Source of the DNA: Ginglymostoma cirratum
Lineage: Eukaryota
Length of the DNA stretch: 64,000 bases
Assembly (NCBI GenBank): GCA_024137785.1
Contig: JAHRHZ010000029.1
Span: 21,294,262-21,358,261 of the forward strand
Reading direction: 5' to 3'
Both the position numbers and the translations under genes were made by a program. Shown here piece after piece: positions 1 through 64,000 of the stretch. Below the pieces are notes generated by a model. That model saw nothing but the letters and a program-made list of their open reading frames with translations. It was not told the origin of the DNA and did no database searches. How positions within the stretch are numbered: the stretch's first letter is position 1; each line of letters begins with the position of its first letter.

Positions 1-380
1 TCTGGAAAGAAAATAACAGCAGACACAGCTCAATCAACAATGTTATACCTGTGAAACATAGACTTGTATGGACCAATATTATTAATGGATGTGGACAGGA
101 AGAGGATGAATAGAACAGGGATTTAATTGAATAGACTTGGCATGGGGGGAGGGTTAAATGAACTGCAACTTCTCCTATATTTTCCCTGAAGTTTCAAAGC
201 TGAGGATCTAGAAAAAGGCTTTAAATTGATGAAAGGGTTTAAAAGGCTAGATCCTGTCCTGTCCTTGGAGAATTATGATCAAGGACTTGAACAAATATTA
301 ACACTGGAGATGGCTGCTTTGGCTGAAATGATTTCACACAAAAGGAATGGATGCTGAATGAGTTCAATGCTTCAAAATCT

Positions 381-719
381 AGAATCATAGAATCCCTACA
401 GTGTGGAAACAGGCTATTCAGCCCAACAACTCACACTGCCCCTCCGAAGAGCATCCCACCCAGACCCATTCCCCTTTCTTTCCCATGTTTAACCCACCTA
501 ACCTAAACATCCCTGGGCACTACGGGCGATTTAGCACAGCCAATCCACCTACACTGTACATCTTTGGATTGTGGGAGGAAACCAGAGCACCCACAGTAAA
601 CTCATGCAGACACAGGGAGAATGTGCAAACTCCACACAGACAATCGCCCAAGGGTGGAATTGAATCTGGGTCCCTGGCACTGTGAGGTAGCAGTGCTAAC
701 CACTGATCCACCATGCTGC
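381..719 (-). mobile_element. HE1-type V-SINE (tRNA-derived, elasmobranch)
   Basis: Minus strand shows a tRNA-like head (TGGTGGATCAGTGGTTAGCACT...GATTCAATTCC), the V-domain TCTGTGTGGAGTTTGCACATTCTCCC...TTTCCTCCCACAATCCAAAGA and a CR1/HER1-type tail ending CTATGATTCT. Inserted into an older CR1 remnant (~210-880). Confidence 0.85.
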
Positions 720-1442
720 ACAATGAGGCAGTTTCTGGGGATCAGGGAATATAGGGGACTGGTGAGAAAATAGAACAAATATTAGCCATGATTTATAGAG
801 GAAAGGTGGGAAAATAGAGCAGATATTTGCCACGATTTCATCAAATCACCTTGAGGGGTGGGCCGACTTGTATTCTTAGTCGAAGCCCCTCAGATTGACA
901 GATACAACTATTACCCGGGCGCAATTAAACTCTTCATGGAAAACATTAATGACTCTCCCTTCCTTCCTTCCTAGCTGGGGTAACTGCTTTTCTCTGTCAA
1001 TATTATCTGATGGTCTATAGGTTACCCAACAGGTTCTGTGTCAGGATTTTAGAGTAATCGGGGGAAGGACAATAACAGATTAAGCAAGTAATTTAGGTAA
1101 TTCTCTCTTTAAGAAGCAATCTTTGTGAATGGAGCCCCAGGGTTTTACCAGTCAACAACAGAGAACTGCTGTTGGTGTAATGACTGAAATCGATATGGGA
1201 ACAGCCTGGGGAAGCGTGTTTTTAATCCATATCCTTGAGCACCATTCTACAAGAACATTCGAAACCAGTTCGTGGGAATGTAGAAATGTGAACAACCAAG
1301 TGAACGATTTTGATTTCCATCAGTTCCTTTTACAGCATCCTTCCCACTCAGAGATCTCAAGGACGTATGATCACAGCGTAAAGGAGAGACCCTGGGTTTG
1401 GGATACCCACGGATTAGAGTCGAGAGTATCAGGTTGCTGTGA

Positions 1443-1561
1443 TAACACAGTGTGGAGCTGGAGGAACACAGCAGGCCAGGCAGCATCGGCGGAGCGGGAA
1501 AGTTGACGTTTCGGTTCGGGACCCTTCTTCAGATTCCAGCATTGGTAGTTCTTACTATCTC
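1443..1561. mobile_element. Short Penelope-like terminal-repeat insertion with internal inversion and hammerhead core
   Basis: 1443-1533 is a minus-strand copy (CTGAAGA-AGGGTCCCGAACC-GAAACGTC); 1534-1561 is the element 3' end on the plus strand. Flanked by the 14-bp direct repeat TCAGGTTGCTGTGA (1429-1442, 1562-1575). Confidence 0.75.
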
Positions 1562-2953
1562 TCAGGTTGCTGTGAGCTTTCCTGGGATAACTGGGGTGTG
1601 GTGTGACCTCTTGGACGTGTCCGAACCTGGGGGACAATGCAGCGTGTGTGGGGTGATGTATGATCCTTACACGTGGGCGGCTGTTCATTGAAAATTATTT
1701 CCAAATCATGCTACTCATGTATGGTTCTAAGCGTTGTGATACACATCCTGTGGTTGAACTTGAAAGCAGGAATCCTGGCCCCGAGCTAGGGACATCACCA
1801 TTACGCCACCTTATAAAGCCTCCTATTCATTTGCATCCTCACATGTTTTCATCATCCCTGAACTTATTGCCTGAAAACCCCTCTCACTCCCTCGTGTGGC
1901 TCTAGTTTTCACCTACTTGGGCTCGGGCGGACCCATCTATTCCTCGGATGTTTACTGCTTAGCTCCGTCGGGTGGAAGGTGGGGAGGAGTGGTGGTTATG
2001 GAGGGGGCGGGGGCTGGGGGGAATGGTGGTTGCAAGGCAACTTTCTTGAACTTTTCATCCAGTTCCCAGTGGCCGTCAGAGACACATCTGACAGTCGCCT
2101 CCCCCGCCTGGAAGGGCCGAGGAATCGATTCTCCCTCAGCGCAACCTGCAGTAACGACTGATGGATGACCCAACTTGTCGAAGCAACTAAATTACACCAC
2201 CCCGTGCTCTGTCGCGTCCTAGAGGGACGCAATTTCCAATTACATGCCACCGTTGCAAAGCAATTTTGTTTTATTTTTCCAGCTTGTTATGTGGTACTGT
2301 CCAGTCTCGTTCAAAACGTGTTGGATTCAGGCTATAAATCAAATGAAAGCCACGGTTCCAATTCCGTTTGCTCCCATCATAAACCGTGATCTCAGTATAA
2401 CTGCGATGCAGAGATATCACGTCTCAGCCTTCGAGATATACTGCTTTATAACAAGGGCCATTCCGGGTTCAAAGATTTTACACAGCGCAGAAACAAATCG
2501 CATTCCGTGCTTAGACCATAATTACGCCTCACCGTTCTTCAAATTATGCCCAGAAATTATTGCCGTTTCTAATAAGGGTCTGCGGGCGTCTGCCCCACAG
2601 CCCCAATCATTTTCTGTCCCAGATTCCTCAGAATTGACCCTTGTTTTGCCATCGCAGTTATACTAAGATCATGGTTTATAATGGGAGCAAATTGGATTAT
2701 AGAAAGAGCGAAGCTTTCGTCTATTTTTGAGTGTTAAAAAAAAACTTAACTGTATTTGATCAGTAATTATCTAAAAATGGGTGGGCTTGAACCTGTTCTT
2801 GTAAGAGGCAAGTTGAACAAAATAGAGGCATTGACGGTGATCTCCGTAGACATCGTTTCGCGTCTGCGATTATTCCTATCCAAGCATTCCCCGAGCCGGA
2901 CAAGAAACTGGTTCAGCTCCTGCGCTCCCCCAGCCTGACCATACCCTTGACTT

Positions 2954-2967
2954 CCACTAGATGGTGC
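2954..2967 (+). promoter_or_regulatory. CTCF motif candidate
   Basis: CCACTAGATGGTGC, one mismatch to the CCASYAGRKGGCRS core. Confidence 0.55.
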
Positions 2968-4289
2968 TATTTAGCAATCCATGGAGCTGAAGGAACAGTC
3001 GGGACAAAAGACATCTTTTATTCACGTTAGAAAACGTGACAGGATTTGTGCTGTTTGTGGGTGATTTTGTGCTGACTGCTTCCTCTGCTAAAATATGCAA
3101 GATCGGCGCTGGTTATGTTGGCACGCATCGTACCCCCGTTCCGAATTTTGGAAGGTCACGAACCCAATAAGAGCCAATGATATGTTTATTAAACCGTTGA
3201 TTTCCAGTTTAAGTATTTAGATTATATGCGAATCTTAGAAAGACAATGACACCTGGCACAATATCATTTATTTTAAAGGCAGGTAACAAAACGCAAGGAC
3301 TAGAATGAAAGGAAGCGAGTTGTTTTTCTGAAAGTCCCGAATGTTTAAACCCGGGGATAAGGAAAAACTATTTCGATAAATACACCAGTGAAAAAATAAT
3401 GCACCTTGTATTTGACAGTATGTTGCATCTATTTGGGGAGCGATATTATTTTCGGGAAGATCCGGAGTTAAAGACTCTTTCTTCCTGCCCAGTCGTCCTC
3501 CCAGGTGATCAGATAGAAAGCTCAGATTGGCAGATTTTTTTAAAAAATACCTGTTTCCATTTTGTAATTCAGCAGAAGTTTTCCTGTGCAAAGTGAAGCC
3601 GTGGTTAAAACCCTTGACTCAAACCGCACATGCATCTTTCGTGGCAACATTCAGCAGTTGGTGAGACAGCTCGGTTTGTTGACTAGCTGGTCGTTGTCAT
3701 TTTGAAGCGCACCGCCGCTTTTAATCATTGACACCGAAGAAGTACTTGGAAATACATTTCGCACATAAAAGAAGATTATCTTTGACTCCCAAAAAACACG
3801 TTTTTTTCGTTGGGTTTCCCGCAATTTGAGCTGTTGCCACCAACACCTTGGCTTCTTTATAAAACAAATTATTTTCATTTAGGACTGCAAACACTTGGAT
3901 ATTTAAAATATGTCAGTCTGTGAATGTAATGTACATAAATATTTGAATCGACAATATTTATTCATGTATCTTAAAACTAGTTTCATGTTAAATTTAAAGT
4001 GGTGCATGTAATAAGAGTTACAATAGTTAAAATCATTTATGCCTAGTTTGCTTGTACAGAATTTTAAACTTAAGGAAAACACTCAGTCTGCGAGCCTGTG
4101 TTATTTTACTTTGTATATCTTTATATTCTCAAGATTTTTTTTAATGTTTGTCCTGCCAGAAAATTCTCAGACATTCATTCCGCCTCTCGCAGCTAATCAG
4201 TTCACTCTTGGTCTGCTGCACAGAGATCTGTCAGTCTCTTCGCCATTTCCAGATTTCTCTCAGATGACTGAAATGTAAATTTGTAAAGC

Positions 4290-4460
4290 TCCTTCTTAAA
4301 CAAACCTGACATTGTTTCCCAAACCGGGAGAAACGCGGGGATTTCCGTCAAACGCCATTTGAGTTTACAAATTAACAAGAAATTCTGGGCTGGCTTTGCA
4401 GGACATTCAGCCAATGGCTCAGTTATGTCCCTGTTGCTATTAAAAATAGTATTTAAATCC
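4290..4460 (+). promoter_or_regulatory. Promoter/enhancer-like module upstream of FOXC1
   Basis: FOX-type TAAACAAA (~4297), kappaB GGGGATTTCC (4337-4346), AGCCAATGG NF-Y box (CCAAT 4411-4415), MEF2 TTAAAAATAG (4440-4449), TATA-like TATTTAAA (4450-4457). Confidence 0.45.
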
Positions 4461-5485
4461 CCCAGAGCAAAGAGCGCAACTTTTATGTTTATTATTTATT
4501 CGTTTATGATCAGTTTGAATATATTTCACCTTTTAGGCTGGGGAAAATGAGTTGAAAAGTAATTTCTGAGACGGTGTAACCAAGAATCGAACCAGTTTGT
4601 GGTACTGAGTGTAATCAGTCTCCTGCCTTTGTAAGGTTTCTGATGCAAAAAATATACGAAGGGACTCTTTATCACACGTTGGGATAACCAGGAACATACA
4701 ACATGATTCTTCCGTAGGGGACATAACACCTTCAAAAAGTATTGCGATCCTCCTTTTGTTCACTTCTGTGAATATTTCAAAATATTGCATTTACAAAACA
4801 TCAGATCTTGCTTTTCGCATGATGCCGTTTAATATTGAACTTAATATTCGCGTTAAACTTCATATCGTTACTATTCATTGTAATTCTTTGTGTAAAGCAC
4901 TTTGAACATATTTGTTTTGGAACAAAAAACACCATATTCAGCAAAAGGGATAACTGCGATTGTACTGTCATCGTTGACGGTGACAACTCATCGCAGATCC
5001 TGTAAACCGTATGATCTGTCCGATGACTCTTGCAAACGGAATGGAACTTAACGAATGTAAATGAACGTTAGCTCTTAATCTCGATGGTTTTGACAGATAA
5101 TGTTGGATAAAATGCCATTACAATTTAATCTGAATGCAATTAAACAAAGTTAACTTGTGGGTTTGAATAGGGTCATTATACAAAAAGTTCAGTGAGTACA
5201 TCATTGTTTTACAAAATGTTCTTGCTCCTGTTGCATCCGCACTTAAATTATCATTTTGACGAATGACATTTTGCATTTTGTGCTAAATCGGACAAGTAGT
5301 ATTTCATAATTTGTATGCAACAACGTAATAACATTCCACTCTCAATACGGTCGTGGTGTACGAAAATTAAAACTTCGGACCTTTTTTTTTAAATGACTGT
5401 GTGATCTTGGGCTGCGGCTCAATGCGAACTGGTGCTGAACTGACGAATTGGAAAGGTGTTTGTTTCCTGACAGAGGCGGCCGAGT

Positions 5486-5499
5486 CCTGCAGGGGGCGC
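5486..5499 (+). promoter_or_regulatory. CTCF motif candidate
   Basis: CCTGCAGGGGGCGC, one mismatch to the core consensus, in a CpG-rich patch. Confidence 0.55.
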
Positions 5500-8169
5500 G
5501 TCGGGTACATGTTGCAGTTCAGTCTGATCATTTTTTCTCTCTTTCACCCTCACATCCAGGTGTCCTTCATGTCTTCACAGACAGAGCGCTCGTGTACTTC
5601 TTCCAAGGTGATACCTTGTGAATGTTGCTCCAGTCCAATGCTGTGAATGGTTCCGCTTCTGTGAATCGCCGTAAAGGGCAATCATTTTCCATATATAAAG
5701 TAATAAATTTAAAACGACGACTGCGCGGGTTAAAGGAAACGTGTCGGCGTTTCTGAAGAGCCCCAGATATAAAAGATCGTTAAGTGTTACGTTATATTTC
5801 TCAATCGTAATTAAACTATCATGGCAGTTGGCATTTTATAGGACTGATTATATTTGAGTCACCTCACACAAAGTAGATTTTTAGTTGCAGTTAAGACTTT
5901 CTTTGTTCCTTCTATTTTTGCTTCCAAAATGACTTGCGTAAAGTACTGCACAGATGCATTACATTGAAATACTGTATCTGTGTGCCCAGTGCACTTCTAA
6001 TTAACGTGATCTTTCACAGGTCAACTTTTTCTTTCCTGGAGTTTGGACTGACGTTTATTTTTACAGTATTGGATCAACTCTGATTTGCATGCCTAACGCA
6101 CATCGAAATGTAGTTCACACAACCAAAGAGGGCAGGCTGAGATTTTATCAGGTTCTGAGATGTGGGAACAAAGAAACTCAGCTTAGCCTGAGTCAATAAA
6201 TCGGACCATCCACGAGCCTATATTTCACACAGCGAACATTTCTACATAAATGCATGCAATTATGGAGGTGTAAAGTGTCCTGAAGCATCATTATACTCGA
6301 GTCTGCGTGCGCTCATGTTTTCTAAAATATGGCGAATTTAGCTTTCTTTCATTATTTGACAGATGTGCTGAGTGATGCAAATCAAAATGAGTCTGAATTG
6401 TGCAAATACATATAAATGAAAGCGCAGCTTTAATTTAGTAAATGCTGATCGTAAATTATTGCCCAGACAGATTGTACATCGACGATAAACTCTTTCTATT
6501 TAAATGAAATAATGTGCTCCATACCTCGTTGTTATAGTCTTTATTGATGACTAATGTAGAAGGGGTGGTCTGCATAGCCTTCCCCGGTCTGTGACCCTCC
6601 GAATAAACAATCATTAAAAATATAAAGAATGTGGAATTTTCCCATCCAGTGGCTGTTGTTTAAAGCAGCAACAAATCACTGCCAGCTGCCCTCAGTCAAA
6701 CAGTAGGAGAGTTTCAATATTTTCCTGTGTATTTTTACAGAAACTTTACAGCAAATGTTCTGAACGAGAATTGCGTGTGACATTAGAGGGAACTCGGCAG
6801 AGATACAGCAAGAATTGGAGCACCTTCGGCGGTTTCCGATACCATCATTTTCCATTAACATGGACTAAATTTGGATTATCGCTCGAACCTCCCGCGTTTA
6901 ATCTTCAGGAAGAAAGTTTTACACTTTCTAAAAAAAAACCCAAGCCGTTCGAAGGATATTTAAGTCATGTTAGCAAAAGATCCCGCGCTCTGTTTGATTT
7001 CTGTATCGGTTAAATAAAATTTTCACGAGATTAAACTGTTTGCCCTATTAAATTTAAATTGTCACGAAGTGCCAAACTCGTGTCTTGTTTAGACGTCCCC
7101 GGTAGACCGTGTCAAATACAAATAAAGCGTCGGGGATAACAAAACATAGCAGGAATTTGAAATCCTTACTTTCACTTGCGATTTTACTATCAGACACTAC
7201 CTGATGTTGTCTGACCACACGGGAAGCTCAAAGTGCAGCCGATTCATTTAAATGCAATTGGCCCTTGTAATATTGGATCTCAATACTCCTTAAGACTGAT
7301 GAAAAAATGCTGTCAGTTTTACAATATTACAATACTAGTCAACAATGATAAAATACTATAAGCTCTTCAGGAAAATCTAAATTAATATTATCTAATATTA
7401 TCCTCAACATCATTCGGGGATGCATCAAGTGGATAGTTTTTTTAAATATTCAGTTCTTTTAAACGTGGCATTTTCTTTAACTTAGGCGATATAAATATCA
7501 AATTAGCAAATTAATACATTTGTTTTTTTAAAAAAAGCAAAGGGAAGTGATGGCGGTCCGTCCAAAGTGTGATTTTTTTTCTCTCTTGATTTAGGGAGAG
7601 AGAGAATTGTGAAGCAAATCTATCGCTGTACAAATAGCCTGAGGTGGAACAAAGTTCATGTGGGGGTCTTTATATGTAGAAGAGAATGACCCGAGGAATA
7701 TGTTAGGTCCACCTGCAGTGTCCCGGAAGACATACAATGAATCGTATTGTACCCACGCGCAGATTCACTTCGAAAGCAAAAACCACACTCAAACCAAGGG
7801 CGAAATTAAAACCATTCCAGGCAAAACGATTACAGACTATATCCATTTTCACCCATAGTACTCGAGTGCTCACTGGACCAATGATGCCTCAATAGTTGTC
7901 TCTACGTTTATTTCATTGTCTATTTTACTTTAATTAGCCAGGCTTGCAATTATTAAAGGGATTGTATTGCGTGTGTGTGTGTGTGCACGCGGGCGCGCTC
8001 ATGTGCTTTAAGCTAGAAAAGATTCGTTATTTTCATGCGGTCATTTTTCCAGCATTGTCTGCATAAGGTCAGTTGCAGACACTGTTCCGATGATTTGTCA
8101 ACATTTTCTGCGGATGAGTTAAGGTTTGCAATGGAATGATTACAGAACTACTGCCCACGCATCACTGCT

Positions 8170-8525
8170 ATTGATAACGAATCGGTTGCAAGCGTGGGTG
8201 TATCTCAGGAGCAGGTATTAATCGATTACAAGTGTGAAGGTGCCTCAGCGCTCAGTTATTAATTGATTACAACTGTGGAGTTGTCTCAGGGGCCGGGTAT
8301 TAATCGACACCAAGCGTAGGTTATCTCAGAAAGCAGTAATTAATCGATTAAAAATGTGGGGGTGCCTCAGTGCTCAGGTATTAATCGGCTGTAAGCGTCG
8401 GGCTGTCTCAATGTCGAGGTACTAATCAATTATATGTGTTGGGGCATGTCAACACCCAGTAATTAATCGATTATAAGTGTTTCAGCACCTACCTAATCGA
8501 GTATACATGTCGATGTATCTCAGGA
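8170..8525. repeat. Degenerate ~41-bp minisatellite (9 units) with TAATCGATTA cores
   Basis: Cores start at 8179, 8219, 8260, 8301, 8341, 8382, 8423, 8464 and 8494 (spacing 40-41, last 30). Approximate unit: GGTATTAATCGATTACAAGTGTGGGNTGTCTCAG-N7. Confidence 0.9.
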
Positions 8526-9719
8526 CGCAATGACTGTCGATGCTAATTATAAAATATAAGGACAATTGGCCTGTATAATTATTGAAATTGTATCCATATA
8601 TTGACGGTTCATAATGAACATCTTAAAAGCCACCTTGCCTTGGATTTTGAATGATTCAGCAAGAGACTGTGTTATTAATTTTATAAATAATACTGGGCTG
8701 TTTGATAAAGTGAAGTCTCATTAGAATTATGTTTGAAAGACAACAGGCCAGTTTCCACATTGATCTATTTACACGCACCAATCTTGTGAAGAAGTCAGCC
8801 TGCGGCTTCTGGGGAACATGGAAAAGACCATGGCTTTATAATACCGACATTGTCTAAAATTAAAATCTGAACCAATTCAAAGATTAAAACAAAGAACAGC
8901 ATCTGGGATTTCTTGATCGTTCTTTAACGAAAGTGGGCACGGACACTTTGCAGGTTCGGAGTCAAGCATCACAGATTCTGGGAGTCATACTGGGCCCTCG
9001 GTGCCTCTGTCACAATCCTGTGTAGCCCCAAAACGGGACGAACAAATACCCTTCACACATCTCCAAATGGACTGGCACCTCAGAAGAGTTAGGAAAGGCA
9101 TTGAGTTAAGGGGAAGCCACCAAACACATTTAACGCACTGTCTAGCTGTTTGAATGGGATCTCAACAATTTGTCTGTGTTTTAATTGAAGAAAATGTTAC
9201 GGCATAAATTGTTCCTACTCAGCATGTGAAAAGGGAGCTGATCTCACACTACTTTTGACTGATTCGCCTCCCATTTCTATATTCTCTCGCGCGGTTGCTG
9301 CCGTGTAAAAAAATCGGTAATACATATAAGCATCACTCTTTAGAGAGTAGGAACAGGTTCCACACTTCCAGCTAAATCCTCCCACATTGCGAGGTACACA
9401 AGCCAGTGGTGCGTTAACCTTTAGCAGCGAGCTTTTACCCGCTCTCTCCCTAAAAAATTAAAATTCACTTATTCTTTAAATGGGAATAGCTTCGAACTAT
9501 TCAATCGACATTACTTCCTAAAGATAAAAATATATTATTGATTTTGTCTTTTTAAAAATGAAATCTCCCTGTGTCCTACACGTATAATATTGCCTGAATT
9601 CAGAACATTTTATTCCAAAGGTATTTCATGTTTATTTAATCTTTGAAAGATGAGGAACGATCATCTTAAAGAACGCAATTTCAGTAGAATGGTAAAAACA
9701 GGAAAGTTTAAAGCAGTGT

Positions 9720-10423
9720 ATTAAAATGAGGGAGGAAAGGGGTTTGAACATGTCAAGAAAGTCGGGAGGGGGTGCATTTAGGAGTGGGGGGTTCATTGCC
9801 TATTTAAGTGTTTCTTTGGCATTGGAATGAGGGAGGGAGGAGTGGTGCTAGAAGTGGGCTGGAAAATGGTACGTCACCTAGTTGCTGTGAGTTGTACGTG
9901 GGTGGGCCAGAGTACAGCAAGCAACATGGTGTTTCACCCGGAGACGCAGAGACTTCAATTGGACATTGTCGCTTCGGAGGGAGGGGCTGAGAGCTGAAGG
10001 GGGGAGGTGGGAGAGAGAGAGAGAAACTGCGGGAAAAAAAACGCTGCGTAAAAGTCTTGTCAAGTGACGGATGTCCAAAAAGTTCAGAAGTTTTTTTTTC
10101 TTTCCCAATCCACTCTGCCATCCCGCAGAAAGAAGGACGTTTTGGGGGCAGATGTAAAAAAGGTTGGAGGAACTCTCTGCACAGCGTTGGGAGAAGAAGC
10201 GTGGATTGCTCTCTCTTTCGCTGGTCTTTTCAGTGTGTCGGTATTTCGGCGTTAAGTTTTGAGGGGGGTGGAGGGGTTAAGGGGCTGGTGTCGAACAGCA
10301 CAGGGCCGGGAGACTTCTCCACCCCCCTCCCTGTTGGTTATTGTGTGCAGTTGGGGTGGTTTTATTTCCCCCCCCTCTTTTTTTTGCTTTCTCTGACCGT
10401 CGTTGGCAAGGCGGAAGGCAGCG
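9720..10423 (+). promoter_or_regulatory. FOXC1 promoter / 5' UTR region
   Basis: G-rich tracts, ATTGG/CCAAT boxes (~9821, ~9958, ~10105) and a GA repeat (~10010-10024) immediately upstream of the ATG. The TSS cannot be determined from sequence. Confidence 0.6.
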
Positions 10424-11830
10424 ATGCAAGCTCGTTACTCGGTGTCGAGTCCGAACTCGCTGGGAGTGGTGCCCTATCTGAGCGAGCAGAATTACTACCG
10501 GCCCGGCCCGGGATACACCGGGATGCCTGCTCCGATGGGTATGTACCCGCACGCAGCTCACGAACAGTACGCGGCGGGCATGGCTCGATCATACGGACAC
10601 TACACCCCTCCTCCGCAACCCAAGGACATGGTGAAGCCTCCTTACAGCTACATCGCCCTCATTACCATGGCCATTCAGAATGCGCCGGACAAGAAGATCA
10701 CTCTGAACGGGATCTACCAGTTTATCATGGAGCGCTTCCCCTTTTACAGGGAGAATAAACAGGGTTGGCAAAACAGTATCCGCCACAACCTGTCCCTGAA
10801 CGAGTGCTTCGTCAAGGTGCCCCGTGATGACAAGAAGCCGGGCAAGGGGAGTTACTGGACCCTGGACCCGGACTCTTACAACATGTTCGAGAACGGCAGC
10901 TTCCTGAGGAGGAGGAGGCGCTTCAAGAAGAAAGACGCCGTGCGGGAGAAAGAGGAGAAAGAACGCCAGGGCAAAGAGGCTCCGGGCCGGCAGCAAGCGG
11001 CCGCAGGAGACACTGAGAAACACACCGTGCGGATCCAGGAGATCAAGACGGAGAACGGGGCGCCGTCCCCGCCGCCTCCGCCTCCGCCGCCGAGGCTGGC
11101 CGGTCCCCCTGCCCTCAGCATGGTGCCCAAGACCGAGAGCCCGGAGCCCAGCAGCGGGCACAGTCACAGTAGTAGTAGTAGCCCATCCAACAGGTCCCTG
11201 AGCCTGGATAGCCACGAGCACCAGGCCTTCACGGTGGAGAACATGGTCCCGTCTCTGAGAGGCTCCCCCCACGCCTCCGGTGAACTCAACGCGGCCTCCC
11301 GGACAGGTATCAGCCCCTCGTTACCCCTCAGCTACCCATCGAGCCAAACGTCCATCTACAGCTCCTCCTGCAGCCATAGCCTGAGCTCGGCTACTGCTGG
11401 CACCTACCACTGCAACATGAACCTATACTCCGGGGAGAGAGCCGCGCACATCGCAGCGAGCGGCGTCGACGAGGCTCTACCCGAATATTCAATACCCCCG
11501 AGCAGCAGTAGCACCGCCGCCGCTCCGTCCTTGAGCCACGGTCTGAGCAACGGTCAGGACGGGGCCGGGACCGGGGCAGGTCGACTCGCCTCCTGGTACC
11601 TCAACCAGGCGGGCGATCTGAGCCATCTGACCTGCAGCGCGTACTCCGGACAGCAACAGAACATCCACACGGTCCGGGAAATGTTTGAGGCACAGCGAAT
11701 CGGCCTCGGCAACTCCGCCGTCAGTTCCGCGCACGCCAATGGGAATAGCAGTTGTCAGATGTCGTTTCCCCCAGCCCAGACACTTTATCGCACCTCAGGT
11801 TCGTTTGTCTATGACTGCAGCAAGTACTGA
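10424..11830 (+). CDS. FOXC1: Forkhead box protein C1 (single exon, 468 aa)
   Basis: [20 protein letters not shown]-terminus; forkhead domain [30 protein letters not shown]...[35 protein letters not shown]...RRRRRF (~10634-10924); C-terminus [12 protein letters not shown]...[19 protein letters not shown]1-diagnostic residues ([19 protein letters not shown]) and GMDS synteny. The true start is ATG 10424, not the TTG at 10403. Confidence 0.97.
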
Positions 11831-12390
11831 CATCAAAACAAACACATGAGAGAGAGAGATAGAGAGAGAGCGTTTACAGACTGTAACATTTTATCTTTTA
11901 AAACACAAGCAACAACAGCCCGTGTTTATATATCTGTCTCCTTTTGTATATAAACAAAAAAAACACAAAACCAATTTGCAATTTGGCTAACAGAAGTGTT
12001 ACTCCAAAGAAACGTAAGTTGCTTTTATTTCGCAAAAAAGTGTTTAAAAATGACAAAGTTTGTGTGTCAAATTTACTAGAATTCACGGCGAGCTCACTCG
12101 GACTTGTTAGAAACCGTAAGAGTCGGATAGTAATTTATTTTCAGTTGTAGTAGAATATTATTTTTAAATATGGACCAAACTCCCCGAAAGTGTTCTGGTG
12201 CTGACCCCCCCCCTCCCCCGCCCACCCACCCCCATCCCGAATCTTTTAACGTTAATGTTCTTGTTGATGTTACACCTTCCAGTATAAAGGTTGATTGTAT
12301 AACGCGATTTTATGTCCTCCTTTTATTGAAAATGTTCCGAAGGCATTGCATTGTTTGTTTCTTAATAAATGACAATTCGCTCCGTCTGTT
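11831..12390 (+). other. FOXC1: FOXC1 3' UTR (minimum extent)
   Basis: AU-rich, GA repeat at ~11848-11870, first AATAAA at 12364-12369. Later AATAAA sites (e.g. 13619-13624) may give a longer UTR. Confidence 0.55.
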
Positions 12391-14999
12391 GGAAACTCGG
12401 GAGGTTTTACAGTTCCTGCTGTAAAATTATGTGCTCATTCGGAGAGGGAGAAAGCGAGAGAGTCGTACGTCTAAAAGAAACTGCTGACAGGCACAAACTA
12501 AATTGCTAGCCGAACGAATGGGATTTGCATTAGGTTGAGCGTAGCATCCTGAATCTTAAAAATTCTATCTCTGCTGCGCCCCCCCCCCCCCCCATTGTTA
12601 TCTGGTCCACAAGCCAAAGAGACCGTCGCGGCTGCCCAATTCCAACAAAAGTTTGTCATTTCGGATAAAACCAGCCCTTATCGGCTCGGTTATCTAAAGA
12701 CAACAATTAGTCTGTAATTGCAATTGCTCTTTTTCTCGATTGCAGTAATTTGGTAGCAATCAGGCAGCGATTTAAGAACACAGTGGCCACCTCCTTAAAA
12801 AAAAGAACTAACACTGTCAAACTCACACAGTCATATCTCAGTAAATCCGGCCTTTTTGTTTGTAAAGTGACAGTCAAAGCTGACTCACTCCCCACTGTCT
12901 TGTACAGGTGAAGATGGTGTTTCTTCACATTTTATTCAGCCAGCAATGCGACTCGACATGTTTATTGAAAGAGTTCAAATGCCCAGGAGAAGCACCAATT
13001 CTGACATTATTTCTCTTGTATTTCCCAATTTGCTTGCTGCTTTTTCTTTTAAAAAAGGGAAAAGTATCGCCGATTATTTTGAAAGCAGCTTTTGAAAACT
13101 TGCACGCTGCTTTAGAGAGTTCATCGCATGTTGTGTAACAACTGGCCCAGTGGAGGGGTACCCTAGCTTCAGAAAGGTTTATGGGCTGTCTACGGCCTGT
13201 TTTCCGTTCTCTCCGCGTTGAAGGGTGTTGCTTATCAGTGGCTGTTTTTTAAGTCACACTGTTTTTCCAACAAACAACCTCAAGTATCAACCGAGGCAGT
13301 TTTCTTTTTGCCGGCCTAGACCGGTTGGATTGAAATGAATGTTACTATCTCCTCCGCTCTGTTTATGGTGGCTCCTGCCTTTTTACATTCAGATAAGGAG
13401 CAGAAGTTATATGACACGCCTGACCCCCAAAGCCATTTTAACACCAGTTTAAAGATCAAAGTTTCTTCCTTTACATTTCTGCCCCACTTGAAATGATTGA
13501 TAATATCTTAAGATTGACTCTTTTAAACACAAAAACGTTGAAGTGCAATTCTAGGACCTCGAACAAATCCTTAGGAAAGGGCACTTTAATAAGATTAAGC
13601 GGAAACCGATTTGAAACTAATAAAGATATACCCCCGCCCTGCAAAAAGAAACTGTATAGAATTTAGAAGTAGGAGCCCAAACTGCAGTTAAAAATACAGA
13701 CAAGGTCAACTATTAAACAGAGGGAGACACTGCCGTTTGGCATTAAAATATCTATCATTTTAAGTTGGAACTTGGAAGCACTTATCACATTAGCGTCATA
13801 GCTTTAAATTATATTTGAGAATATTTATTTAACTCCGCGCTGCAAATAAGAGGAGACCAGTACAGTAACCAACAGGCCTCCCAAACAATACACAAGAGTA
13901 TTGGCAGCGGTAAGATTTATTGAGCGCATATTATACCTTATTAGGGCTGGTTGAGTGTTGACTAGACATTTAAAGAAGAAATCCTGGGAGACAATTTCAA
14001 TGTCCCGGGAAACCTACGCTATTAAACAAGTGCATGATATGATCTTCACTTATTAAAGACCACCAGGCAACATCGAAAAAAAACACTCCGTGCTACATGA
14101 AGCGTGAGCCACGTTAGCGTTGATTTCGGCTTTTTGGTTAAAAAAATCAAAATGGGTTGACAGAAAAAGGCCGCCTTTTTACACGGCAATTAATTTGCTT
14201 GAACTAACGTGATTTGAGGTCACTGGGAGAGGGCTGTGTAATGTGTCCACTTTGGGCTAATCGAGTTATATTAGACACGGGGCCTTCTGTGATTAACTGT
14301 TTACACACCATTTCTACAGTTTGTTTTGAATACACACGTGTGTTTAAGAGCTGGGGTTAGGTGTAGAGTTCGAACGGGTTTCATTCCTGACATTTTGTAG
14401 GAAGCAGGATCAAGTCCACTCTGGAATCTGCGTTATGTTAACCGAGAGGCGCCCACACTCCACTTCGAATTCAATCGTAACTTTGTTCGTTTGTAATTTT
14501 GGTACGTATTAAATATTGAGAGCTCCAGCCACAAAATGACTGACGAGAGCAGAGGGGTGCTTGATCTGGATGTGCAGGGAAATAGAGGGGCACCTACCGC
14601 TCACAATAAAGAATCCCTCGGGACGGTCGAAACTGATTGCATTGGTCGCTACACAGGAACCCAATCCTGGCTGTGTTTATAAGCAAAGCAAACTTATTTA
14701 GTTTTTAAAAGCCTCAAAATTTAATCCATGCTTGTCCAATTTGCCATCTGCCCGAGATAGGGTTTCCGCTGTAAATGTAGTTCAGTTTAATTCGATGAGT
14801 TGTAGCAATAATATTTGAGAAGATTGAAGTGCAAGGCTTCTAGTTGTTTTAAAATAAAACTTACCTAAGGTACACCATTTCGAATATATACTTTAAAAAC
14901 TTTTTTTCCCCCCAAAACGTTCGCCTAGCAAAGAATGGGAGGTAACAGATCTGAATAAAACCGCAAGGCATCTCAAAACCTATTTTGTTCATTTTATTA

Positions 15000-15350
15000 A
15001 GGATGAGAGATGATCTCACTGAACACGTAAGATCCTGAGGGAACTTGACAAAGGTGAATGCTGAAAGGATGTTTTTAGGTTCACGGTTGAAAAACAAGAG
15101 AGTTTCCCGTTTAAGAGGAACGTGAGGAGAGTATCTTTTCCCTCAGAGGGCCCTGAGTCTGGAATTCCCTTCCACAAGGACGGTTGGAAGCGGGGGTCGT
15201 TGAATACTTTTAAGGCTGAGTAGATAAGACTAATGAAGGTTACAGGGAGCAGACAGGAAACGTGGAGTTTAGGCCAAGATCAGATCAGCCATGATCTTAT
15301 TGAATGGCCGAGCAGACTCGAGGGGCCGAATGGCCTACTCCTGCTTTTAA
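15000..15350 (+). mobile_element. CR1 LINE 3' remnant
   Basis: Degenerate ORF2 end resembling RGDLIE.YKILRGLDKV..ERMF, followed by the typical shark CR1 3' UTR AGATCAGCCATGATCTTATTGAATGG...GGGCCGAATGGCCTACTCCTGCT. Confidence 0.8.
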
Positions 15351-17326
15351 TTGGTTATGTCCGCAAATGTATTAGATGGTGGAGAACGTGACTAACAAGC
15401 TTTTAATCGGCAGCCATGTCTTCATATTTGGGTGACTAGTTTACGGAATATGCCAACTGAATTTGTATACTAGAATTCACCAGTATGACACTGAACACGT
15501 AACCATGATATTACCGAGTTATGAAAAAACGGGATTATTACCGGCAAATAGACCATCAGTGTTTTGGTCGAATTGTTTTCTTTTTCTTTCGAAGCGATAT
15601 ATTCATGAGTTTCTTGATTTCGGCCTCAGTAACGATGACAAATGATAGTTCAAAAGTTAATACAATTGCTAGTAACAGGTGAACGGTTGATAAGTTAGGA
15701 AAATGTAAAATTCAAAAGTGTGGTCACTGGAATAGTATCCTAGACATCTCTAAAAATAACTTGACTGGAAGGAACTGTGAACATTGGACATTTGGAGAAA
15801 TTTGAAATGAGGACGCGTTGTAAATTGTACAGAATTGTGCCCATACAACAGGTAACATTAATCCTATTTTCATAACACGGGGCTGTACTGACAATGTGCT
15901 GTTTAGCAGGAAATGATGTGGAATTTGCTGAGTTTTAAAGATTTAGCTACTTGTTTAACATTGATGATAAAGATCTGGTCAAACTAAATTACAAATAATA
16001 TAGGATTAAGACTAGTTTTGAGAAATTGGACCTAAGTACACAAATATTGGCAGAACTCAACAGGATATAAAAGCTTTACAACATCGACACAATAATAGGT
16101 ACTGTAAAAATCTATTACAAGATGGGAAGAGTTCCAACTATTTCTGCATATTCGCTAATTGCTTCTAAAAATTAATGTTGTTCTTTTCATTCCATGACAT
16201 CTTATGTTCAATCCGATTGTAATACAATCTGCATATAGTAATGGCGTCCCAACTTGTTTCAAATAACAAACTCACATTATGTGTGTGTGCATATAGTGCA
16301 CAGGCATTTGTGAAAAATGTATGCGTGATTGTCCATCTACCAGACATTTAACCATATAATGGGTGTTTGCAGATAACCACCCCTGCAGTAAATCGTGTAT
16401 GTCTATATCAGCAGTGATGCCTGATAAATATTTCGCAAGTGAAACTGACAAGATAACGCTTCAGTAGCAAAAAGTTAGGTAGAGTAAGTCTTAGGAGTGT
16501 ACGTATTCTGTATCACACCAGCCGGCTGTATTCAGATACCGGGTGTAAATATGGAATTACAGAACCATTTGTGGTTTTAATTACATAAATATGAATATAG
16601 AGAAATCTCTCCATAGGTTACAAGAATTTTATAATACTCAACATGTAACACCTCTCATCGTTTTTTTTTAATGATTATGATTTGCCTTGTCTGAATAGAA
16701 TTGACTGAATCCTCCCGAAGATTAAAGGAATGGATTAACTGTAGGGAAATGTCACCATCAAATGACATTGTAGAATCTGTTTTGTTTTTGTCTACGTCAT
16801 CTTTAATCTTCAAACTCGAGACGTGTAATCGTTCTTTATCAAGTTACCACAATTTCTAATGTCTCAACCCATGAGGATTTTTAAATATATAAGTCACACC
16901 TTGCGGATTCTGGCTGCAATGACAGAAAAAAACCCCTTCCCGAACATATTCGGAAGAGAGAAGGCAGTAGGAATCCTGTTAAAAATCAAAGGCCACAACC
17001 GGCTGTCTGACATTCAATTCTTCCTCCAATTTCCACACTTCCGGTACATTGTTGGGTGCTTAATCCAGATGTCTAATTTAATCAGTACGTGTTCATTCTA
17101 AACTAACAGAATTTGATCGCACTGTACGGTGTAATGTCAAATATGAAAAAAGAATGAGGAAAATATAAATAAATCCAAAAAAAGCAATCAGAGCCTGCAC
17201 AAATTTTGGGGTATATATATATACTTTTATGACGTTTGACAGCATTCACGCCGGATTTTAAAAAGTGCGTCTTTATTGTACAGTATATATGCATGGAAAG
17301 CTTTTGTTTACCAACCCCACAAAAAT

Positions 17327-17941
17327 TTGACTTTGGCGAGGTGTTTTCAATCTGAGTCTATGTCGTACTGTGAATATTTTCTGTCTCTTTGGTTTCAAAG
17401 CTTTTGTTAATACGTTAAACTAAAATCTTCACCTAAAGATTTCAAAGAACCATTCTCATGTAGGTTTTAATATGGGTTTAAAACATTGGTTCCGATTCAT
17501 TCCATACATTATTGCACCGAATGATTCTGTTTATATCATTTTAAAGTCAATTAAAGGGATATCTTCATGCACACCGACTTGTGTAAACATATGGATGCAT
17601 ACTTGCGTGTTCACGCTTAGATTTTCAGTTTCCAACTTTAATTATAAAACCATTAATTCCTCCCTGGCCCAATAAACAAACGTCGCGTTAGTAAGAAGAT
17701 TGATCGCTTTCATGCAACTAAATCTGACTAGTCCAGGAAGAAATAAAATTCAATCAGTGTGCCGAATCATTTTTCATGAGACGGAGAAGGCACAGAGCGA
17801 AACGCTGCCAGAGGCCAGTGCTTGGGAATTTCAGCTTATCAACCCCCACCCCACCCCCAAAAAAAAATTGACTTTGGCGAGGGACTTTCAACCTGAGTCT
17901 ATATTGTACCGTGAATGTTTTCTGTCTCTTTGGTTTCAAAG
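17327..17941 (+). repeat. Dispersed direct repeat, 74 bp x2 (17327-17400, 17868-17941)
   Basis: TTGACTTTGGCGAGG...TTTTCTGTCTCTTTGGTTTCAAAG; 8 mismatches in 74, no gaps, offset 541 bp. Confidence 0.9.
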
Positions 17942-20799
17942 TTTCGAACTGTTGTCAAGTTGCCTGCAGTCCTTTTACTGGCGGGATACTTCAAATGTAA
18001 TTTTAGGGGCAACCCGAAATTAGAATACTCAATGGAGATTATTTTGCTAGCTGACTGTCTGTAACAATCCTATAGCCGTTTGCCAATGAGTCATGTATCT
18101 TCATAACGAACTGATTTTGACCGAAACAAAAATCTATACCGACATTCAAATTTCTAGGCGGCTGTGTTTAGGTGGTAGCTTATAAATGACGGGAATAAGA
18201 GCGATCAGCGCTCAGAGCTCAGCGTCTCGTGTTTGAACGTCTTTTTAGCTAGTTTGCGGCACCAGGTCAGGACAAACTGTCCCGTGCATTCTGTTGTTGT
18301 TGTATACACTGTGATGTGTTCCACATTGTGTGGAACTGAATTCCGTTTGCATGCGTCTGATTTCAGACTATTTTGGGTGAAGGGGTCAAGTCTTTACTTT
18401 CGATTTTAAGCGGATCCAGTTGGCTGCTGCCGCTCTAACTTTTGCTCCCTTTCTAAGCCAAGCGTCAGAGTAAACTCACACTGGAATACTTCAGGTCAGA
18501 GCTGATTATAGGGTTGGGTGGCCGACAATTTTTTTTCCCTAAATAAACACAGCTTGATTCAACCTGGGTGGGCAAAACGGACCAATTTTTCACAAACGCT
18601 TTCGGAGAAGTGGGGTGGTGGGGGTTGGGGGGTGATGTTGTTCACTGGGGAGAAAGAAAACAAGACGGTACTGCTTGGGTACTCTGTGATCCTGAAACAG
18701 ATCAGCAGCCCTACACACTCTAAACGGTAACATAGGGAGCGTTGGCGGAGAGACCAACAAACTGCAACATGAGGTCAGGAGCGATCTGAATAAGCTGGAA
18801 ATTTATAAAGCCAGTCACAGCTATCAGCCAGATAGTTGGTACACCAGTCAGGCCAAAATGACCTATTTCAACAGCAATCCGCCTTTCTCCGAGTGTGAGG
18901 TAGATTTGGGAGGGGATGTGGGGTCAATAACGCCTATAAAGCACGCCCCGTTTGAAATAGCCTCAAGATCAGCTGTGAATGTCAATTCATGGCGTGAATA
19001 CGATGCCAAGATGCAGGTACTGAAGGTATGGACAAAAAAAAAAGAGATTGCCCAGTTTGTGGTCTCCCTTTGTCAGTTTTATGTGGGACGAGATGAAAAG
19101 TACAAATGTTAAAGATACATAATTTCCCCTTGCTTTGGCCTCCACTTGTCTAAGCTCAGATTGTATTTCAAGCCTCGATTCAAAGCCTTTTTTAACCTTC
19201 ATTTGCTTTTTAAAAAATCTGCCCTCATTTCTTTTCATTTATTCAAAATGCTCGAGGGTATAATTTTCAGATTGTCCCCACACCATCGAGAATAAGGGAT
19301 GACAGGCAGATTGCTGTTTTTTTTCTAGAAATATATTACAGTACCCCGGGAAAATTTCGATATCAGAAGTGAACCACTCGACTAGGCCATCTCTCCCCCA
19401 CACCCCTTATGTTATAGTTATTGAAATATAATATTTTGAAGTAGGGCCATAGGGAAGTCGACACTTTATTAAACCCAATTTTATCTTTCAGTTTCTTCGC
19501 AATACAAGGGGGAGGATGGGGGTGGTGAGAGAGTACAGTGAAGTATTTGCACAGATGCAGCAAAGGCTTATTCCGGAGTCTGGACGCAATATTACACTTT
19601 GAGCTACTTTGTTTTCATTGTCCTGTGAAACGGGGTGAGGAAATACTTAGAGCTAAAAACGCCACGAATTCACAGGTCAGGAAAGATAAGGATCACAAAG
19701 GTGTTGGCAGCCTCCTCTCCCACTCACTGCCTTTCCTGAGCACTTTACCAAAGCGACGCCAAAACAGGATCCCTAAAATTTCGAAACAATTGTCTGGAAG
19801 ATTTTGATGGGTTTCTCTGTTTTAGAATTTAACAAGCTGTAATCAATGTGACCGGTGCGGCGGTTCCTTGAGGCTGTTAGCTGGGTGAAGAAGTGGGACT
19901 CGAGAACTGTTGACTCTTCAAGCAAATTCTCTCAGGCTTTCTTCACATTTCCACCAAACCAGGAGCAAAAGTGAAACCATGTATTTCCCTCGTACCGAGT
20001 AAAAAAGAGCGCATATCCATCTGGTTGACCTGCTTGGACAGTGCTGAAAGTTTTCCGACAGTTTTAGGCATGTTTCTTAACTTAGTCATATATTGTACTG
20101 ATTGTGAACTCTTGCAAAGATAATGAGTTTAGAACAGTAAATGAGGTATATGTACACACACACAGAAAAACAGCCGATTGTAGTGATTAGGCATTTTGTT
20201 AATTACGATGGTGACACTTGATGACATATAACTCAATGTTGAGGCTGACGTTAGAAGTACACCGTGCTACCAATTGTACAAACCCACAGAATAACCGCAG
20301 TGTAGAATCAGTAGGGGTGGGGGCGGTGGGAAACGAGACTGAAAAATTGCAGTCACTATTGGAAACTGTCAGTTTAACCCCGTGAGAATTGCAGTAGCAG
20401 CCCTGGTCTGTATCAACAAATGCAATCGTTTAATTTTTCCCTTTCCTTGGGCAAGGTAATGCGAGCAGGGACCCAACCTGCCCGGAACTCCTCAATATCA
20501 AATTTAAATTGAGCTCGAAATCTCTGTTCTTTTAAAACGAATACGCTAATCAATAGTGGGAGTAGGCCTTTCGGCTGCTCCGCCATTCAATAAATTCGTG
20601 GCCGGTCGGAATTGTGGTCTAAGTTACACTTTCCCGCCTATCCCAAACACCCGAAGACTGTCCCGTTAGTCCAAAAAAAACTTTGTTGGAAACTGGAAGA
20701 ATCAGCCAGTACGCAAAGGTTCATTAGCCGAACTGAGTCATGAAGATCTCGGAGCTTCCGGTTTTATCCCCATCCCATCTCACCCCCATCAGAAAATGT

Positions 20800-20901
20800 T
20801 GAAACAAAAACAGAAATTGCTGGAAAAACTCAGCAGGTCTTGCAGCATCTTATGGAGAGAAATCGGAATTAACGTTTCAGGTCCAGCAACACTTCGGAAA
20901 A
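20800..20901 (-). mobile_element. Degenerate Penelope-like terminal repeat
   Basis: AAAACAGAAATTGCTGGAAAAACTCAGCAGGTCTTGCAGCATC...TTAACGTTTCAGGTCC, same family as the 55153 copy. Confidence 0.7.
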
Positions 20902-22604
20902 CACTGTGGAATAATTTGATATAATTTGAATGGGAAATGCGTTTATTTCTTGAACGTTGATTTTTCAGTGTAGTTGAGAATACAAGTATTGTATGGGCCC
21001 AATTTTAGTTATCGCCAATGAAAGAGCATATAAGCAGAGTCGAGCTGTCCTGGTTTTGTTGGTGACGGTCAATGATCAATAATCTTTTCAGAGCAAATCA
21101 GAAATTGCTAGGCCGTCCAGTTGCAACGGTTGCACTGACTTCCACCCAATGCTTCGAGGCTGGGGTTACAAAGATCTGCCATTGCCAGGAGGCATTCTAC
21201 AAGGCAAGCGCATGCCACGGACAGGATAACTACAACTCGGAGTTCGAGGGCTGCAGCACCTGGCCAGATTGAACACATTAAAGAGGCGCTGGATCTTTTG
21301 AAATTGCAGGTTTACCTGTGCTTAATAATTAGACTGTATCATCTTACCATTGTCTCAAACTCAGAAATATTTGTTGTATTTACAGTAGCATTTCTTCAAA
21401 AGACAGCAATGGGGCATTTTTTTAAAAAAATGAAACAGTTCGATTTTCATGGATGAACTGTAGGCCAATTTATTTCTCTGTGAAGTGTCCAGATTTTAAG
21501 GTTCTTTAAGACCTTTATTACAACCCCTTATATGATGGTTGTTTGAATCAAGCTCCAAAATTTTGAGCTAAATGGTTACTCAAGTAATATAGAACCTAAA
21601 GTAAAATCATAAGAGTCTTAAAGCGGCAACCAAATTATGGGCTTAATCCAAACTACAATATTATTGTAAATGTGTTGAGAACTGTAACAGGTTTATGTTT
21701 AAGATGCGAGTTAAGATCTGTTTCAATTGAGTGAAGTGGTAGCCAGTCTGTACAAATATAATTTTTGACAGCAAGCATGCAGGAAACGAGTTACGAGTTT
21801 AAGACCCGATTGCTTAGCTTAAGAAATTATTAGCCCCAATTTTCTGGGGCCAACATTTACATGGTATACAAGTCCGTTATCATGGGATACCCACTTCAGC
21901 ACTATTGCGTCTTTTGTATGTAGCCTGCAGCCTCACATCCCGATGCCAGAATTTGATCTGTACACGATTTTTCACAGTTCTGCAACGTAAACATTAATTT
22001 TAATTTTAATGCGTTGCTAATGCGTCGACATTTCAGAAAAGCCACAAGGGAGTATTTTTTTAACGGACATCCTTAGGCATGTTAATTTTAATCACAATTT
22101 AACCAATTAAAATATGAAGCGCAAGGGTGAATCTAAACTGATTTGGGACGCACAATTGTGAGGAATGATTTGTGTTTTGCACACGAGTGCTATTTTAATT
22201 GTGAAAGCCCACGAGCTGAAATGAGCTGTATCGTGTTAAATAAAGCAGAGCTAATTGGGAAAAAAAGTACTTATGTAAAGCCAATACGTCAATTAATGTG
22301 CGATGCCAACTGTTTACGATCATGGATATGGTCATAAATGTCTAAATGGGAGAGACATGACAGGAGCAGCGTGCGACCATCGCCAGGAAGTTCACCCGAG
22401 ACTGATGCCACTGTACCCATGCAGAGTTAAACTTGTGAACCATTGGGTCAGGATGGACCCTGTTCGGTCATTTGTCTTTCTCTTCACAGGTACGCATACA
22501 GTATTCGTTTCCATCATTCAACGTGTGAACACGTAGACATATCCATGTGTATACAATTGTAAGGTTAGTCATCTGCCAGTGCCCTGACCACGTACAGGTT
22601 TGTA

Positions 22605-22739
22605 TCAGAGATAAAAGGTACTGCAGATGCTGGAGAATCCGAGATAACAAGCATGGGGCTGGATGAACACAGCAGGTCAAGCAGCATCATAGGAGCAGGA
22701 AAACTTGACGTTTCGGGCCTAAACCCTTCATCAGAAAAT
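22605..22739 (-). mobile_element. Young Penelope-like terminal repeat with intact minimal hammerhead core
   Basis: Reverse complement TTTCTGATGAAGGGTTTAGGCCCGAAACGTCAAG...; about 90 nt identical to 56942-57034. Flanked by GGTTTGTA (22597-22604, 22740-22747). Confidence 0.85.
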
Positions 22740-25700
22740 GGTTTGTACCCAGTTTAAAACACAAACTCGCATCAGCGAGAGAGTTGGACATTTTTACATA
22801 ACCAGGGAAATATGACAGTTCACTGGCTCCCGTGAACTTCGACTTGAACTGCATTCGACTAGTAGCAATTGACAGGAAATTAACACCCAATACTAAATAT
22901 ACACTAACTTCCATTGATTGCATATACTGTTCAAAGGCGACGTGTGAGTATTTCACTCGTCTTTTCTCCCTTGAAGGATGATTTTTTGGGGGTAAAGAAG
23001 AAGCCACGGCACGGTTAATTGTATAACGCACAGCCATTTTCCCTGCCGCTGTGACAAATCAATTCGTAAATCGGAAATATGCTGTTTATGCGCAAATCTG
23101 GAATTTTTCGAAGCTCCGATTATAAGGTGAGTTAATAGCGAACGGAGTCAAAGTGGAGCATTACCCAACAGTCGTGGAGTTCTTGCTGCACTGTTGCCAG
23201 AAACATTCCAATAAAATCCACCAGTTTGATGGGGAATATGGCTCGCAATTTCCAAGCCGTTGGCTTTTCACGAAGTTAATTCGCAGAATTCACCATAGTT
23301 TTTATTATTGTTAAGTAGCCGAACGAATTTCTGCGTTACAGGGGTGGGAGTAGCGCGTTCTCATATTATTATCGTTAACAGACTTGCCAATCCTGAAGCA
23401 AAATTTTCACCATGTGTGTGCGCGCGAAACATTAAAATGTTTAATAAGAGAATGTCTGGTGTAAATTGAGTTGGGAGCAATTTTGCACATAACGAAATAC
23501 CATCCAGCGAATGCCAAGTTTGCGCCCTTTCCAAGCTGCGTGTTTCTTCAAAGAAGCCCAGAGTTTGGGAATCGGACGCGGAAAATGCCTGAGATTCCCA
23601 AAAAAATGCCCAGCAATAAATGCTGGCTGTCAGGAATTCAACGACCATTTATCGGCCTGTTCTTCAAAGCTTCTGGCAAAGCATTGGAACAAGTAACAAC
23701 CAGGAAAAAAAAGTAAGTGGTGTTCAAAGAACTGCAAGAGTGTAATGTGCACCATTGAAATAAAATCTACAGTAATAGCCACTTTTAAAAAGAGAATAAT
23801 ATACGTGTTCTCTGCGGACAAGGCTTCCTTTCACCAGCTGAGGGCAACTGTGGTCAGTCAGGATTTGAAGCAGGATCTGTTTCCCAGGCAGTAGACTATA
23901 GTGCACAAATCGAACAACCATATAAGTTTTCTTTTATAAACTGTATTCCTGCACTCGGTTTTTGTTTTGACAGTGAAACCCATAATTAGATGCATTCATT
24001 TATGGAATAACCTGAATTTTCTACATTTTAAGCTACAAGGGTTTCAGCGACTTTTGTATTTTTGAAAAAAAAGTTATAGGAAGGGGGTGGGGTGGGGGGA
24101 GAGTTGCCTGCACCTGTATCAATCCTGCTGTAAGCGGGTATCTTTTTCCTTTCCCAGACTTTGGCAATGCCTACTCACATATGTTCTCAATTAAACTCAA
24201 TAAGGCCCACTGTCTGACTGCTGGGAACTGTAGCGTGTTATAAGGTGTTCTATTAATGCACCAAATCAACCGAAACTCCTGCGCAAACTACCCGAGAAAG
24301 GAAAATGTGTGGTGCATTTTCGATACATCAAAAACAATGCCCCAGTCGCCGCCGATAATTTGTAGAATTTTCACTGGCCGCAGTGCAGTTGGACGCCAGT
24401 AAAATGGACCGGCCGCTTGTTTCCGCAAACTTAAAACAAGTTTGGGGTTTAAAATGGGGTAACGTCAATGGAAATGTGTGTGCACTGTTTATTTTGGAGA
24501 CAACTTCTGCCTCATTATAATCAAATGCTATTGAATGACATTCTTCTTTAAACAACCGACGAACACAACACGTTCCCACTGCATCAGCCGGAACTCTATT
24601 CTTTTATTCAAATCATTGCAACACTCGCCCTTGTAATTCTTCCAATCCCCAATGGCTAAAGTGGATTTGTAACTATTGCCTGTGCAGACCGTCCGCAAAC
24701 GAAATAACTGAAATCCTTCTTCATCCAGGAGATAGACTAAAACGCGTCTCATAACTAGCGCCCAAGTATACACACATGCCTTACATCATTGTCAATCTTT
24801 GTTCGTGAACCCCGCATTGACTCCGTTCACTGTCATTAATCTGAGAAACATATAATATCCCTAAATGCTTTTAGAAAGTCGACCGGAATATCAGTAAATA
24901 TGAAGGTACCTTGTTGTGCAAGTTAAGACTGACAGAGAGTGCGCTACAGAAATGTACTTGCGGTGGTTTCTGCGGAAGGAGTGCTTTTTGTGCGTGTATT
25001 TGTCGGGGGGGGGCGTTGATTTCCGTACTCAGGATAAACTGCAAGATTCAATGGATAACGTACAACTTCACAAACTCAGAGAGTAATTGAAATGCAACGG
25101 AAAAGTTTTTTTCCCAGAAAAATGAACGTCTGAAAGCAAATACTTGCAAATGATCTTACCTTAAATGTTTAAACGTGTATTAGGAGGCGGTCTGTGTGTA
25201 TATTTCTAAAATAATCACCAGCATTCCCTCCAAGTCAGGCTGGGGTCTAATTATAGAAGAGGGAGCGGAACTACAAAAGCCCCTATCTGCACGTTAAATG
25301 GTCAGAAATACAGAGAGATCCTTCAAAACTAGACTGCACCCCCTAACCTGAAACTGTTCCCACTTACGTCCAAATGAATTTCGACAGAGTTGCCAAGGAT
25401 TTTTGCCTCTGTCTTGAACCAGCTGGGAAAAACTGAGCCCGCTGTGTTGATTGGAAGCGGGGATTCTGCACTCTACACAATGTGCGAGCGCTTCTCTTTA
25501 AAGTCAGACGACGATTATAGAGGTGCAAGGGCTGCTGTTTGAAATTACAAGAGAGGGAAAAAGCAACCCTATTGTGTGTGTAAAAAGAAGTCACGATACC
25601 TACCGCAGAGAAACGGACGATTACTTAATATAAGACACAGGCAAACACAACTCAAAAGAAACCAGAATCCTTGAACTGTCAAACCCCCGCACCTACGTGT

Positions 25701-25706
25701 TTTAAT
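25701..25706 (-). terminator. GMDS: Candidate GMDS polyadenylation signal (ATTAAA)
   Basis: ATTAAA on the minus strand ~355 nt past the stop codon, followed by a GU/U-rich element (GGTTTCTTTTGAGTTGTGTTTG, ~25663-25641). Confidence 0.5.
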
Positions 25707-26061
25707 AGGCAGAATTACTTTTAGTAACACGTCAGGTTTAAGACAGAACCTTATTCAAGACAGAAAAGTACAAAACCGTTGCCCCTCTCCCGTCTACAAT
25801 ATTAAAGGCAGTTTAAAAAAATCACTTCCATCATTTAACATTATTCCCATCAGCAACTCCCATATCACCAATCATTTATGTCGTTTGAGCTGTGTTGTAA
25901 GATCACATCATTTAACACCCTTTGTTTTTAAAACATCGTTTTTTATGTGAACCATGTTCCCTTGGTCCATTGTGGATTGTTCCTTTTCATTATTGCATTG
26001 CAAACAGAGTTTCATGAAGAAATCTTGCGGCTCTGGCGTGTGTGTGGAATGGTATCCGGCC

Positions 26062-26124
26062 TCAGGCGTTTGGATTAGTCTTCATCAGCTCAATATCAGC
26101 CGCTACCATCTCCCTGACCAGTTC
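26062..26124 (-). CDS. GMDS: GDP-mannose 4,6-dehydratase, last coding exon
   Basis: Reads ELVREMVAADIELMKTNPNA* (human: ELVREMVHADVELMRTNPNA*), preceded by the acceptor ...CTGTGCTTATGTGCAG; phase 0. Confidence 0.96.
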   Translation of the reverse strand, partial: ELVREMVAADIELMKTNPNA

Positions 26125-26565
26125 CTGCACATAAGCACAGCAGCATCAGCTCAGCCACCGAATCACCCGCGTTAGAAAGACAGTGAGCTAACATTGGGAA
26201 GTGCGTGAACTTCACAAACCCAAACAGTGAAAAAAAGAACGTGAAACTTTTAACAGTGGCGAAAGAAAGTGAGAGAAAAGAAGAAACAGAATCTACTATT
26301 TTAACTCAAAAGTACAGATCCACAGCGTTTATTTGTTTCTGTCACGGAGTTTAGGGGAGAGGGTTCAATTAAATCAGTCGTCAACTCGTTGCAATACAGA
26401 ATTTAACAGGGAGGTACGGGGCCTATCTGGGGTATTCAGACACCACACAAATGGATTCAAAGAAAAACACAACCCAGCTATTGGGGTGTAGGAAAATTGA
26501 GAACTTTCAAATTCACTTCCTCAATATTTGCAACACCACCCCCCCCCCAAATAAAAGCCACTTAC

Positions 26566-26634
26566 GTCAAATGCAACTTTTGGCTTCCATCCCAATTTCT
26601 GCAGCGCTTTGCTGCTGTCTCCTTGCAGAAAATC
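26566..26634 (-). CDS. GMDS: GDP-mannose 4,6-dehydratase, penultimate exon (69 nt)
   Basis: Reads DFLQGDSSKALQKLGWKPKVAFD (human: [23 protein letters not shown]); acceptor TTCTTCTTTCTCCAG, donor GTAAGT; 441-nt intron to the last exon. Confidence 0.96.
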
Positions 26635-28380
26635 CTGGAGAAAGAAGAATCACAGGGTCAACGTCAAACGACACTACACTACTGTGTTTAACAGTGTTTG
26701 CATTTTTATAGATTATTACCGCTCCTTTAGCTAAAACCTCCACAAGGCGCTCGGGTAATCGAGCCCCGCGGCAGCGAAGAGTCTCTCTGGGATGTGGCAG
26801 GTTTAAGGTCAGGGGTAAGGTTGGGGTCGAGTCGCTGACAGGTACCACCCTGACTGAGTTCCCGCTGGCGTTCAAACTGACGGAGACGGTCGAATTTGTC
26901 GCCTTTATTTGGCCGAAGAAGTTAAGGCGCCCGAAAGACTGTTTATTAAATTAGATCATCTCTCTCTCTCCCCGGCACTGAATAGAATTGCTGCTACCTT
27001 AAACACCGCTTGGCATTTCATTGGTGTTCTCAATTTCGGAGACCGTCTGAGTTACTTGCTGCCAAATATTTGAGATTGAATTTTAAAAAAAAACTGCTTG
27101 ACAATCCAAATCTGCGAAAAAGTACCCTATGCCACTTTTTAAAAAAACAAAATTACACGGGCCAACAATAACTTTATTTTTAACAACACGCTTTTAAAAG
27201 AACTGAACCACGCATTTCTAACCGATTTATCCCCACACTCAAACTCCGCATTTACTGCCTTTCACTAAGCGCTAACCTTGAACTTGCCCGAAAAAAACAA
27301 TCCCCAACGGATTCTGTTGTATTTATACCAATAAACAAGGTAGCTACAGAATACTGGATGCATTTAATTAAAATTACGTCTGCATTTTCCTTTCAAGTTG
27401 AATTTGATGTTTTAACTAAATAATACACTCTTAATTCGGGCCACAATAATACTGGAGGTTAAACGGGCTCTTCAAAAATGTCAACTGATTTTCACCGCTG
27501 TGTTCTTAGTCCTGTATTTGCCAAAGGCGCCACTATTTGCAAAACGTGGTGTATTTTTTGAACAAATGTATTCAGAGACAAAAACCATCCAAGGACAATT
27601 AAATCAAATCCGCGAATTTCTCGGCTCCTGATCTGAATTCTTAACACTTTCGTTCCTTCTTTTTCATCCAGTATCGATTCACTTCTCCACCAAATTCTTT
27701 TACAACATTTCCTCTAGGCTGCCTCACATCAGAATCAGCACTAGCTGGTTGTTGTTGGCAGGAGAATCCAATGGAACATTACATTCATGTTGAACACTCT
27801 TTATCATTGAGGCAACTGATTCCAAACAGCACAATAACCAATAACTTGGCAGGTCCATGCTTAACTGAACTCATCTGTTATTCAAGTCCAAAGTACATGA
27901 TTGCTTTGGCATGTTTCTGACAGGTTGTCTTGGCTTCAGTTTTCAGTTTATGAAAGGGTCACTTCAGAGTATCAATGAATTACATACAGTTCACAGATAC
28001 AAAAAGACAATGGTATACTGTACCTCACCTCAAAGAGGATATAATACAAAGAGGCAGAAGTGATGCTTCAGTTTTGGTTATTCAGCCTTAGGCCACTGCT
28101 TCAATTCTGGCTGAAACGAGTCAGATTCTTTTTTGTTTTATTTATTAAGGAAATGAATGGGGATAGGCAGGAAAGTGGAGTTGGAGATATCAAATTGGCC
28201 ATGATCTCAACAAATGGCAAGTGGACTCAGTGGACGAAACAGCCTAAATCTGCTCCTATGTTTTCTGGTCTTATACTTCAGGATACTGAACATCAGAATG
28301 GATGTACTAGACTTGGGATCAACACGGTACTGAAAAACTAGATAACCAGCAATTATGAGGACTAGTTGCATAAACTACTC

Positions 28381-28510
28381 CTGAAGAAGAGTAGTGATGC
28401 AACTGAAATGTTAGCTGTTTTTCTCTTCACAGATGCTCAGGCCCTAGTGAGTTTCTCCAGCACTTTGTTTATATTTCAGATTCCCAAACACTACACTGCT
28501 TTTATTTGCA
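28381..28510 (+). mobile_element. Degenerate Penelope-like terminal repeat
   Basis: CTGAAGAAGAGT...ACTGAAATGTTA, then TTCTCTTCACAGATGCT...GAGTTTCTCCAGCACTTTG...TTTCAGATT. Confidence 0.65.
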
Positions 28511-28585
28511 TTAATTTGGTTTTATTCCCTTGAGTATAGAAGATTGGAAGGGCTGTTGATCTAATGAGTTTTGAAAATTATCAAC

Positions 28586-29014
28586 GGATCAGCTGTGACT
28601 CAGTGAGGAGTTTTCAGGCATTTGAGGCACAAGGTTGAGAGTTCAAGTCCCACTCTGGAGATTCAAGCACAAATATCTTGACTGACACTTTAATAATGAG
28701 GGAGTGATCTACATTCTTTTTTGGTGCTTGGTTAAACCAGGGTTCTGTTTGCCCTCACAGGTGGATGAAAGGTCTGGCAGCACCATTTTGAAAAGCACCA
28801 GGGTATTTATCCCTTCTGTCCTCAGTAATAATTATCCCCCAGAAAACATCACAAAGACAAATTATCTGGCTATTATCACACGGCTATTTGTACGATCTTC
28901 CCATGCACACACTATCTGTTGCATTTTCTAGACTATAACAGTGACTGCACTTCACCGGCAGAGCCCTGGACATCCTGAGGTTATGAAAGGCACTATATAA
29001 ATGCAAGTCTTTTT
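28586..29014 (+). mobile_element. DeuSINE (SacSINE1/AmnSINE-like)
   Basis: tRNA-like head (GACTCAGTG...GTTCAAGTCCC), Deu-domain-like GTTAAACCAGGG...CAGGTGGATGAAAG...AACATCACAAAGACAAATTATCTGG and tail AAGGCACTATATAAATGCAAGTCTTT. A second tail fragment lies at ~31440-31540. Confidence 0.8.
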
Positions 29015-31639
29015 TAAGATAGTATAGGTACAGAACACTTTCCTCTTTTGAAGCGATGCAACAACAGGAGAGCACAATCTTAAAATTAGAGCTATGTCAC
29101 AATACAGTGAAATAAAAAAGCAAAGAATCTTCATACAAAGAGTGGTGGGTATCTGGAACTCACTCCCTCAAAGCACAGTTAATGTTAAGATAATTGAAAA
29201 TTTTAAGTCTGGAAACCAATACATTTTTGTTAAGTAAGGATATTAATGAATACAGATAAAGAGTGAGTAATTGCTCAGGCATAGATTAGCCATTACATAT
29301 ATTGTAACAGATTCAAGGTACTGAATGAATGGCATTTGAACCTATTTTCTTCATCAGGCCCTTGTTTAACATTAAATGTTGTGATTGCAATGAAGACATG
29401 AGAACAATGTTTCAAAGCATTGACAAAATTATATTTTAAAAGACAATAGTCCTGTAATTGTCAAGATACCTGTTAACTAATTCAACTGTAGTTAAAGTTG
29501 TGTAATTGGTTATTCTTGTAGTGTTTCCAACTGTGGGAGCTGTTTAATACAGGATGATGTGACATATATTAGGACACATTTATAGTCATTCAAAGCATTA
29601 TTCTACAATGTTAAAATAATTGGCAACTGAAATGTATTATGTTCTTCTTCTATTGCTGTGAAAGTTGATTGCTTTTTCTTCACTGAACAAATTAGCTTAT
29701 TTGGAATCCATTCCTGTGCTTTTTTAAAAGTAGAGATGTGCACTTGTCAAATAACACGCTACTTTAATTATCATAATTGAAAACTGAATGTGTGACAGCA
29801 CAATCATCTCAGTGATAATCCCTTTTATTTGACCATTTTCAAGAAGTCTGTTTAGCTGTAGAGAGCAAGATAATAATATTTTCTATCTTTTCGAGTGTAA
29901 GGAATCACATACATGGAGCGTGAAAAAGCCCACAGAAGAAATCAATTTTTCCAAAAGCAGCTGCGCAACTTAGAAGAAATGGGATTGTGATTTTCACTGC
30001 CCAATTACAAGAACACATTTCATTCTGATGCAATATTAATTTTTCTGGTTAAGTCTGCATGCATTCACATTCCTTCTGTAGGAGATATATATGCATTTTA
30101 AAATCACTTGATAAAAATCTTAACTTCTATTTTAAATTTCACAAAAATTTCAGCACAAAAGCAGGAAGATGACAAAGTAACTTTTGATGACATATTTTAA
30201 TTATTGATTCTGAACTGATCTGTTAATTTTTGTAAAGCATTGCTAAAAAGACAGTTGTGCATGAATTGCAAGGAAGCAGAAATTTGCTTTTAAGGTCCTC
30301 CACCTGTTGCCGTGTGCTTGGGATTACTTACTGTCAGAATCAGGCACTGCTGGGAAATGCATTTAATCCAACCACTTAAATTGGAGAATAAGCACAGAAA
30401 CAGGAGAGGCAGTGGAGTGAAAAAAGATTTTTTCGCTTAAGATCTTATCAAAGCACCAAACAACAATCACTCAGTGTGCAAACATGACTACCTGACAAAT
30501 ATCTCCAAGTTCTTGGGACTGTGATTTTATATTTGGCTAAGTACAACTGCTCCACAGCGCATTTGGTAGTTCCACACACAGATTGGCTGTCTTTTCAGAA
30601 TACTGGACTCTTTGACGGAGAAGCACTTTATTGGAAACTTTGGTTAAAATGCACAGTAACTAAATTTTCTAAAGGCTAAGTGCTTATTTAAGTACCGTTT
30701 TTTTTAAACTTAAGTACATGAAACAGTGTACTAACCTCACTTTCACCACAAATCATTCTACGACCATAGTCCCAACTCACTCCTTTATTTCCAAATTGTT
30801 TTTTAATTTCTTAACAGAGTGTTATCATATATCTCCTTCACTATATACAGTTTACATCCTGCAAGGTGTCAGAATAACTTGTAGATTTTTCTGGTCAGTG
30901 GCATTTAGGTGGTACCACTGCAGCTGCCTGTCGCCTCAATGGCTTGTGAAGACTTAGCCAGAATTCCAAATTTTACATCACTTTGAAAAATTAGATCTTG
31001 TAATTATGAAACCATGAAAACAAGCTCATCTATTAATTAATTCCTTAAAAATAGAATTGCCAAAAATATCATTCCACAATTTTTTAAAATTTTTGTTCAC
31101 TTATTAGATTCCACATGTTTAATAATGTCTGAATCGTATTTATATGTATTTTAGTTTGAATTTTCCATTAATTCAAAATTAGCAATGCAGCTAATATAAT
31201 AAAATAGGACTGAGCTAATACTAAATTAGCAAATTATTTAAACACCTATAGCTGAAAGCTGGACATTGTCCTTTTACTTAAGCAGTACTTGTTGACATAG
31301 TTAGGGAAAAAGGAGTTATTGATCTTGATAGTATGAGAGTGCTAAATTAACACAAAAAGAGATGCAGGATTTGATTCCATAGTAGCAAGACAGTGGAGCT
31401 TATCACTGGTATCACTATTGTCCTCTACTGGTAGTAATCCACTACAACTTTGCTACAATTGAAAAAAAACTTCAATGGTTGTAAAGGGCTCCGTGATATC
31501 TTGAAGTTGTGATAAATGCTATATAAATGCAAATCTTGGTGCAGCCAGAGTAGCAAAAATTCAATAAACTTGTTGTTGTCATGACTGCTATTACTTCAAC
31601 TGTTGAAACTGGCAGAAAACCAGCCATGCTCTGGGATAA

Positions 31640-31897
31640 GTAAAAACAAAAGTGCCGGAGAACATCAGCAGGCCTGGCAATATCCATGAAGAGAGAAACA
31701 GAATTACCATTTTGAGTCCATATGTCTCCTCATCACAACTGTAGCAGTTCTGGAGTTCTGAGTTCTGAAGAAAAATCATTCTAGACTCGAAACATTAATT
31801 CGGTTTCTCTCTCTACAAATACTGCCAGATATGCTGGGTTTCCCCATCACTTTCTATTTTTATTTCAGATTTCTAACATTTGCAGCATTTTGCTTTT
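31640..31897. mobile_element. Head-to-head inverted pair of Penelope-like terminal repeats
   Basis: Minus copy ~31640-31740 and plus copy ~31762-31897 (CTGAAGAAAAATCATTCTAGACTCGAAACATTA). Confidence 0.7.
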
Positions 31898-34674
31898 ATA
31901 TGCTCTGGGACAAGCTGTTCCAAGGTTTTACTTTTAGCAGACTGATGATAAGCAAATGTTACATTTTTAAAAGGTTGGCCATATTTAATGTACTTATTTT
32001 GAATAGAAAAATATTGGGAATGGGTGAACTCTAGAGCATCCTGCCCTATAATAACAATGGTTTTCTATTGCTAGCCAGGATTCCTGATTTTAGAAATGAG
32101 TGAAAAGTAAGTTTGCAGTGTGAAGGCCAAGAATGCATATTGGAAAAATGGGCAGCACTAAACTGGTTGCTGGAAAAATTCATCTCAAAAGATTAATTCA
32201 AGAGTGCACCAGGGTTTAATTTCAGCTACCTCATAACACAAGCTTAGTAATTATTCCAGGTGAGATAACGCTAAATCTTTTGTATATTTAAAGTATTTTT
32301 TTCTGTGGTACATGTCGAAGAAGTAAGTGTATTACATGCAGCTCACAATGGTGAATGCATGAGAACACTGCCTAAGCACCAGTGAATTAGTAACAATTCA
32401 GTACTGAAAATCCACATTTTACTTTTGGCTTTAGACAAATTTTTATTAAGACCAAATTTTGCTCTGAATATTCTGGTTCAATACTGATTCAATACCACTA
32501 CCATTTTTGATGTGTGTAAAATTATATTCGTTGCACTCTAACTGGAGACATAATTACGTGTTCTTAAATGCATACAAGTAACTTCCACTTAATATAAAAT
32601 TGCCAATATGTGAATTTATAAAGGAGCAAATGGAGTATAAAGGCATTTTTATCAGTACAAAACTAAATTGCATGCCTTGTATTGACTCAGTAGATTTGCA
32701 TAAAGAACCAGTCATGTTGAATAGGCATATCCCAGATTTACTCCTGTAGCTATGTTGACCACAGAAGGATTCATGGTAAGGATGCTTCTAATTAAATTCA
32801 GTGCTCCCATTTTAACTAGCAAGAAACTAACATTCCTGATTCTTACTGCCAATTATTGAACTTACAGTCAGTGAGCACATGAGAACAACAAACAAGCACA
32901 TCCATTGCGGTGCTCTGTGTGATCAAGTAACGAGCTTACATTCACACATGCATTAAGATCACTTGGGAAATGTGCAAGAAGGTGGTCAATGCCTGTGGAA
33001 CTATAACCTATTAAGAAGTGAATAGCTTAAGTGGAGGGATAGAGAAAAAAAACTGTGACCATGTACAAAATGAAAAATGGTTAAGTAGCTTTTAATGTTA
33101 AATTGCACTTTGTTTGGCGCAATATGCTACAAATGATGTGTGACACAAAAGGTGGCAAACCATAACATATAAATTTGGTTTGAATGTCAGCACAAAATAA
33201 GCAATCACCAAATGGTAGACTGTTTTACACTCAGCTCAATTTTCTTTTCCTTTGGCATCAATTGCAAAATGGCTTATCAACTTGCAGTCGCCAGTTTTGC
33301 AAGACTGCCCAAGATTAACTTGCACACGCTCCAAAGTTTGCGACCTTAACTTAGCTTTTTAAAATGTTTTTCGAGAGTTCCAGATGCAGGGTGACCATCA
33401 TTGGACGTTAAAACTTCCTGAATAATTTCTGCATATTTTAGTGCTTCATGACTCTTTGTAACATATCTTTCAGGGTATGCTGCTTCAATGACTAGCTTCG
33501 AATTGTAAGATCAGGGTCATTTTTCATATGCGTCTCAATGTTCGATTGGGTCTAAGACACATTTTATCTGCTATTCCTGAAGTCTTAATGTTTCAACTGG
33601 CCACAGCTTCAGAGCATGCAGAAGTTAATCATTTAATAAACCACAATTAATCAATGACAACTCTGCCTAGTGCTATCATTTCAGCGTAAGAACTCAAAAG
33701 ACGATGTTGCTGTTTGCATTTGCTTGAATACCTCAAACATGTAATGCATTAATATGTGCTGAGAAACCTCATTTAATTTCTAAAAGTATGCAACAATGAA
33801 TATTATGCATCACAAATGTCTAAGATCTTTGAAAAATACCTACACCGTGACTACTTATTATTTCAGATGCAATTATTTCCACAGGGAACTATAATAAATC
33901 ACAAGAGAAAGTAACTATGCAAATATTACACAAAATGCAATGCAGATACCCAGTGAAATAGCTGAAATAACAGACAGTCTTTTAAACATACAAAATTATC
34001 AGTAACATTTCTGATATATAAATATTTAAGATGACAAAGCTATTAGCATACAATATCACAAATTTGAACTTTACAACCTCATAGCAACATTCACAATGAC
34101 ACATCAAGATGGAACAACCTCTCCCCAGAAGATATTGTCGACCTCTGGTAGCTGGTTCAAGAGTTACCAGTTAATCGTCTTGTAAAGGTTCCTCTGCCTA
34201 CACCTCAGCCTGGACCATTGCAGAGCAGAGGTGGACTGCAGGAGAGGATCCCAAAAGGATAGAAACAAAAAAGACAAAGGTGATTTTTAAGAATGTTTAT
34301 TTAGTTAGCTCTACAAAGAACTGTTCACAAATTATATTCTACATTAAAGTAGCAATTTCAAACATTGAATTGACAGTTTATATATTTTGATAAAATTATT
34401 GAAAAGCTGAAAGATTTTTTGTGTTACCCTACAGTTTAATACTCAGATTAAACTCATCAAAAATGCATGTGGAATATATGATGACATTTGCTCTGATCTG
34501 TTTTCTCACTAGTTACAGCCTGTGGCAGTGATTTCAATATTAAAAGAGCAGCTGTATGCAAAAGAGTTTTGGTCTTTTTGATGTTGATTCAAAACTTTTA
34601 AAATAATTAAAATTCCCAGGAATTCTCGCATCAACTGCTAAATTTAAAAATGATAAAATACTGCAGATGCTTGT

Positions 34675-35218
34675 CACTGAGTCATATACCTATCCAGATG
34701 CCTTTTAAATGTTGTAATGGTACCAGCTTCCACCACTTCCTGTGGCAGCTCATTCCATTCACGCACTTCGCTCAGTGTGAAAAAAGTTGCCCTTAGGACC
34801 CTTTTAAATCTTTCCTCTCTCACCTTAAACATATGCTCTCTAGTTTTGGACTCCCCAACCCTGGGAAAAAGACCTCGACTATTCACCCTATCCATGCCCC
34901 TCACGATTTTAAAAACCTCTAAAAGATCACCCCTCACCCTCTGTTGCTGCAGGGAAAATAGCACCAGCCTATTCAGCCTCTTCCAATAGCTCAAACCCTC
35001 CAACCTCGGCAACCCATCCTTGTAAATCTTTTTCTGATCCCTTTCAAGTTTGGCAACATTTTTCCCAAAGAAAGGAGACTAGAACTGGACATAGTATTCC
35101 AAAAGTAGCCTGACCATGTCCTGTACAGCTGCAACATGACATTCTGGCTCCTATACTTAATGCACTGACCAATAAAGGCAAGCAAACCAAACGCCTTCTT
35201 CGCTTCCCTGTCTACCTT
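34675..35218 (-). mobile_element. CR1/HER1 LINE ORF2 C-terminal fragment
   Basis: RFTRM..PRLEGLSYWKRLNRLVLFSLQQQRVRGDLLEVFKIVRGMDRVN...WNELPQEVVEAGTITTFKRHLDRYM, frameshifted. Confidence 0.92.
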
Positions 35219-38200
35219 TGAGTAGATTACTGTCATCTGTGATCTGGTCATGTACTTACATCATAATGGTTGTTTACTAACTTCAAGATTTTGGTGAAGT
35301 CATCTTAAATGTTTACACCTAACTTTATAATAATACACCAAGTCTTTGATTGCATTTGATGGAATGGTCATTCACATGAGAAAAATCTGAAGTAGCAGCA
35401 AAATAATTCATTAGCAATAGCAAATCAAAATGCCTGTGTGGGCGGAATGTCTTGAAAACAAATAAAGTACTACAGCAAACAGATAAGGACTGAATACTTT
35501 ATTTCCGTGACTAGTGAAAAGAAATCAATAGCCACTAGGCTGGACTGACTGATCATCAGGGTGTGAGTCAAAATTTACAAACACAGACATGCCACTAATA
35601 CGCATTTGCCAAAGGAGCATGACCAAGTTGCAAATTTATATATTAAAAAAAAAGGTGTATCTCACCAGTAGTGGTTGAGGAATTCTGTGATAAGAGTCAC
35701 AAGTGGCATTTGTGTTTGAATTTCTTCCTTTCACATGGGGGCAGAGTAGTGGAATAAACCAGGCACCAAGGGAATGAAGGAATGCTGGTATGTATTTTTT
35801 TTCTGGATTGTGAGAGAAATCTATATCAGCATGGCATGAGTGGGCACGTTCAACACTGTGGGGCCAGGGCTTAAATTCTGCTTTAGAATATTAAGGTTTT
35901 TATAATATTGCCCCATAAATAGCTCTGAACAAAATAAAGCTCTGCATTTTCTACAAGCCAGTCACAAACCATTGTGACTCATTTCAGATCAAGGACTAAT
36001 TTCCTTCCCTCTAGTTTCATAGTTAAGTTTACTTCAGCATTCTTATCTTATCAGTATCATAATCTCACATTTCATCAAGTCTAAACAAGGATCCCACCTC
36101 ACAAAAAAAACTCATTTCACTCTATGCCTTTATATAAGCACAAACTGACCTAGAAAACAGAGCCTGTTTAATGAGCAAGGGTGATAAGAGATTGGAGGGG
36201 GGGGCGGTGGTTGGGGGTGGAGGTGTGTGGAAATACACAGTTAACTGTCTGGTCTGCTCAGGAAGTTGCAAATCAGTGGTATTGTCCATCAGGGGGGCTG
36301 ACAGAATGCCGCCAGTGCCCAAACAATGCTTGAGCTCCACTTTGGGGAAATGAAGTCAGTCAGCGCCGGCTTTGACAAGCACACTGACAAAGGAGATAAA
36401 CCACAAACAGGACAAAACAAGGGATACTGGGATATGGACTTCGAAAGAATGCCAATTACACAGGAGCCTGTTATGCCAGACAATACTGCTTTTGCTTCAT
36501 CATATGGAGTAGCTGGAGGAATCCTATTAAACACAGGTTTCACAGTCGCATCTTAACTTGGCAACAGATTGTCAGAAGCCATGCAATGAGTATGTACTGA
36601 GTAAAAGTAAAACTTAGGAGTCTGCTAATCCTACTCAGAGTGCTGTCTTCACTAAGCTCCACAAAGGAGGAAGTCAAGGCACCAACCTTTCACATTACAT
36701 CATATAAAAGCCTCATTTATCACCAGCCAACATACATCTAGAAAATCATAACATCCTTTCAGGAAAATCATGTGGAAAATAATCAGATTTACTTCAGCGA
36801 AAGCTTTCCGTATCAAGGTCCAACTTCTGACACCGTTACTGTAAACTTGTGCAAGTGTATTTCAACAACCAATCAAGATTAATGGAAAAAGTCCCTCATG
36901 GTGTGCTATTAAACTCTACCACTGGTAAAAACTCAATACTAAAGTCAACCATCTCATCAGATAGCCAGAAGGCAATCTTAACTCTTGAAGGAAGTCAGGC
37001 AGGAATGAAACATCATCTGTCTATGGTATATGTTCATTAAGGATTGACTCTGCTTTAGGATCTCATTAGGTTTAAGCCCCACAGAACAAAAAGTTTCCAA
37101 GTTTATCAAAGGTCCATGTTGAGTTGACTGATCACAACTGCAGCCAATTTAAGGACACTAGAGATCTTGTGCCTGATTGATACAGAGTAAATTTGACTGG
37201 AAGTGCAAATTTGTGAACACCATAGACCCACAGGAGAGCTTACTCACAATGTCCTCTGCAAATTATTAGCCTGGCAACTGTGCCAAGACCAACTTGAGCG
37301 AAAGTGCAACTGTTGGCCTTAACTACTGCACTTGAAATGTCAATGCCTTTCAGAAACCCATCTTGGATACATAGAGATAATAAAATTAATCTGATTTAAT
37401 GACATCTGCCTGCAAGTGTTGTGCACACAAATAAAAACTTTCTGTCTTACACACACTGTAATAGTTGAAGTTACATTGTTTTGTACATTACAAAGGAAAT
37501 CAGATGCTGGCAATGAACAGGATACAAGTATTAACAGGCCTGCACTAATACAGGTACATGATACAGGTCGGGGGTCAGGTTTTGTCAGTTCAAGCGCCAG
37601 ATCCACAAATCATTTCCACCTGTGGATTCCCTCTCCTCTCAAGCAGTAAAACAAGAGATTGTGGCAAAATGCGTTCCACAAAACACTAACTGTTCTTTCC
37701 TTCAAGCATGGCATATTAAAAGCAAATTACTGCAATGGAAAACAAAAGGACCTTCTCACTAATGGATATTGTAAACTACTCAATAAATAAAACACATAAA
37801 ATGTGATCAGAAACCCAAAGAAGGAATTGTTTTGTTGCAGATTCTTCATAAAATTCAGACTTGTTAATGATGCAAAGCTCCAGGGAAATAAATAATTTTA
37901 AATAAATTTCACGCCGTGATGGGACTTTCTTTATTTTATTACTTTATTAAAACTACCTGGAAATAAAAATATACAGGCTTTTCTTATATAGAGAATGATA
38001 AATTGAGTCACTGTCTCATTCTGGTCTTCAGCGTTGCTTAGTTACAAAGTAGAAATTAAGAAGCTTGAAACAACACAGAATACTGCGTTAACTGCGTTTC
38101 TGCTCATCTATGCATGATCCTTAAACTACTAACAAAACATTTTCTGTTTTCCCTCTTCCCTGCCCCACTTTCCACTAGTGATTAAAAAAAGTCAGACAGA

Positions 38201-39145
38201 AGATCAAATTCAAGAATCTTTTGATCAATAAATTGGCTGCTAAAGTTGTTTAACACAATCTCGAGGATGAATTTACCCACCACCCATTAAATCTTCCCAC
38301 TCACCTGTGGGAAGAAAGTTACCTCTGGTCATTGCTTGTCCCTGGACTCAGGGCATGGAGAACAACAGAAACAGCACAACTCCCACCAACTTTGTTTGCT
38401 GGGCCACCCACGTATTTGATGATTATTTTGCGCCCTCTGGGCATGTTCTCTCACTCTGGGAATAAATTGGTTTAGTTCAGCATTTTACAGTAGGAAATTG
38501 GTCTGATTGAATAGTTGAGATATCCAGCAAAACACTTAGTTCTCTAATATCATGAAATCCTTTTTTAAAAGAAAAAAATTAAATTACTAAGATGATCAGG
38601 ATTCATTTCTTTTTCCTTTTAAAATTACCTTTTCTGCAGATTTTGAAATAAAATGCTTAAACAGCATAACAAAACCATGTGGTATAATGGTTTGGAAGAA
38701 CCACTAAGTTGAACAACGGAGAAATTATTCTAAGCAATATTTATAGCAAACATGTTACTAATTTGAAATTACGCTGTATGCTATTTATAATAAATAAACG
38801 AGGAAATTGTAGGAGCATTACTTATAATTTTTGAACGCTCTCTGAATTTGTGAATTGTGTTTTGGAATTTTAATATTTGTAAATTTTATTTAATTAGTTA
38901 TGAAGAGAAGGAAGGCGAGATTAGACAACTGCTGACCTGTTAGTTTTTCATCAATTGTAGGTGAAATTATTGCAATCTATCATCAGAAGCTGAGTTCAGC
39001 AATTGGACACGTACCAGCCAATCAAGGACAGAAAGCCTAAATTTGTAAATAATAAATCTGATTGTAGCTAAATTTCTAAAAGGAGGTTTCTAGCACGGTG
39101 GATAGGGTAATGTATAGCCGTTGTCTATAAAAATGATTTGATAAT

Positions 39146-39831
39146 TGTAGTGATTGTAACAAGGTCAGCCAGGTGGATCTCATAGAATATGTGTTTCGTG
39201 AATGGGGCTGCTAACCTGGTCCAATCAGGGAGCACTGGCAGACAGATATAAACAGGAGCGTGAGAGGTTCTGCTCACTCAGAGCTGGCTCTGATGAAGCC
39301 AAACCAGTGTCAAGTACTATGCATGTGTAAATAAAGGAGAATTGTTTATGAGAATGATCCCAGGAATGAAAGGCTTAACATACGAGGACTCTGGGTCTGT
39401 ATTCAATGGAGTTTAGAAGGATGAGGGGCAATCTAATTGAAACTTACAGAATACTCAAAGGCCTGGACAGAGTGGACACTGGGAAGATGTTTCCATTGGC
39501 AGGAGAGACTAGGACCTGAGGGCACAGCCTTAGAATAAAGAGAAGGCCGTTTAGAATGAAGATATGAAGAAACGTCTTCAGCCAGACAGTGCTGAATCTG
39601 TGGAACCCATTGCCTCAGACAGTGGTAGGGGCCAGGTCGTTGAGTATATTTAAGACAGAGACAGATAGGCTCTTGATTGTTAAGGGGATCAAAGGTCCAG
39701 GGAGAAAGCGGGAGAATGGGGCTGAAAAACTTATCAGCCATGATTGAATGGCGGAGCAGAAGCAATAGGCTGAATGGCCTAATTTCTGCTCCTGTGTCTT
39801 ATTGGACACTAGCCTCAGTGGAGTTATTTCA
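39146..39831 (+). mobile_element. Probable solo LTR interrupted by a CR1 insertion
   Basis: TG...CA ends; CCAATC (~39221), TATAAA (~39247) and AATAAA (~39330) in LTR order; resumes after the CR1 as GGACACTAGCCTCAGTGGAGTTATTTCA. No clean TSD. Confidence 0.55.
39345..39803 (+). mobile_element. CR1 LINE 3' fragment
   Basis: RMIPGMKGLTYE..LGLYSMEFRRMRGNLIETYRILKGLDRVD plus the 3' UTR TCAGCCATGATTGAATGGCGGAGCAG. Confidence 0.9.
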
Positions 39832-42114
39832 CTAAGGATTCAAACAAGATACTTTTACTTAAAATGAAAGGATGTAGAATTTGAAGTCACCTTGTGATAT
39901 ATGTTAGTAAATTGCTTGGATGGTAGAACAGAGGGAACAGGAACAGAGGATATACTCTCTGATTGACAGACTGTGACAAGTGCTGTTCCACAGTTATCTC
40001 TAAATGTAATATCAGAACCAACTGGTGGGTCCAAATGGCCTACCCATGTTCCTGATTTCTGATGTGATAATGTGCTTTGATACTACTGTTAGAGATAGAC
40101 AAACTGACACTGGAATAAACTAATATACATTGCTTTAATTTCATGGCACAATGAGTTCACCAACATTTCCGAGCTAACTCTCCCGTGAAATCCTTTTACT
40201 TCAATTGAAAGAAACCGCTGGTGTAAAATTGAAGGATATTAAAGATAATTCCTTGAAACCTGATTTATAAATATGCTACGGGCAAGACTTTCTTTCCGGA
40301 AGATTCTGAAATCTATTAAAGTCGCAAAGACTGCCAAGGGAATTAAACAAAGTTAGTTGATCATCCATGATGTTGATCCTGGGCAAAAACATTAACAGAC
40401 TATTAGATTTAATCTACTGTGCTATTCCATCATTATTTGTACTTTGTATGCTCCTGCTGCCAATTTACATTTTGTAAATTTCTTTCTTCTCCTCTTATAC
40501 TTGACTTGTAATCTTCCATTTACTTTTATACTCAATTATCAGTCTTTTTTGATCCCTTCTTTTGCTTAAAGTATGGTAACCTAAAAATTATATTTAATCT
40601 TCTTCATGTGTTTTCTTTTAAATCATGTAATAGTGTAAAAGCATCAACTATGATTAAAATCTTTACTAAATCAATTAATATGTCTGTTGTGCTTAGAAAA
40701 TACATGGTATAGAAGGGAGTGAATGTGAATATGAATTGAATAAGGACCAAAGAAAAGCAAACAGCACTACTGAAGTACGGACAGCAAAAAGGTTGAAGTT
40801 TATTGGGAGGAACAGCAGTGACAAGGTCGTTAGGAGGTACAACAGGGATAGGATGTTCACTATATGAGTAAGGTGAAATCTGATTTCTTGGTTATCAAAG
40901 ATTCAGAGATGTATACAGCATAGAGGGGACCACTCAGACCATTGTACTTGCCCCAGTTCTTTGAAAGATCTATCCAATTTGTTTCATATTACCCTGCCTT
41001 GTCTCCATTGAGACTGGAAACACACAACGAGATACAGACTAAATGCAATGAGGAGCATATGTTAACTTGGTGATTTGGCACTGGTTGACTATATGGTTCA
41101 GGTTTTTCTAAAGGTTTAATTCAAATTAACAATCAGATTCTAACAAACTTTAGAACTGCAAGCTAGTTAAAAAGCCTGGCATAACAGAAACAGGAAAGTG
41201 GAGTTGAGACCACAACCAGATCAGCCAATGAGTTTATTGAATGTTGAAGCATGCTTTTGGGGTAGTCTGGCCTAAGTTCTATGTTGCATGTTGCTATGAT
41301 ACAGATAATGGTAACCAGAATGTGATAGGAAGGGACTGTGTGTGCACATGTAACAGTGCATAGGCAAATACGCAGAGTTGGAAAAATGGCCTTAAATTAA
41401 CAGAGGGAGAAAAAGTCAAGGGAGATTTATAAATCCAATGATGATATTGATGGAATAGAAATGTGGAATAGAAAGAGGCAAAGAATTTATTGATAGAAGA
41501 AAATTGCAGTGGGATTCTGGACTTCTTGAAAACCCCACACCGCACCTCCCAACCTAAAAAGTCAAAGACTAACCAGCGAAGAAAATACCTGCCCTTTCAG
41601 AATAACACGCTAGAAGTGGCATTAACAGAAGTGGTTTTGAGGAGGTCCTTCCCCTTTGAAGCAGCTGGTCATTCAGATTGGTGGTAGCTCAAACAGACCT
41701 GCCAGTGGTGGAGCTCGGGGCTGGCAAGCCCACACAAAAGAGAGCCATGGACTGTGGCATGTCAGGAGTGTGGGGAGGGTATTGGGCTTACAGAAGGTGG
41801 GGTTGAAGTATAGGCAAATAGAAGGGCAAAGGAAATCATCTAAAGATCATATCCCAATCCTGCCTGACATTTGAAAAATCATTTAAAAAGTGGCGGGCCC
41901 ACTTTTGCTGGGATCAATATAGCTTTTAACAAGCTGACTTGACCTTCAATTATTTACTTACACATGGTGGTGCAGTATTGATTTCAGTTACAGCGTACCC
42001 TCCATATTGTGGGTGTGGATGGTGGGGGGGATCTCATGGGTGGGTGGCTAAATAGTGACCTAGGCATCTGCCCTATTTTACATGACCGCTCCCAATGGAG
42101 GCACATAACATGCA

Positions 42115-42310
42115 GCAACTCAGTTGGCTGCATGCCTGGATTGCAATGCAGAGTGACAACAACAGTGTGGATACACTGACTACAGTTAATACGAAGGACT
42201 CTTCTTCTCAACCACTCCCCTCACTGAGATGTGGTGATCCTCGGATTAAACCACCACCGGTTATTTGCCTCTAATGAGAGAGCAGCCCTACAATTATGGT
42301 GACTTAACCT
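42115..42310 (+). mobile_element. tRNA-derived SINE (same family as 57806)
   Basis: CTCAGTTGGCTG...ATGCAGAGTGACAACAACAGTGTGG...GGATTAAACCACCACC...TATGGTGACTTAACCT. Confidence 0.65.
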
Positions 42311-42689
42311 CGCTTTTTAATATGCAGCTCTATGTTTACAAGGTGAAAAAGGTTGGAAAATAAATTTTCCAGGGAACTCAACATTTTGAAGGGACAGGCA
42401 GAATGTCAAAGGTAGTATGGTAGCCCTGATGATAAAGGCTGTCGAAAGTTATGAGGGAGTCAGGATCTTGGCTTAGAAAGTAAGGTAATAGATTCAGTAC
42501 AAATGAAGATTAGTAATAGAAAGGATCATAAAACACTGATGAGAAAAGTCTATAGGTCCATTGATAGCAGTTAGCTATTGTATGAAACATGAAACAAGAA
42601 ATTATTGGAGATCATAACAAAGGCAACATAATAAGTAGCAGGTAATATTCTCATCACTCGCATTCCGAACAATGACCATTTCTAACGAG

Positions 42690-43205
42690 ACAGAATCTAA
42701 CAATTGCCTCTTGGTATTCAATGACATTACCGTCACTTATCTCATTTCTTGCCTTCCCAGCGCCTGCCTACTATCCTTAAGGCACAGGTCGAGAGTCTGA
42801 ATGAATACTCTGTTCTTGCCTCAACAAATGAAGTGCTAACAACACTGAAGAGGTTCCACACCATCCAAGACAAAGCTATCCACTTGATTAGCTCACAGAC
42901 TAGTTTCAACATTCAGTTCCTTCACCACCATTTGACAGTAGTAGCAGTATGTACCACATAGCTCACTGACTCTATTAACTCACCAAGCCTCCTTTGACAG
43001 TGCTTTCCAAACCTGTGCCCCTGGAACCATAACATCAGTCCTTCAATACCACTGGGTCAAAATCCTGGAACTTACTTCCTAACAACATCGTAGGTGTCCT
43101 ATACCTCAAGGACTGCGTGAATCAAGAAGGCAGCTCATCAACATCTTTTCCAGGCAATTAGGGATGGCAAATAAATGTTGGTCTGGCTAGTGATACCCAC
43201 ATTCG
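42690..43205 (+). mobile_element. L2/CR1-group LINE 3' end
   Basis: Degenerate PSQRLPTILKAQVESLNEYSVLA...TLKRFHTIQDKAIHLI and KSWNLLPN; tail GGCAATTAGGGATGGCAAATAAATGTTGG. Confidence 0.75.
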
Positions 43206-46007
43206 ATACTAGTAGAAAGGAAATGTTGTGGGGAGCCTTTAATTTGATTGGAACAATCAAATTGGTAAAAGTGGTCTAGAAGATGAGTTCATAGAATGGT
43301 GTTGTGATAATTTCTTGGAGCAGTATGAATGGAACTAACTGGGGATAAAACTATGTTAGATCTAGTATTATGAGATGAGGTAGGGTTAATTAATAAAAGT
43401 AGTAGAATGACAGTAAAAGATCCATTGGGAAATTGTTATCATGATTCAGTTGAATTCCAAATATTGGAATTGATGAATTCCAAACACAAACAAGAATTTT
43501 CACAGCTTAAAAAAAGCAAATTGCATAGTAATGAGATGAGCATCTACTAAGGTTGATTGAGTAAATAGACAAAAAAAAAGGCAGCAAATAAAATAACTCA
43601 AAGCATAAAGAAACAATCCAAAACATTCAAAAACAGAAGCTCAATGCAAAAGATCTATCTATGGTTCACTATGAAGGTCAGGGACAGTATTTAATTAAAA
43701 GAAGACATTGTAGTGGAAATAATACTTCTGATGCTCCCTGACTTGTCTTGTTAACCAATTTAATGGTACAATGTTAGAATTTGTGAGACTGTCATATCAA
43801 GAATTTCTGATGGTTGTGCTCATTTAATTTGTATAATGTGTAGTGGAGCATTCATATAAAAAAAAGTCCTGAGTGTGATTCTAGTGCCACTGGCTACTCC
43901 TTCCTATGGCATGTGAGTTGGGAGTCAATGGCATTTTACCAGCTGCTGGTCTTAGTGAATCTGATGATTTAACAGTGGGATTGCTGTTATCAGTAGTATC
44001 ACAATGTGGTGACACTAGCACAGTGTAAAATCAATAGGAATCAATATTAGTGAGTTAAATAGTCCTAGTGCATGCACTAAACCTGCCTTTTTTAATATTC
44101 CTAATTCATAGTTTCTTTGTCAGCCATAGTTTGGTTCTTTTCAAATTTATTATTGCCCATCCAGGCTTGAGATCAGTTAAATGTTACCTTTAGTTGATAC
44201 CTTGGTGCACAAAAGCATCCCAGGGTGATCAACTTTGCTTGGCATGCACAGTCAAGAAGAAAATTTCAGTGTGGGAAATTGTGGGTTTGGAATTCCACCT
44301 TGCCACTCTGAGGTGCAGTGTTTTGGAACTGTTAGAACATTGCATCATGCTGCAGAGACTTTGGGTGAGAATAGAAGCGTTCTCAGCTGTGATGTTCTGG
44401 AGTCAAATAGCCTGCCGGCACTCAATGTCTAGACTCTTACATACTTGGCTAAGGTACTGGAGGGCAACGAATGTCTTAGAGCCATACACTAGCAAGAATC
44501 AGTGCCTTCAGGAGAGGAGGGAAGAAACGTAGAAGAGGAAAAATATACACATATGGACAGTATTGCGAAAACGTTTAGAAAACTGAGGTTTACTTATATC
44601 TGTTGGCATTACGCCATTGACTATATCTGTTGCCACTATGCATTAATGCCACAAATATTGTAACATTCAGACTAAGTTGAAACAGATATGTGAACGGAAA
44701 TATACATCAATCAAACTAATTGCCCAAGTCTGAAAAAAACTGTTAGATTACAAATGTTATTCAAACTTTTGCCTCAAGAATTTTGCGCTATTGTTTTTGG
44801 TGTACACTTTTGGCACACTGTGGTGGCCTGCTGTCCAAGGCTGCAATCCTATCATGCTATCATTTTGATTTTCATGATATCTTATTCCTTAATATTTAGA
44901 CACTTCATTCCTTAAGCTCTAGTTCAAGGAGTTGGACCAAATGGTCTGTTTCCATGCTGTACAGCTCTATGATTCTATGAATAATGCATTCGACTGAAAC
45001 CTAAAAATAATTAGTTTATCAATTACTTTTCACAAGCAGTGCTAATTGTCACTATTAAAGGATTAACATGAAAATTAACACTGGTTCTTCAGTGCAATTT
45101 ACTTAAGCTTTCAATCAAGAAGATTAAAAAATATTTTTGTCAGTTTGTGCTCTCCATCAAGGTGTTAGTGTTAGCATTGGCATCCAGGATCAGAAGCTAG
45201 CACTCTCATGTCAGATGTAGCAGACATAAAATTCTGGAACTACAACAGAAGGGGATCACTTACACTGAAAGTTTTATACAGTAGTTTCCATTTTTCTGAC
45301 ACTTGGCATTCATTTTTTACATTTTTAATTTTAAAAATGTATTCAACCACTCTCCTTTTCAAAACTGTTACCTATTCTTTTTAAAATCCACCACTTCTCT
45401 TCATACTTCCTAATATGTTCTTTTTGATCTCAGCATCCATTTCTGTCTGATTATGCCTCTATGAAGTGCCTTGGGATATTGGTCTATGTTAAAAGTGCGT
45501 CATAATTATGGGTCATTGTTGCTTCCACCACTGTTTATGGTATGTCCTATCATATCTCTGTTGAAAAAAATCTTCTAACCTCCTCATTTTTTTTGACAAT
45601 GGTCTTCAGTTTATTCTTTTTAGCTTCGAACCCATTGGCCAGTGGAAATAGTTTGTCCCTAACTATCCTTCAATATTTTGAGGATTTCTGCTGTATCACT
45701 CTTAAATTTATCCGTTCTAGTTCTGCAAAGTATTTACTTAATTTATTTTCATACTGACAAACTTTATCATAACAAATTGGTTCTGATTCCTCTCTCTGAT
45801 CTTGATATCCTTTCCAGAGTGCCCAAAACTGGCCAAATCTTTTCTTAACTGTGAATTTACTAATGGTAAGTTTTAGCATAAAGCCTTTTACTTTTGTACT
45901 ATATGGCATTATTTAAAAAGTTTATTCAACACTGAAGTAAGGGTGACAGTTAACCAAATTGTCTCTTTTTCTCTCTAGAACAGATAACTTGCATTAATAA
46001 CTTCTTG

Positions 46008-46137
46008 GAGATAGTAGGAACTGCCGATGCTGGAGAATCTGAGATAAAACATTGTGGAGCTGGATAAACACAGCAGGCCAAGCAGCATCAGAGGAGCAGG
46101 AAAGCTGACGTTTCGGGTCGAGACCCTTCTTCAGAAA
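46008..46137 (-). mobile_element. Penelope-like terminal repeat with intact minimal hammerhead core
   Basis: Reverse complement CTGAAGA-A-GGGT-CTCG-ACCC-GAAA-CG-TC (46134-46107). Flanked by TAATAACTTCT (45995-46005, 46153-46163). Confidence 0.85.
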
Positions 46138-47069
46138 AAGAAGTAATAACTATAATAACTTCTCATTTCCCAATGCAACATCAGTATGATTGAAAGATGT
46201 CAGAAACCGAAACTGTTCGCTTTCAGATCATCTTCAGATGTGGTCAGGGTGCAGTTTTTCTTCCAGTTGGAGTTTAACCAATCCATCGTTAAGAACTATA
46301 TACCAATAGTTATCTACAGCCGAAAGGACAACCTCAGTCTACTCTGTTCTAAAAACGTATTGTAAAAACAGTAACTGCAGCAAATACTCAACAATTCTGG
46401 CAGCAACTGTGGAGACAGAAATGGAAGGCTGGATAATATATTGCCAGCAGGATGCATATTCAGCAGGCATTACATAAATAGGACAGGTGCCAGCTGATCA
46501 CCTTGTAACCCACCCTCCAGCTCATCCCTATTATAGATGGGTGCTGAAATTGCCCACCAGATGCACGTAAATAATTAAAGGTCACATGAGCTTGTTTAAT
46601 GTCAACTGACCTCAATATTATTCTGTTCATGTCATGAAATGGTTGCATGTGCAACCAATGGCAGTGGATTTTTTTTTAAAGTGTGAAAAAGAAGGGGGTT
46701 ATCATCTTTGGGGGGGGTCCCTTTGTGCATCAGGCTTAACCCCCAATTCCCCACAGAAGAAAATAGCTCCTTCTTTCCTTACCTATCAACCATTTAGAAA
46801 CTTTGAAATTCATTAAACCCTCCTAGCCCAATGCCCTTATTCACCTAGGTCCAGGATCCCATTGGGCCTTCATCCTTGAACTGGTTGCAGTGTCGGAAGA
46901 TTGGCTGATAGTTCCAGAGGGGAAGATGTCCACTCACTGATTGAACTCCTAAATATGCACTAATTTAGCATGCCCACAGCCTGATATGGCTCAAAGTCTG
47001 GAGATTGGCCATCAAACTTCCTCCACCAACTTCTGTACACTTGTGTTCAGTGTAAAGAGTTCAAGTCCT

Positions 47070-47173
47070 ATTCTCTCCACGGATGTGGCCAGACCTGCTG
47101 AGTTTTACCAGCATTTCATGTTATAATTTCAGATTTCCAGCATCAGCAGTATTTCCAGCAGTATTTTGCTTTT
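47070..47173 (+). mobile_element. Penelope-like terminal repeat fragment
   Basis: TTCTCTCCACGGATGTGGCCAGACCTGCTGAGTTTTACCAGCATT...TTTCAGATTTCCAGCATC. Confidence 0.7.
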
Positions 47174-47639
47174 ATCCAAACAATACGCTTTCATTTCAGA
47201 TTGGGGAATCAACCACCTTTACAGTGGTGCAAGTTTTCCATTTCCCATTAAATGTCAAACTAAGGGCATTTTTATGCTGTGGTTTGTGACAAATAATGAT
47301 TCACTTCCCATACCGCCCTTACAATCAGTAAAGGAAGGAAACTTTCATCCCATTTCAGCATGAACTAAATTTAAATGGAGATCACAGAGGTGAGAGAATT
47401 GAGGTTAGCCCCAATCAAACTGACGTAATTTGTTCTGTTGACTTCCAAAATAATTATTGAATTAAATGATTTCATAGACCAATAACGATCTCTGTTAGAA
47501 ACCATGCTGCTGATTTTACCAATTGCACAATAGTTCTTGTGAATAGGTGCAGTGTTCTTCCGTGAGGTCCCAGACTCCCAACAAAGTAAGTTTGTGTTAA
47601 GCTATTTAATACAGGCAGAAATTTATAACATTTCTACAT

Positions 47640-48195
47640 CAAAATAAAAGTAGAAAATTCTTGCTAACACTATACAAGGCAGAACAGCTAGAATATTGTG
47701 AATATTTTGGTCCCCTTATCAAAGAAAAGGTATACTGGCATTGGAGGCAGTTTAGAGAAAGTTCACTTGGTTGATCTGAGTATGGATGGATTTTCATATG
47801 AGGAGAGCTTGAGTAGGTTGGGCTTGTATCCATTGGAGTTTAAAAGAATGAGAGGTGACTTTACTGAAACATTTAAGATTCATAGGGGATTTGACAGGAT
47901 TGATGTGGAAATGTTGTTTCCTGTTGTAAGACAGTCTAAGGGCACAGGACATACCCTTAGAATGACGGTTCACCCATTTAATGCAGAAATTAGGAGGAAT
48001 TTTCTCAGTGTGGTGAAAAGTGTATTCAAAGATGACAGAGGCAGATTTTTAATCAGTAGGTGAATCAAGGGTTATGGGGATAAGGCAATAAAGTGGAGTT
48101 GTGGATTATCAGATTGGCCATGATCTTATTGACCACCAGAGCAGACTTAATGGGGCGATGGCCTATTCAATTGCTTCATCTTATGGTCTTATCTT
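47640..48195 (+). mobile_element. CR1 LINE 3' fragment
   Basis: MDGFSYEESLSRLGLYPLEFKRMRGDFTETFKIHRGFDRIDVEMLFP plus CR1 3' UTR. Confidence 0.88.
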
Positions 48196-48379
48196 CCTAT
48201 GTGCTCTCTCTCTCTCTCACCCCTAACCCTGACAAACAAATCCTATACGCCTACTGTGTTGCCTACTCAGTCACTGGGGACACCCACCTCACTTGCCAAT
48301 ATTTATCTTCCACCATACCTGCCTCTCTCTTATTCCAGAAGGATGACAATGATGGACAGCATAAACAGTATAGCTGGTG

Positions 48380-48676
48380 GTGGTGGTGGTGTGTTACAGA
48401 TCACACAAGGAGGTCAAAGTTACAGTGGCAGCATATATGTTGTATTCTGGAGCTATGGGCAGTGCTGGTAGAACTTCCAACTTTCTCTTCATCACATGGC
48501 TCTTTCTTGGCAGAAGAGATACACTACTTGCCAATGGGTTGTGTTGGAAAGTTGATAATTAGCCTGTTTGGTCTATGATATAAATATACCTTCCTTGGCT
48601 ATCAAGTCACTGGGGAGACTCAAACCCAGAGCATCTGACTAAGAGGCTGGGACCCTACCCACTGCGCCACAAGACC
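48380..48676 (-). mobile_element. tRNA-derived SINE
   Basis: Minus-strand head GGTCTTGTGGCGCAGTGGGTAGGGTCCC...GGGTTTGAGTCTCCC (A and B boxes). A related head lies on the plus strand at ~59583-59680. Confidence 0.55.
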
Positions 48677-49167
48677 CTTCAGTAGTATAGACAGAAGCTA
48701 AAAATTACAAGATAGTAACAAATATCTGTGCTCGTCTCATTGTGGCCTCTTGCACATTCCCAGTCAGAACTCCTCACTATGACCATATCTTCATATCTGC
48801 TTAGGCCCAAACAGTCTGTAACTCCTTCCCTTCAGCTCTCCGCCTCTCTCCCTCATTTTCTTCCTTTAAGACCCTTTTTAAAATGTTGCTCTTTGGCCAT
48901 GCTTTTGGTCATCTGACCTAATATTTCCTTGTGTGGCTTGGTGTCACACTTTGTTTTATAATGTGCTGATTTTTAGATGTATTCACGGAAGATGTGTGTT
49001 GCTGGCAAGGCCAGGGCTTATTGTCCATATCTAAATGCTCTTAAGAAAGTGATGATGAGCTGCTTTCTTCAACTGCTGCAGTCCATGTGGTGTATGTATA
49101 TAAACAGTGTTGTTGTAGAGGAAGTTCCAGGATCTTGACACAATGTCAGTGAAGAAGCTACAATAGA

Positions 49168-49495
49168 AAGGAGAGATAGTGGCATAATGTCGCTGAACTA
49201 CTAATCCCAGGCTAATATTCTGGAGCCTGAGTTCAAATTCCACTAGGTAGATGGTGAAAGTCAATTACAATCTGGAATAAAAACCAGCCTAATGGTAACC
49301 ATGTTTGTTGATTGTTCCATTGTTGTAAAAAGCCACCTGATTCACTAATTTGCTTTCCTCACCTGATCCGGTCTATGTGTTACTTTCAGAATAACAGCAA
49401 TGTGCTTGAGTCTTAAGCGCCTTATAGGCAATTAGAAATGGGCAATAAATGCTGACCTGGGCTGCGATACCTGCGTTACATAAACAAATTTAAAA
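49168..49495 (+). mobile_element. tRNA-derived SINE nested in a minus-strand LINE tail (~48980-49590)
   Basis: GTGGCATAATG...CTAATCCCAG...GAGTTCAAATTCC...TGTTGTAAAAAGCCACCTGATTCACTAAT...GGCAATTAGAAATGGGCAATAAATGCTG. Confidence 0.7.
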
Positions 49496-49619
49496 AGAGT
49501 CACAAGGACATTTGGCTTGCAGGAAAACTTTCAGGTCATAATGTTTCAAAGTATCTGCCGCCCTGCCCTTCTAGGTGTAAAGAATGTTTCATGATATTAA
49601 AGGCACAATAATAATTACA

Positions 49620-50520
49620 AGTTGTTGTTGTAATAGATTAAGTGAATGTGGAAGATCTAGCAAATGAACATGGAATATAGGCAAATGGGAGGTCATCTTA
49701 CCTAAACGGGATTGATCAGAATACTTTCTAAATGGTGAAAAGCCACAAGTGGATGTCAAAAGAAACTTAGGTTTCCATGTGAATAGGTTATTCAAAAATC
49801 ATGCAAAGGTACAAAAATAAATCAAACATGTTAAGGCAGTGCTGGTCTTTATATCTCTGGGACTTGAACGTAAGAGAGTAGAAAGTCCTGCTGGAGCTAT
49901 ACAGGGCATAGCTAGACAACACCTGGTGGTACTGTGTTCAATTCTAGGCACTACACGTGAGAAAGAAAAGCAGAAATTGCTGGAAAAGCTCAGCATCTGT
50001 GGAGAGAAATCAGAGTTAACATTTCGGGTCGAGTGTCCTTTCCTGGGGAAGGATTCATTGGTCAGTGCAGTAGATACATTAGAACAATGCCTGAACTAAA
50101 TGGTTAAACTATAAGTAGTAAAGTTATATTTGCTGGAATTTAGAATATCAAGACATGATTTGAATAAAATTTTCAAGGTATCGAGAAAAATTGAAAGCAT
50201 AGATAGAAAGAAACTGTTTCCTCTGGCCGGGGAGTGTAGGTTTCAGGGACATAGCCTAAAAATTAAAGCTAGGTCTTTTAGAAATGCAGTTAGGAAATGC
50301 CTCCACATATGTGGTAGACGTTAAGAACGCTCTTTTGCAAATAGTAATTAATTCTGCATTAATCATAAATTTTCCATCTGAGACTGATAGATTTATATTT
50401 AATAAAATTATTAAGATATGTGGGACTAAAACAGCTAAGCAGTTCGGTTGCACATCAACCATAATCTCATTGACTAGGGAAACAGGCTCAAGGAGCTAAG
50501 GTGCTAACTCCTTTTCATTT
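49620..50520 (+). mobile_element. Old CR1 LINE with a nested Penelope repeat (~49960-50045, minus)
   Basis: LEFRISRHDLNKIFKVSRKIESIDRKKLFPLAGECRFQGHSLKI. A further Penelope repeat lies at ~50560-50645. Confidence 0.75.
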
Positions 50521-50741
50521 AGAATATGAAGAGATTAAGGAATTAAGCATTAAGACGAGTAAAAACTGAAAATGCTGGAAATAGCATCTGTGGAGAGAGA
50601 TATAGAGTTAACAATTCACACATGATAGCTTTTCATCGGAACAGTTCTTAAGCAGTTAGGAATACTTCACAGTGATGTTCAAAATCATGAAGGGTTTTGA
50701 CAGAGTAAACAAGAGAAACTGTGCAGTGGCAGAAGGGTTGG

Positions 50742-51268
50742 TTCTGGTCTCTTTGCTAGACGAAGGATGTTGTGAACCTTGAAAAGATCCAGAAAAGATT
50801 TACAAGGATGTTGCCAGAGTTGGAGGGTTTGAGCTATAGGGAGAGGCTGAATAGGCTTGGGCTATTTTCCTTGGAGCGTTCGAGGCTGAGGGGTGACCTT
50901 ATTGAGGTTTATCAAATCATGAGGGGCATGGATAGGGTGAATAGCCAAGGTCTTTTCCCCAGGGTAGGGGAGTGCAAAATTAGAGGGAATAGGTATAATC
51001 TGAGAGGGAAAAAATTTTTAAAGAGAACAAAGGAGCAACTATTTCATGCAGAGGGTGGTGAGTGTATGGACTGAGCTGCCAGGCAAAATCATGGAGGCTG
51101 GTACAATTACAACATTGAAAAGGCATCTGGATGGATACTTGAATAGGAAGGGTTTACAGGGATGTGGACCAAATGCTGGCAAATCGGACTAGATTAATTT
51201 AAGATATCTAGTCAGCATGGAAGGTTTGGACTGAAGGATCTATTTCCATGCTGTGTAAGTCTATGACT
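50742..51268 (+). mobile_element. Younger CR1/HER1 LINE 3' end
   Basis: LEKIQKRFTRMLPELEGLSYRERLNRLGLFSLERSRLRGDLIEVYQIMRGMDRVNSQGLFPRVGE; tail ending CTATGACT. Nested in an older CR1 (~50670-51545). Confidence 0.92.
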
Positions 51269-53174
51269 GGAGTATACTGATTTGAGGTAACTGGCAAAAA
51301 AAAGACAAGTGGAAAAACATTGCAGAGAAATTCTGGGGTCTAGAATACTCTGCCTGAAAGACTCGTGGAAGCAGATTCAATGGTAATTTTCAAAAGGGAA
51401 TAGCATAAATACTCGAAAGGCAAAGATTTACATGGTTATAGATTAGTTACAGAAAAATGGCACTCTCTGAATAGCTTTGTTTCAAGGGCTGCGCAACCTG
51501 AATGGGACAAACAGCTGCTGCCTTTGCTGTGTCATTCTAGGATTGATCTAACACTTCTCTCAGGATTAATGTTAACAATTCCTTGAAAGAATATTTAGTA
51601 CAATTGGGTCTACTTCTGACAGACAAAAACTGAGTCCAATTCTCCTGGTAGCACAATTTGTGAAATGGTAGTCAAAGCAGAGGACTAAGACTCAACCAAA
51701 AGTTTCAGTAATTCATTGTAAGGTACAGCTCCATAATTTCCTAGCTGGACTACACGTGTGGATGAGGGGGATTGCAGCCATGGAGGCTAAATTATCAGCA
51801 TACTACCAAGACAATTGAAGACAGCCTTCTGAAACCTAAGGATTAAGAACATGGCCAAAACTGCTTATGTTCAGGACCACTAAATTAGTCCCTTCGTACT
51901 GCAAATAAAACTTCTGAGCTTCTTCAAAAACTCAAATCAACAGGAATTCACAACTGCAGACTGCAACCAGCTTCTGGGAGGCCAAAAGAAATGTTTAACC
52001 TTCCGTCAACCTTTGATTTTCTACAGCATCAAATTAAAAAGCAGTGCAACTTCATTGTTGTTTTAGAGAAATATGATTTCAGAACACTGAGGCCAGCTTT
52101 TACAAGTGCAGAACTGTTTACAATGCCGTGGGAATATTTGACACAAAACACTGTGGACAAGTTCAGGAATATTGGTCCTGAGTATAATTAAGTCTCAGTG
52201 TTTCCTGTACCACAATAGATTTCTCTACACATGTGGCTTTCATTTTATATATATGCTAGCATTCATCAAGAAAATAGTGAACTGAAATTTAGTTTTCTTT
52301 AGTTTGTTTCTTTCACTGAAGGACAGGATAAAAGAAACTGTTGCAATCCTAGATGATGTTAAAATAATATTAGAAATTGCTCTCAGAATGTCCAATACTG
52401 CAATAACATGTGACCACCATTCTCAACGTTTCTTCATGGTATGTTGGAGGAAAATTAATGATTTGAATTATTAATTTGAGTGCATTCATATGGATAGTAT
52501 TCCAGTCCAATGGGAGTATATTTTACTCTTACTCATACATTGAAATGCTGCAAAATTTTCCAAAACATGACAAAACCAAGGGGAGATTTATATGATCTAC
52601 AGCGTGTCATAAAAGCAACTTTTTAGAACATGGCAATGTTGTGATATAGCAGAGAGGGGAAATGATCATGACCGAGGTAAGATACAGTATTTAGCTCATT
52701 ATTGTTTGAATATTGTACTCATAAATACTGAAGCTGGGATGTGGAATACGTTTCCATTTCTAGTAACTATTTTCAATTCAGAATACAGCAAACTAAATTC
52801 CCGCACATATTTAAAATGTGTTAAAACTGAATCCTGGAGTACTTTTCAATCTTTCAAAGGCAAACATAGGATTCAGCTTTTTTTTAAAAATCTATAACAT
52901 TTCAATCTCTATTTTTTCATTGAAACAGTGCCTGCGTCAAGAATTCCCACTCCTGAGGTTCACGCTGGATCCAGGGGAGTGACAGCCAGCACGTGTTTGA
53001 AAGCACACAAGTTTCTATCAGGTTGAATGTAGACCCCATCAATGGGCTCCAGGCCAGGCAGATTGCCTCGTATCTCAATCTGATGAAATTAGAAAGAAAA
53101 ATTGCAATACAAACTTTTCGCTGAAGAGGGTGTTACAGCCAAGGTCAGGAACTAGGGGTCTCTCACAGAGACTT

Positions 53175-54920
53175 AACAGTCTTAACAGAGCAGAATGAGG
53201 CCATTCAGCCCAAAATGTCTGCGCTGATCAACAAACATCTCATATTACAGTTTTTCGCGACAGCCATGCAAGCTGTGGCCGCACAAGTAAGTATCCGAGT
53301 ACTGCTTAACTGTCATGAGAGTTTCTGATTCAACCACTCTTTCAGGTTGTGAGTTCCAGATTCTTCACCACACTCTCAGAGTGAAAATGACTCTTTTCAA
53401 AATTTCTGCTAGCCGTCTACCTTTTACTTTAAGTCTGTGCTCTCTGGTTATCGATCCTTCTACCAATAGAAAAAGTGCCTTCCCAACCACCCTATCTATG
53501 TCCCTCATAATTGTAAGCACCCCAGTCAGATCCCTTCTCAACCTTTGTTGCTGTAAGGAAAATAACCCAGCCTATCCAAATCTTTTCTTATTACTCAGAC
53601 CTTCCAGTCGTTCTGGATCTTTTCCAGTGTAATCACATCCTTCCTGTAACATGGACAAGACCAAACTCCCTCAAAATATCTTCAGCAGATGGTCTATATC
53701 CTAACTTCTACTTATTTTAAAGGTAAATGTAAGGCATTGTGTTCCAGATGCAATTCAATTGGTCAAACTACTCGACATTAAGCAAAACACACTTTACTTT
53801 AACACTACAGTTAAAGCACAGACAAAATAAAAAGAAAAAGAAAGAACCGGCTTAACTGTAACTCTGTCGAAATGCTTAACAAAATAACATATATATTGAC
53901 TACTACTAATTAAGTGTTCCAGTACAGTAACATCCTATAAACATTCCATTGGCAAAGGCAAATACAGTAAAATGGATTTGTCTCACAAGCAATTCTAGCA
54001 ACAGGAAGAGAACCCCAGCTTTGAGCTATGACAGAGAGAAGAATAAGAGTTTCCACATTCAGTTTCAAAACCCCAGCTACTACAGAAAGCTAAAATTAAA
54101 AATCTTAGTTCATTGGGAGCTTGAGCCCAACCATTCTGGCTGCTTCTATTGTTCTAACTTTAGCCTCACAAGCTGTTTATGCTATGGCTTTGAGCAGACT
54201 GCTTGGCGCCTCTGTCTCGACCTTCCTTCATTAAAAAAGGACCTCTTAAAGCCATAGTATTGTTACAAATGTGGTGACTAGAACTGCACACAGTACTCCA
54301 GTTGTGGTCTAACCAGCATTTTATAGAGTTCCAGCATAATGTCCTTAAATGCAAGTATCTCATATTTCTTCTTAGCCACATTATTGATCTGCCTGTTACC
54401 TTCAGGGATCTGATGATATGCATACATAGGTCCTCCTGATCTTCAGTACTTTCCAGGGTCCTATCCTTTATGTTGGAAACTCTTGTCTTGTTAGCTGTCT
54501 CCAAGTAATTACTTCTTTCTTTTCCAGGTTAAATTCCATTGCATGTCTTCTCCCCCTAGCGTTCATTGATTGCCTTATGCAGTTTACAGCTATTCTCCTC
54601 ACAATTTACCAGCTGACCAATAGTCATGTCATCCAGGAGCTTCTCAAACATACCACCTACATTTAAGTTCAAATCGTTAATGTATACCACAAAAAGCTAG
54701 GGCCCCAGCACTGAGGCTTCATAACTGGAAAAAGACTTCCAGTCACAGAAACGTCCCTCTGCTATTATCCTCTGCTTCCTGCCTCTTACTTTCTTCAGCA
54801 GACTGCCATGAGGAAATTTGTCAAAAGCTTTGCTCAAGTCAATGTCAACCGCAACAAATGCATTACCCTCAGAAACATTCCTCAAACCAGTTGACTAAAT
54901 TTGTCAAAAATGACCTCTTA
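53175..54920 (-). mobile_element. CR1 LINE RT/3' fragment split by an LTR-like insertion
   Basis: RT motif VDIDLSKAFDKFPHGSLLKKV...SVLGP at ~54700-54860; 3' end at ~53175-53644. Confidence 0.85.
53645..54267. mobile_element. Probable solo LTR (623 bp)
   Basis: Inverted termini TGTAACA...TGTTACA; cleanly interrupts the CR1 sequence ACATCCTTCC|AATGTGGTGACTAGAACTGCAC. Confidence 0.65.
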
Positions 54921-55150
54921 ATAATTTATGGTCTCCACAGATGTCAGGCACTGGGGACTTTATAACAAAAGTTCCGACCAAAGTGTTGCCTGTGCTTGTT
55001 TGACCCTGCAACATGGCAGAAGCAGTCCAGGAGGGCAACATTAGGTGCAATCCCAGCATTGGAAACATTATCTCAGTTATTCATTTACCATAAAGTTAGT
55101 GGCCGTAGCATATCTGTCTTAAGACCTCCATCAGATGTCCTTTAAGTCTT

Positions 55151-55267
55151 GTACAGAAACAGAAGTTGCTGGAAAAGCTCAGCAAGTCTGGCAGCATCTG
55201 TGAAGAAAATATCAGAGTTAACGTTTCAGGTCCAGTGACCTTTCCTCAAAACCTGTCTGTTTTCACT
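55151..55267 (-). mobile_element. Penelope-like terminal repeat with 15-bp TSD
   Basis: Reverse complement (T)TGAGGA-A-AGGTC-ACTG-GACCT-GAAA-CG-TT; TSD TGTCCTTTAAGTCTT (55136-55150, 55268-55282). Another degenerate plus copy lies at ~55454-55583. Confidence 0.8.
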
Positions 55268-56251
55268 TGTCCTTTAAGTCTTTCCTTTCTTAAAGGGAAG
55301 ACCTAAACTTTTCAACCTTTCCTGATTGCTGTAATCTCTTCAGTTCTTGAGCCACTCTTGTGAATATTTTATGCACTTTCTCTTGTACTTCTATGACATT
55401 TTTAACATATGGAGATTTGATTCGGTTTCCTACATTTAGGATTTCCTTGAGTCCTGATGAAAGGTCATCTGTCTGAATTGTTAACCCTATTTCTTTACAT
55501 GGCTGCTGCTTGATCTGCTGGTCATTTGCAGCTAGCTTTTGTTCTCGTTTTAAGTTTCCAGCATCTGCCATTTTGCGCTTTTGTACGAAGATTTTTTCTC
55601 TCTTTTTACTCATAGTTGACTAATGAATTTGTACTGTGGCAAGAAATAACATAAGGGTCAAAGTTGTTCATTTGCGGGTGTTTTGGGTTTAATATGTCTG
55701 AAAACAATTTAGCCAATTGCGCTGTTCAGCTTTTCCTAAAAAATGCGCAAGAATTGATTCGTAAGTTCTCGTGCACGCACAAATAAATATTTCAGCAATA
55801 GAAAATACCAGAGACACACTATTCACAACTTTTTGTGCTATGTTGTGAATTCACCTATTGTTTATCCAACATTAAATAGGCTTTGTCAGCTTAAAGAGAC
55901 ACACATCTATGCTTTAGCAGCAGGAAAACAGATGGAGGATGTTTATAAACACCTGAGACAAGCTAATGAAATTCTCATTTGAAAAGGTTTGATACCAATT
56001 TGGGGAAATGGAAACTTCACAGCAATGCTAGGAAGTCTACCTATGTATCCAGGTCATAGCTGAATTTTAAGCCCTTCATTAAATGGCTGCGGATTTTGTA
56101 CAGCTTAGGTTTTTACAAAACACCACATCACCAAATCACAGAATTGTTACGATGCAAGAGGCTTGTTTGGCCCATTATGAATGCACCAGATTACTGAATG
56201 ATCCTTGTGACTCAGTGCCATTCTCCCGCTTTTTCCCCATAACCCTAAACA

Positions 56252-57033
56252 GTGCTACACCTGCCCCCACACCTCCTCCCTCACCCCAATCCCAGGCCCC
56301 AAGAAGACTTTCCACATCAGGCAGATGTTCACCTGCACATCTGCCAATGTGGTATACTGCATCCACTGTACCCATTGTGGCTTCCTCTACATCGGGGAAA
56401 CCAAGCGGAGGCTTGGGGACCGCTTTGCAGAACACCTGCGCTCAGTTCGCAACAAACAACTGCACCTCCCAGTCGCGAACCATTTCAACTCCCCCTCCCA
56501 TTCTTCAGATGACATGTCCATCCTGGGCCTCCTGCAATGCCAGTGATGCCACCCAAAGGCTGCAGGAACAGCAAATCATATTCAGCCTGGGAACCCTGCA
56601 GCCCAATGGCATCAATGTGGATTTCACAAGCTTCAAAATCTCCCCTCCCCCAACCGCATCCCAAAACCAGCCCAGCTCATCTCCTCCTCCCTAAACTGTT
56701 TTTCCTCCCACCTCAAGCCCCACCACCATCTCCTATCTACTAACATCATCCCGCGCCCTTGTCCGTCCTCCCTGGACTGACCTATCTCCTCCCTACCCCC
56801 CTACCTACACTCACCTTTACTGGCTCCATCCCCGCCTCTTCGACTTGTCTGCCTCCTCTCCACCTATCCTCTCCTCTATCTATCCTCTATCCACCTCCCC
56901 CTCTCTCCCTATTTATTTCAGAACCCTCTTCCCCTCCCCCATTTCTGATGAAGGGTTTAGGCCCGAAACGTCAAGTTTTCCTGCTCCTATGATGCTGCTT
57001 GACCTGCTGTGTTCATCCAGCCCCATGCTTGTT
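56252..57033 (+). mobile_element. 5'-truncated Penelope-like element (Neptune-like), GIY-YIG endonuclease remnant plus terminal repeat
   Basis: FTCTSANVVYCIHCTHCGFLYIGETKRRLGDRFAEHLRS...PVANHFNSPSH, frameshift near 56540, then RLQEQQIIFSLGTLQPNGINVDF. Pyrimidine-rich 3' region. TSD ACCCTAAACA (56242-56251, 57034-57043). Confidence 0.92.
56941..56976 (+). ncRNA. Minimal type I hammerhead ribozyme motif
   Basis: AUUU-CUGAUGA-A-GGG-UUUAGG-CCC-GAAA-CG-UC^AAGU: full catalytic core, 3-bp stem II, 4-bp stem I, palindromic ACGU in place of stem III. Confidence 0.75.
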
Positions 57034-57805
57034 ACCCTAAACACTGTCGCTGTTTAAATAATCATCTAATGTTATCTTCATTGTCTTGATTAAAATTTGC
57101 TTCATCACACTTCCAGGCAGTGCATTCCAAACTTGAACCATTCACAGCATGAACAAGTATTTTGTCACATCACTTTCACTTCTTCCAAAAACTACCTTAT
57201 GTCTGTGCACTTTTGTTCTCAATCCGTTTATGAGCGGAATCAGTTTCTTCTCCATCTATTCTGTTTAAACGCCTTATTATTTTGAAAACGTCAACTTCTC
57301 TTAGCCTTTTCTGCTCGAAGCAACCTTTCCAATCTATCTTCATAACTAAAGTTTCTCAACCTTCAAACCATTCTTGCAATTCCCTTGAGCACTCTATCCA
57401 GGCATTCATCCTTCCTAAACTGTGGTGCTCAGGATTGGATACAATACACCAGCTGAGGTCTAACTCATGTAATATAAAATTCAGCATAACCTCCTTGCTT
57501 TTGTAGTCTTATACATTAATTAATAAAACCTATGATACTGTATGCTTTATTGACTGTTCTCTGCCTGTCCTTCCAGCTTTAATGCTTTATGCACATTCTT
57601 TTCCCACATCTTTCTGATTCTGTATCCCTTTAGGGTACTGCCCTTTGTTTTATGCTGTATTTTCACGTCCTTTCAACTAAAACATATCACTTCACACTTC
57701 TCTGCATTGAATTTCATCTGCCACCTACCTGCATACTCTTTTTTGAAGTTGGTACACTGCCTTCCTCACATTTTACATTATCTAACTTCCCATAAACAAT
57801 GCTAC

Positions 57806-58018
57806 GGAAGAGATTAGCTCAGTTGGCTGTATAACTGATTTATGATGCAGAGTGATGCCAACAGTGTGGGTTCAATCCTATACCAGCTGAGTTTACCATG
57901 TAGGACGGCTCGACCTCACCCCTCACCTGAGGCCTAGTGACCCTCAGGTTAAACGACTGGTTATCGCTCTCTGATGACAGGATAGCTCTGAGAGACTATG
58001 GAGCCTTTACTCTTACCT
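57806..58018 (+). mobile_element. tRNA-derived SINE
   Basis: A box TAGCTCAGTTGG, B box GGTTCAATCC, body GTGACCCTCAGGTTAAAC, tail GACTATGGAGCCTTTACTCTTACCT. Confidence 0.7.
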
Positions 58019-58261
58019 AAAAAATGTGCTCTAACATCACACCTCCCTGTAAATCCTCACTATCATGTGTAAAATTAATTTACGCCATTTCAGTAAAATG
58101 ATACAGAATTCACAAGTTTAAAATCTGTCAAAATGCACATTCATTAAAAATAAGATGGGGAATTGATGAAACTGCTCAAAATTTTCCTCAATGTAATTGC
58201 TTGTTATGTCAATGCCCTGAGACAGTGGTGAATGCTAACTCTCTGACACTTCCTTCAGTTT

Positions 58262-58600
58262 CAGAGACACAGTGGCTTTGTGGTTATAACACTGGACTAG
58301 TAATCCAGTGGCTCACGTTGACGCTCTGGGGACAAAGGTTACATTCCCACCATAGCGGCTATTCAAATTTAAATTCAATTCATAAAATCTGGAACATAAT
58401 GGTAGTCTCAGTAATTTGGTTGTTGTAAAAACCCATCTGGTTTACTAATGTCCTTTAAGGGAATTAATCTGCCATCCTTACCTGGTCTGGCGTACATCTG
58501 ATAAACTAATTCTTATCTGCCTCTGAAATGACCTTGAAAGCTGTTCAGTTCAAGAACAACTGGGGACTGGAAACAAGTACTGGCCTGAACAGCATGTCTT
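58262..58600 (+). mobile_element. tRNA-derived SINE (49168/60655 family)
   Basis: CACTGGACTAGTAATCCAG...TTGTTGTAAAAACCCATCTGGTTTACTAATGTCCTTTAAGGG...CCTTACCTGGTCTGG. Confidence 0.7.
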
Positions 58601-60654
58601 TTGATTAAACACTGAAATAAGTAATGTAGCATAACCACACAAGTGAATATCAAACCATCATTTCTCAGTCATTCGTCTCTTGAGATCTCCCATAGCCACC
58701 AAGCTCAGAGCTCCCAACTCAGTACAATTCAATGCCTCTGTACCTAATTAAAACCTATTGCATATATTTTCCAGTAGAGATGAAAGATAAATTTATTTTG
58801 TTTCTCTCTCTGCTGATTCTTCCTGACCAGCTGAGAATTTCCCGCATTTTCTGTTTTAAAAAAAATTGCTAAATACAATAGTCTAATTCTGTCAGAAGTT
58901 AGGATTACCCTTGCTGGTATTACCACACAATTACAAACCATAGAAACCTCACTAGTTCTGACACATCCTCAGACATGGCAGTGCTTCATAGTCCAGTACT
59001 GTCTCCATGCCTCTGACTCCTGTAAACATTCTATCTAATTGCTTCCAGATTTTGGCACATCCTCACCATGTTTCTTGACCCCAAAGCACCCACTCAGGGC
59101 TACTAAACTTGAGCAGTTCTAATGTCAGTACTTATTGATACCCAGGATTCTCCCAGACCATGACAGCTCTCTGCAGTAACCCCAACCCCCAGAGTGACAG
59201 ATCCCATATCCTCCTCCTGTCCCGGTTTTTAAGGGAAATAAACGATGAGTTTATAGACCCTTCACTCGCAATCATCTACAGCTCTCTTGATTCAGGACTT
59301 TACATTGGAAGATTTTAAATGTTGTTCCATTACTTTAAAGACGAGAGAGGGGGGACAAAAATCAAGAAATTTAGATCAATTGATTTAACATCTCTTGTGG
59401 GAAGTGATTGGAATCTATAATTAAAGACAAAGTCACTGAGTACTTGATGGTATTTGAGCTGAAGAGTGATAGCAATACAGATTTGTACAGGTTAAATCAT
59501 ATCTAACAAATCTAATTAAGATTTTTAAGGACACAACTAAATTAACAGACAGGAAAATGGGTATAGATACAGTTTATATGCAAGGGGCTTTGTGGTGCAT
59601 TGATAGTGTCTCTACCTCTAAGCCAGTAGGCTTGGGTTCAAGTCCCACTTGCTCCAGAGATGTATACTAACATCTGAAACCCATATGGCTTTGAACACCC
59701 CTTAACCATCTCTATCTCTGCTCTGAGGAGAACAATCTCAGATTCCCTAGTCACTCCACATAACTGAAATTCCACATTCCTTGTTACCATTCTACCAAAT
59801 CTGTTCAATCTTGTAATTTTTCAAATTCTGTTCCATGGAAAAAATGCCAAAACATTAGAACCATGATTAATTAGAACTATGATTAGATATATTATTAGTG
59901 GTATTCTTGAGCTATCCTGTGAAATTTGATCAACTACACACTCGATAGGTTCAGTGGAACCTTTCTGGCTGACATTTGGCTTGGGTTCCACTCGCGGGCA
60001 CAGTTAGTAAAGGCTCCAGAATGCCAGAAACAACCTGGAGGGGATTGATTGTCTTCCCAGACAATACAGTGGTTCCATTGTAAGCTGCAAGTCTGAATCT
60101 GCTCTACTGCCTTGAGCCCCATCTGTGCTGTGTTAGCATGGCAAGAAGTCACTCTGATATTTTAGGTCTCAGATGGAGTAGCTGCTGCTGATACATTTTT
60201 GCCTGCTCCAACCATGGGAACAATCCTGTTATTTCCACTACGCTTGGATTCCACAATTACATAAGTGCTGGCAGAACAACTTAACTGGAATTTCACCCAC
60301 AAATTCTTCATGCAGTTTTCAGATCAATCTACAGAACAGTGATAGATTTTTCTGCTACTGATATGAATCCTTCTGTGAATAATGGCTGAAAAAAACCCCA
60401 GTTTTTTGAGTGTGGCAAACAATCTTTTGTCCCTGAACCAAATTTTGATTTAGAAAAATATTTTCCCTCCAGCCCTTTATACAAATGTGATTTAAAATAT
60501 GACAATATTCCATCTGCTCCTGCTTGTCCATTCACGATCAACCCTGTATTTTAAAGATGTCCGTTTCAGTTATTGCATTTTGTGCCTAATTAGTCTTCAG
60601 AAAAACCTTTCAGAATACACAAATTTTTGAACTGCTATAGTATGTCTCCAAGTA

Positions 60655-61395
60655 GGGAAGGTGGTTGCAAAGTGGTAATCTCACTGGACTAATAATCCAG
60701 AACCCAGTCCAATATCTTGCGGACAGGGGTTCAAATTCCATCATGGTAAGTGGCAAAATCCTTTATTCATTCACAGGATGAGGGCATTGCTGGCTAGGCA
60801 GCATTTACTGCCCATCCCTAATTGCCTGGAGGGCAGTTAAGAGTCAACCACATTGCTGGTCTACATCATCGGTCTAGAGTCATGTGTAGGTCAGACCAGG
60901 TAGGGATGGCAGTTTCCTTCCCTAAAGGACATTAGTAAACTAGATGGGTCTTTCCAGCAATCAACAATGGATTCATGGTCATCATTAGACTCTTAATTCA
61001 AGATACTTATTGAGTTCAAATTCCACCATCCGCCTTGGCAAAATTCGAGCCCGGGTTCACAGAACATTATCTGGGTCTCTGGATTAACAGTCCAGCGGTA
61101 ATACCAATACCAGTAGGCCAATTTAGAATAAGAAAAATTTGGAGCCATTAGCTAGCTAATGGCAACCATGTCGATTGTTGTAAAAACCCATCTGGTTCAC
61201 AAATATCTTTTATAGAAGGAGATTTTCTGTCTTGTCTTTACCTAGTCTGGCTTATGTGACTCCAGACCCATAGTAATGTGGTTGGTTCTTAACGGCCCTC
61301 TGAAATGGCCTAGCAAACCATTCAGTTCAAGGGCAACTAAGGATAAGCAACAAATGCTGGTCTTGTCAGAGGTGCCCATACATGAATAAAAAGAA
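60655..61395. mobile_element. SINE (plus) with a nested inverted copy of the same family (minus, ~60762-61105)
   Basis: Plus head at 60655-60760 resumes at ~61120-61395. The internal minus copy starts TTTATTCATTCACAGGATGAGGGCATTGCTGGCTAGG. Confidence 0.75.
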
Positions 61396-62179
61396 AATCT
61401 ATCCTCTGTCCTCTCCTGAAGGCATTGCATTAAGTTGGGCTCTGGCTCCAGTTGCTGGTCTTCTGTACTAGGCAAATGGGTGAGGCTTGACAATAAGTTT
61501 CAGCTATCTCACTCACACCACTGCTGAGCTTTATCCTGCCCACACGTGGACTTTTCATCATGGTGTAGTGGAGACAGCAACCAGGTGAACAAATAATAGT
61601 TGACTGTTTCCTGCTACTCCTGGAGTGCCATATTGATTGCAGTGCTCCTATTCTCTCTTCAGCTGAGATCAGCTAACTCTGCACATTCGAGGGATATTGC
61701 TAATTTCTACAGAGATGATAATAATTTTGCCACCATCAGAGACAGGCCAAAGGTCAAGTTAAAAAAGTCGTGGTGAATGTATAGTCATATTCCTGCACTG
61801 GTGCCATATTTACTGAGGTCTGAATTTAGAGGAGATGTAATAGAAGTGTCCAATACCATGAACAGTTTTGACAGAGTAATTAATTATTTGCAGTAGTGGC
61901 GATAAGGGTTGGTGACCATTGGACACAGATGCAGAAGTACCAAAGATGACATAAGGAAACTTTCTTTTCTGCACACAGATTGTTACTGTACGGAATATAT
62001 TGCTTGATAAAAGGGTGGTGGAAGGAGATTAACGAATAACATTCAAAGAGAATTTAATCAATACTTGAAGGGAAAAGATAGGAATTAATTGGGTAACTTT
62101 ACGAAGAGATGCCCGGGCCTTTCACAGTAACAAAAAAGCATCAACTTAAGCATGCTAGAATGCTGTAATTTCATCAGAA

Positions 62180-62626
62180 TACATTTCATGCTGAGCCAAT
62201 GGCATTGGTGTGGCTTGGACATGTTTATCAGATGAATGACAGTTGTAAACCAAAAGACCTTCTATATGGTGAATGCCACTGAGTCACCATCTTCTGAGTG
62301 CCCATACCTCCACTAAAAGGTAATCTACAACTGAAGTATGATGACAGTAGATATTGAAGCAAATAGGAGATAGTCACCAGCCAGTGTGACCATTTGAAGA
62401 CACATTGGAAGAGTTGAGCAGACACAGGACGCTCATCTGGAGGAGAAGCAGGCCCAGAAAACAGAGGCCAGAGAATCCTGCACTAATCCAGCCCCCTGCC
62501 TTTCTCTGCAGCAAATGGGACAGAGATTGCCATGCCAAAGTGAAGCTCCTGATCTGTGGCAGGTGGCATGACAGAGAGTTGACAACCATGATGCAATCAA
62601 TTATCTCTCTGGAAGGCTGCCAATAT
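62180..62626 (+). mobile_element. RTE-clade LINE 3' end
   Basis: WLGHVYQMNDSCKPKDLLYGE motif and degenerate C-terminal Cys/His motif FLCSKWDRDCHAKV. Confidence 0.8.
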
Positions 62627-63861
62627 ACAATGTACCAAGTTTCACAGGGATGTTCAGCTAACTGACTTTCTACCATGCTGCATCAATCTATGGTCTAGTA
62701 CCGGATAGCTAAGACACCTGTCTGAATCAGGCAGAAATCCCACTATTGTTGGTAGATAGAGATCTTATGATGTTGTTCCGACCTCAATGCAATTTTAAAG
62801 GCAAAATGGAAGAAGAACCAACAAGTACTTTCCAGTCCATAAACTTCATCATTAATGGCAAAGAGGAGTGGCTCTAAAGAAGACAAGTGAAACTGATTTT
62901 TATTTGGCGCCTGCAGAATAATGTTTTCCACTACTGCTCATGGAATTGTGCTTCATGGAGAGATCCCATTCCCCTCTCCAGCCAATCTAAGTTCTTGTCT
63001 GCTGGGTCAATCTCCAGTTAAATTGACAGAGCCCTGGCCTGGAGTGTGTGTGTGCTGCAGCAGAATATGTATTCAGCACAAAATTTCACCAGTAGTGTGG
63101 GGATCAGGCCAAACTTTTGAAAAATACACCAGATCTCCTGCAAGCATCACGGTACCAAATACTCCACTCATGTCTTATTAGCATTATAGGCAACATATTT
63201 ACCTATCTAACCACTTGAAAAATTTGTTATAGATCTTCTTAATGCTGCAATACTAATTCACAAAAAGACCAGGGGGTACTTCTGCTCCTGGAGGTGGCAA
63301 GCATGAAGGAGGCAAGGCCCAAACTGTGTCATCTTCCCACCTCCACCAGAATTAAGTTTTGCACAGGAAAGCCCATGGCCAATCTTCCCACAGGCAACCA
63401 ACTGAGGCCCTAAAATAGCCAATGAAAGATTAAGCCAGCAGGCAGGCCTATCACCATGCTGCAGTCCCTGTAGCTGCTACCCTATGGACAGATTGCAGGG
63501 GGTGAGGGGGTGGGTGTCACCTTGGTCAAAGGCAATTTGTGCCTCATTGAGGGACTGACTATTGAGCTGGAGGTTGCGCACTGGGAACAACTCCCTTGAT
63601 TTTGCTTCCAGAACCATTTTCTACGCCTACCCCTATTCCCCCCACCAACCTCAAGCCCCTTCTCCTCAAGACACTCAAATCAAGAACTCATCCCACACAT
63701 TATCTTTGACATGGGTCTTCTGCAATCCTGGAATTCAGGGGGTGATCTCCTGCCAACAACTACAGCTAGCTAACATGGCACTGCTAAGCGCAAGAGTTGC
63801 TGGTCTCTGATTGGTCAGCAGATCTCGCTGGATTGGACATCCAGCGGAAGACTGATTGGTG

Positions 63862-64000
63862 GTTGTACCACTGCAGTAGGAAGGATATTATTAAATTGGA
63901 GAGGGCGCAGCAAAGATTTACCAGGATGTTGCTGAGACTGCAGGGTTTGAGTTATAAGGATAGGCTGGGACATTTTTTTCACAGGAGCATAGGGCGTTAA
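63862..64000 (+). mobile_element. CR1 LINE fragment (runs off the window)
   Basis: RKDIIKLERAQQRFTRMLLRLQGLSYKDRLG. Confidence 0.85.

Follow-up and report, generated by a model that had tools for sequence, protein, structure and literature searches.

In the nurse shark Ginglymostoma cirratum, a tandem array of nine recognisable ~41-bp units and a partial tenth lies 1.9–2.3 kb upstream of the FoxC1 start codon. The array is old, carries five P2 homeodomain sites near FoxC1, and is confined to this locus within the window, by which we mean the whole 64-kb stretch of DNA analysed. Weak purifying selection on the homeodomain core would make it a homotypic cis-element born by duplication, and we put the probability of this reading at about 0.5. 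The palindromes, the history of the units, and the pattern of substitutions within them are presented below, together with the readings that compete for the same evidence.

The FoxC1 locus

The gene that the initial annotation had named as the neighbour, FOXC1 about 2 kb downstream, is indeed FoxC1, on the evidence of both its Forkhead domain (PF00250, E=3e-40) and its full-length similarity to known proteins. Its product matched FoxC1-like proteins of Stegostoma at 97%, and of Chiloscyllium and Hemiscyllium at 89%, all at 100% coverage. A poly-proline triplet repeat within the gene, at 11061–11092, specifies 8 prolines, as in Chiloscyllium; Stegostoma has 5, and Carcharodon and Hypanus have 2.

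10424–11830, plus strand: coding sequence of FoxC1 in one ORF (468 aa), with the Forkhead domain spanning residues 71–156
2001–27500, no strand: CpG-undepleted domain holding the array and FoxC1, CpG observed/expected 0.79 versus 0.23 beyond 27.5 kb

The CpG-undepleted domain spans ~25 kb, has fairly sharp edges, and resembles a DNA methylation valley. Cartilaginous fish are reported to be globally methylated, as other jawed vertebrates are (PMC5437953). From this and the CpG ratio, the 2–27.5 kb interval is probably an unmethylated developmental-gene domain.

Structure of the array

Tandem Repeats Finder (TRF), alignment, profile scores and a lag scan all delimited the array, whose end is 1872 bp from the FoxC1 ATG. 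As the initial annotation had suggested checking, TRF was run on the window, and it recovered period 41 with 66% matches and period 122 with 78% matches. The nine diverged units were real and had been placed and counted correctly; we add the partial tenth.

8157–8552, no strand: diverged tandem array, nine cores and partial unit 10 (TRF, alignment, profile, lag scan)
8157–8196, plus strand: unit 1, prefix unrecognisable, degenerate core at 8179, tail kept (profile scores)
8219–8228, no strand: unit 2, perfect P2 palindrome TAATCGATTA (motif match)
8260–8269, no strand: unit 3, P2 site TAATTGATTA (motif match)
8301–8310, plus strand: core of unit 4, reduced to an intact 5' half (alignment)
8337–8350, no strand: unit 5, perfect P2 palindrome at 8341, with TAATTA overlapping at 8337 (motif match)
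8382–8391, plus strand: core of unit 6, reduced to an intact 5' half (alignment)
8423–8432, no strand: unit 7, P2 site TAATCAATTA (motif match)
8460–8473, no strand: unit 8, perfect P2 palindrome at 8464, with TAATTA overlapping at 8460 (motif match)
8494–8511, plus strand: unit 9 core and tail, 5' half intact; 30 bp past unit 8, ~11 bp of prefix deleted (profile)
8512–8552, plus strand: partial unit 10, prefix kept, core degenerate (profile)

Cores start at 8179, 8219, 8260, 8301, 8341, 8382, 8423, 8464 and 8494, with a weak tenth at ~8534, giving core-to-core spacings of 40, 41, 41, 40, 41, 41, 41, 30 and 40 bp. Units 2–8 pass leave-one-out profile tests. Scored against a profile of units 2–8, unit 1 is genuine in its core and tail (p=1e-5; prefix p=0.11), as is unit 9 (p=3e-4; prefix lost), and unit 10 is recognised by its prefix alone (p=2e-4), in a register off by one base. 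The sequences one unit beyond the array on either side were not clearly units (profile p 0.015–0.8).

In a lag scan of the 64-kb window the array was the sole clear outlier, at 0.59 against a runner-up at 0.45. Nothing else in the 64 kb is a long diverged tandem array, and the FoxC1-proximal place of this one counts toward a control element. Searches with PWM, nhmmer and blastn found no second copy of the array in the window, in keeping with the expectation that its units would not be dispersed. With units tens of bases long, arranged head to tail at a single locus, the array is a minisatellite.

P2 sites

TAATYRATTA, the P2/H.I2 homeodomain dimer site of Pax3/7 (PMC4538810; PMC8287922), is present in five of the nine cores and lost in the other four. 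The form at 8219, 8341 and 8464, TAATCGATTA, is the core of the standard P2 probe (PMC3033397); that at 8260, TAATTGATTA, is the Pax3/7 myoblast ChIP consensus as quoted in PMC4538810; and that at 8423 is TAATCAATTA. Motif search thus confirmed the positions that had been reported for the three perfect and two variant sites, and the attribution of TAAT-NN-ATTA to the PAX3/PAX7 dimer agrees with the papers cited. Two of the perfect cores, in units 5 and 8, have an overlapping TAATTA beside them. TAATC occurs in seven units and ATTAAT in six, and ATCRAT is in the same five units as the intact palindrome.

The window holds six TAATYRATTA where 0.67 are expected, a count that 0/100 shuffles reached; the resulting p value is too favourable, since repeat copies do not count as independent. 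The sixth instance, TAATTAATTA at 61877–61886, is the only one outside the array. A 41-bp unit contains TAATYRATTA by chance with a probability of 4.3e-4, uncorrected for the many other motifs that could have caught the eye, and this speaks for a control element. So does the restriction of changes within intact sites to the two middle variants that are tolerated, but these are also plain products of CpG deamination, which speaks against it.

History of the array

Units 1–8 have a mean identity of 0.63 and a Jukes-Cantor distance of 0.52. With an assumed range of 0.5–1e-9 substitutions per site per year, this loosely dates the array to some 260–520 million years. The date is loose because the pedigree mutation rate of the epaulette shark, 7e-10 per generation (PMC10587355), gives an impossible age.

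The proposed origin by tandem duplication is supported. Ongoing copy-number change is not expected among minisatellite units as diverged as ~63% identity; active VNTRs have near-identical units, and the mean identity here is 0.63. With its units only ~63% identical, the array looks like a frozen relic, unlikely to change copy number today, and the suggestion that copy number could tune FOXC1 finds no support in it.

8179–8422, plus strand: three-unit block duplication, 8179–8300 versus 8301–8422, 90/121 identical, with the best match in its first two units

At least one block duplication occurred in the array. In gapped comparisons, spacers three units apart were 0.73 identical versus 0.57–0.65 at other lags (p=0.013, four lags having been tested). 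Two pairs (0.86 and 0.81) carry this signal, the other two being at background level (0.61 and 0.63), and an ungapped test of the lag-3 excess gave p=0.08–0.46. In the ungapped comparison no two units resemble each other more than 5 and 8 (0.75), a hint of another block duplication. The three-unit higher-order repeat of 122–123 bp seen by the initial annotation therefore stands as one block duplication, and is clear nowhere else in the array. That duplication explains the 122-bp rhythm of the perfect sites, for which no separate cause is needed. Since the perfect sites share a position in the duplicated block, the three are probably not independent of one another.

Constraint on the core

Conservation was counted in units 1–8, leaving out units 9 and 10 as partial. 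Consensus matches made up 69/80 (86%) of core positions versus 171/236 (72%) in other columns (Fisher p=0.015). AT-richness is ruled out as the cause, since A/T and G/C spacer columns were kept equally (0.724 vs 0.725). The two half-sites behave differently: the 5' half kept 38/40 positions (Fisher p=0.001 versus spacers), and the 3' half kept 31/40, which is spacer level (p=0.57). The earlier claim of a core better preserved than its spacers thus holds for the 5' half and fails for the 3' half. Eight of the nine 3'-half changes sit in the three units without an intact site; such all-or-none loss is compatible with either relaxed selection or common descent.

Evolution at equal rates was simulated 5000 times for each tree, using the ML tree and star trees. 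Retention of TAAT..ATTA at a fixed position in at least five of eight units had p=0.006 with the former and about 0.002 with the latter, and the excess of core over remaining retention had p=0.016–0.026. Correction for choice of any window raised p to 0.05–0.11 (ML tree) and 0.015–0.06 (star trees). The best 10-column window had p=0.03–0.09, and the best-kept window is displaced 5' of the palindrome. Among-site rate variation was not detected (BIC 628.0 for HKY, 630.0 for HKY+G4).

Units 1–8 contain two one-base indels versus ~7.9 expected at the ratio of gaps to mismatches (42 to 432) among dispersed repeat pairs in the window, with p=0.015, or 0.046 counting the 11-bp deletion, in a test that is biased because arrays with few indels are those that get noticed. 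Survival of CpG in the cores was rejected as a sign of selection, since the whole 2–27.5 kb domain keeps its CpG. Taken together, the evidence for constraint on the core is real but modest.

Candidate binding proteins

ATCRAT is a CUX/ONECUT-type core, and because it marks the same five cores as the palindrome, the sequence cannot separate homeodomain from CUT candidates, though the full palindrome favours Pax3/7. As all five intact sites fit TAATYRATTA, Pax3/7 would be the best single candidate factor, an assignment we make tentatively and with the odds against it, the remaining weight going to other homeodomain or CUT-class proteins. Pax7 dimerises on the P2 palindrome, which ranked fourth of five probes by EMSA, below composite, TAATTA and paired-domain sites (PMC8287922). 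The composite paired-homeo motif of Pax7 pioneer targets, RTGASTAAT (PMC12934573), occurs twice in the window and 0 times in the array, where no TGAC adjoins any core; by this motif the array does not belong with such targets. Factors of DUX type were set aside, as sDUX and DUX4 are described as inactive on cores spaced by 2 nt (PMC10514451). A paired-domain-like pattern in the unit tail was likewise dropped: it is in two units only, and no source for it was found in PMC4538810.

The argument from cross-repression of Pax3 and Foxc genes in somites finds no support. Repression is documented chiefly for Foxc2, and is called indirect for both Foxc2 and Foxc1 (PMC3018477). In Pax3-induced mouse mesoderm, Pax3 peaks are reported as enriched for paired-type motifs only, homeodomain motifs appearing in the peaks of myoblasts and fibroblasts (PMC6390996). 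There mouse Foxc1 is down-regulated at day 6, and the peak-annotation table names it under expression alone. Mouse Pax3 apparently lowers Foxc1 indirectly, and mouse need not reflect shark.

We take mouse Foxc1 to lie at chr13 31.79–31.82 Mb. Among the rows listed in three mouse peak sheets, no Pax3 peak falls in that interval, a soft negative because a peak is assigned to only 21% of regulated genes (PMC6390996).

Control element or neutral relic

As a duplication-born homeodomain site cluster, the array began with a founder, a 41-bp segment upstream of FoxC1 with one P2 palindrome. Local tandem duplication added monomers first and later at least one block of about three units, the step that the alignment records. 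Homogenisation then stopped, leaving the units to decay to their present identity. The remnant would be a homotypic cluster of five dimer sites and four half-sites in ~330 bp, giving graded input to FoxC1 transcription from promoter-proximal DNA that is probably unmethylated. Should Pax3/7 bind, it would more likely activate FoxC1 than repress it directly in cells that express both genes (early paraxial or neural-crest), because Pax3 is mainly an activator (PMC3018477).

The evidence for such an element consists of the five sites, the core retention, the simulations of intact sites, the pattern of 3'-half changes and the scarcity of indels. Nearly as likely is a neutral relic, an extinct minisatellite in which the founder unit happened to contain the palindrome. 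It would owe its persistence to slow shark evolution and a FoxC1 domain spared methylation decay, and its apparent core conservation to chance plus the shared ancestry of duplicated units. Several results count against the element and for the relic alike, namely the corrected p values (those on the ML tree), the lack of detected rate heterogeneity, the 3' half at background level and the block duplication. The relic also draws on the loss of the dimer site in four of nine cores and on the low shark mutation rate noted above (PMC10587355). A human–zebrafish comparison gives a further point of this kind, since among the conserved elements described in PMC9597995 none lies just upstream of FOXC1 or corresponds to the array; many such elements have been lost in teleosts (PMC11034925). 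Also weighing against the element are the displacement of the best-kept window to the 5' side, the missing composite site, the low EMSA rank of P2 for Pax7, the lack of a Pax3 peak assigned to mouse Foxc1, the unremarkable CpG retention and the bias of the indel test. Against the relic, it needs three joint coincidences: a specific motif in the founder, its better retention (p=0.002–0.006) and a promoter-proximal place. The few indels are also against it. If the array is neutral, it serves as a warning that a motif in a founder unit can yield a functionless 'homotypic cluster', and that motif-count p values mean little within a repeat.

A further reading moves the constraint to the 5' half (ATTAATCG/TAATC), recognised by monomeric homeodomains, or by CUT-class proteins at ATCRAT, in place of a Pax3/7 dimer. 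We consider it unlikely; it is a sub-case of the favoured explanation with a different protein, so that their weights overlap. It would account for the concentration of conserved positions in that half, and its 8-mer is intact in five of eight units, as often as TAAT..ATTA. The numbers of units with TAATC and ATTAAT, and the coincidence of ATCRAT with the intact sites, are in line with it, as is the report that the amphioxus Vent homeodomain likewise dimerises on P2–P4 probes (PMC3033397). On the other side, all five ATCRAT cores keep the full palindrome, which those factors do not need.

Helical phase of the sites

The reading of 41 bp as about four helical turns fails for free B-DNA, of which the mean period of 40.7 bp makes 3.88 turns. 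At 10.5 bp/turn the five intact sites are spread round the helix (R=0.06), as are the three perfect ones (R=0.10), ruling out phasing on one face of free DNA. Nucleosomal DNA has a pitch of ~10.2 bp per turn. At 10.17–10.2 bp/turn the five intact sites align with R=0.97–0.99 and the ten cores with R=0.95–0.98, even across the 11-bp deletion, which preserves the phase at this pitch. The pitch was chosen post hoc, and 3% of periods of 20–100 bp align as well at 10.2; by arithmetic, roughly one in four periods near 41 bp corresponds to 10.0–10.6 bp/turn.

An ancient shark-lineage FoxC1 element could have had its period kept at four nucleosomal turns (4 × 10.17) as a landing pad for Pax3/7, but we regard this as improbable. 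It is equally improbable that, as such a pad would have it, three or four Pax3/7 sites per nucleosome share one face. The post hoc pitch tells against this idea, as does the absence of the composite motif tied to Pax7 pioneering. Were it true, it would imply a direct link from Pax3/7 to FoxC1, of a kind unseen in the mouse data examined.

Other origins and other repeats

It is highly improbable that the array is a remnant of a transposable element (its subterminal repeats) or an outlying copy of a dispersed shark satellite. Several dispersed repeat families in the window would suit such an origin. Standing against it are the lack of a second copy in the 64 kb, the lack of inverted arms flanking the array, the lack of any match in phages or plasmids, which also rejects an origin from those, and dissimilarity to the SINE-like copy at 376–725 (p=0.58 and 0.26). 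A supposed likeness of the spacers to a shark SINE core failed against that same copy, and SINE origin was rejected.

The SINE-like element at 376–725 is on the minus strand, is presumably a shark tRNA-derived SINE, and has no second copy in the window (blastn, E 0.01). Next to it, at 750–838, is a 44-bp two-copy tandem duplication with 82% matches. A 49-bp inverted repeat (2360–2408 and 2650–2698, 88% complementary, 241 bp apart) lies at the edge of the CpG-rich domain and is possibly a MITE-like remnant; another, of 77 bp, at 31642–31860, is 70% complementary with a 65-bp loop. A 93-bp sequence is found at 22645–22737 and 56942–57034, 100% identical and in opposite orientation, and with relatives at 1437–1533 and 46008–46138 (80–88%) it forms a young dispersed family. 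There is also an inverted dispersed pair of ~395 bp, at 34692–35085 and 50741–51132 (79% identical).

A structured RNA or small coding sequence can be dismissed: folding of the plus strand is slightly stronger than in shuffled copies (z=-1.68, 6/100), but the minus strand does not stand out (z=-0.87), palindromic cores pair mutually by construction, no Rfam or tRNA match was found, and the longest stop-to-stop frame within the array is 52 aa. Elsewhere in the window, a 203-aa ORF at 56083–56694 scored 23 bits to a Brr6-like Pfam profile with a cut-off of 25, and is probably spurious.

Relation to known systems

No description of this array turned up in the titles and abstract openings of the literature on FOXC1 cis-regulation and on Pax3/Pax7 palindromes, a scope outside which most subscription papers fall. 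Nothing on FOXC1 upstream elements was found in the preprint 10.64898/2026.03.17.712295 either. FOXC1 is described as dosage-sensitive, with its proximal regulation poorly known, and in zebrafish, upstream intergenic DNA that is not conserved also influenced foxc1 levels (PMC9597995). If homeodomain proteins bind it, the array would be an unusually legible tandem-duplication enhancer, with nine internal replicates showing which bases selection kept. If those proteins are Pax3/7, it would offer a possible direct Pax3/7–Foxc link in cartilaginous fish.

The array shares its locus with the FOXC1 cis-elements CEU1 and CED1–3, which in human are 221 kb upstream or 2.9–290 kb downstream, none of those described being a proximal upstream repeat (PMC9597995). 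With Pax3/7 P2 sites it shares five exact matches, among them the EMSA probe core and the ChIP consensus, and two of its sites are overlapped by the Pax7-bound TAATTA (H.I-2) motif (PMC8287922). It differs from them in lacking the paired-homeo composite and in the regular 41-bp lattice of its predicted sites. Tandem-repeat enhancers and minisatellite VNTRs reported to alter expression (PMC13373173; 10.1101/2020.11.03.367367) likewise consist of head-to-tail units of minisatellite size near a gene; the units of the array are too diverged for copy number still to be changing.

Site clusters born by duplication are a known kind. Regulatory modules have been described as growing by local duplication, with sites of common origin no more than ~50 bp apart that diverge by point mutation (Nourmohammad and Lassig 2011, PMC3188502). 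The array resembles these modules in its neighbouring sites of common origin and their later divergence by point mutation; where that work dealt statistically with pairs of sites in fly enhancers, the predicted sites here belong to one shark array of nine to ten units.

Follow-up and report, generated by a model that had tools for sequence, protein, structure and literature searches.

In the window, that is, the whole 64-kb stretch of Ginglymostoma cirratum DNA analysed here, we found a 5'-truncated and frameshifted Penelope-like element (PLE) at 56252-57033, in which the end of a GIY-YIG endonuclease is followed by a pyrimidine-rich 3' UTR and a minimal hammerhead motif, and which is bounded by a 10-bp target site duplication (TSD). 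Positions around the hammerhead are numbered with C3 of CUGA as +1. The features of this long copy are:

56242..56251, + strand: left TSD, 10 bp (p = 0.009 against random flank pairs)
56253..56694, + strand: C-terminal part of the PLE ORF, with the last linker zinc-finger CxxC and the GIY-YIG endonuclease with CCHH (Pfam PF01541)
56695..56940, + strand: pyrimidine-rich 3' UTR, or upstream part of the pseudo-LTR, 79% C+T
56910..56916, + strand: TATA-like TATTTAT, starting 31 nt before the A at 56941 (possible promoter element)
56939..56945, + strand: Inr-like YYANWYY with its A at 56941, −4 from C3 (candidate transcription start)
56941..56976, + strand: minimal type-I hammerhead motif (a sequence motif; putative ribozyme)
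56977..57033, + strand: leader 3' of the ribozyme, to the tail-less 3' end (+89)
57034..57043, + strand: right TSD, 10 bp, direct repeat of 56242-56251

The GIY-YIG match in the ORF (PF01541) has an E value of 9.6e-5 and, together with CUGAUGA from 56945 and the flanking 10-bp TSD, it bears out the original observation that an endonuclease C-terminus and a hammerhead repeat are joined in one copy. The reading frame breaks at 56541-56544. The translation contains CCHH, its two cysteines falling between GIY and YIG, and the catalytic R, H, E and N are all present, E and N lying beyond the frameshift. The long copy is identical at 136 of 147 residues (93%) to the whale-shark protein P0002, which holds the C-terminal half of a reverse transcriptase (RT) plus the endonuclease (EN); relatives of 800-950 aa align along all of P0002 at 45-50% identity. 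The long copy is a PLE of the zinc-finger-linker (Neptune/Nematis) type: it begins at the last CxxC of the linker zinc finger, P0002 has C-X4-C-X2-C at this point, and a CX2-5CxxC linker excludes Poseidon and is common to Neptune and Nematis. Vertebrates are given only Neptune and Poseidon in bioRxiv 10.64898/2026.07.22.740005. PMC8455134 records Penelope in the whale shark.

By tblastn the long-copy ORF was the only match to PLE proteins in the 64-kb window, with no RT there, and no full-length copy of the form pLTR-ORF-pLTR (pLTR, pseudo-LTR) lies within it. In the zebra-shark protein P0003, a stretch similar to the long-copy 3' UTR reads through into the hammerhead and retains P-I-Y nine codons ahead of L-M-K-G, a spacing which the window matches to within 1 nt. 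When the translated 3' UTR plus ribozyme was used as a protein query, 0 of 28 candidates scored.

Solo copies and their hammerhead motifs

We searched the window with an iterated nhmmer profile and kept 15 copies (E ≤ 4.2e-7), discarding two matches at E 0.65 and 0.83. The best match in a reversed-window control had E 3.8, and leave-one-out profiles recovered 11 of 11 family-B copies (E ≤ 1.1e-8). The local density is thus 15 copies per 64 kb, 14 solos versus one ORF-bearing copy. Besides the long copy, these comprise the 13 solos listed earlier, all of which are real, and one at 46.4 kb which that list of about a dozen had missed; its two copies at 31.6 kb are a single insertion.

The copies had been taken for one repeat family. 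They split into family A (4 copies, 79-100% identical) and family B (11 copies, 54-76% identical among the 8 compared), with 47-66% identity between the two. Along 93 nt the family-A solo at 22.7 kb shows 100% identity to the ORF-bearing copy (56942-57034), so that this solo is not a separate lineage, which counts against the retrozyme-like independence proposed for such copies. No ORF-bearing family-B copy was found in the window by tblastn; with a family-B peptide as protein query, 2 of 6 candidates scored, neither being a PLE ORF. The solos are:

1443..1561, − strand: family-A tail-less solo, ending at +90; 14-bp TSD (p = 0.001)
20799..20900, − strand: family-B solo without tail, part of the core deleted; no clear TSD; approximate ends
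22605..22739, − strand: family-A tailed solo (−5 to +130); 8-bp repeat at both junctions (TSD p = 0.09)
28377..28510, + strand: family-B solo, probably tailed; no significant TSD; approximate ends
31641..31899, arms on both strands: family-B insertion, two head-to-head arms under one TSD (p = 0.0035)
46006..46152, − strand: family-A tailed solo, ending at +129; 11-bp TSD (p = 0.004)
46361..46425, − strand: family-B fragment beginning at about +28 (E 4e-9); absent from the earlier list
47060..47175, + strand: family-B tailed copy without catalytic core, beginning near the scission position; approximate ends
49962..50050, − strand: family-B solo, tail-less, decayed core, 12-nt internal deletion; approximate ends
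50560..50644, − strand: family-B solo without tail and with an internal deletion; its 7-bp repeat is not significant
55151..55267, − strand: family-B tail-less solo, ending at +99; 15-bp TSD (p = 0.001)
55450..55583, + strand: family-B solo, tailed, GAAA decayed; approximate ends
58776..58858, + strand: family-B decayed copy, tail-less; 5' end uncertain, possible helix II deletion

In the long copy, helix I is 4 bp, CUGAUGA begins at 56945, and a 4-bp helix II is followed by GAAAC; stem III is palindromic and loop-less (ACGU), with GUC at 56970-56972. CUGAUGA and GUC are thus positioned as originally given, and the proposed minimal hammerhead with palindromic stem III was also recovered, ACGU being present in 4/4 family-A copies. 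CUGANGA, GAAA and NUH are together intact in just 5 of the 12 copies having the core region, the long copy included. Among the four family-A copies checked, the long copy alone has full pairing of helices I and II, and none of the three family-A solos has a complete helix I. Across helices I and II 74% of cells pair (18-43% in slid registers), a level which 37 of 500 column shuffles equal; three helix-II pairs are changed on both sides, with the same overall pairing reached in those 37/500 shuffles. When the entire window was scanned with Rfam, no hammerhead reached E ≤ 1, and the one snoRNA match (E = 1) was put down to chance. None of five stretches folded as single strands exceeded its shuffles in stability (z −0.2 to −0.9), and the dimer hammerhead fold, at −5.1 kcal/mol against a predicted cofold minimum of −28.8, is not the minimum. 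The AUG of the core opens only a 14-codon frame in young family-A copies.

Ends of the copies

The shared sequence ends within about 6 nt upstream of C3 in 11 of the 15 copies, and none of these 11 has the pyrimidine-rich upstream sequence of the long copy. A constant-hazard model of truncation gave P ≤ 5e-10 for this clustering (with the interval picked post hoc and lengths rounded), in agreement with the earlier observation that most copies begin near CUGA. Relative to the cut, 11 of the 14 solos start about 30 nt upstream and 2 start near it, with 1 unclear. In three solos with clear TSDs (1.5, 46.1 and 55.2 kb) the exact 5' end is masked by 18-29 nt of filler or inverted sequence, and at 46.1 kb the filler repeats part of the target site. 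At 31.7 kb both arms start at −5/−4 and meet at a 5-bp palindrome, where the 7 nt from −4 (AGTTCTG) are repeated three times in a row; this string occurs 10 times window-wide, 3 of them at the junction. Re-priming of RT at its template end would be expected to leave such a triple stutter.

Upstream of this boundary, TATTTAT is the only A/T run of ≥ 6 nt in the 3' UTR (post hoc shuffle p = 0.003, for a pattern picked after the sequence was seen and in a single copy), and it also fits part of a splice-acceptor-like tract ending in CAG. We discarded the idea of a spliced leader from this CAG at −23, since the 22 nt that should come next are missing from the three family-A solos. The Inr consensus is YYANWYY, a degenerate pattern with three matches in the 3' UTR, and the A at 56941 doubles as the first base of helix I and is hence also constrained by that helix. 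The TATA-like motif is absent from the 60-nt upstream flank in 11 of 11 solos checked. PLE transcription is described as starting within the pseudo-LTR (PMC2377424; PMC8557442), and the Drosophila Penelope promoter is internal and TATA-less (PMC2377424); if a promoter of that type held here, the solos would keep it.

We found TSDs at p < 0.01 in 5 of 14 insertion events (10, 11, 14, 15 and 15 bp) and saw none in 7 of the 14. The 8-bp repeat at 22.7 kb is exact at both junctions (p = 0.09) and the 7-bp repeat at 50.6 kb has p = 0.32, so that, of the 8-15-bp TSDs originally claimed for several solos, those of 10-15 bp are significant but the 8-bp one is not. Where flanking repeats fix the 3' end, it lies at +89 and +90 versus +129 and +130 in family A, and at +96 and +99 versus +135 in family B, a split into two classes some 40 nt apart. 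The ORF-bearing copy and the 22.7-kb solo fall on different sides of this split despite their 93 identical nt. The sizes of about 100 and 135 are the known tail-less and tailed ends of PLEs, for which an optional 3' tail, of 30-40 bp in PMC8557442, is also found in PMC3846280 and has been located between two RT start sites (PMC11167929).

The known inverted 5' structure of PLEs is present in two insertions. At 1.5 kb, a single TSD surrounds a tail-less copy with an inverted tail at its 5' end (1529-1561), joined via a shared CTGA (p = 0.004, with an inverted tail seen in 1 of 15 copies tested). At 31.7 kb, a single 15-bp TSD with 1 mismatch (31626-31640, 31900-31914) surrounds a tail-less arm on the − strand, ending at +96, and a tailed arm on the + strand, ending at +135. 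Copies lie side by side at 31.7 kb and again at 55.2/55.5 kb, in both cases head-to-head and not head-to-tail. The 55.2/55.5-kb pair was rejected as one event, having no shared TSD (p = 0.46) and the 55.2-kb copy having its own.

Origin of the solo copies

On balance, we think it likely that the solos are by-products of the PLE's own target-primed reverse transcription, primed in the leader and run off at the RNA 5' end. The mRNA would start about 4 nt before CUGA, from a putative pseudo-LTR promoter of the TATA/Inr type. With RT priming some 90 or 130 nt into the mRNA leader, a solo would result from its running off the RNA 5' end, predicted about 4 nt before CUGA. Such solos would lose the upstream TATA-like motif and mostly be dead on arrival. 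ORF-bearing copies may arise by priming on the downstream pseudo-LTR of a read-through transcript, and priming of both nicked strands, one per start site, would give inverted-tail and head-to-head insertions. In another PLE, RT initiates internally at two sites bounding the tail, both target strands are extended and uncleaved RNA is used (PMC11167929). The sample behind this explanation is 14 events in one 64-kb window.

It is also conceivable, if rather unlikely, that the solos are ordinary 5'-truncated insertions from read-through RNA and that the boundary is an RT pause site and not an RNA end, the stall falling just past the ribozyme fold or at the upstream C-rich tract (G-rich in the cDNA). 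Filler and microhomology at the junctions are typical of truncation, and single minimal hammerheads (min-HHRs) genome-wide have already been read as probably truncated PLEs (PMC4209133). However, the folds are no more stable than shuffles, a stall would be expected at the 3' side of a helix and not once the helix has been copied, and the triple stutter of the first 7 nt suits a template end better. The fixed 5' end, the solos' own TSDs, their excess over ORF-bearing copies and a family B without ORF partner in the window would suit the original proposal in a SINE-like form: a non-autonomous unit of 95-135 nt which has its promoter inside, propagates itself and is moved in trans by the PLE protein. 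Rotifer pseudo-LTR sequences suffice for mobilisation in trans (PMC3846280), the Drosophila Penelope promoter is internal (PMC2377424) and non-autonomous PLE derivatives have been described (PMC8557442 and bioRxiv 10.64898/2026.07.22.740005). We nevertheless consider such a unit unlikely, if still conceivable for family B, given the 22.7-kb solo identical to the ORF-bearing copy, the incomplete helix I of the family-A solos and the absence of an upstream leader common to any two solos (the 4 high scores among 66 pairs are inverted neighbours).

Retrozymes proper, in which self-cleaved, circularised RNAs are copied by rolling reverse transcription, seem highly improbable here. One chondrichthyan is reported to have non-LTR retrozymes, with a link to PLE pseudo-LTRs (bioRxiv 10.64898/2026.07.22.740005), and the 47.1- and 46.4-kb copies begin near the scission position; against this, no copy is in tandem (0 of 9 TRF rows overlap a copy), and the hammerhead is minimal, with a dimer fold far from the cofold minimum. 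Moreover, at least 11 of 14 solos span from upstream of the cut to 60-100 nt downstream, which is not what a cleavage-to-cleavage monomer would give, and since a cut after GUC leaves +29 and not −4 as the 5' end, the ribozyme is not what produces the common boundary. The clustered 5' boundary and TSD-bounded solos of the proposed discrete, retrozyme-like unit therefore stand, but the lack of tandems, the ends off the cut site and the inversion and filler junctions speak against the rest of that proposal.

Quite unlikely, in our view, are solos as strong-stop cDNAs of a retrovirus-like strand transfer in Penelope replication. Retroviral minus-strand strong-stop DNA is a short cDNA which is primed near the RNA 5' end and runs off it; the likeness is an analogy only, the shark case being target-primed, without tRNA primer and without RNase H. 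An mRNA start at −4 and a 3' hammerhead cut at +28 would place a 32-nt R-like segment at both ends, and the palindromic hammerhead dimer would hold the RNA ends together. RT would prime at +90/+130, run off the cap and then stop (14 solos), stutter at the template end (the 31.7-kb insertion) or jump to the cleaved 3' end and on into the ORF (the long copy). Against strand transfer, RNA-seq reads from Anolis neither started nor ended at the cut, and cleavage was dispensable in vitro (PMC11167929). If it were true, PLE hammerheads would have a job and the regeneration of pseudo-LTRs, left open by PMC2377424, would be explained.

Compared with EN+ PLEs of the Neptune/Nematis type, as described in the accessible part of PMC8557442, we found no structural difference, the shark long copy being without RT: they share the C-terminal GIY-YIG with CCHH, the CX2-5CxxC linker (complete in P0002), the pseudo-LTR hammerhead, heavy 5' truncation, the optional 30-40-bp tail, the inverted 5'-truncated partner and a variable TSD (here 10-15 bp). 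The sharp solo 5' boundary belongs to the shark window and is not discussed for these PLEs in that part of the source. Poseidon_Ac (PAc) of Anolis (PMC11167929) is alike in having two 3' ends downstream of the hammerhead which bound the tail, a whole uncleaved ribozyme copied into DNA and an AUG inside CUGAUGA; unlike the shark element, Poseidon has no linker zinc finger, and the initiation site of PAc is an AC-rich stem-loop at 111-118 nt of the ORF, whereas the shark ends are at about +90/+130 and U-rich. The shark motif resembles the min-HHR of metazoan PLEs, as given in the accessible part of PMC4209133, in its loop-less palindromic helix III, 4-bp helix I, extra base between positions 9 and 10.1 and G10.1-C11.1 pair (family A), and differs in a helix II of 4-5 bp versus 7-8 and in the GUU triplet of family B; the same source gives thousands of single min-HHR copies per genome in other vertebrates, sharks not being mentioned in that part. 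Non-LTR retrozymes (PMC7229834; bioRxiv 10.64898/2026.07.22.740005) are likewise non-coding, short repeats with a type-I hammerhead and a relationship to PLE pseudo-LTRs, with dispersed monomers occurring and TSDs of > 4 bp. Animal retrozymes are defined in these sources by tandem arrangement, ≥ 2 ribozymes and circular RNA; unlike them, the shark copies have no tandems, and their ends appear to be set by PLE RT start sites and not by the cleavage site.

Hammerheads, tails, inverted ends and numerous solos have all been published for PLEs before; what we add is solely the reading of the sharp 5' end as the mark of run-off. A literature search covering few subscription papers turned up nothing on where shark PLE solos end or on the start-site reading. 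The chondrichthyan retrozyme families tabulated with bioRxiv 10.64898/2026.07.22.740005 may already include A and B. The locus is ordinary as a catalogue item and its value is as a natural data set. If the solo 5' ends are the transcription start and the 3' ends the RT start sites, the many shark copies would map a Neptune-type template to the base, and the role of the hammerhead and the origin of the pseudo-LTR would become two open questions testable from assemblies alone. The solo stubs would then be a record of where PLE copying starts and stops, and head-to-head insertions would be genomic support for priming of both target strands at different RNA sites. It should also be noted, as a warning, that a fixed 5' end with a TSD is no proof of a non-autonomous element.

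As a lead only, with two-sided change in just 2 of 16 pairs and an unfavourable covariation term, a consensus fold of six tailed leaders links leader to tail through a GAUGCUG/CAGCAUC helix.

A Penelope-like coding end joined to a hammerhead motif

The long copy consists of 782 nt enclosed by a perfect 10-bp repeat (56242-56251 and 57034-57043; p = 0.009 vs 3000 random flank pairs). From 56253 it encodes the last CxxC of the linker followed by a GIY-YIG endonuclease (EN; Pfam E = 9.6e-5), in a reading frame with a single frameshift at 56541-56544. Its translation, with the frameshift as X, was identical at 136 of 147 positions to the C-terminus of P0002, a whale-shark protein which also bears the C-terminal half of an RT and a complete linker, C-X4-C-X2-C. 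The joining of a Penelope-like element (PLE) with a GIY-YIG end to the hammerhead repeat was confirmed. The nearest named relatives of the long-copy protein came from whale shark and zebra shark, which makes a carpet-shark genome most likely. Other, longer relatives of 800-950 aa exist at 45-50% identity. In P0003, a zebra-shark read-through protein, RT, EN, a similar UTR and hammerhead sequence follow each other in one continuous reading, and RT-EN-UTR-ribozyme is therefore a shared order. No further PLE-coding pieces were found in the window by tblastn with 8 PLE proteins. According to PMC8557442, a linker of C-X4-C-X2-C type with a CCHH motif marks Neptune/Nematis-type PLEs, and by the same source the linker and CCHH motif exclude the long copy from Penelope/Poseidon.

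The hammerhead of the long copy was as follows:

56941-56976, minimal hammerhead (min-HHR) motif: helix I of 4 bp, CUGAUGA, one extra base, helix II of 4 bp closed by G-C, GAAAC, GUC

This is the min-HHR described in PMC4209133. It has no helix III loop, so helix III (ACGU) could be formed only between two copies. Covariation across 11 copies was at most suggestive: the helices were 74% paired, compared to 18-43% in slid registers, but 37 of 500 shuffles also reached 74%. There was no Rfam hammerhead match in the window at E ≤ 1, folds did not outperform shuffles, and the hammerhead dimer fold reached -5.1 kcal/mol vs a cofold minimum of -28.8 kcal/mol; together with the covariation outcome, these results count against an active ribozyme RNA. 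Published work describes PLE hammerheads as weakly cleaving or protein-dependent (PMC4209133; PMC11167929), and the review PMC6765202 cites a dimer study by Lunse.

Families and boundaries of the solo repeats

Using an iterated profile we found 15 copies in the window at E ≤ 4.2e-7, excluding two weaker matches (E = 0.65 and 0.83) from the count; the best match in the reversed window had E = 3.8. All 13 solo positions of the original prediction were recovered at this threshold, along with one extra solo at 46.4 kb. Family A contains the copies at 1.5, 22.7, 46.1 and 56.9 kb (mutual identity 79-100%), while family B, which is older, contains 11 copies (54-76% identity among 8 compared), all 11 of which were recovered by leave-one-out profiles (E ≤ 1.1e-8). 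CUGANGA, GAAA and NUH were all kept in 5 of the 12 copies having the core region. As the two 31.6-kb copies represent a single event, there were 14 insertion events. Several solos were originally reported to carry 8-15-bp TSDs. Five events had a TSD at p < 0.01; in another, an 8-bp repeat coincides precisely with the two junctions (p = 0.09), a further event had a 7-bp repeat (p = 0.32) and no TSD was found in seven.

With C3 of CUGA numbered +1, 11 of 15 copies lost shared sequence no more than about 6 nt before C3; another copy continues for 693 nt, and the remaining three either stop short or lack a clear end. The pyrimidine-rich sequence upstream in the long copy occurred in none of the 11 sharp-ended copies (0.35-0.61 vs 0.85). 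Simple random truncation was rejected because a constant-hazard model gave P ≤ 5e-10 (post hoc window, rounded lengths), and a clustered 5' boundary near CUGA, rather than random endpoints, was upheld. This boundary was ruled out as the scission site, since cleavage would give +29. Starts near the scission position were seen only in the 47.1- and 46.4-kb copies (47060-47175 and 46361-46425), family B members without the catalytic core which begin at about +28 to +38 and are possible footprints of cleaved templates, their copy boundaries being uncertain.

Where flanking repeats fix them, 3' ends lay at +89, +90, +129 and +130 in family A and at +96, +99 and +135 in family B. The gap of ~40 nt between the classes is the optional PLE tail of PMC8557442 and PMC3846280; because the classes match this tail, the ~100- and ~135-bp sizes originally reported correspond to PLE ends without and with it. 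The 22.7-kb solo, which is tailed, and the long copy, which is not, lie 34 kb apart and were identical at all 93 shared bases (22645-22737 and 56942-57034), although the long copy is already frameshifted. The subfamily may be very young, the two may derive from one local source, or gene conversion may have acted. In both families a GAUGCUG/CAGCAUC helix can link leader to tail (e.g. 22605-22700, minus strand); this predicted helix, with weak covariation, is a candidate RT-binding or initiation structure.

Inverted structures and the origin of the solos

At 1.5 kb a 14-bp TSD surrounds a tail-less copy together with an inverted tail, the two meeting at the copy's 5' end via a shared CTGA (p = 0.004); an inverted tail was present in 1 of 15 copies tested. 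At 31641-31899 a single 15-bp TSD surrounds a tail-less and a tailed arm placed head to head (p = 0.0035). Inverted 5' partners in which just one end is tailed belong to the usual anatomy of PLEs (PMC8557442; PMC3846280). In an Anolis element the tail is located between two internal RT start sites; cutting and extension affect each of the target strands, and the template is uncleaved RNA (PMC11167929). Each of our two insertions combines a piece ending at the first site with one ending at the second, from which we infer that each nicked strand may have primed at one of the two sites; a different proposal, self-priming on an antisense template, is made in PMC3846280.

Among the mechanisms ranked, we lean towards the one in which the RT of the autonomous element itself runs off the mRNA leader. 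Judging from one long copy and one junction, the mRNA would begin at about -4, and the solos would be cDNAs made by run-off on its leader. The A at -4 of the long copy falls within a match to the Inr consensus YYANWYY, of which there are 3 in the UTR, and TATTTAT, the sole A/T run of the UTR, starts 31 nt before this A (shuffle p = 0.003, post hoc). Spacing from P-I-Y to the core is similar in P0003 and the long copy (27 vs 28 nt). The two arms at 31.7 kb each begin at -5/-4, and their initial 7 nt occur three times, which fits re-priming at the template end. This junction (31737-31771) comprises a 5-bp palindrome with a 3-nt loop and the three consecutive 7-nt copies, which invites comparison with template-end repeat addition by a telomerase-related RT. 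However, the Drosophila Penelope promoter is internal and TATA-less (PMC2377424).

Second in rank, and rather unlikely, is that the RT stalls at the ribozyme or C-rich tract while copying read-through RNA. We are doubtful of a self-propagating SINE-like unit, ranked third, whose likeliest scope is family B, for which an ORF partner was sought and not found. Ranked last and highly improbable is the circular-RNA retrozyme, a stricter form of the retrozyme-like unit originally proposed: a search of the window gave no tandem copies, the arrangement which defines the class in PMC7229834 and bioRxiv 10.64898/2026.07.22.740005, and the 5' boundary is not at +29. The boldest reading, in which strong-stop and strand transfer take place much as in retroviruses and the hammerhead sets the ends that are repeated, is a long shot.

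Earlier descriptions and neighbouring features

Previous studies report single min-HHRs numbering in the thousands in individual vertebrate genomes, taken as truncated PLEs (PMC4209133), retrozymes derived from pseudo-LTRs in a chondrichthyan (bioRxiv 10.64898/2026.07.22.740005, 2026) and Penelope in whale shark (PMC8455134) and all vertebrate lineages (PMC4350176), with nothing further on sharks in the passages of PMC6155905. A literature search with thin coverage of repeat databases and subscription papers turned up no account of where shark solos end or of a start-site interpretation.

Other features of the window, which is vertebrate DNA, are:

10397-11830, plus strand, forkhead gene with a single exon (Pfam Forkhead, E = 3e-40)
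8189-8410, 41-bp minisatellite of about 4-5 copies, upstream of the forkhead gene
34674-35078, minus strand, ORF piece
47692-48063, ORF piece
50760-51074, ORF piece
54166-54528, minus strand, ORF piece

Hammerhead copies were absent from 1.6-20.7 kb, i.e. up to about 9 kb around the forkhead gene, which we take to be FOXC-like. The four ORF pieces are presumably CR1/L2-type LINE 3' ends; the three scanned had no Pfam match, and 34.7-35.0 and 50.8-51.1 kb were 73-83% alike. Another dispersed repeat, probably a shark SINE, was present in both orientations (58416-58586 and 60799-61363); related copies occur at 43.1 and 49.3-49.5 kb. In P0249, a predicted Chiloscyllium plagiosum GLE1 isoform X2, 16 residues at about 104-120 were identical to the translated family-B leader (E = 1.0), and the match begins at a pyrimidine tract plus CAG, suggesting at sequence level that a family-B repeat was exonised via a built-in splice acceptor.
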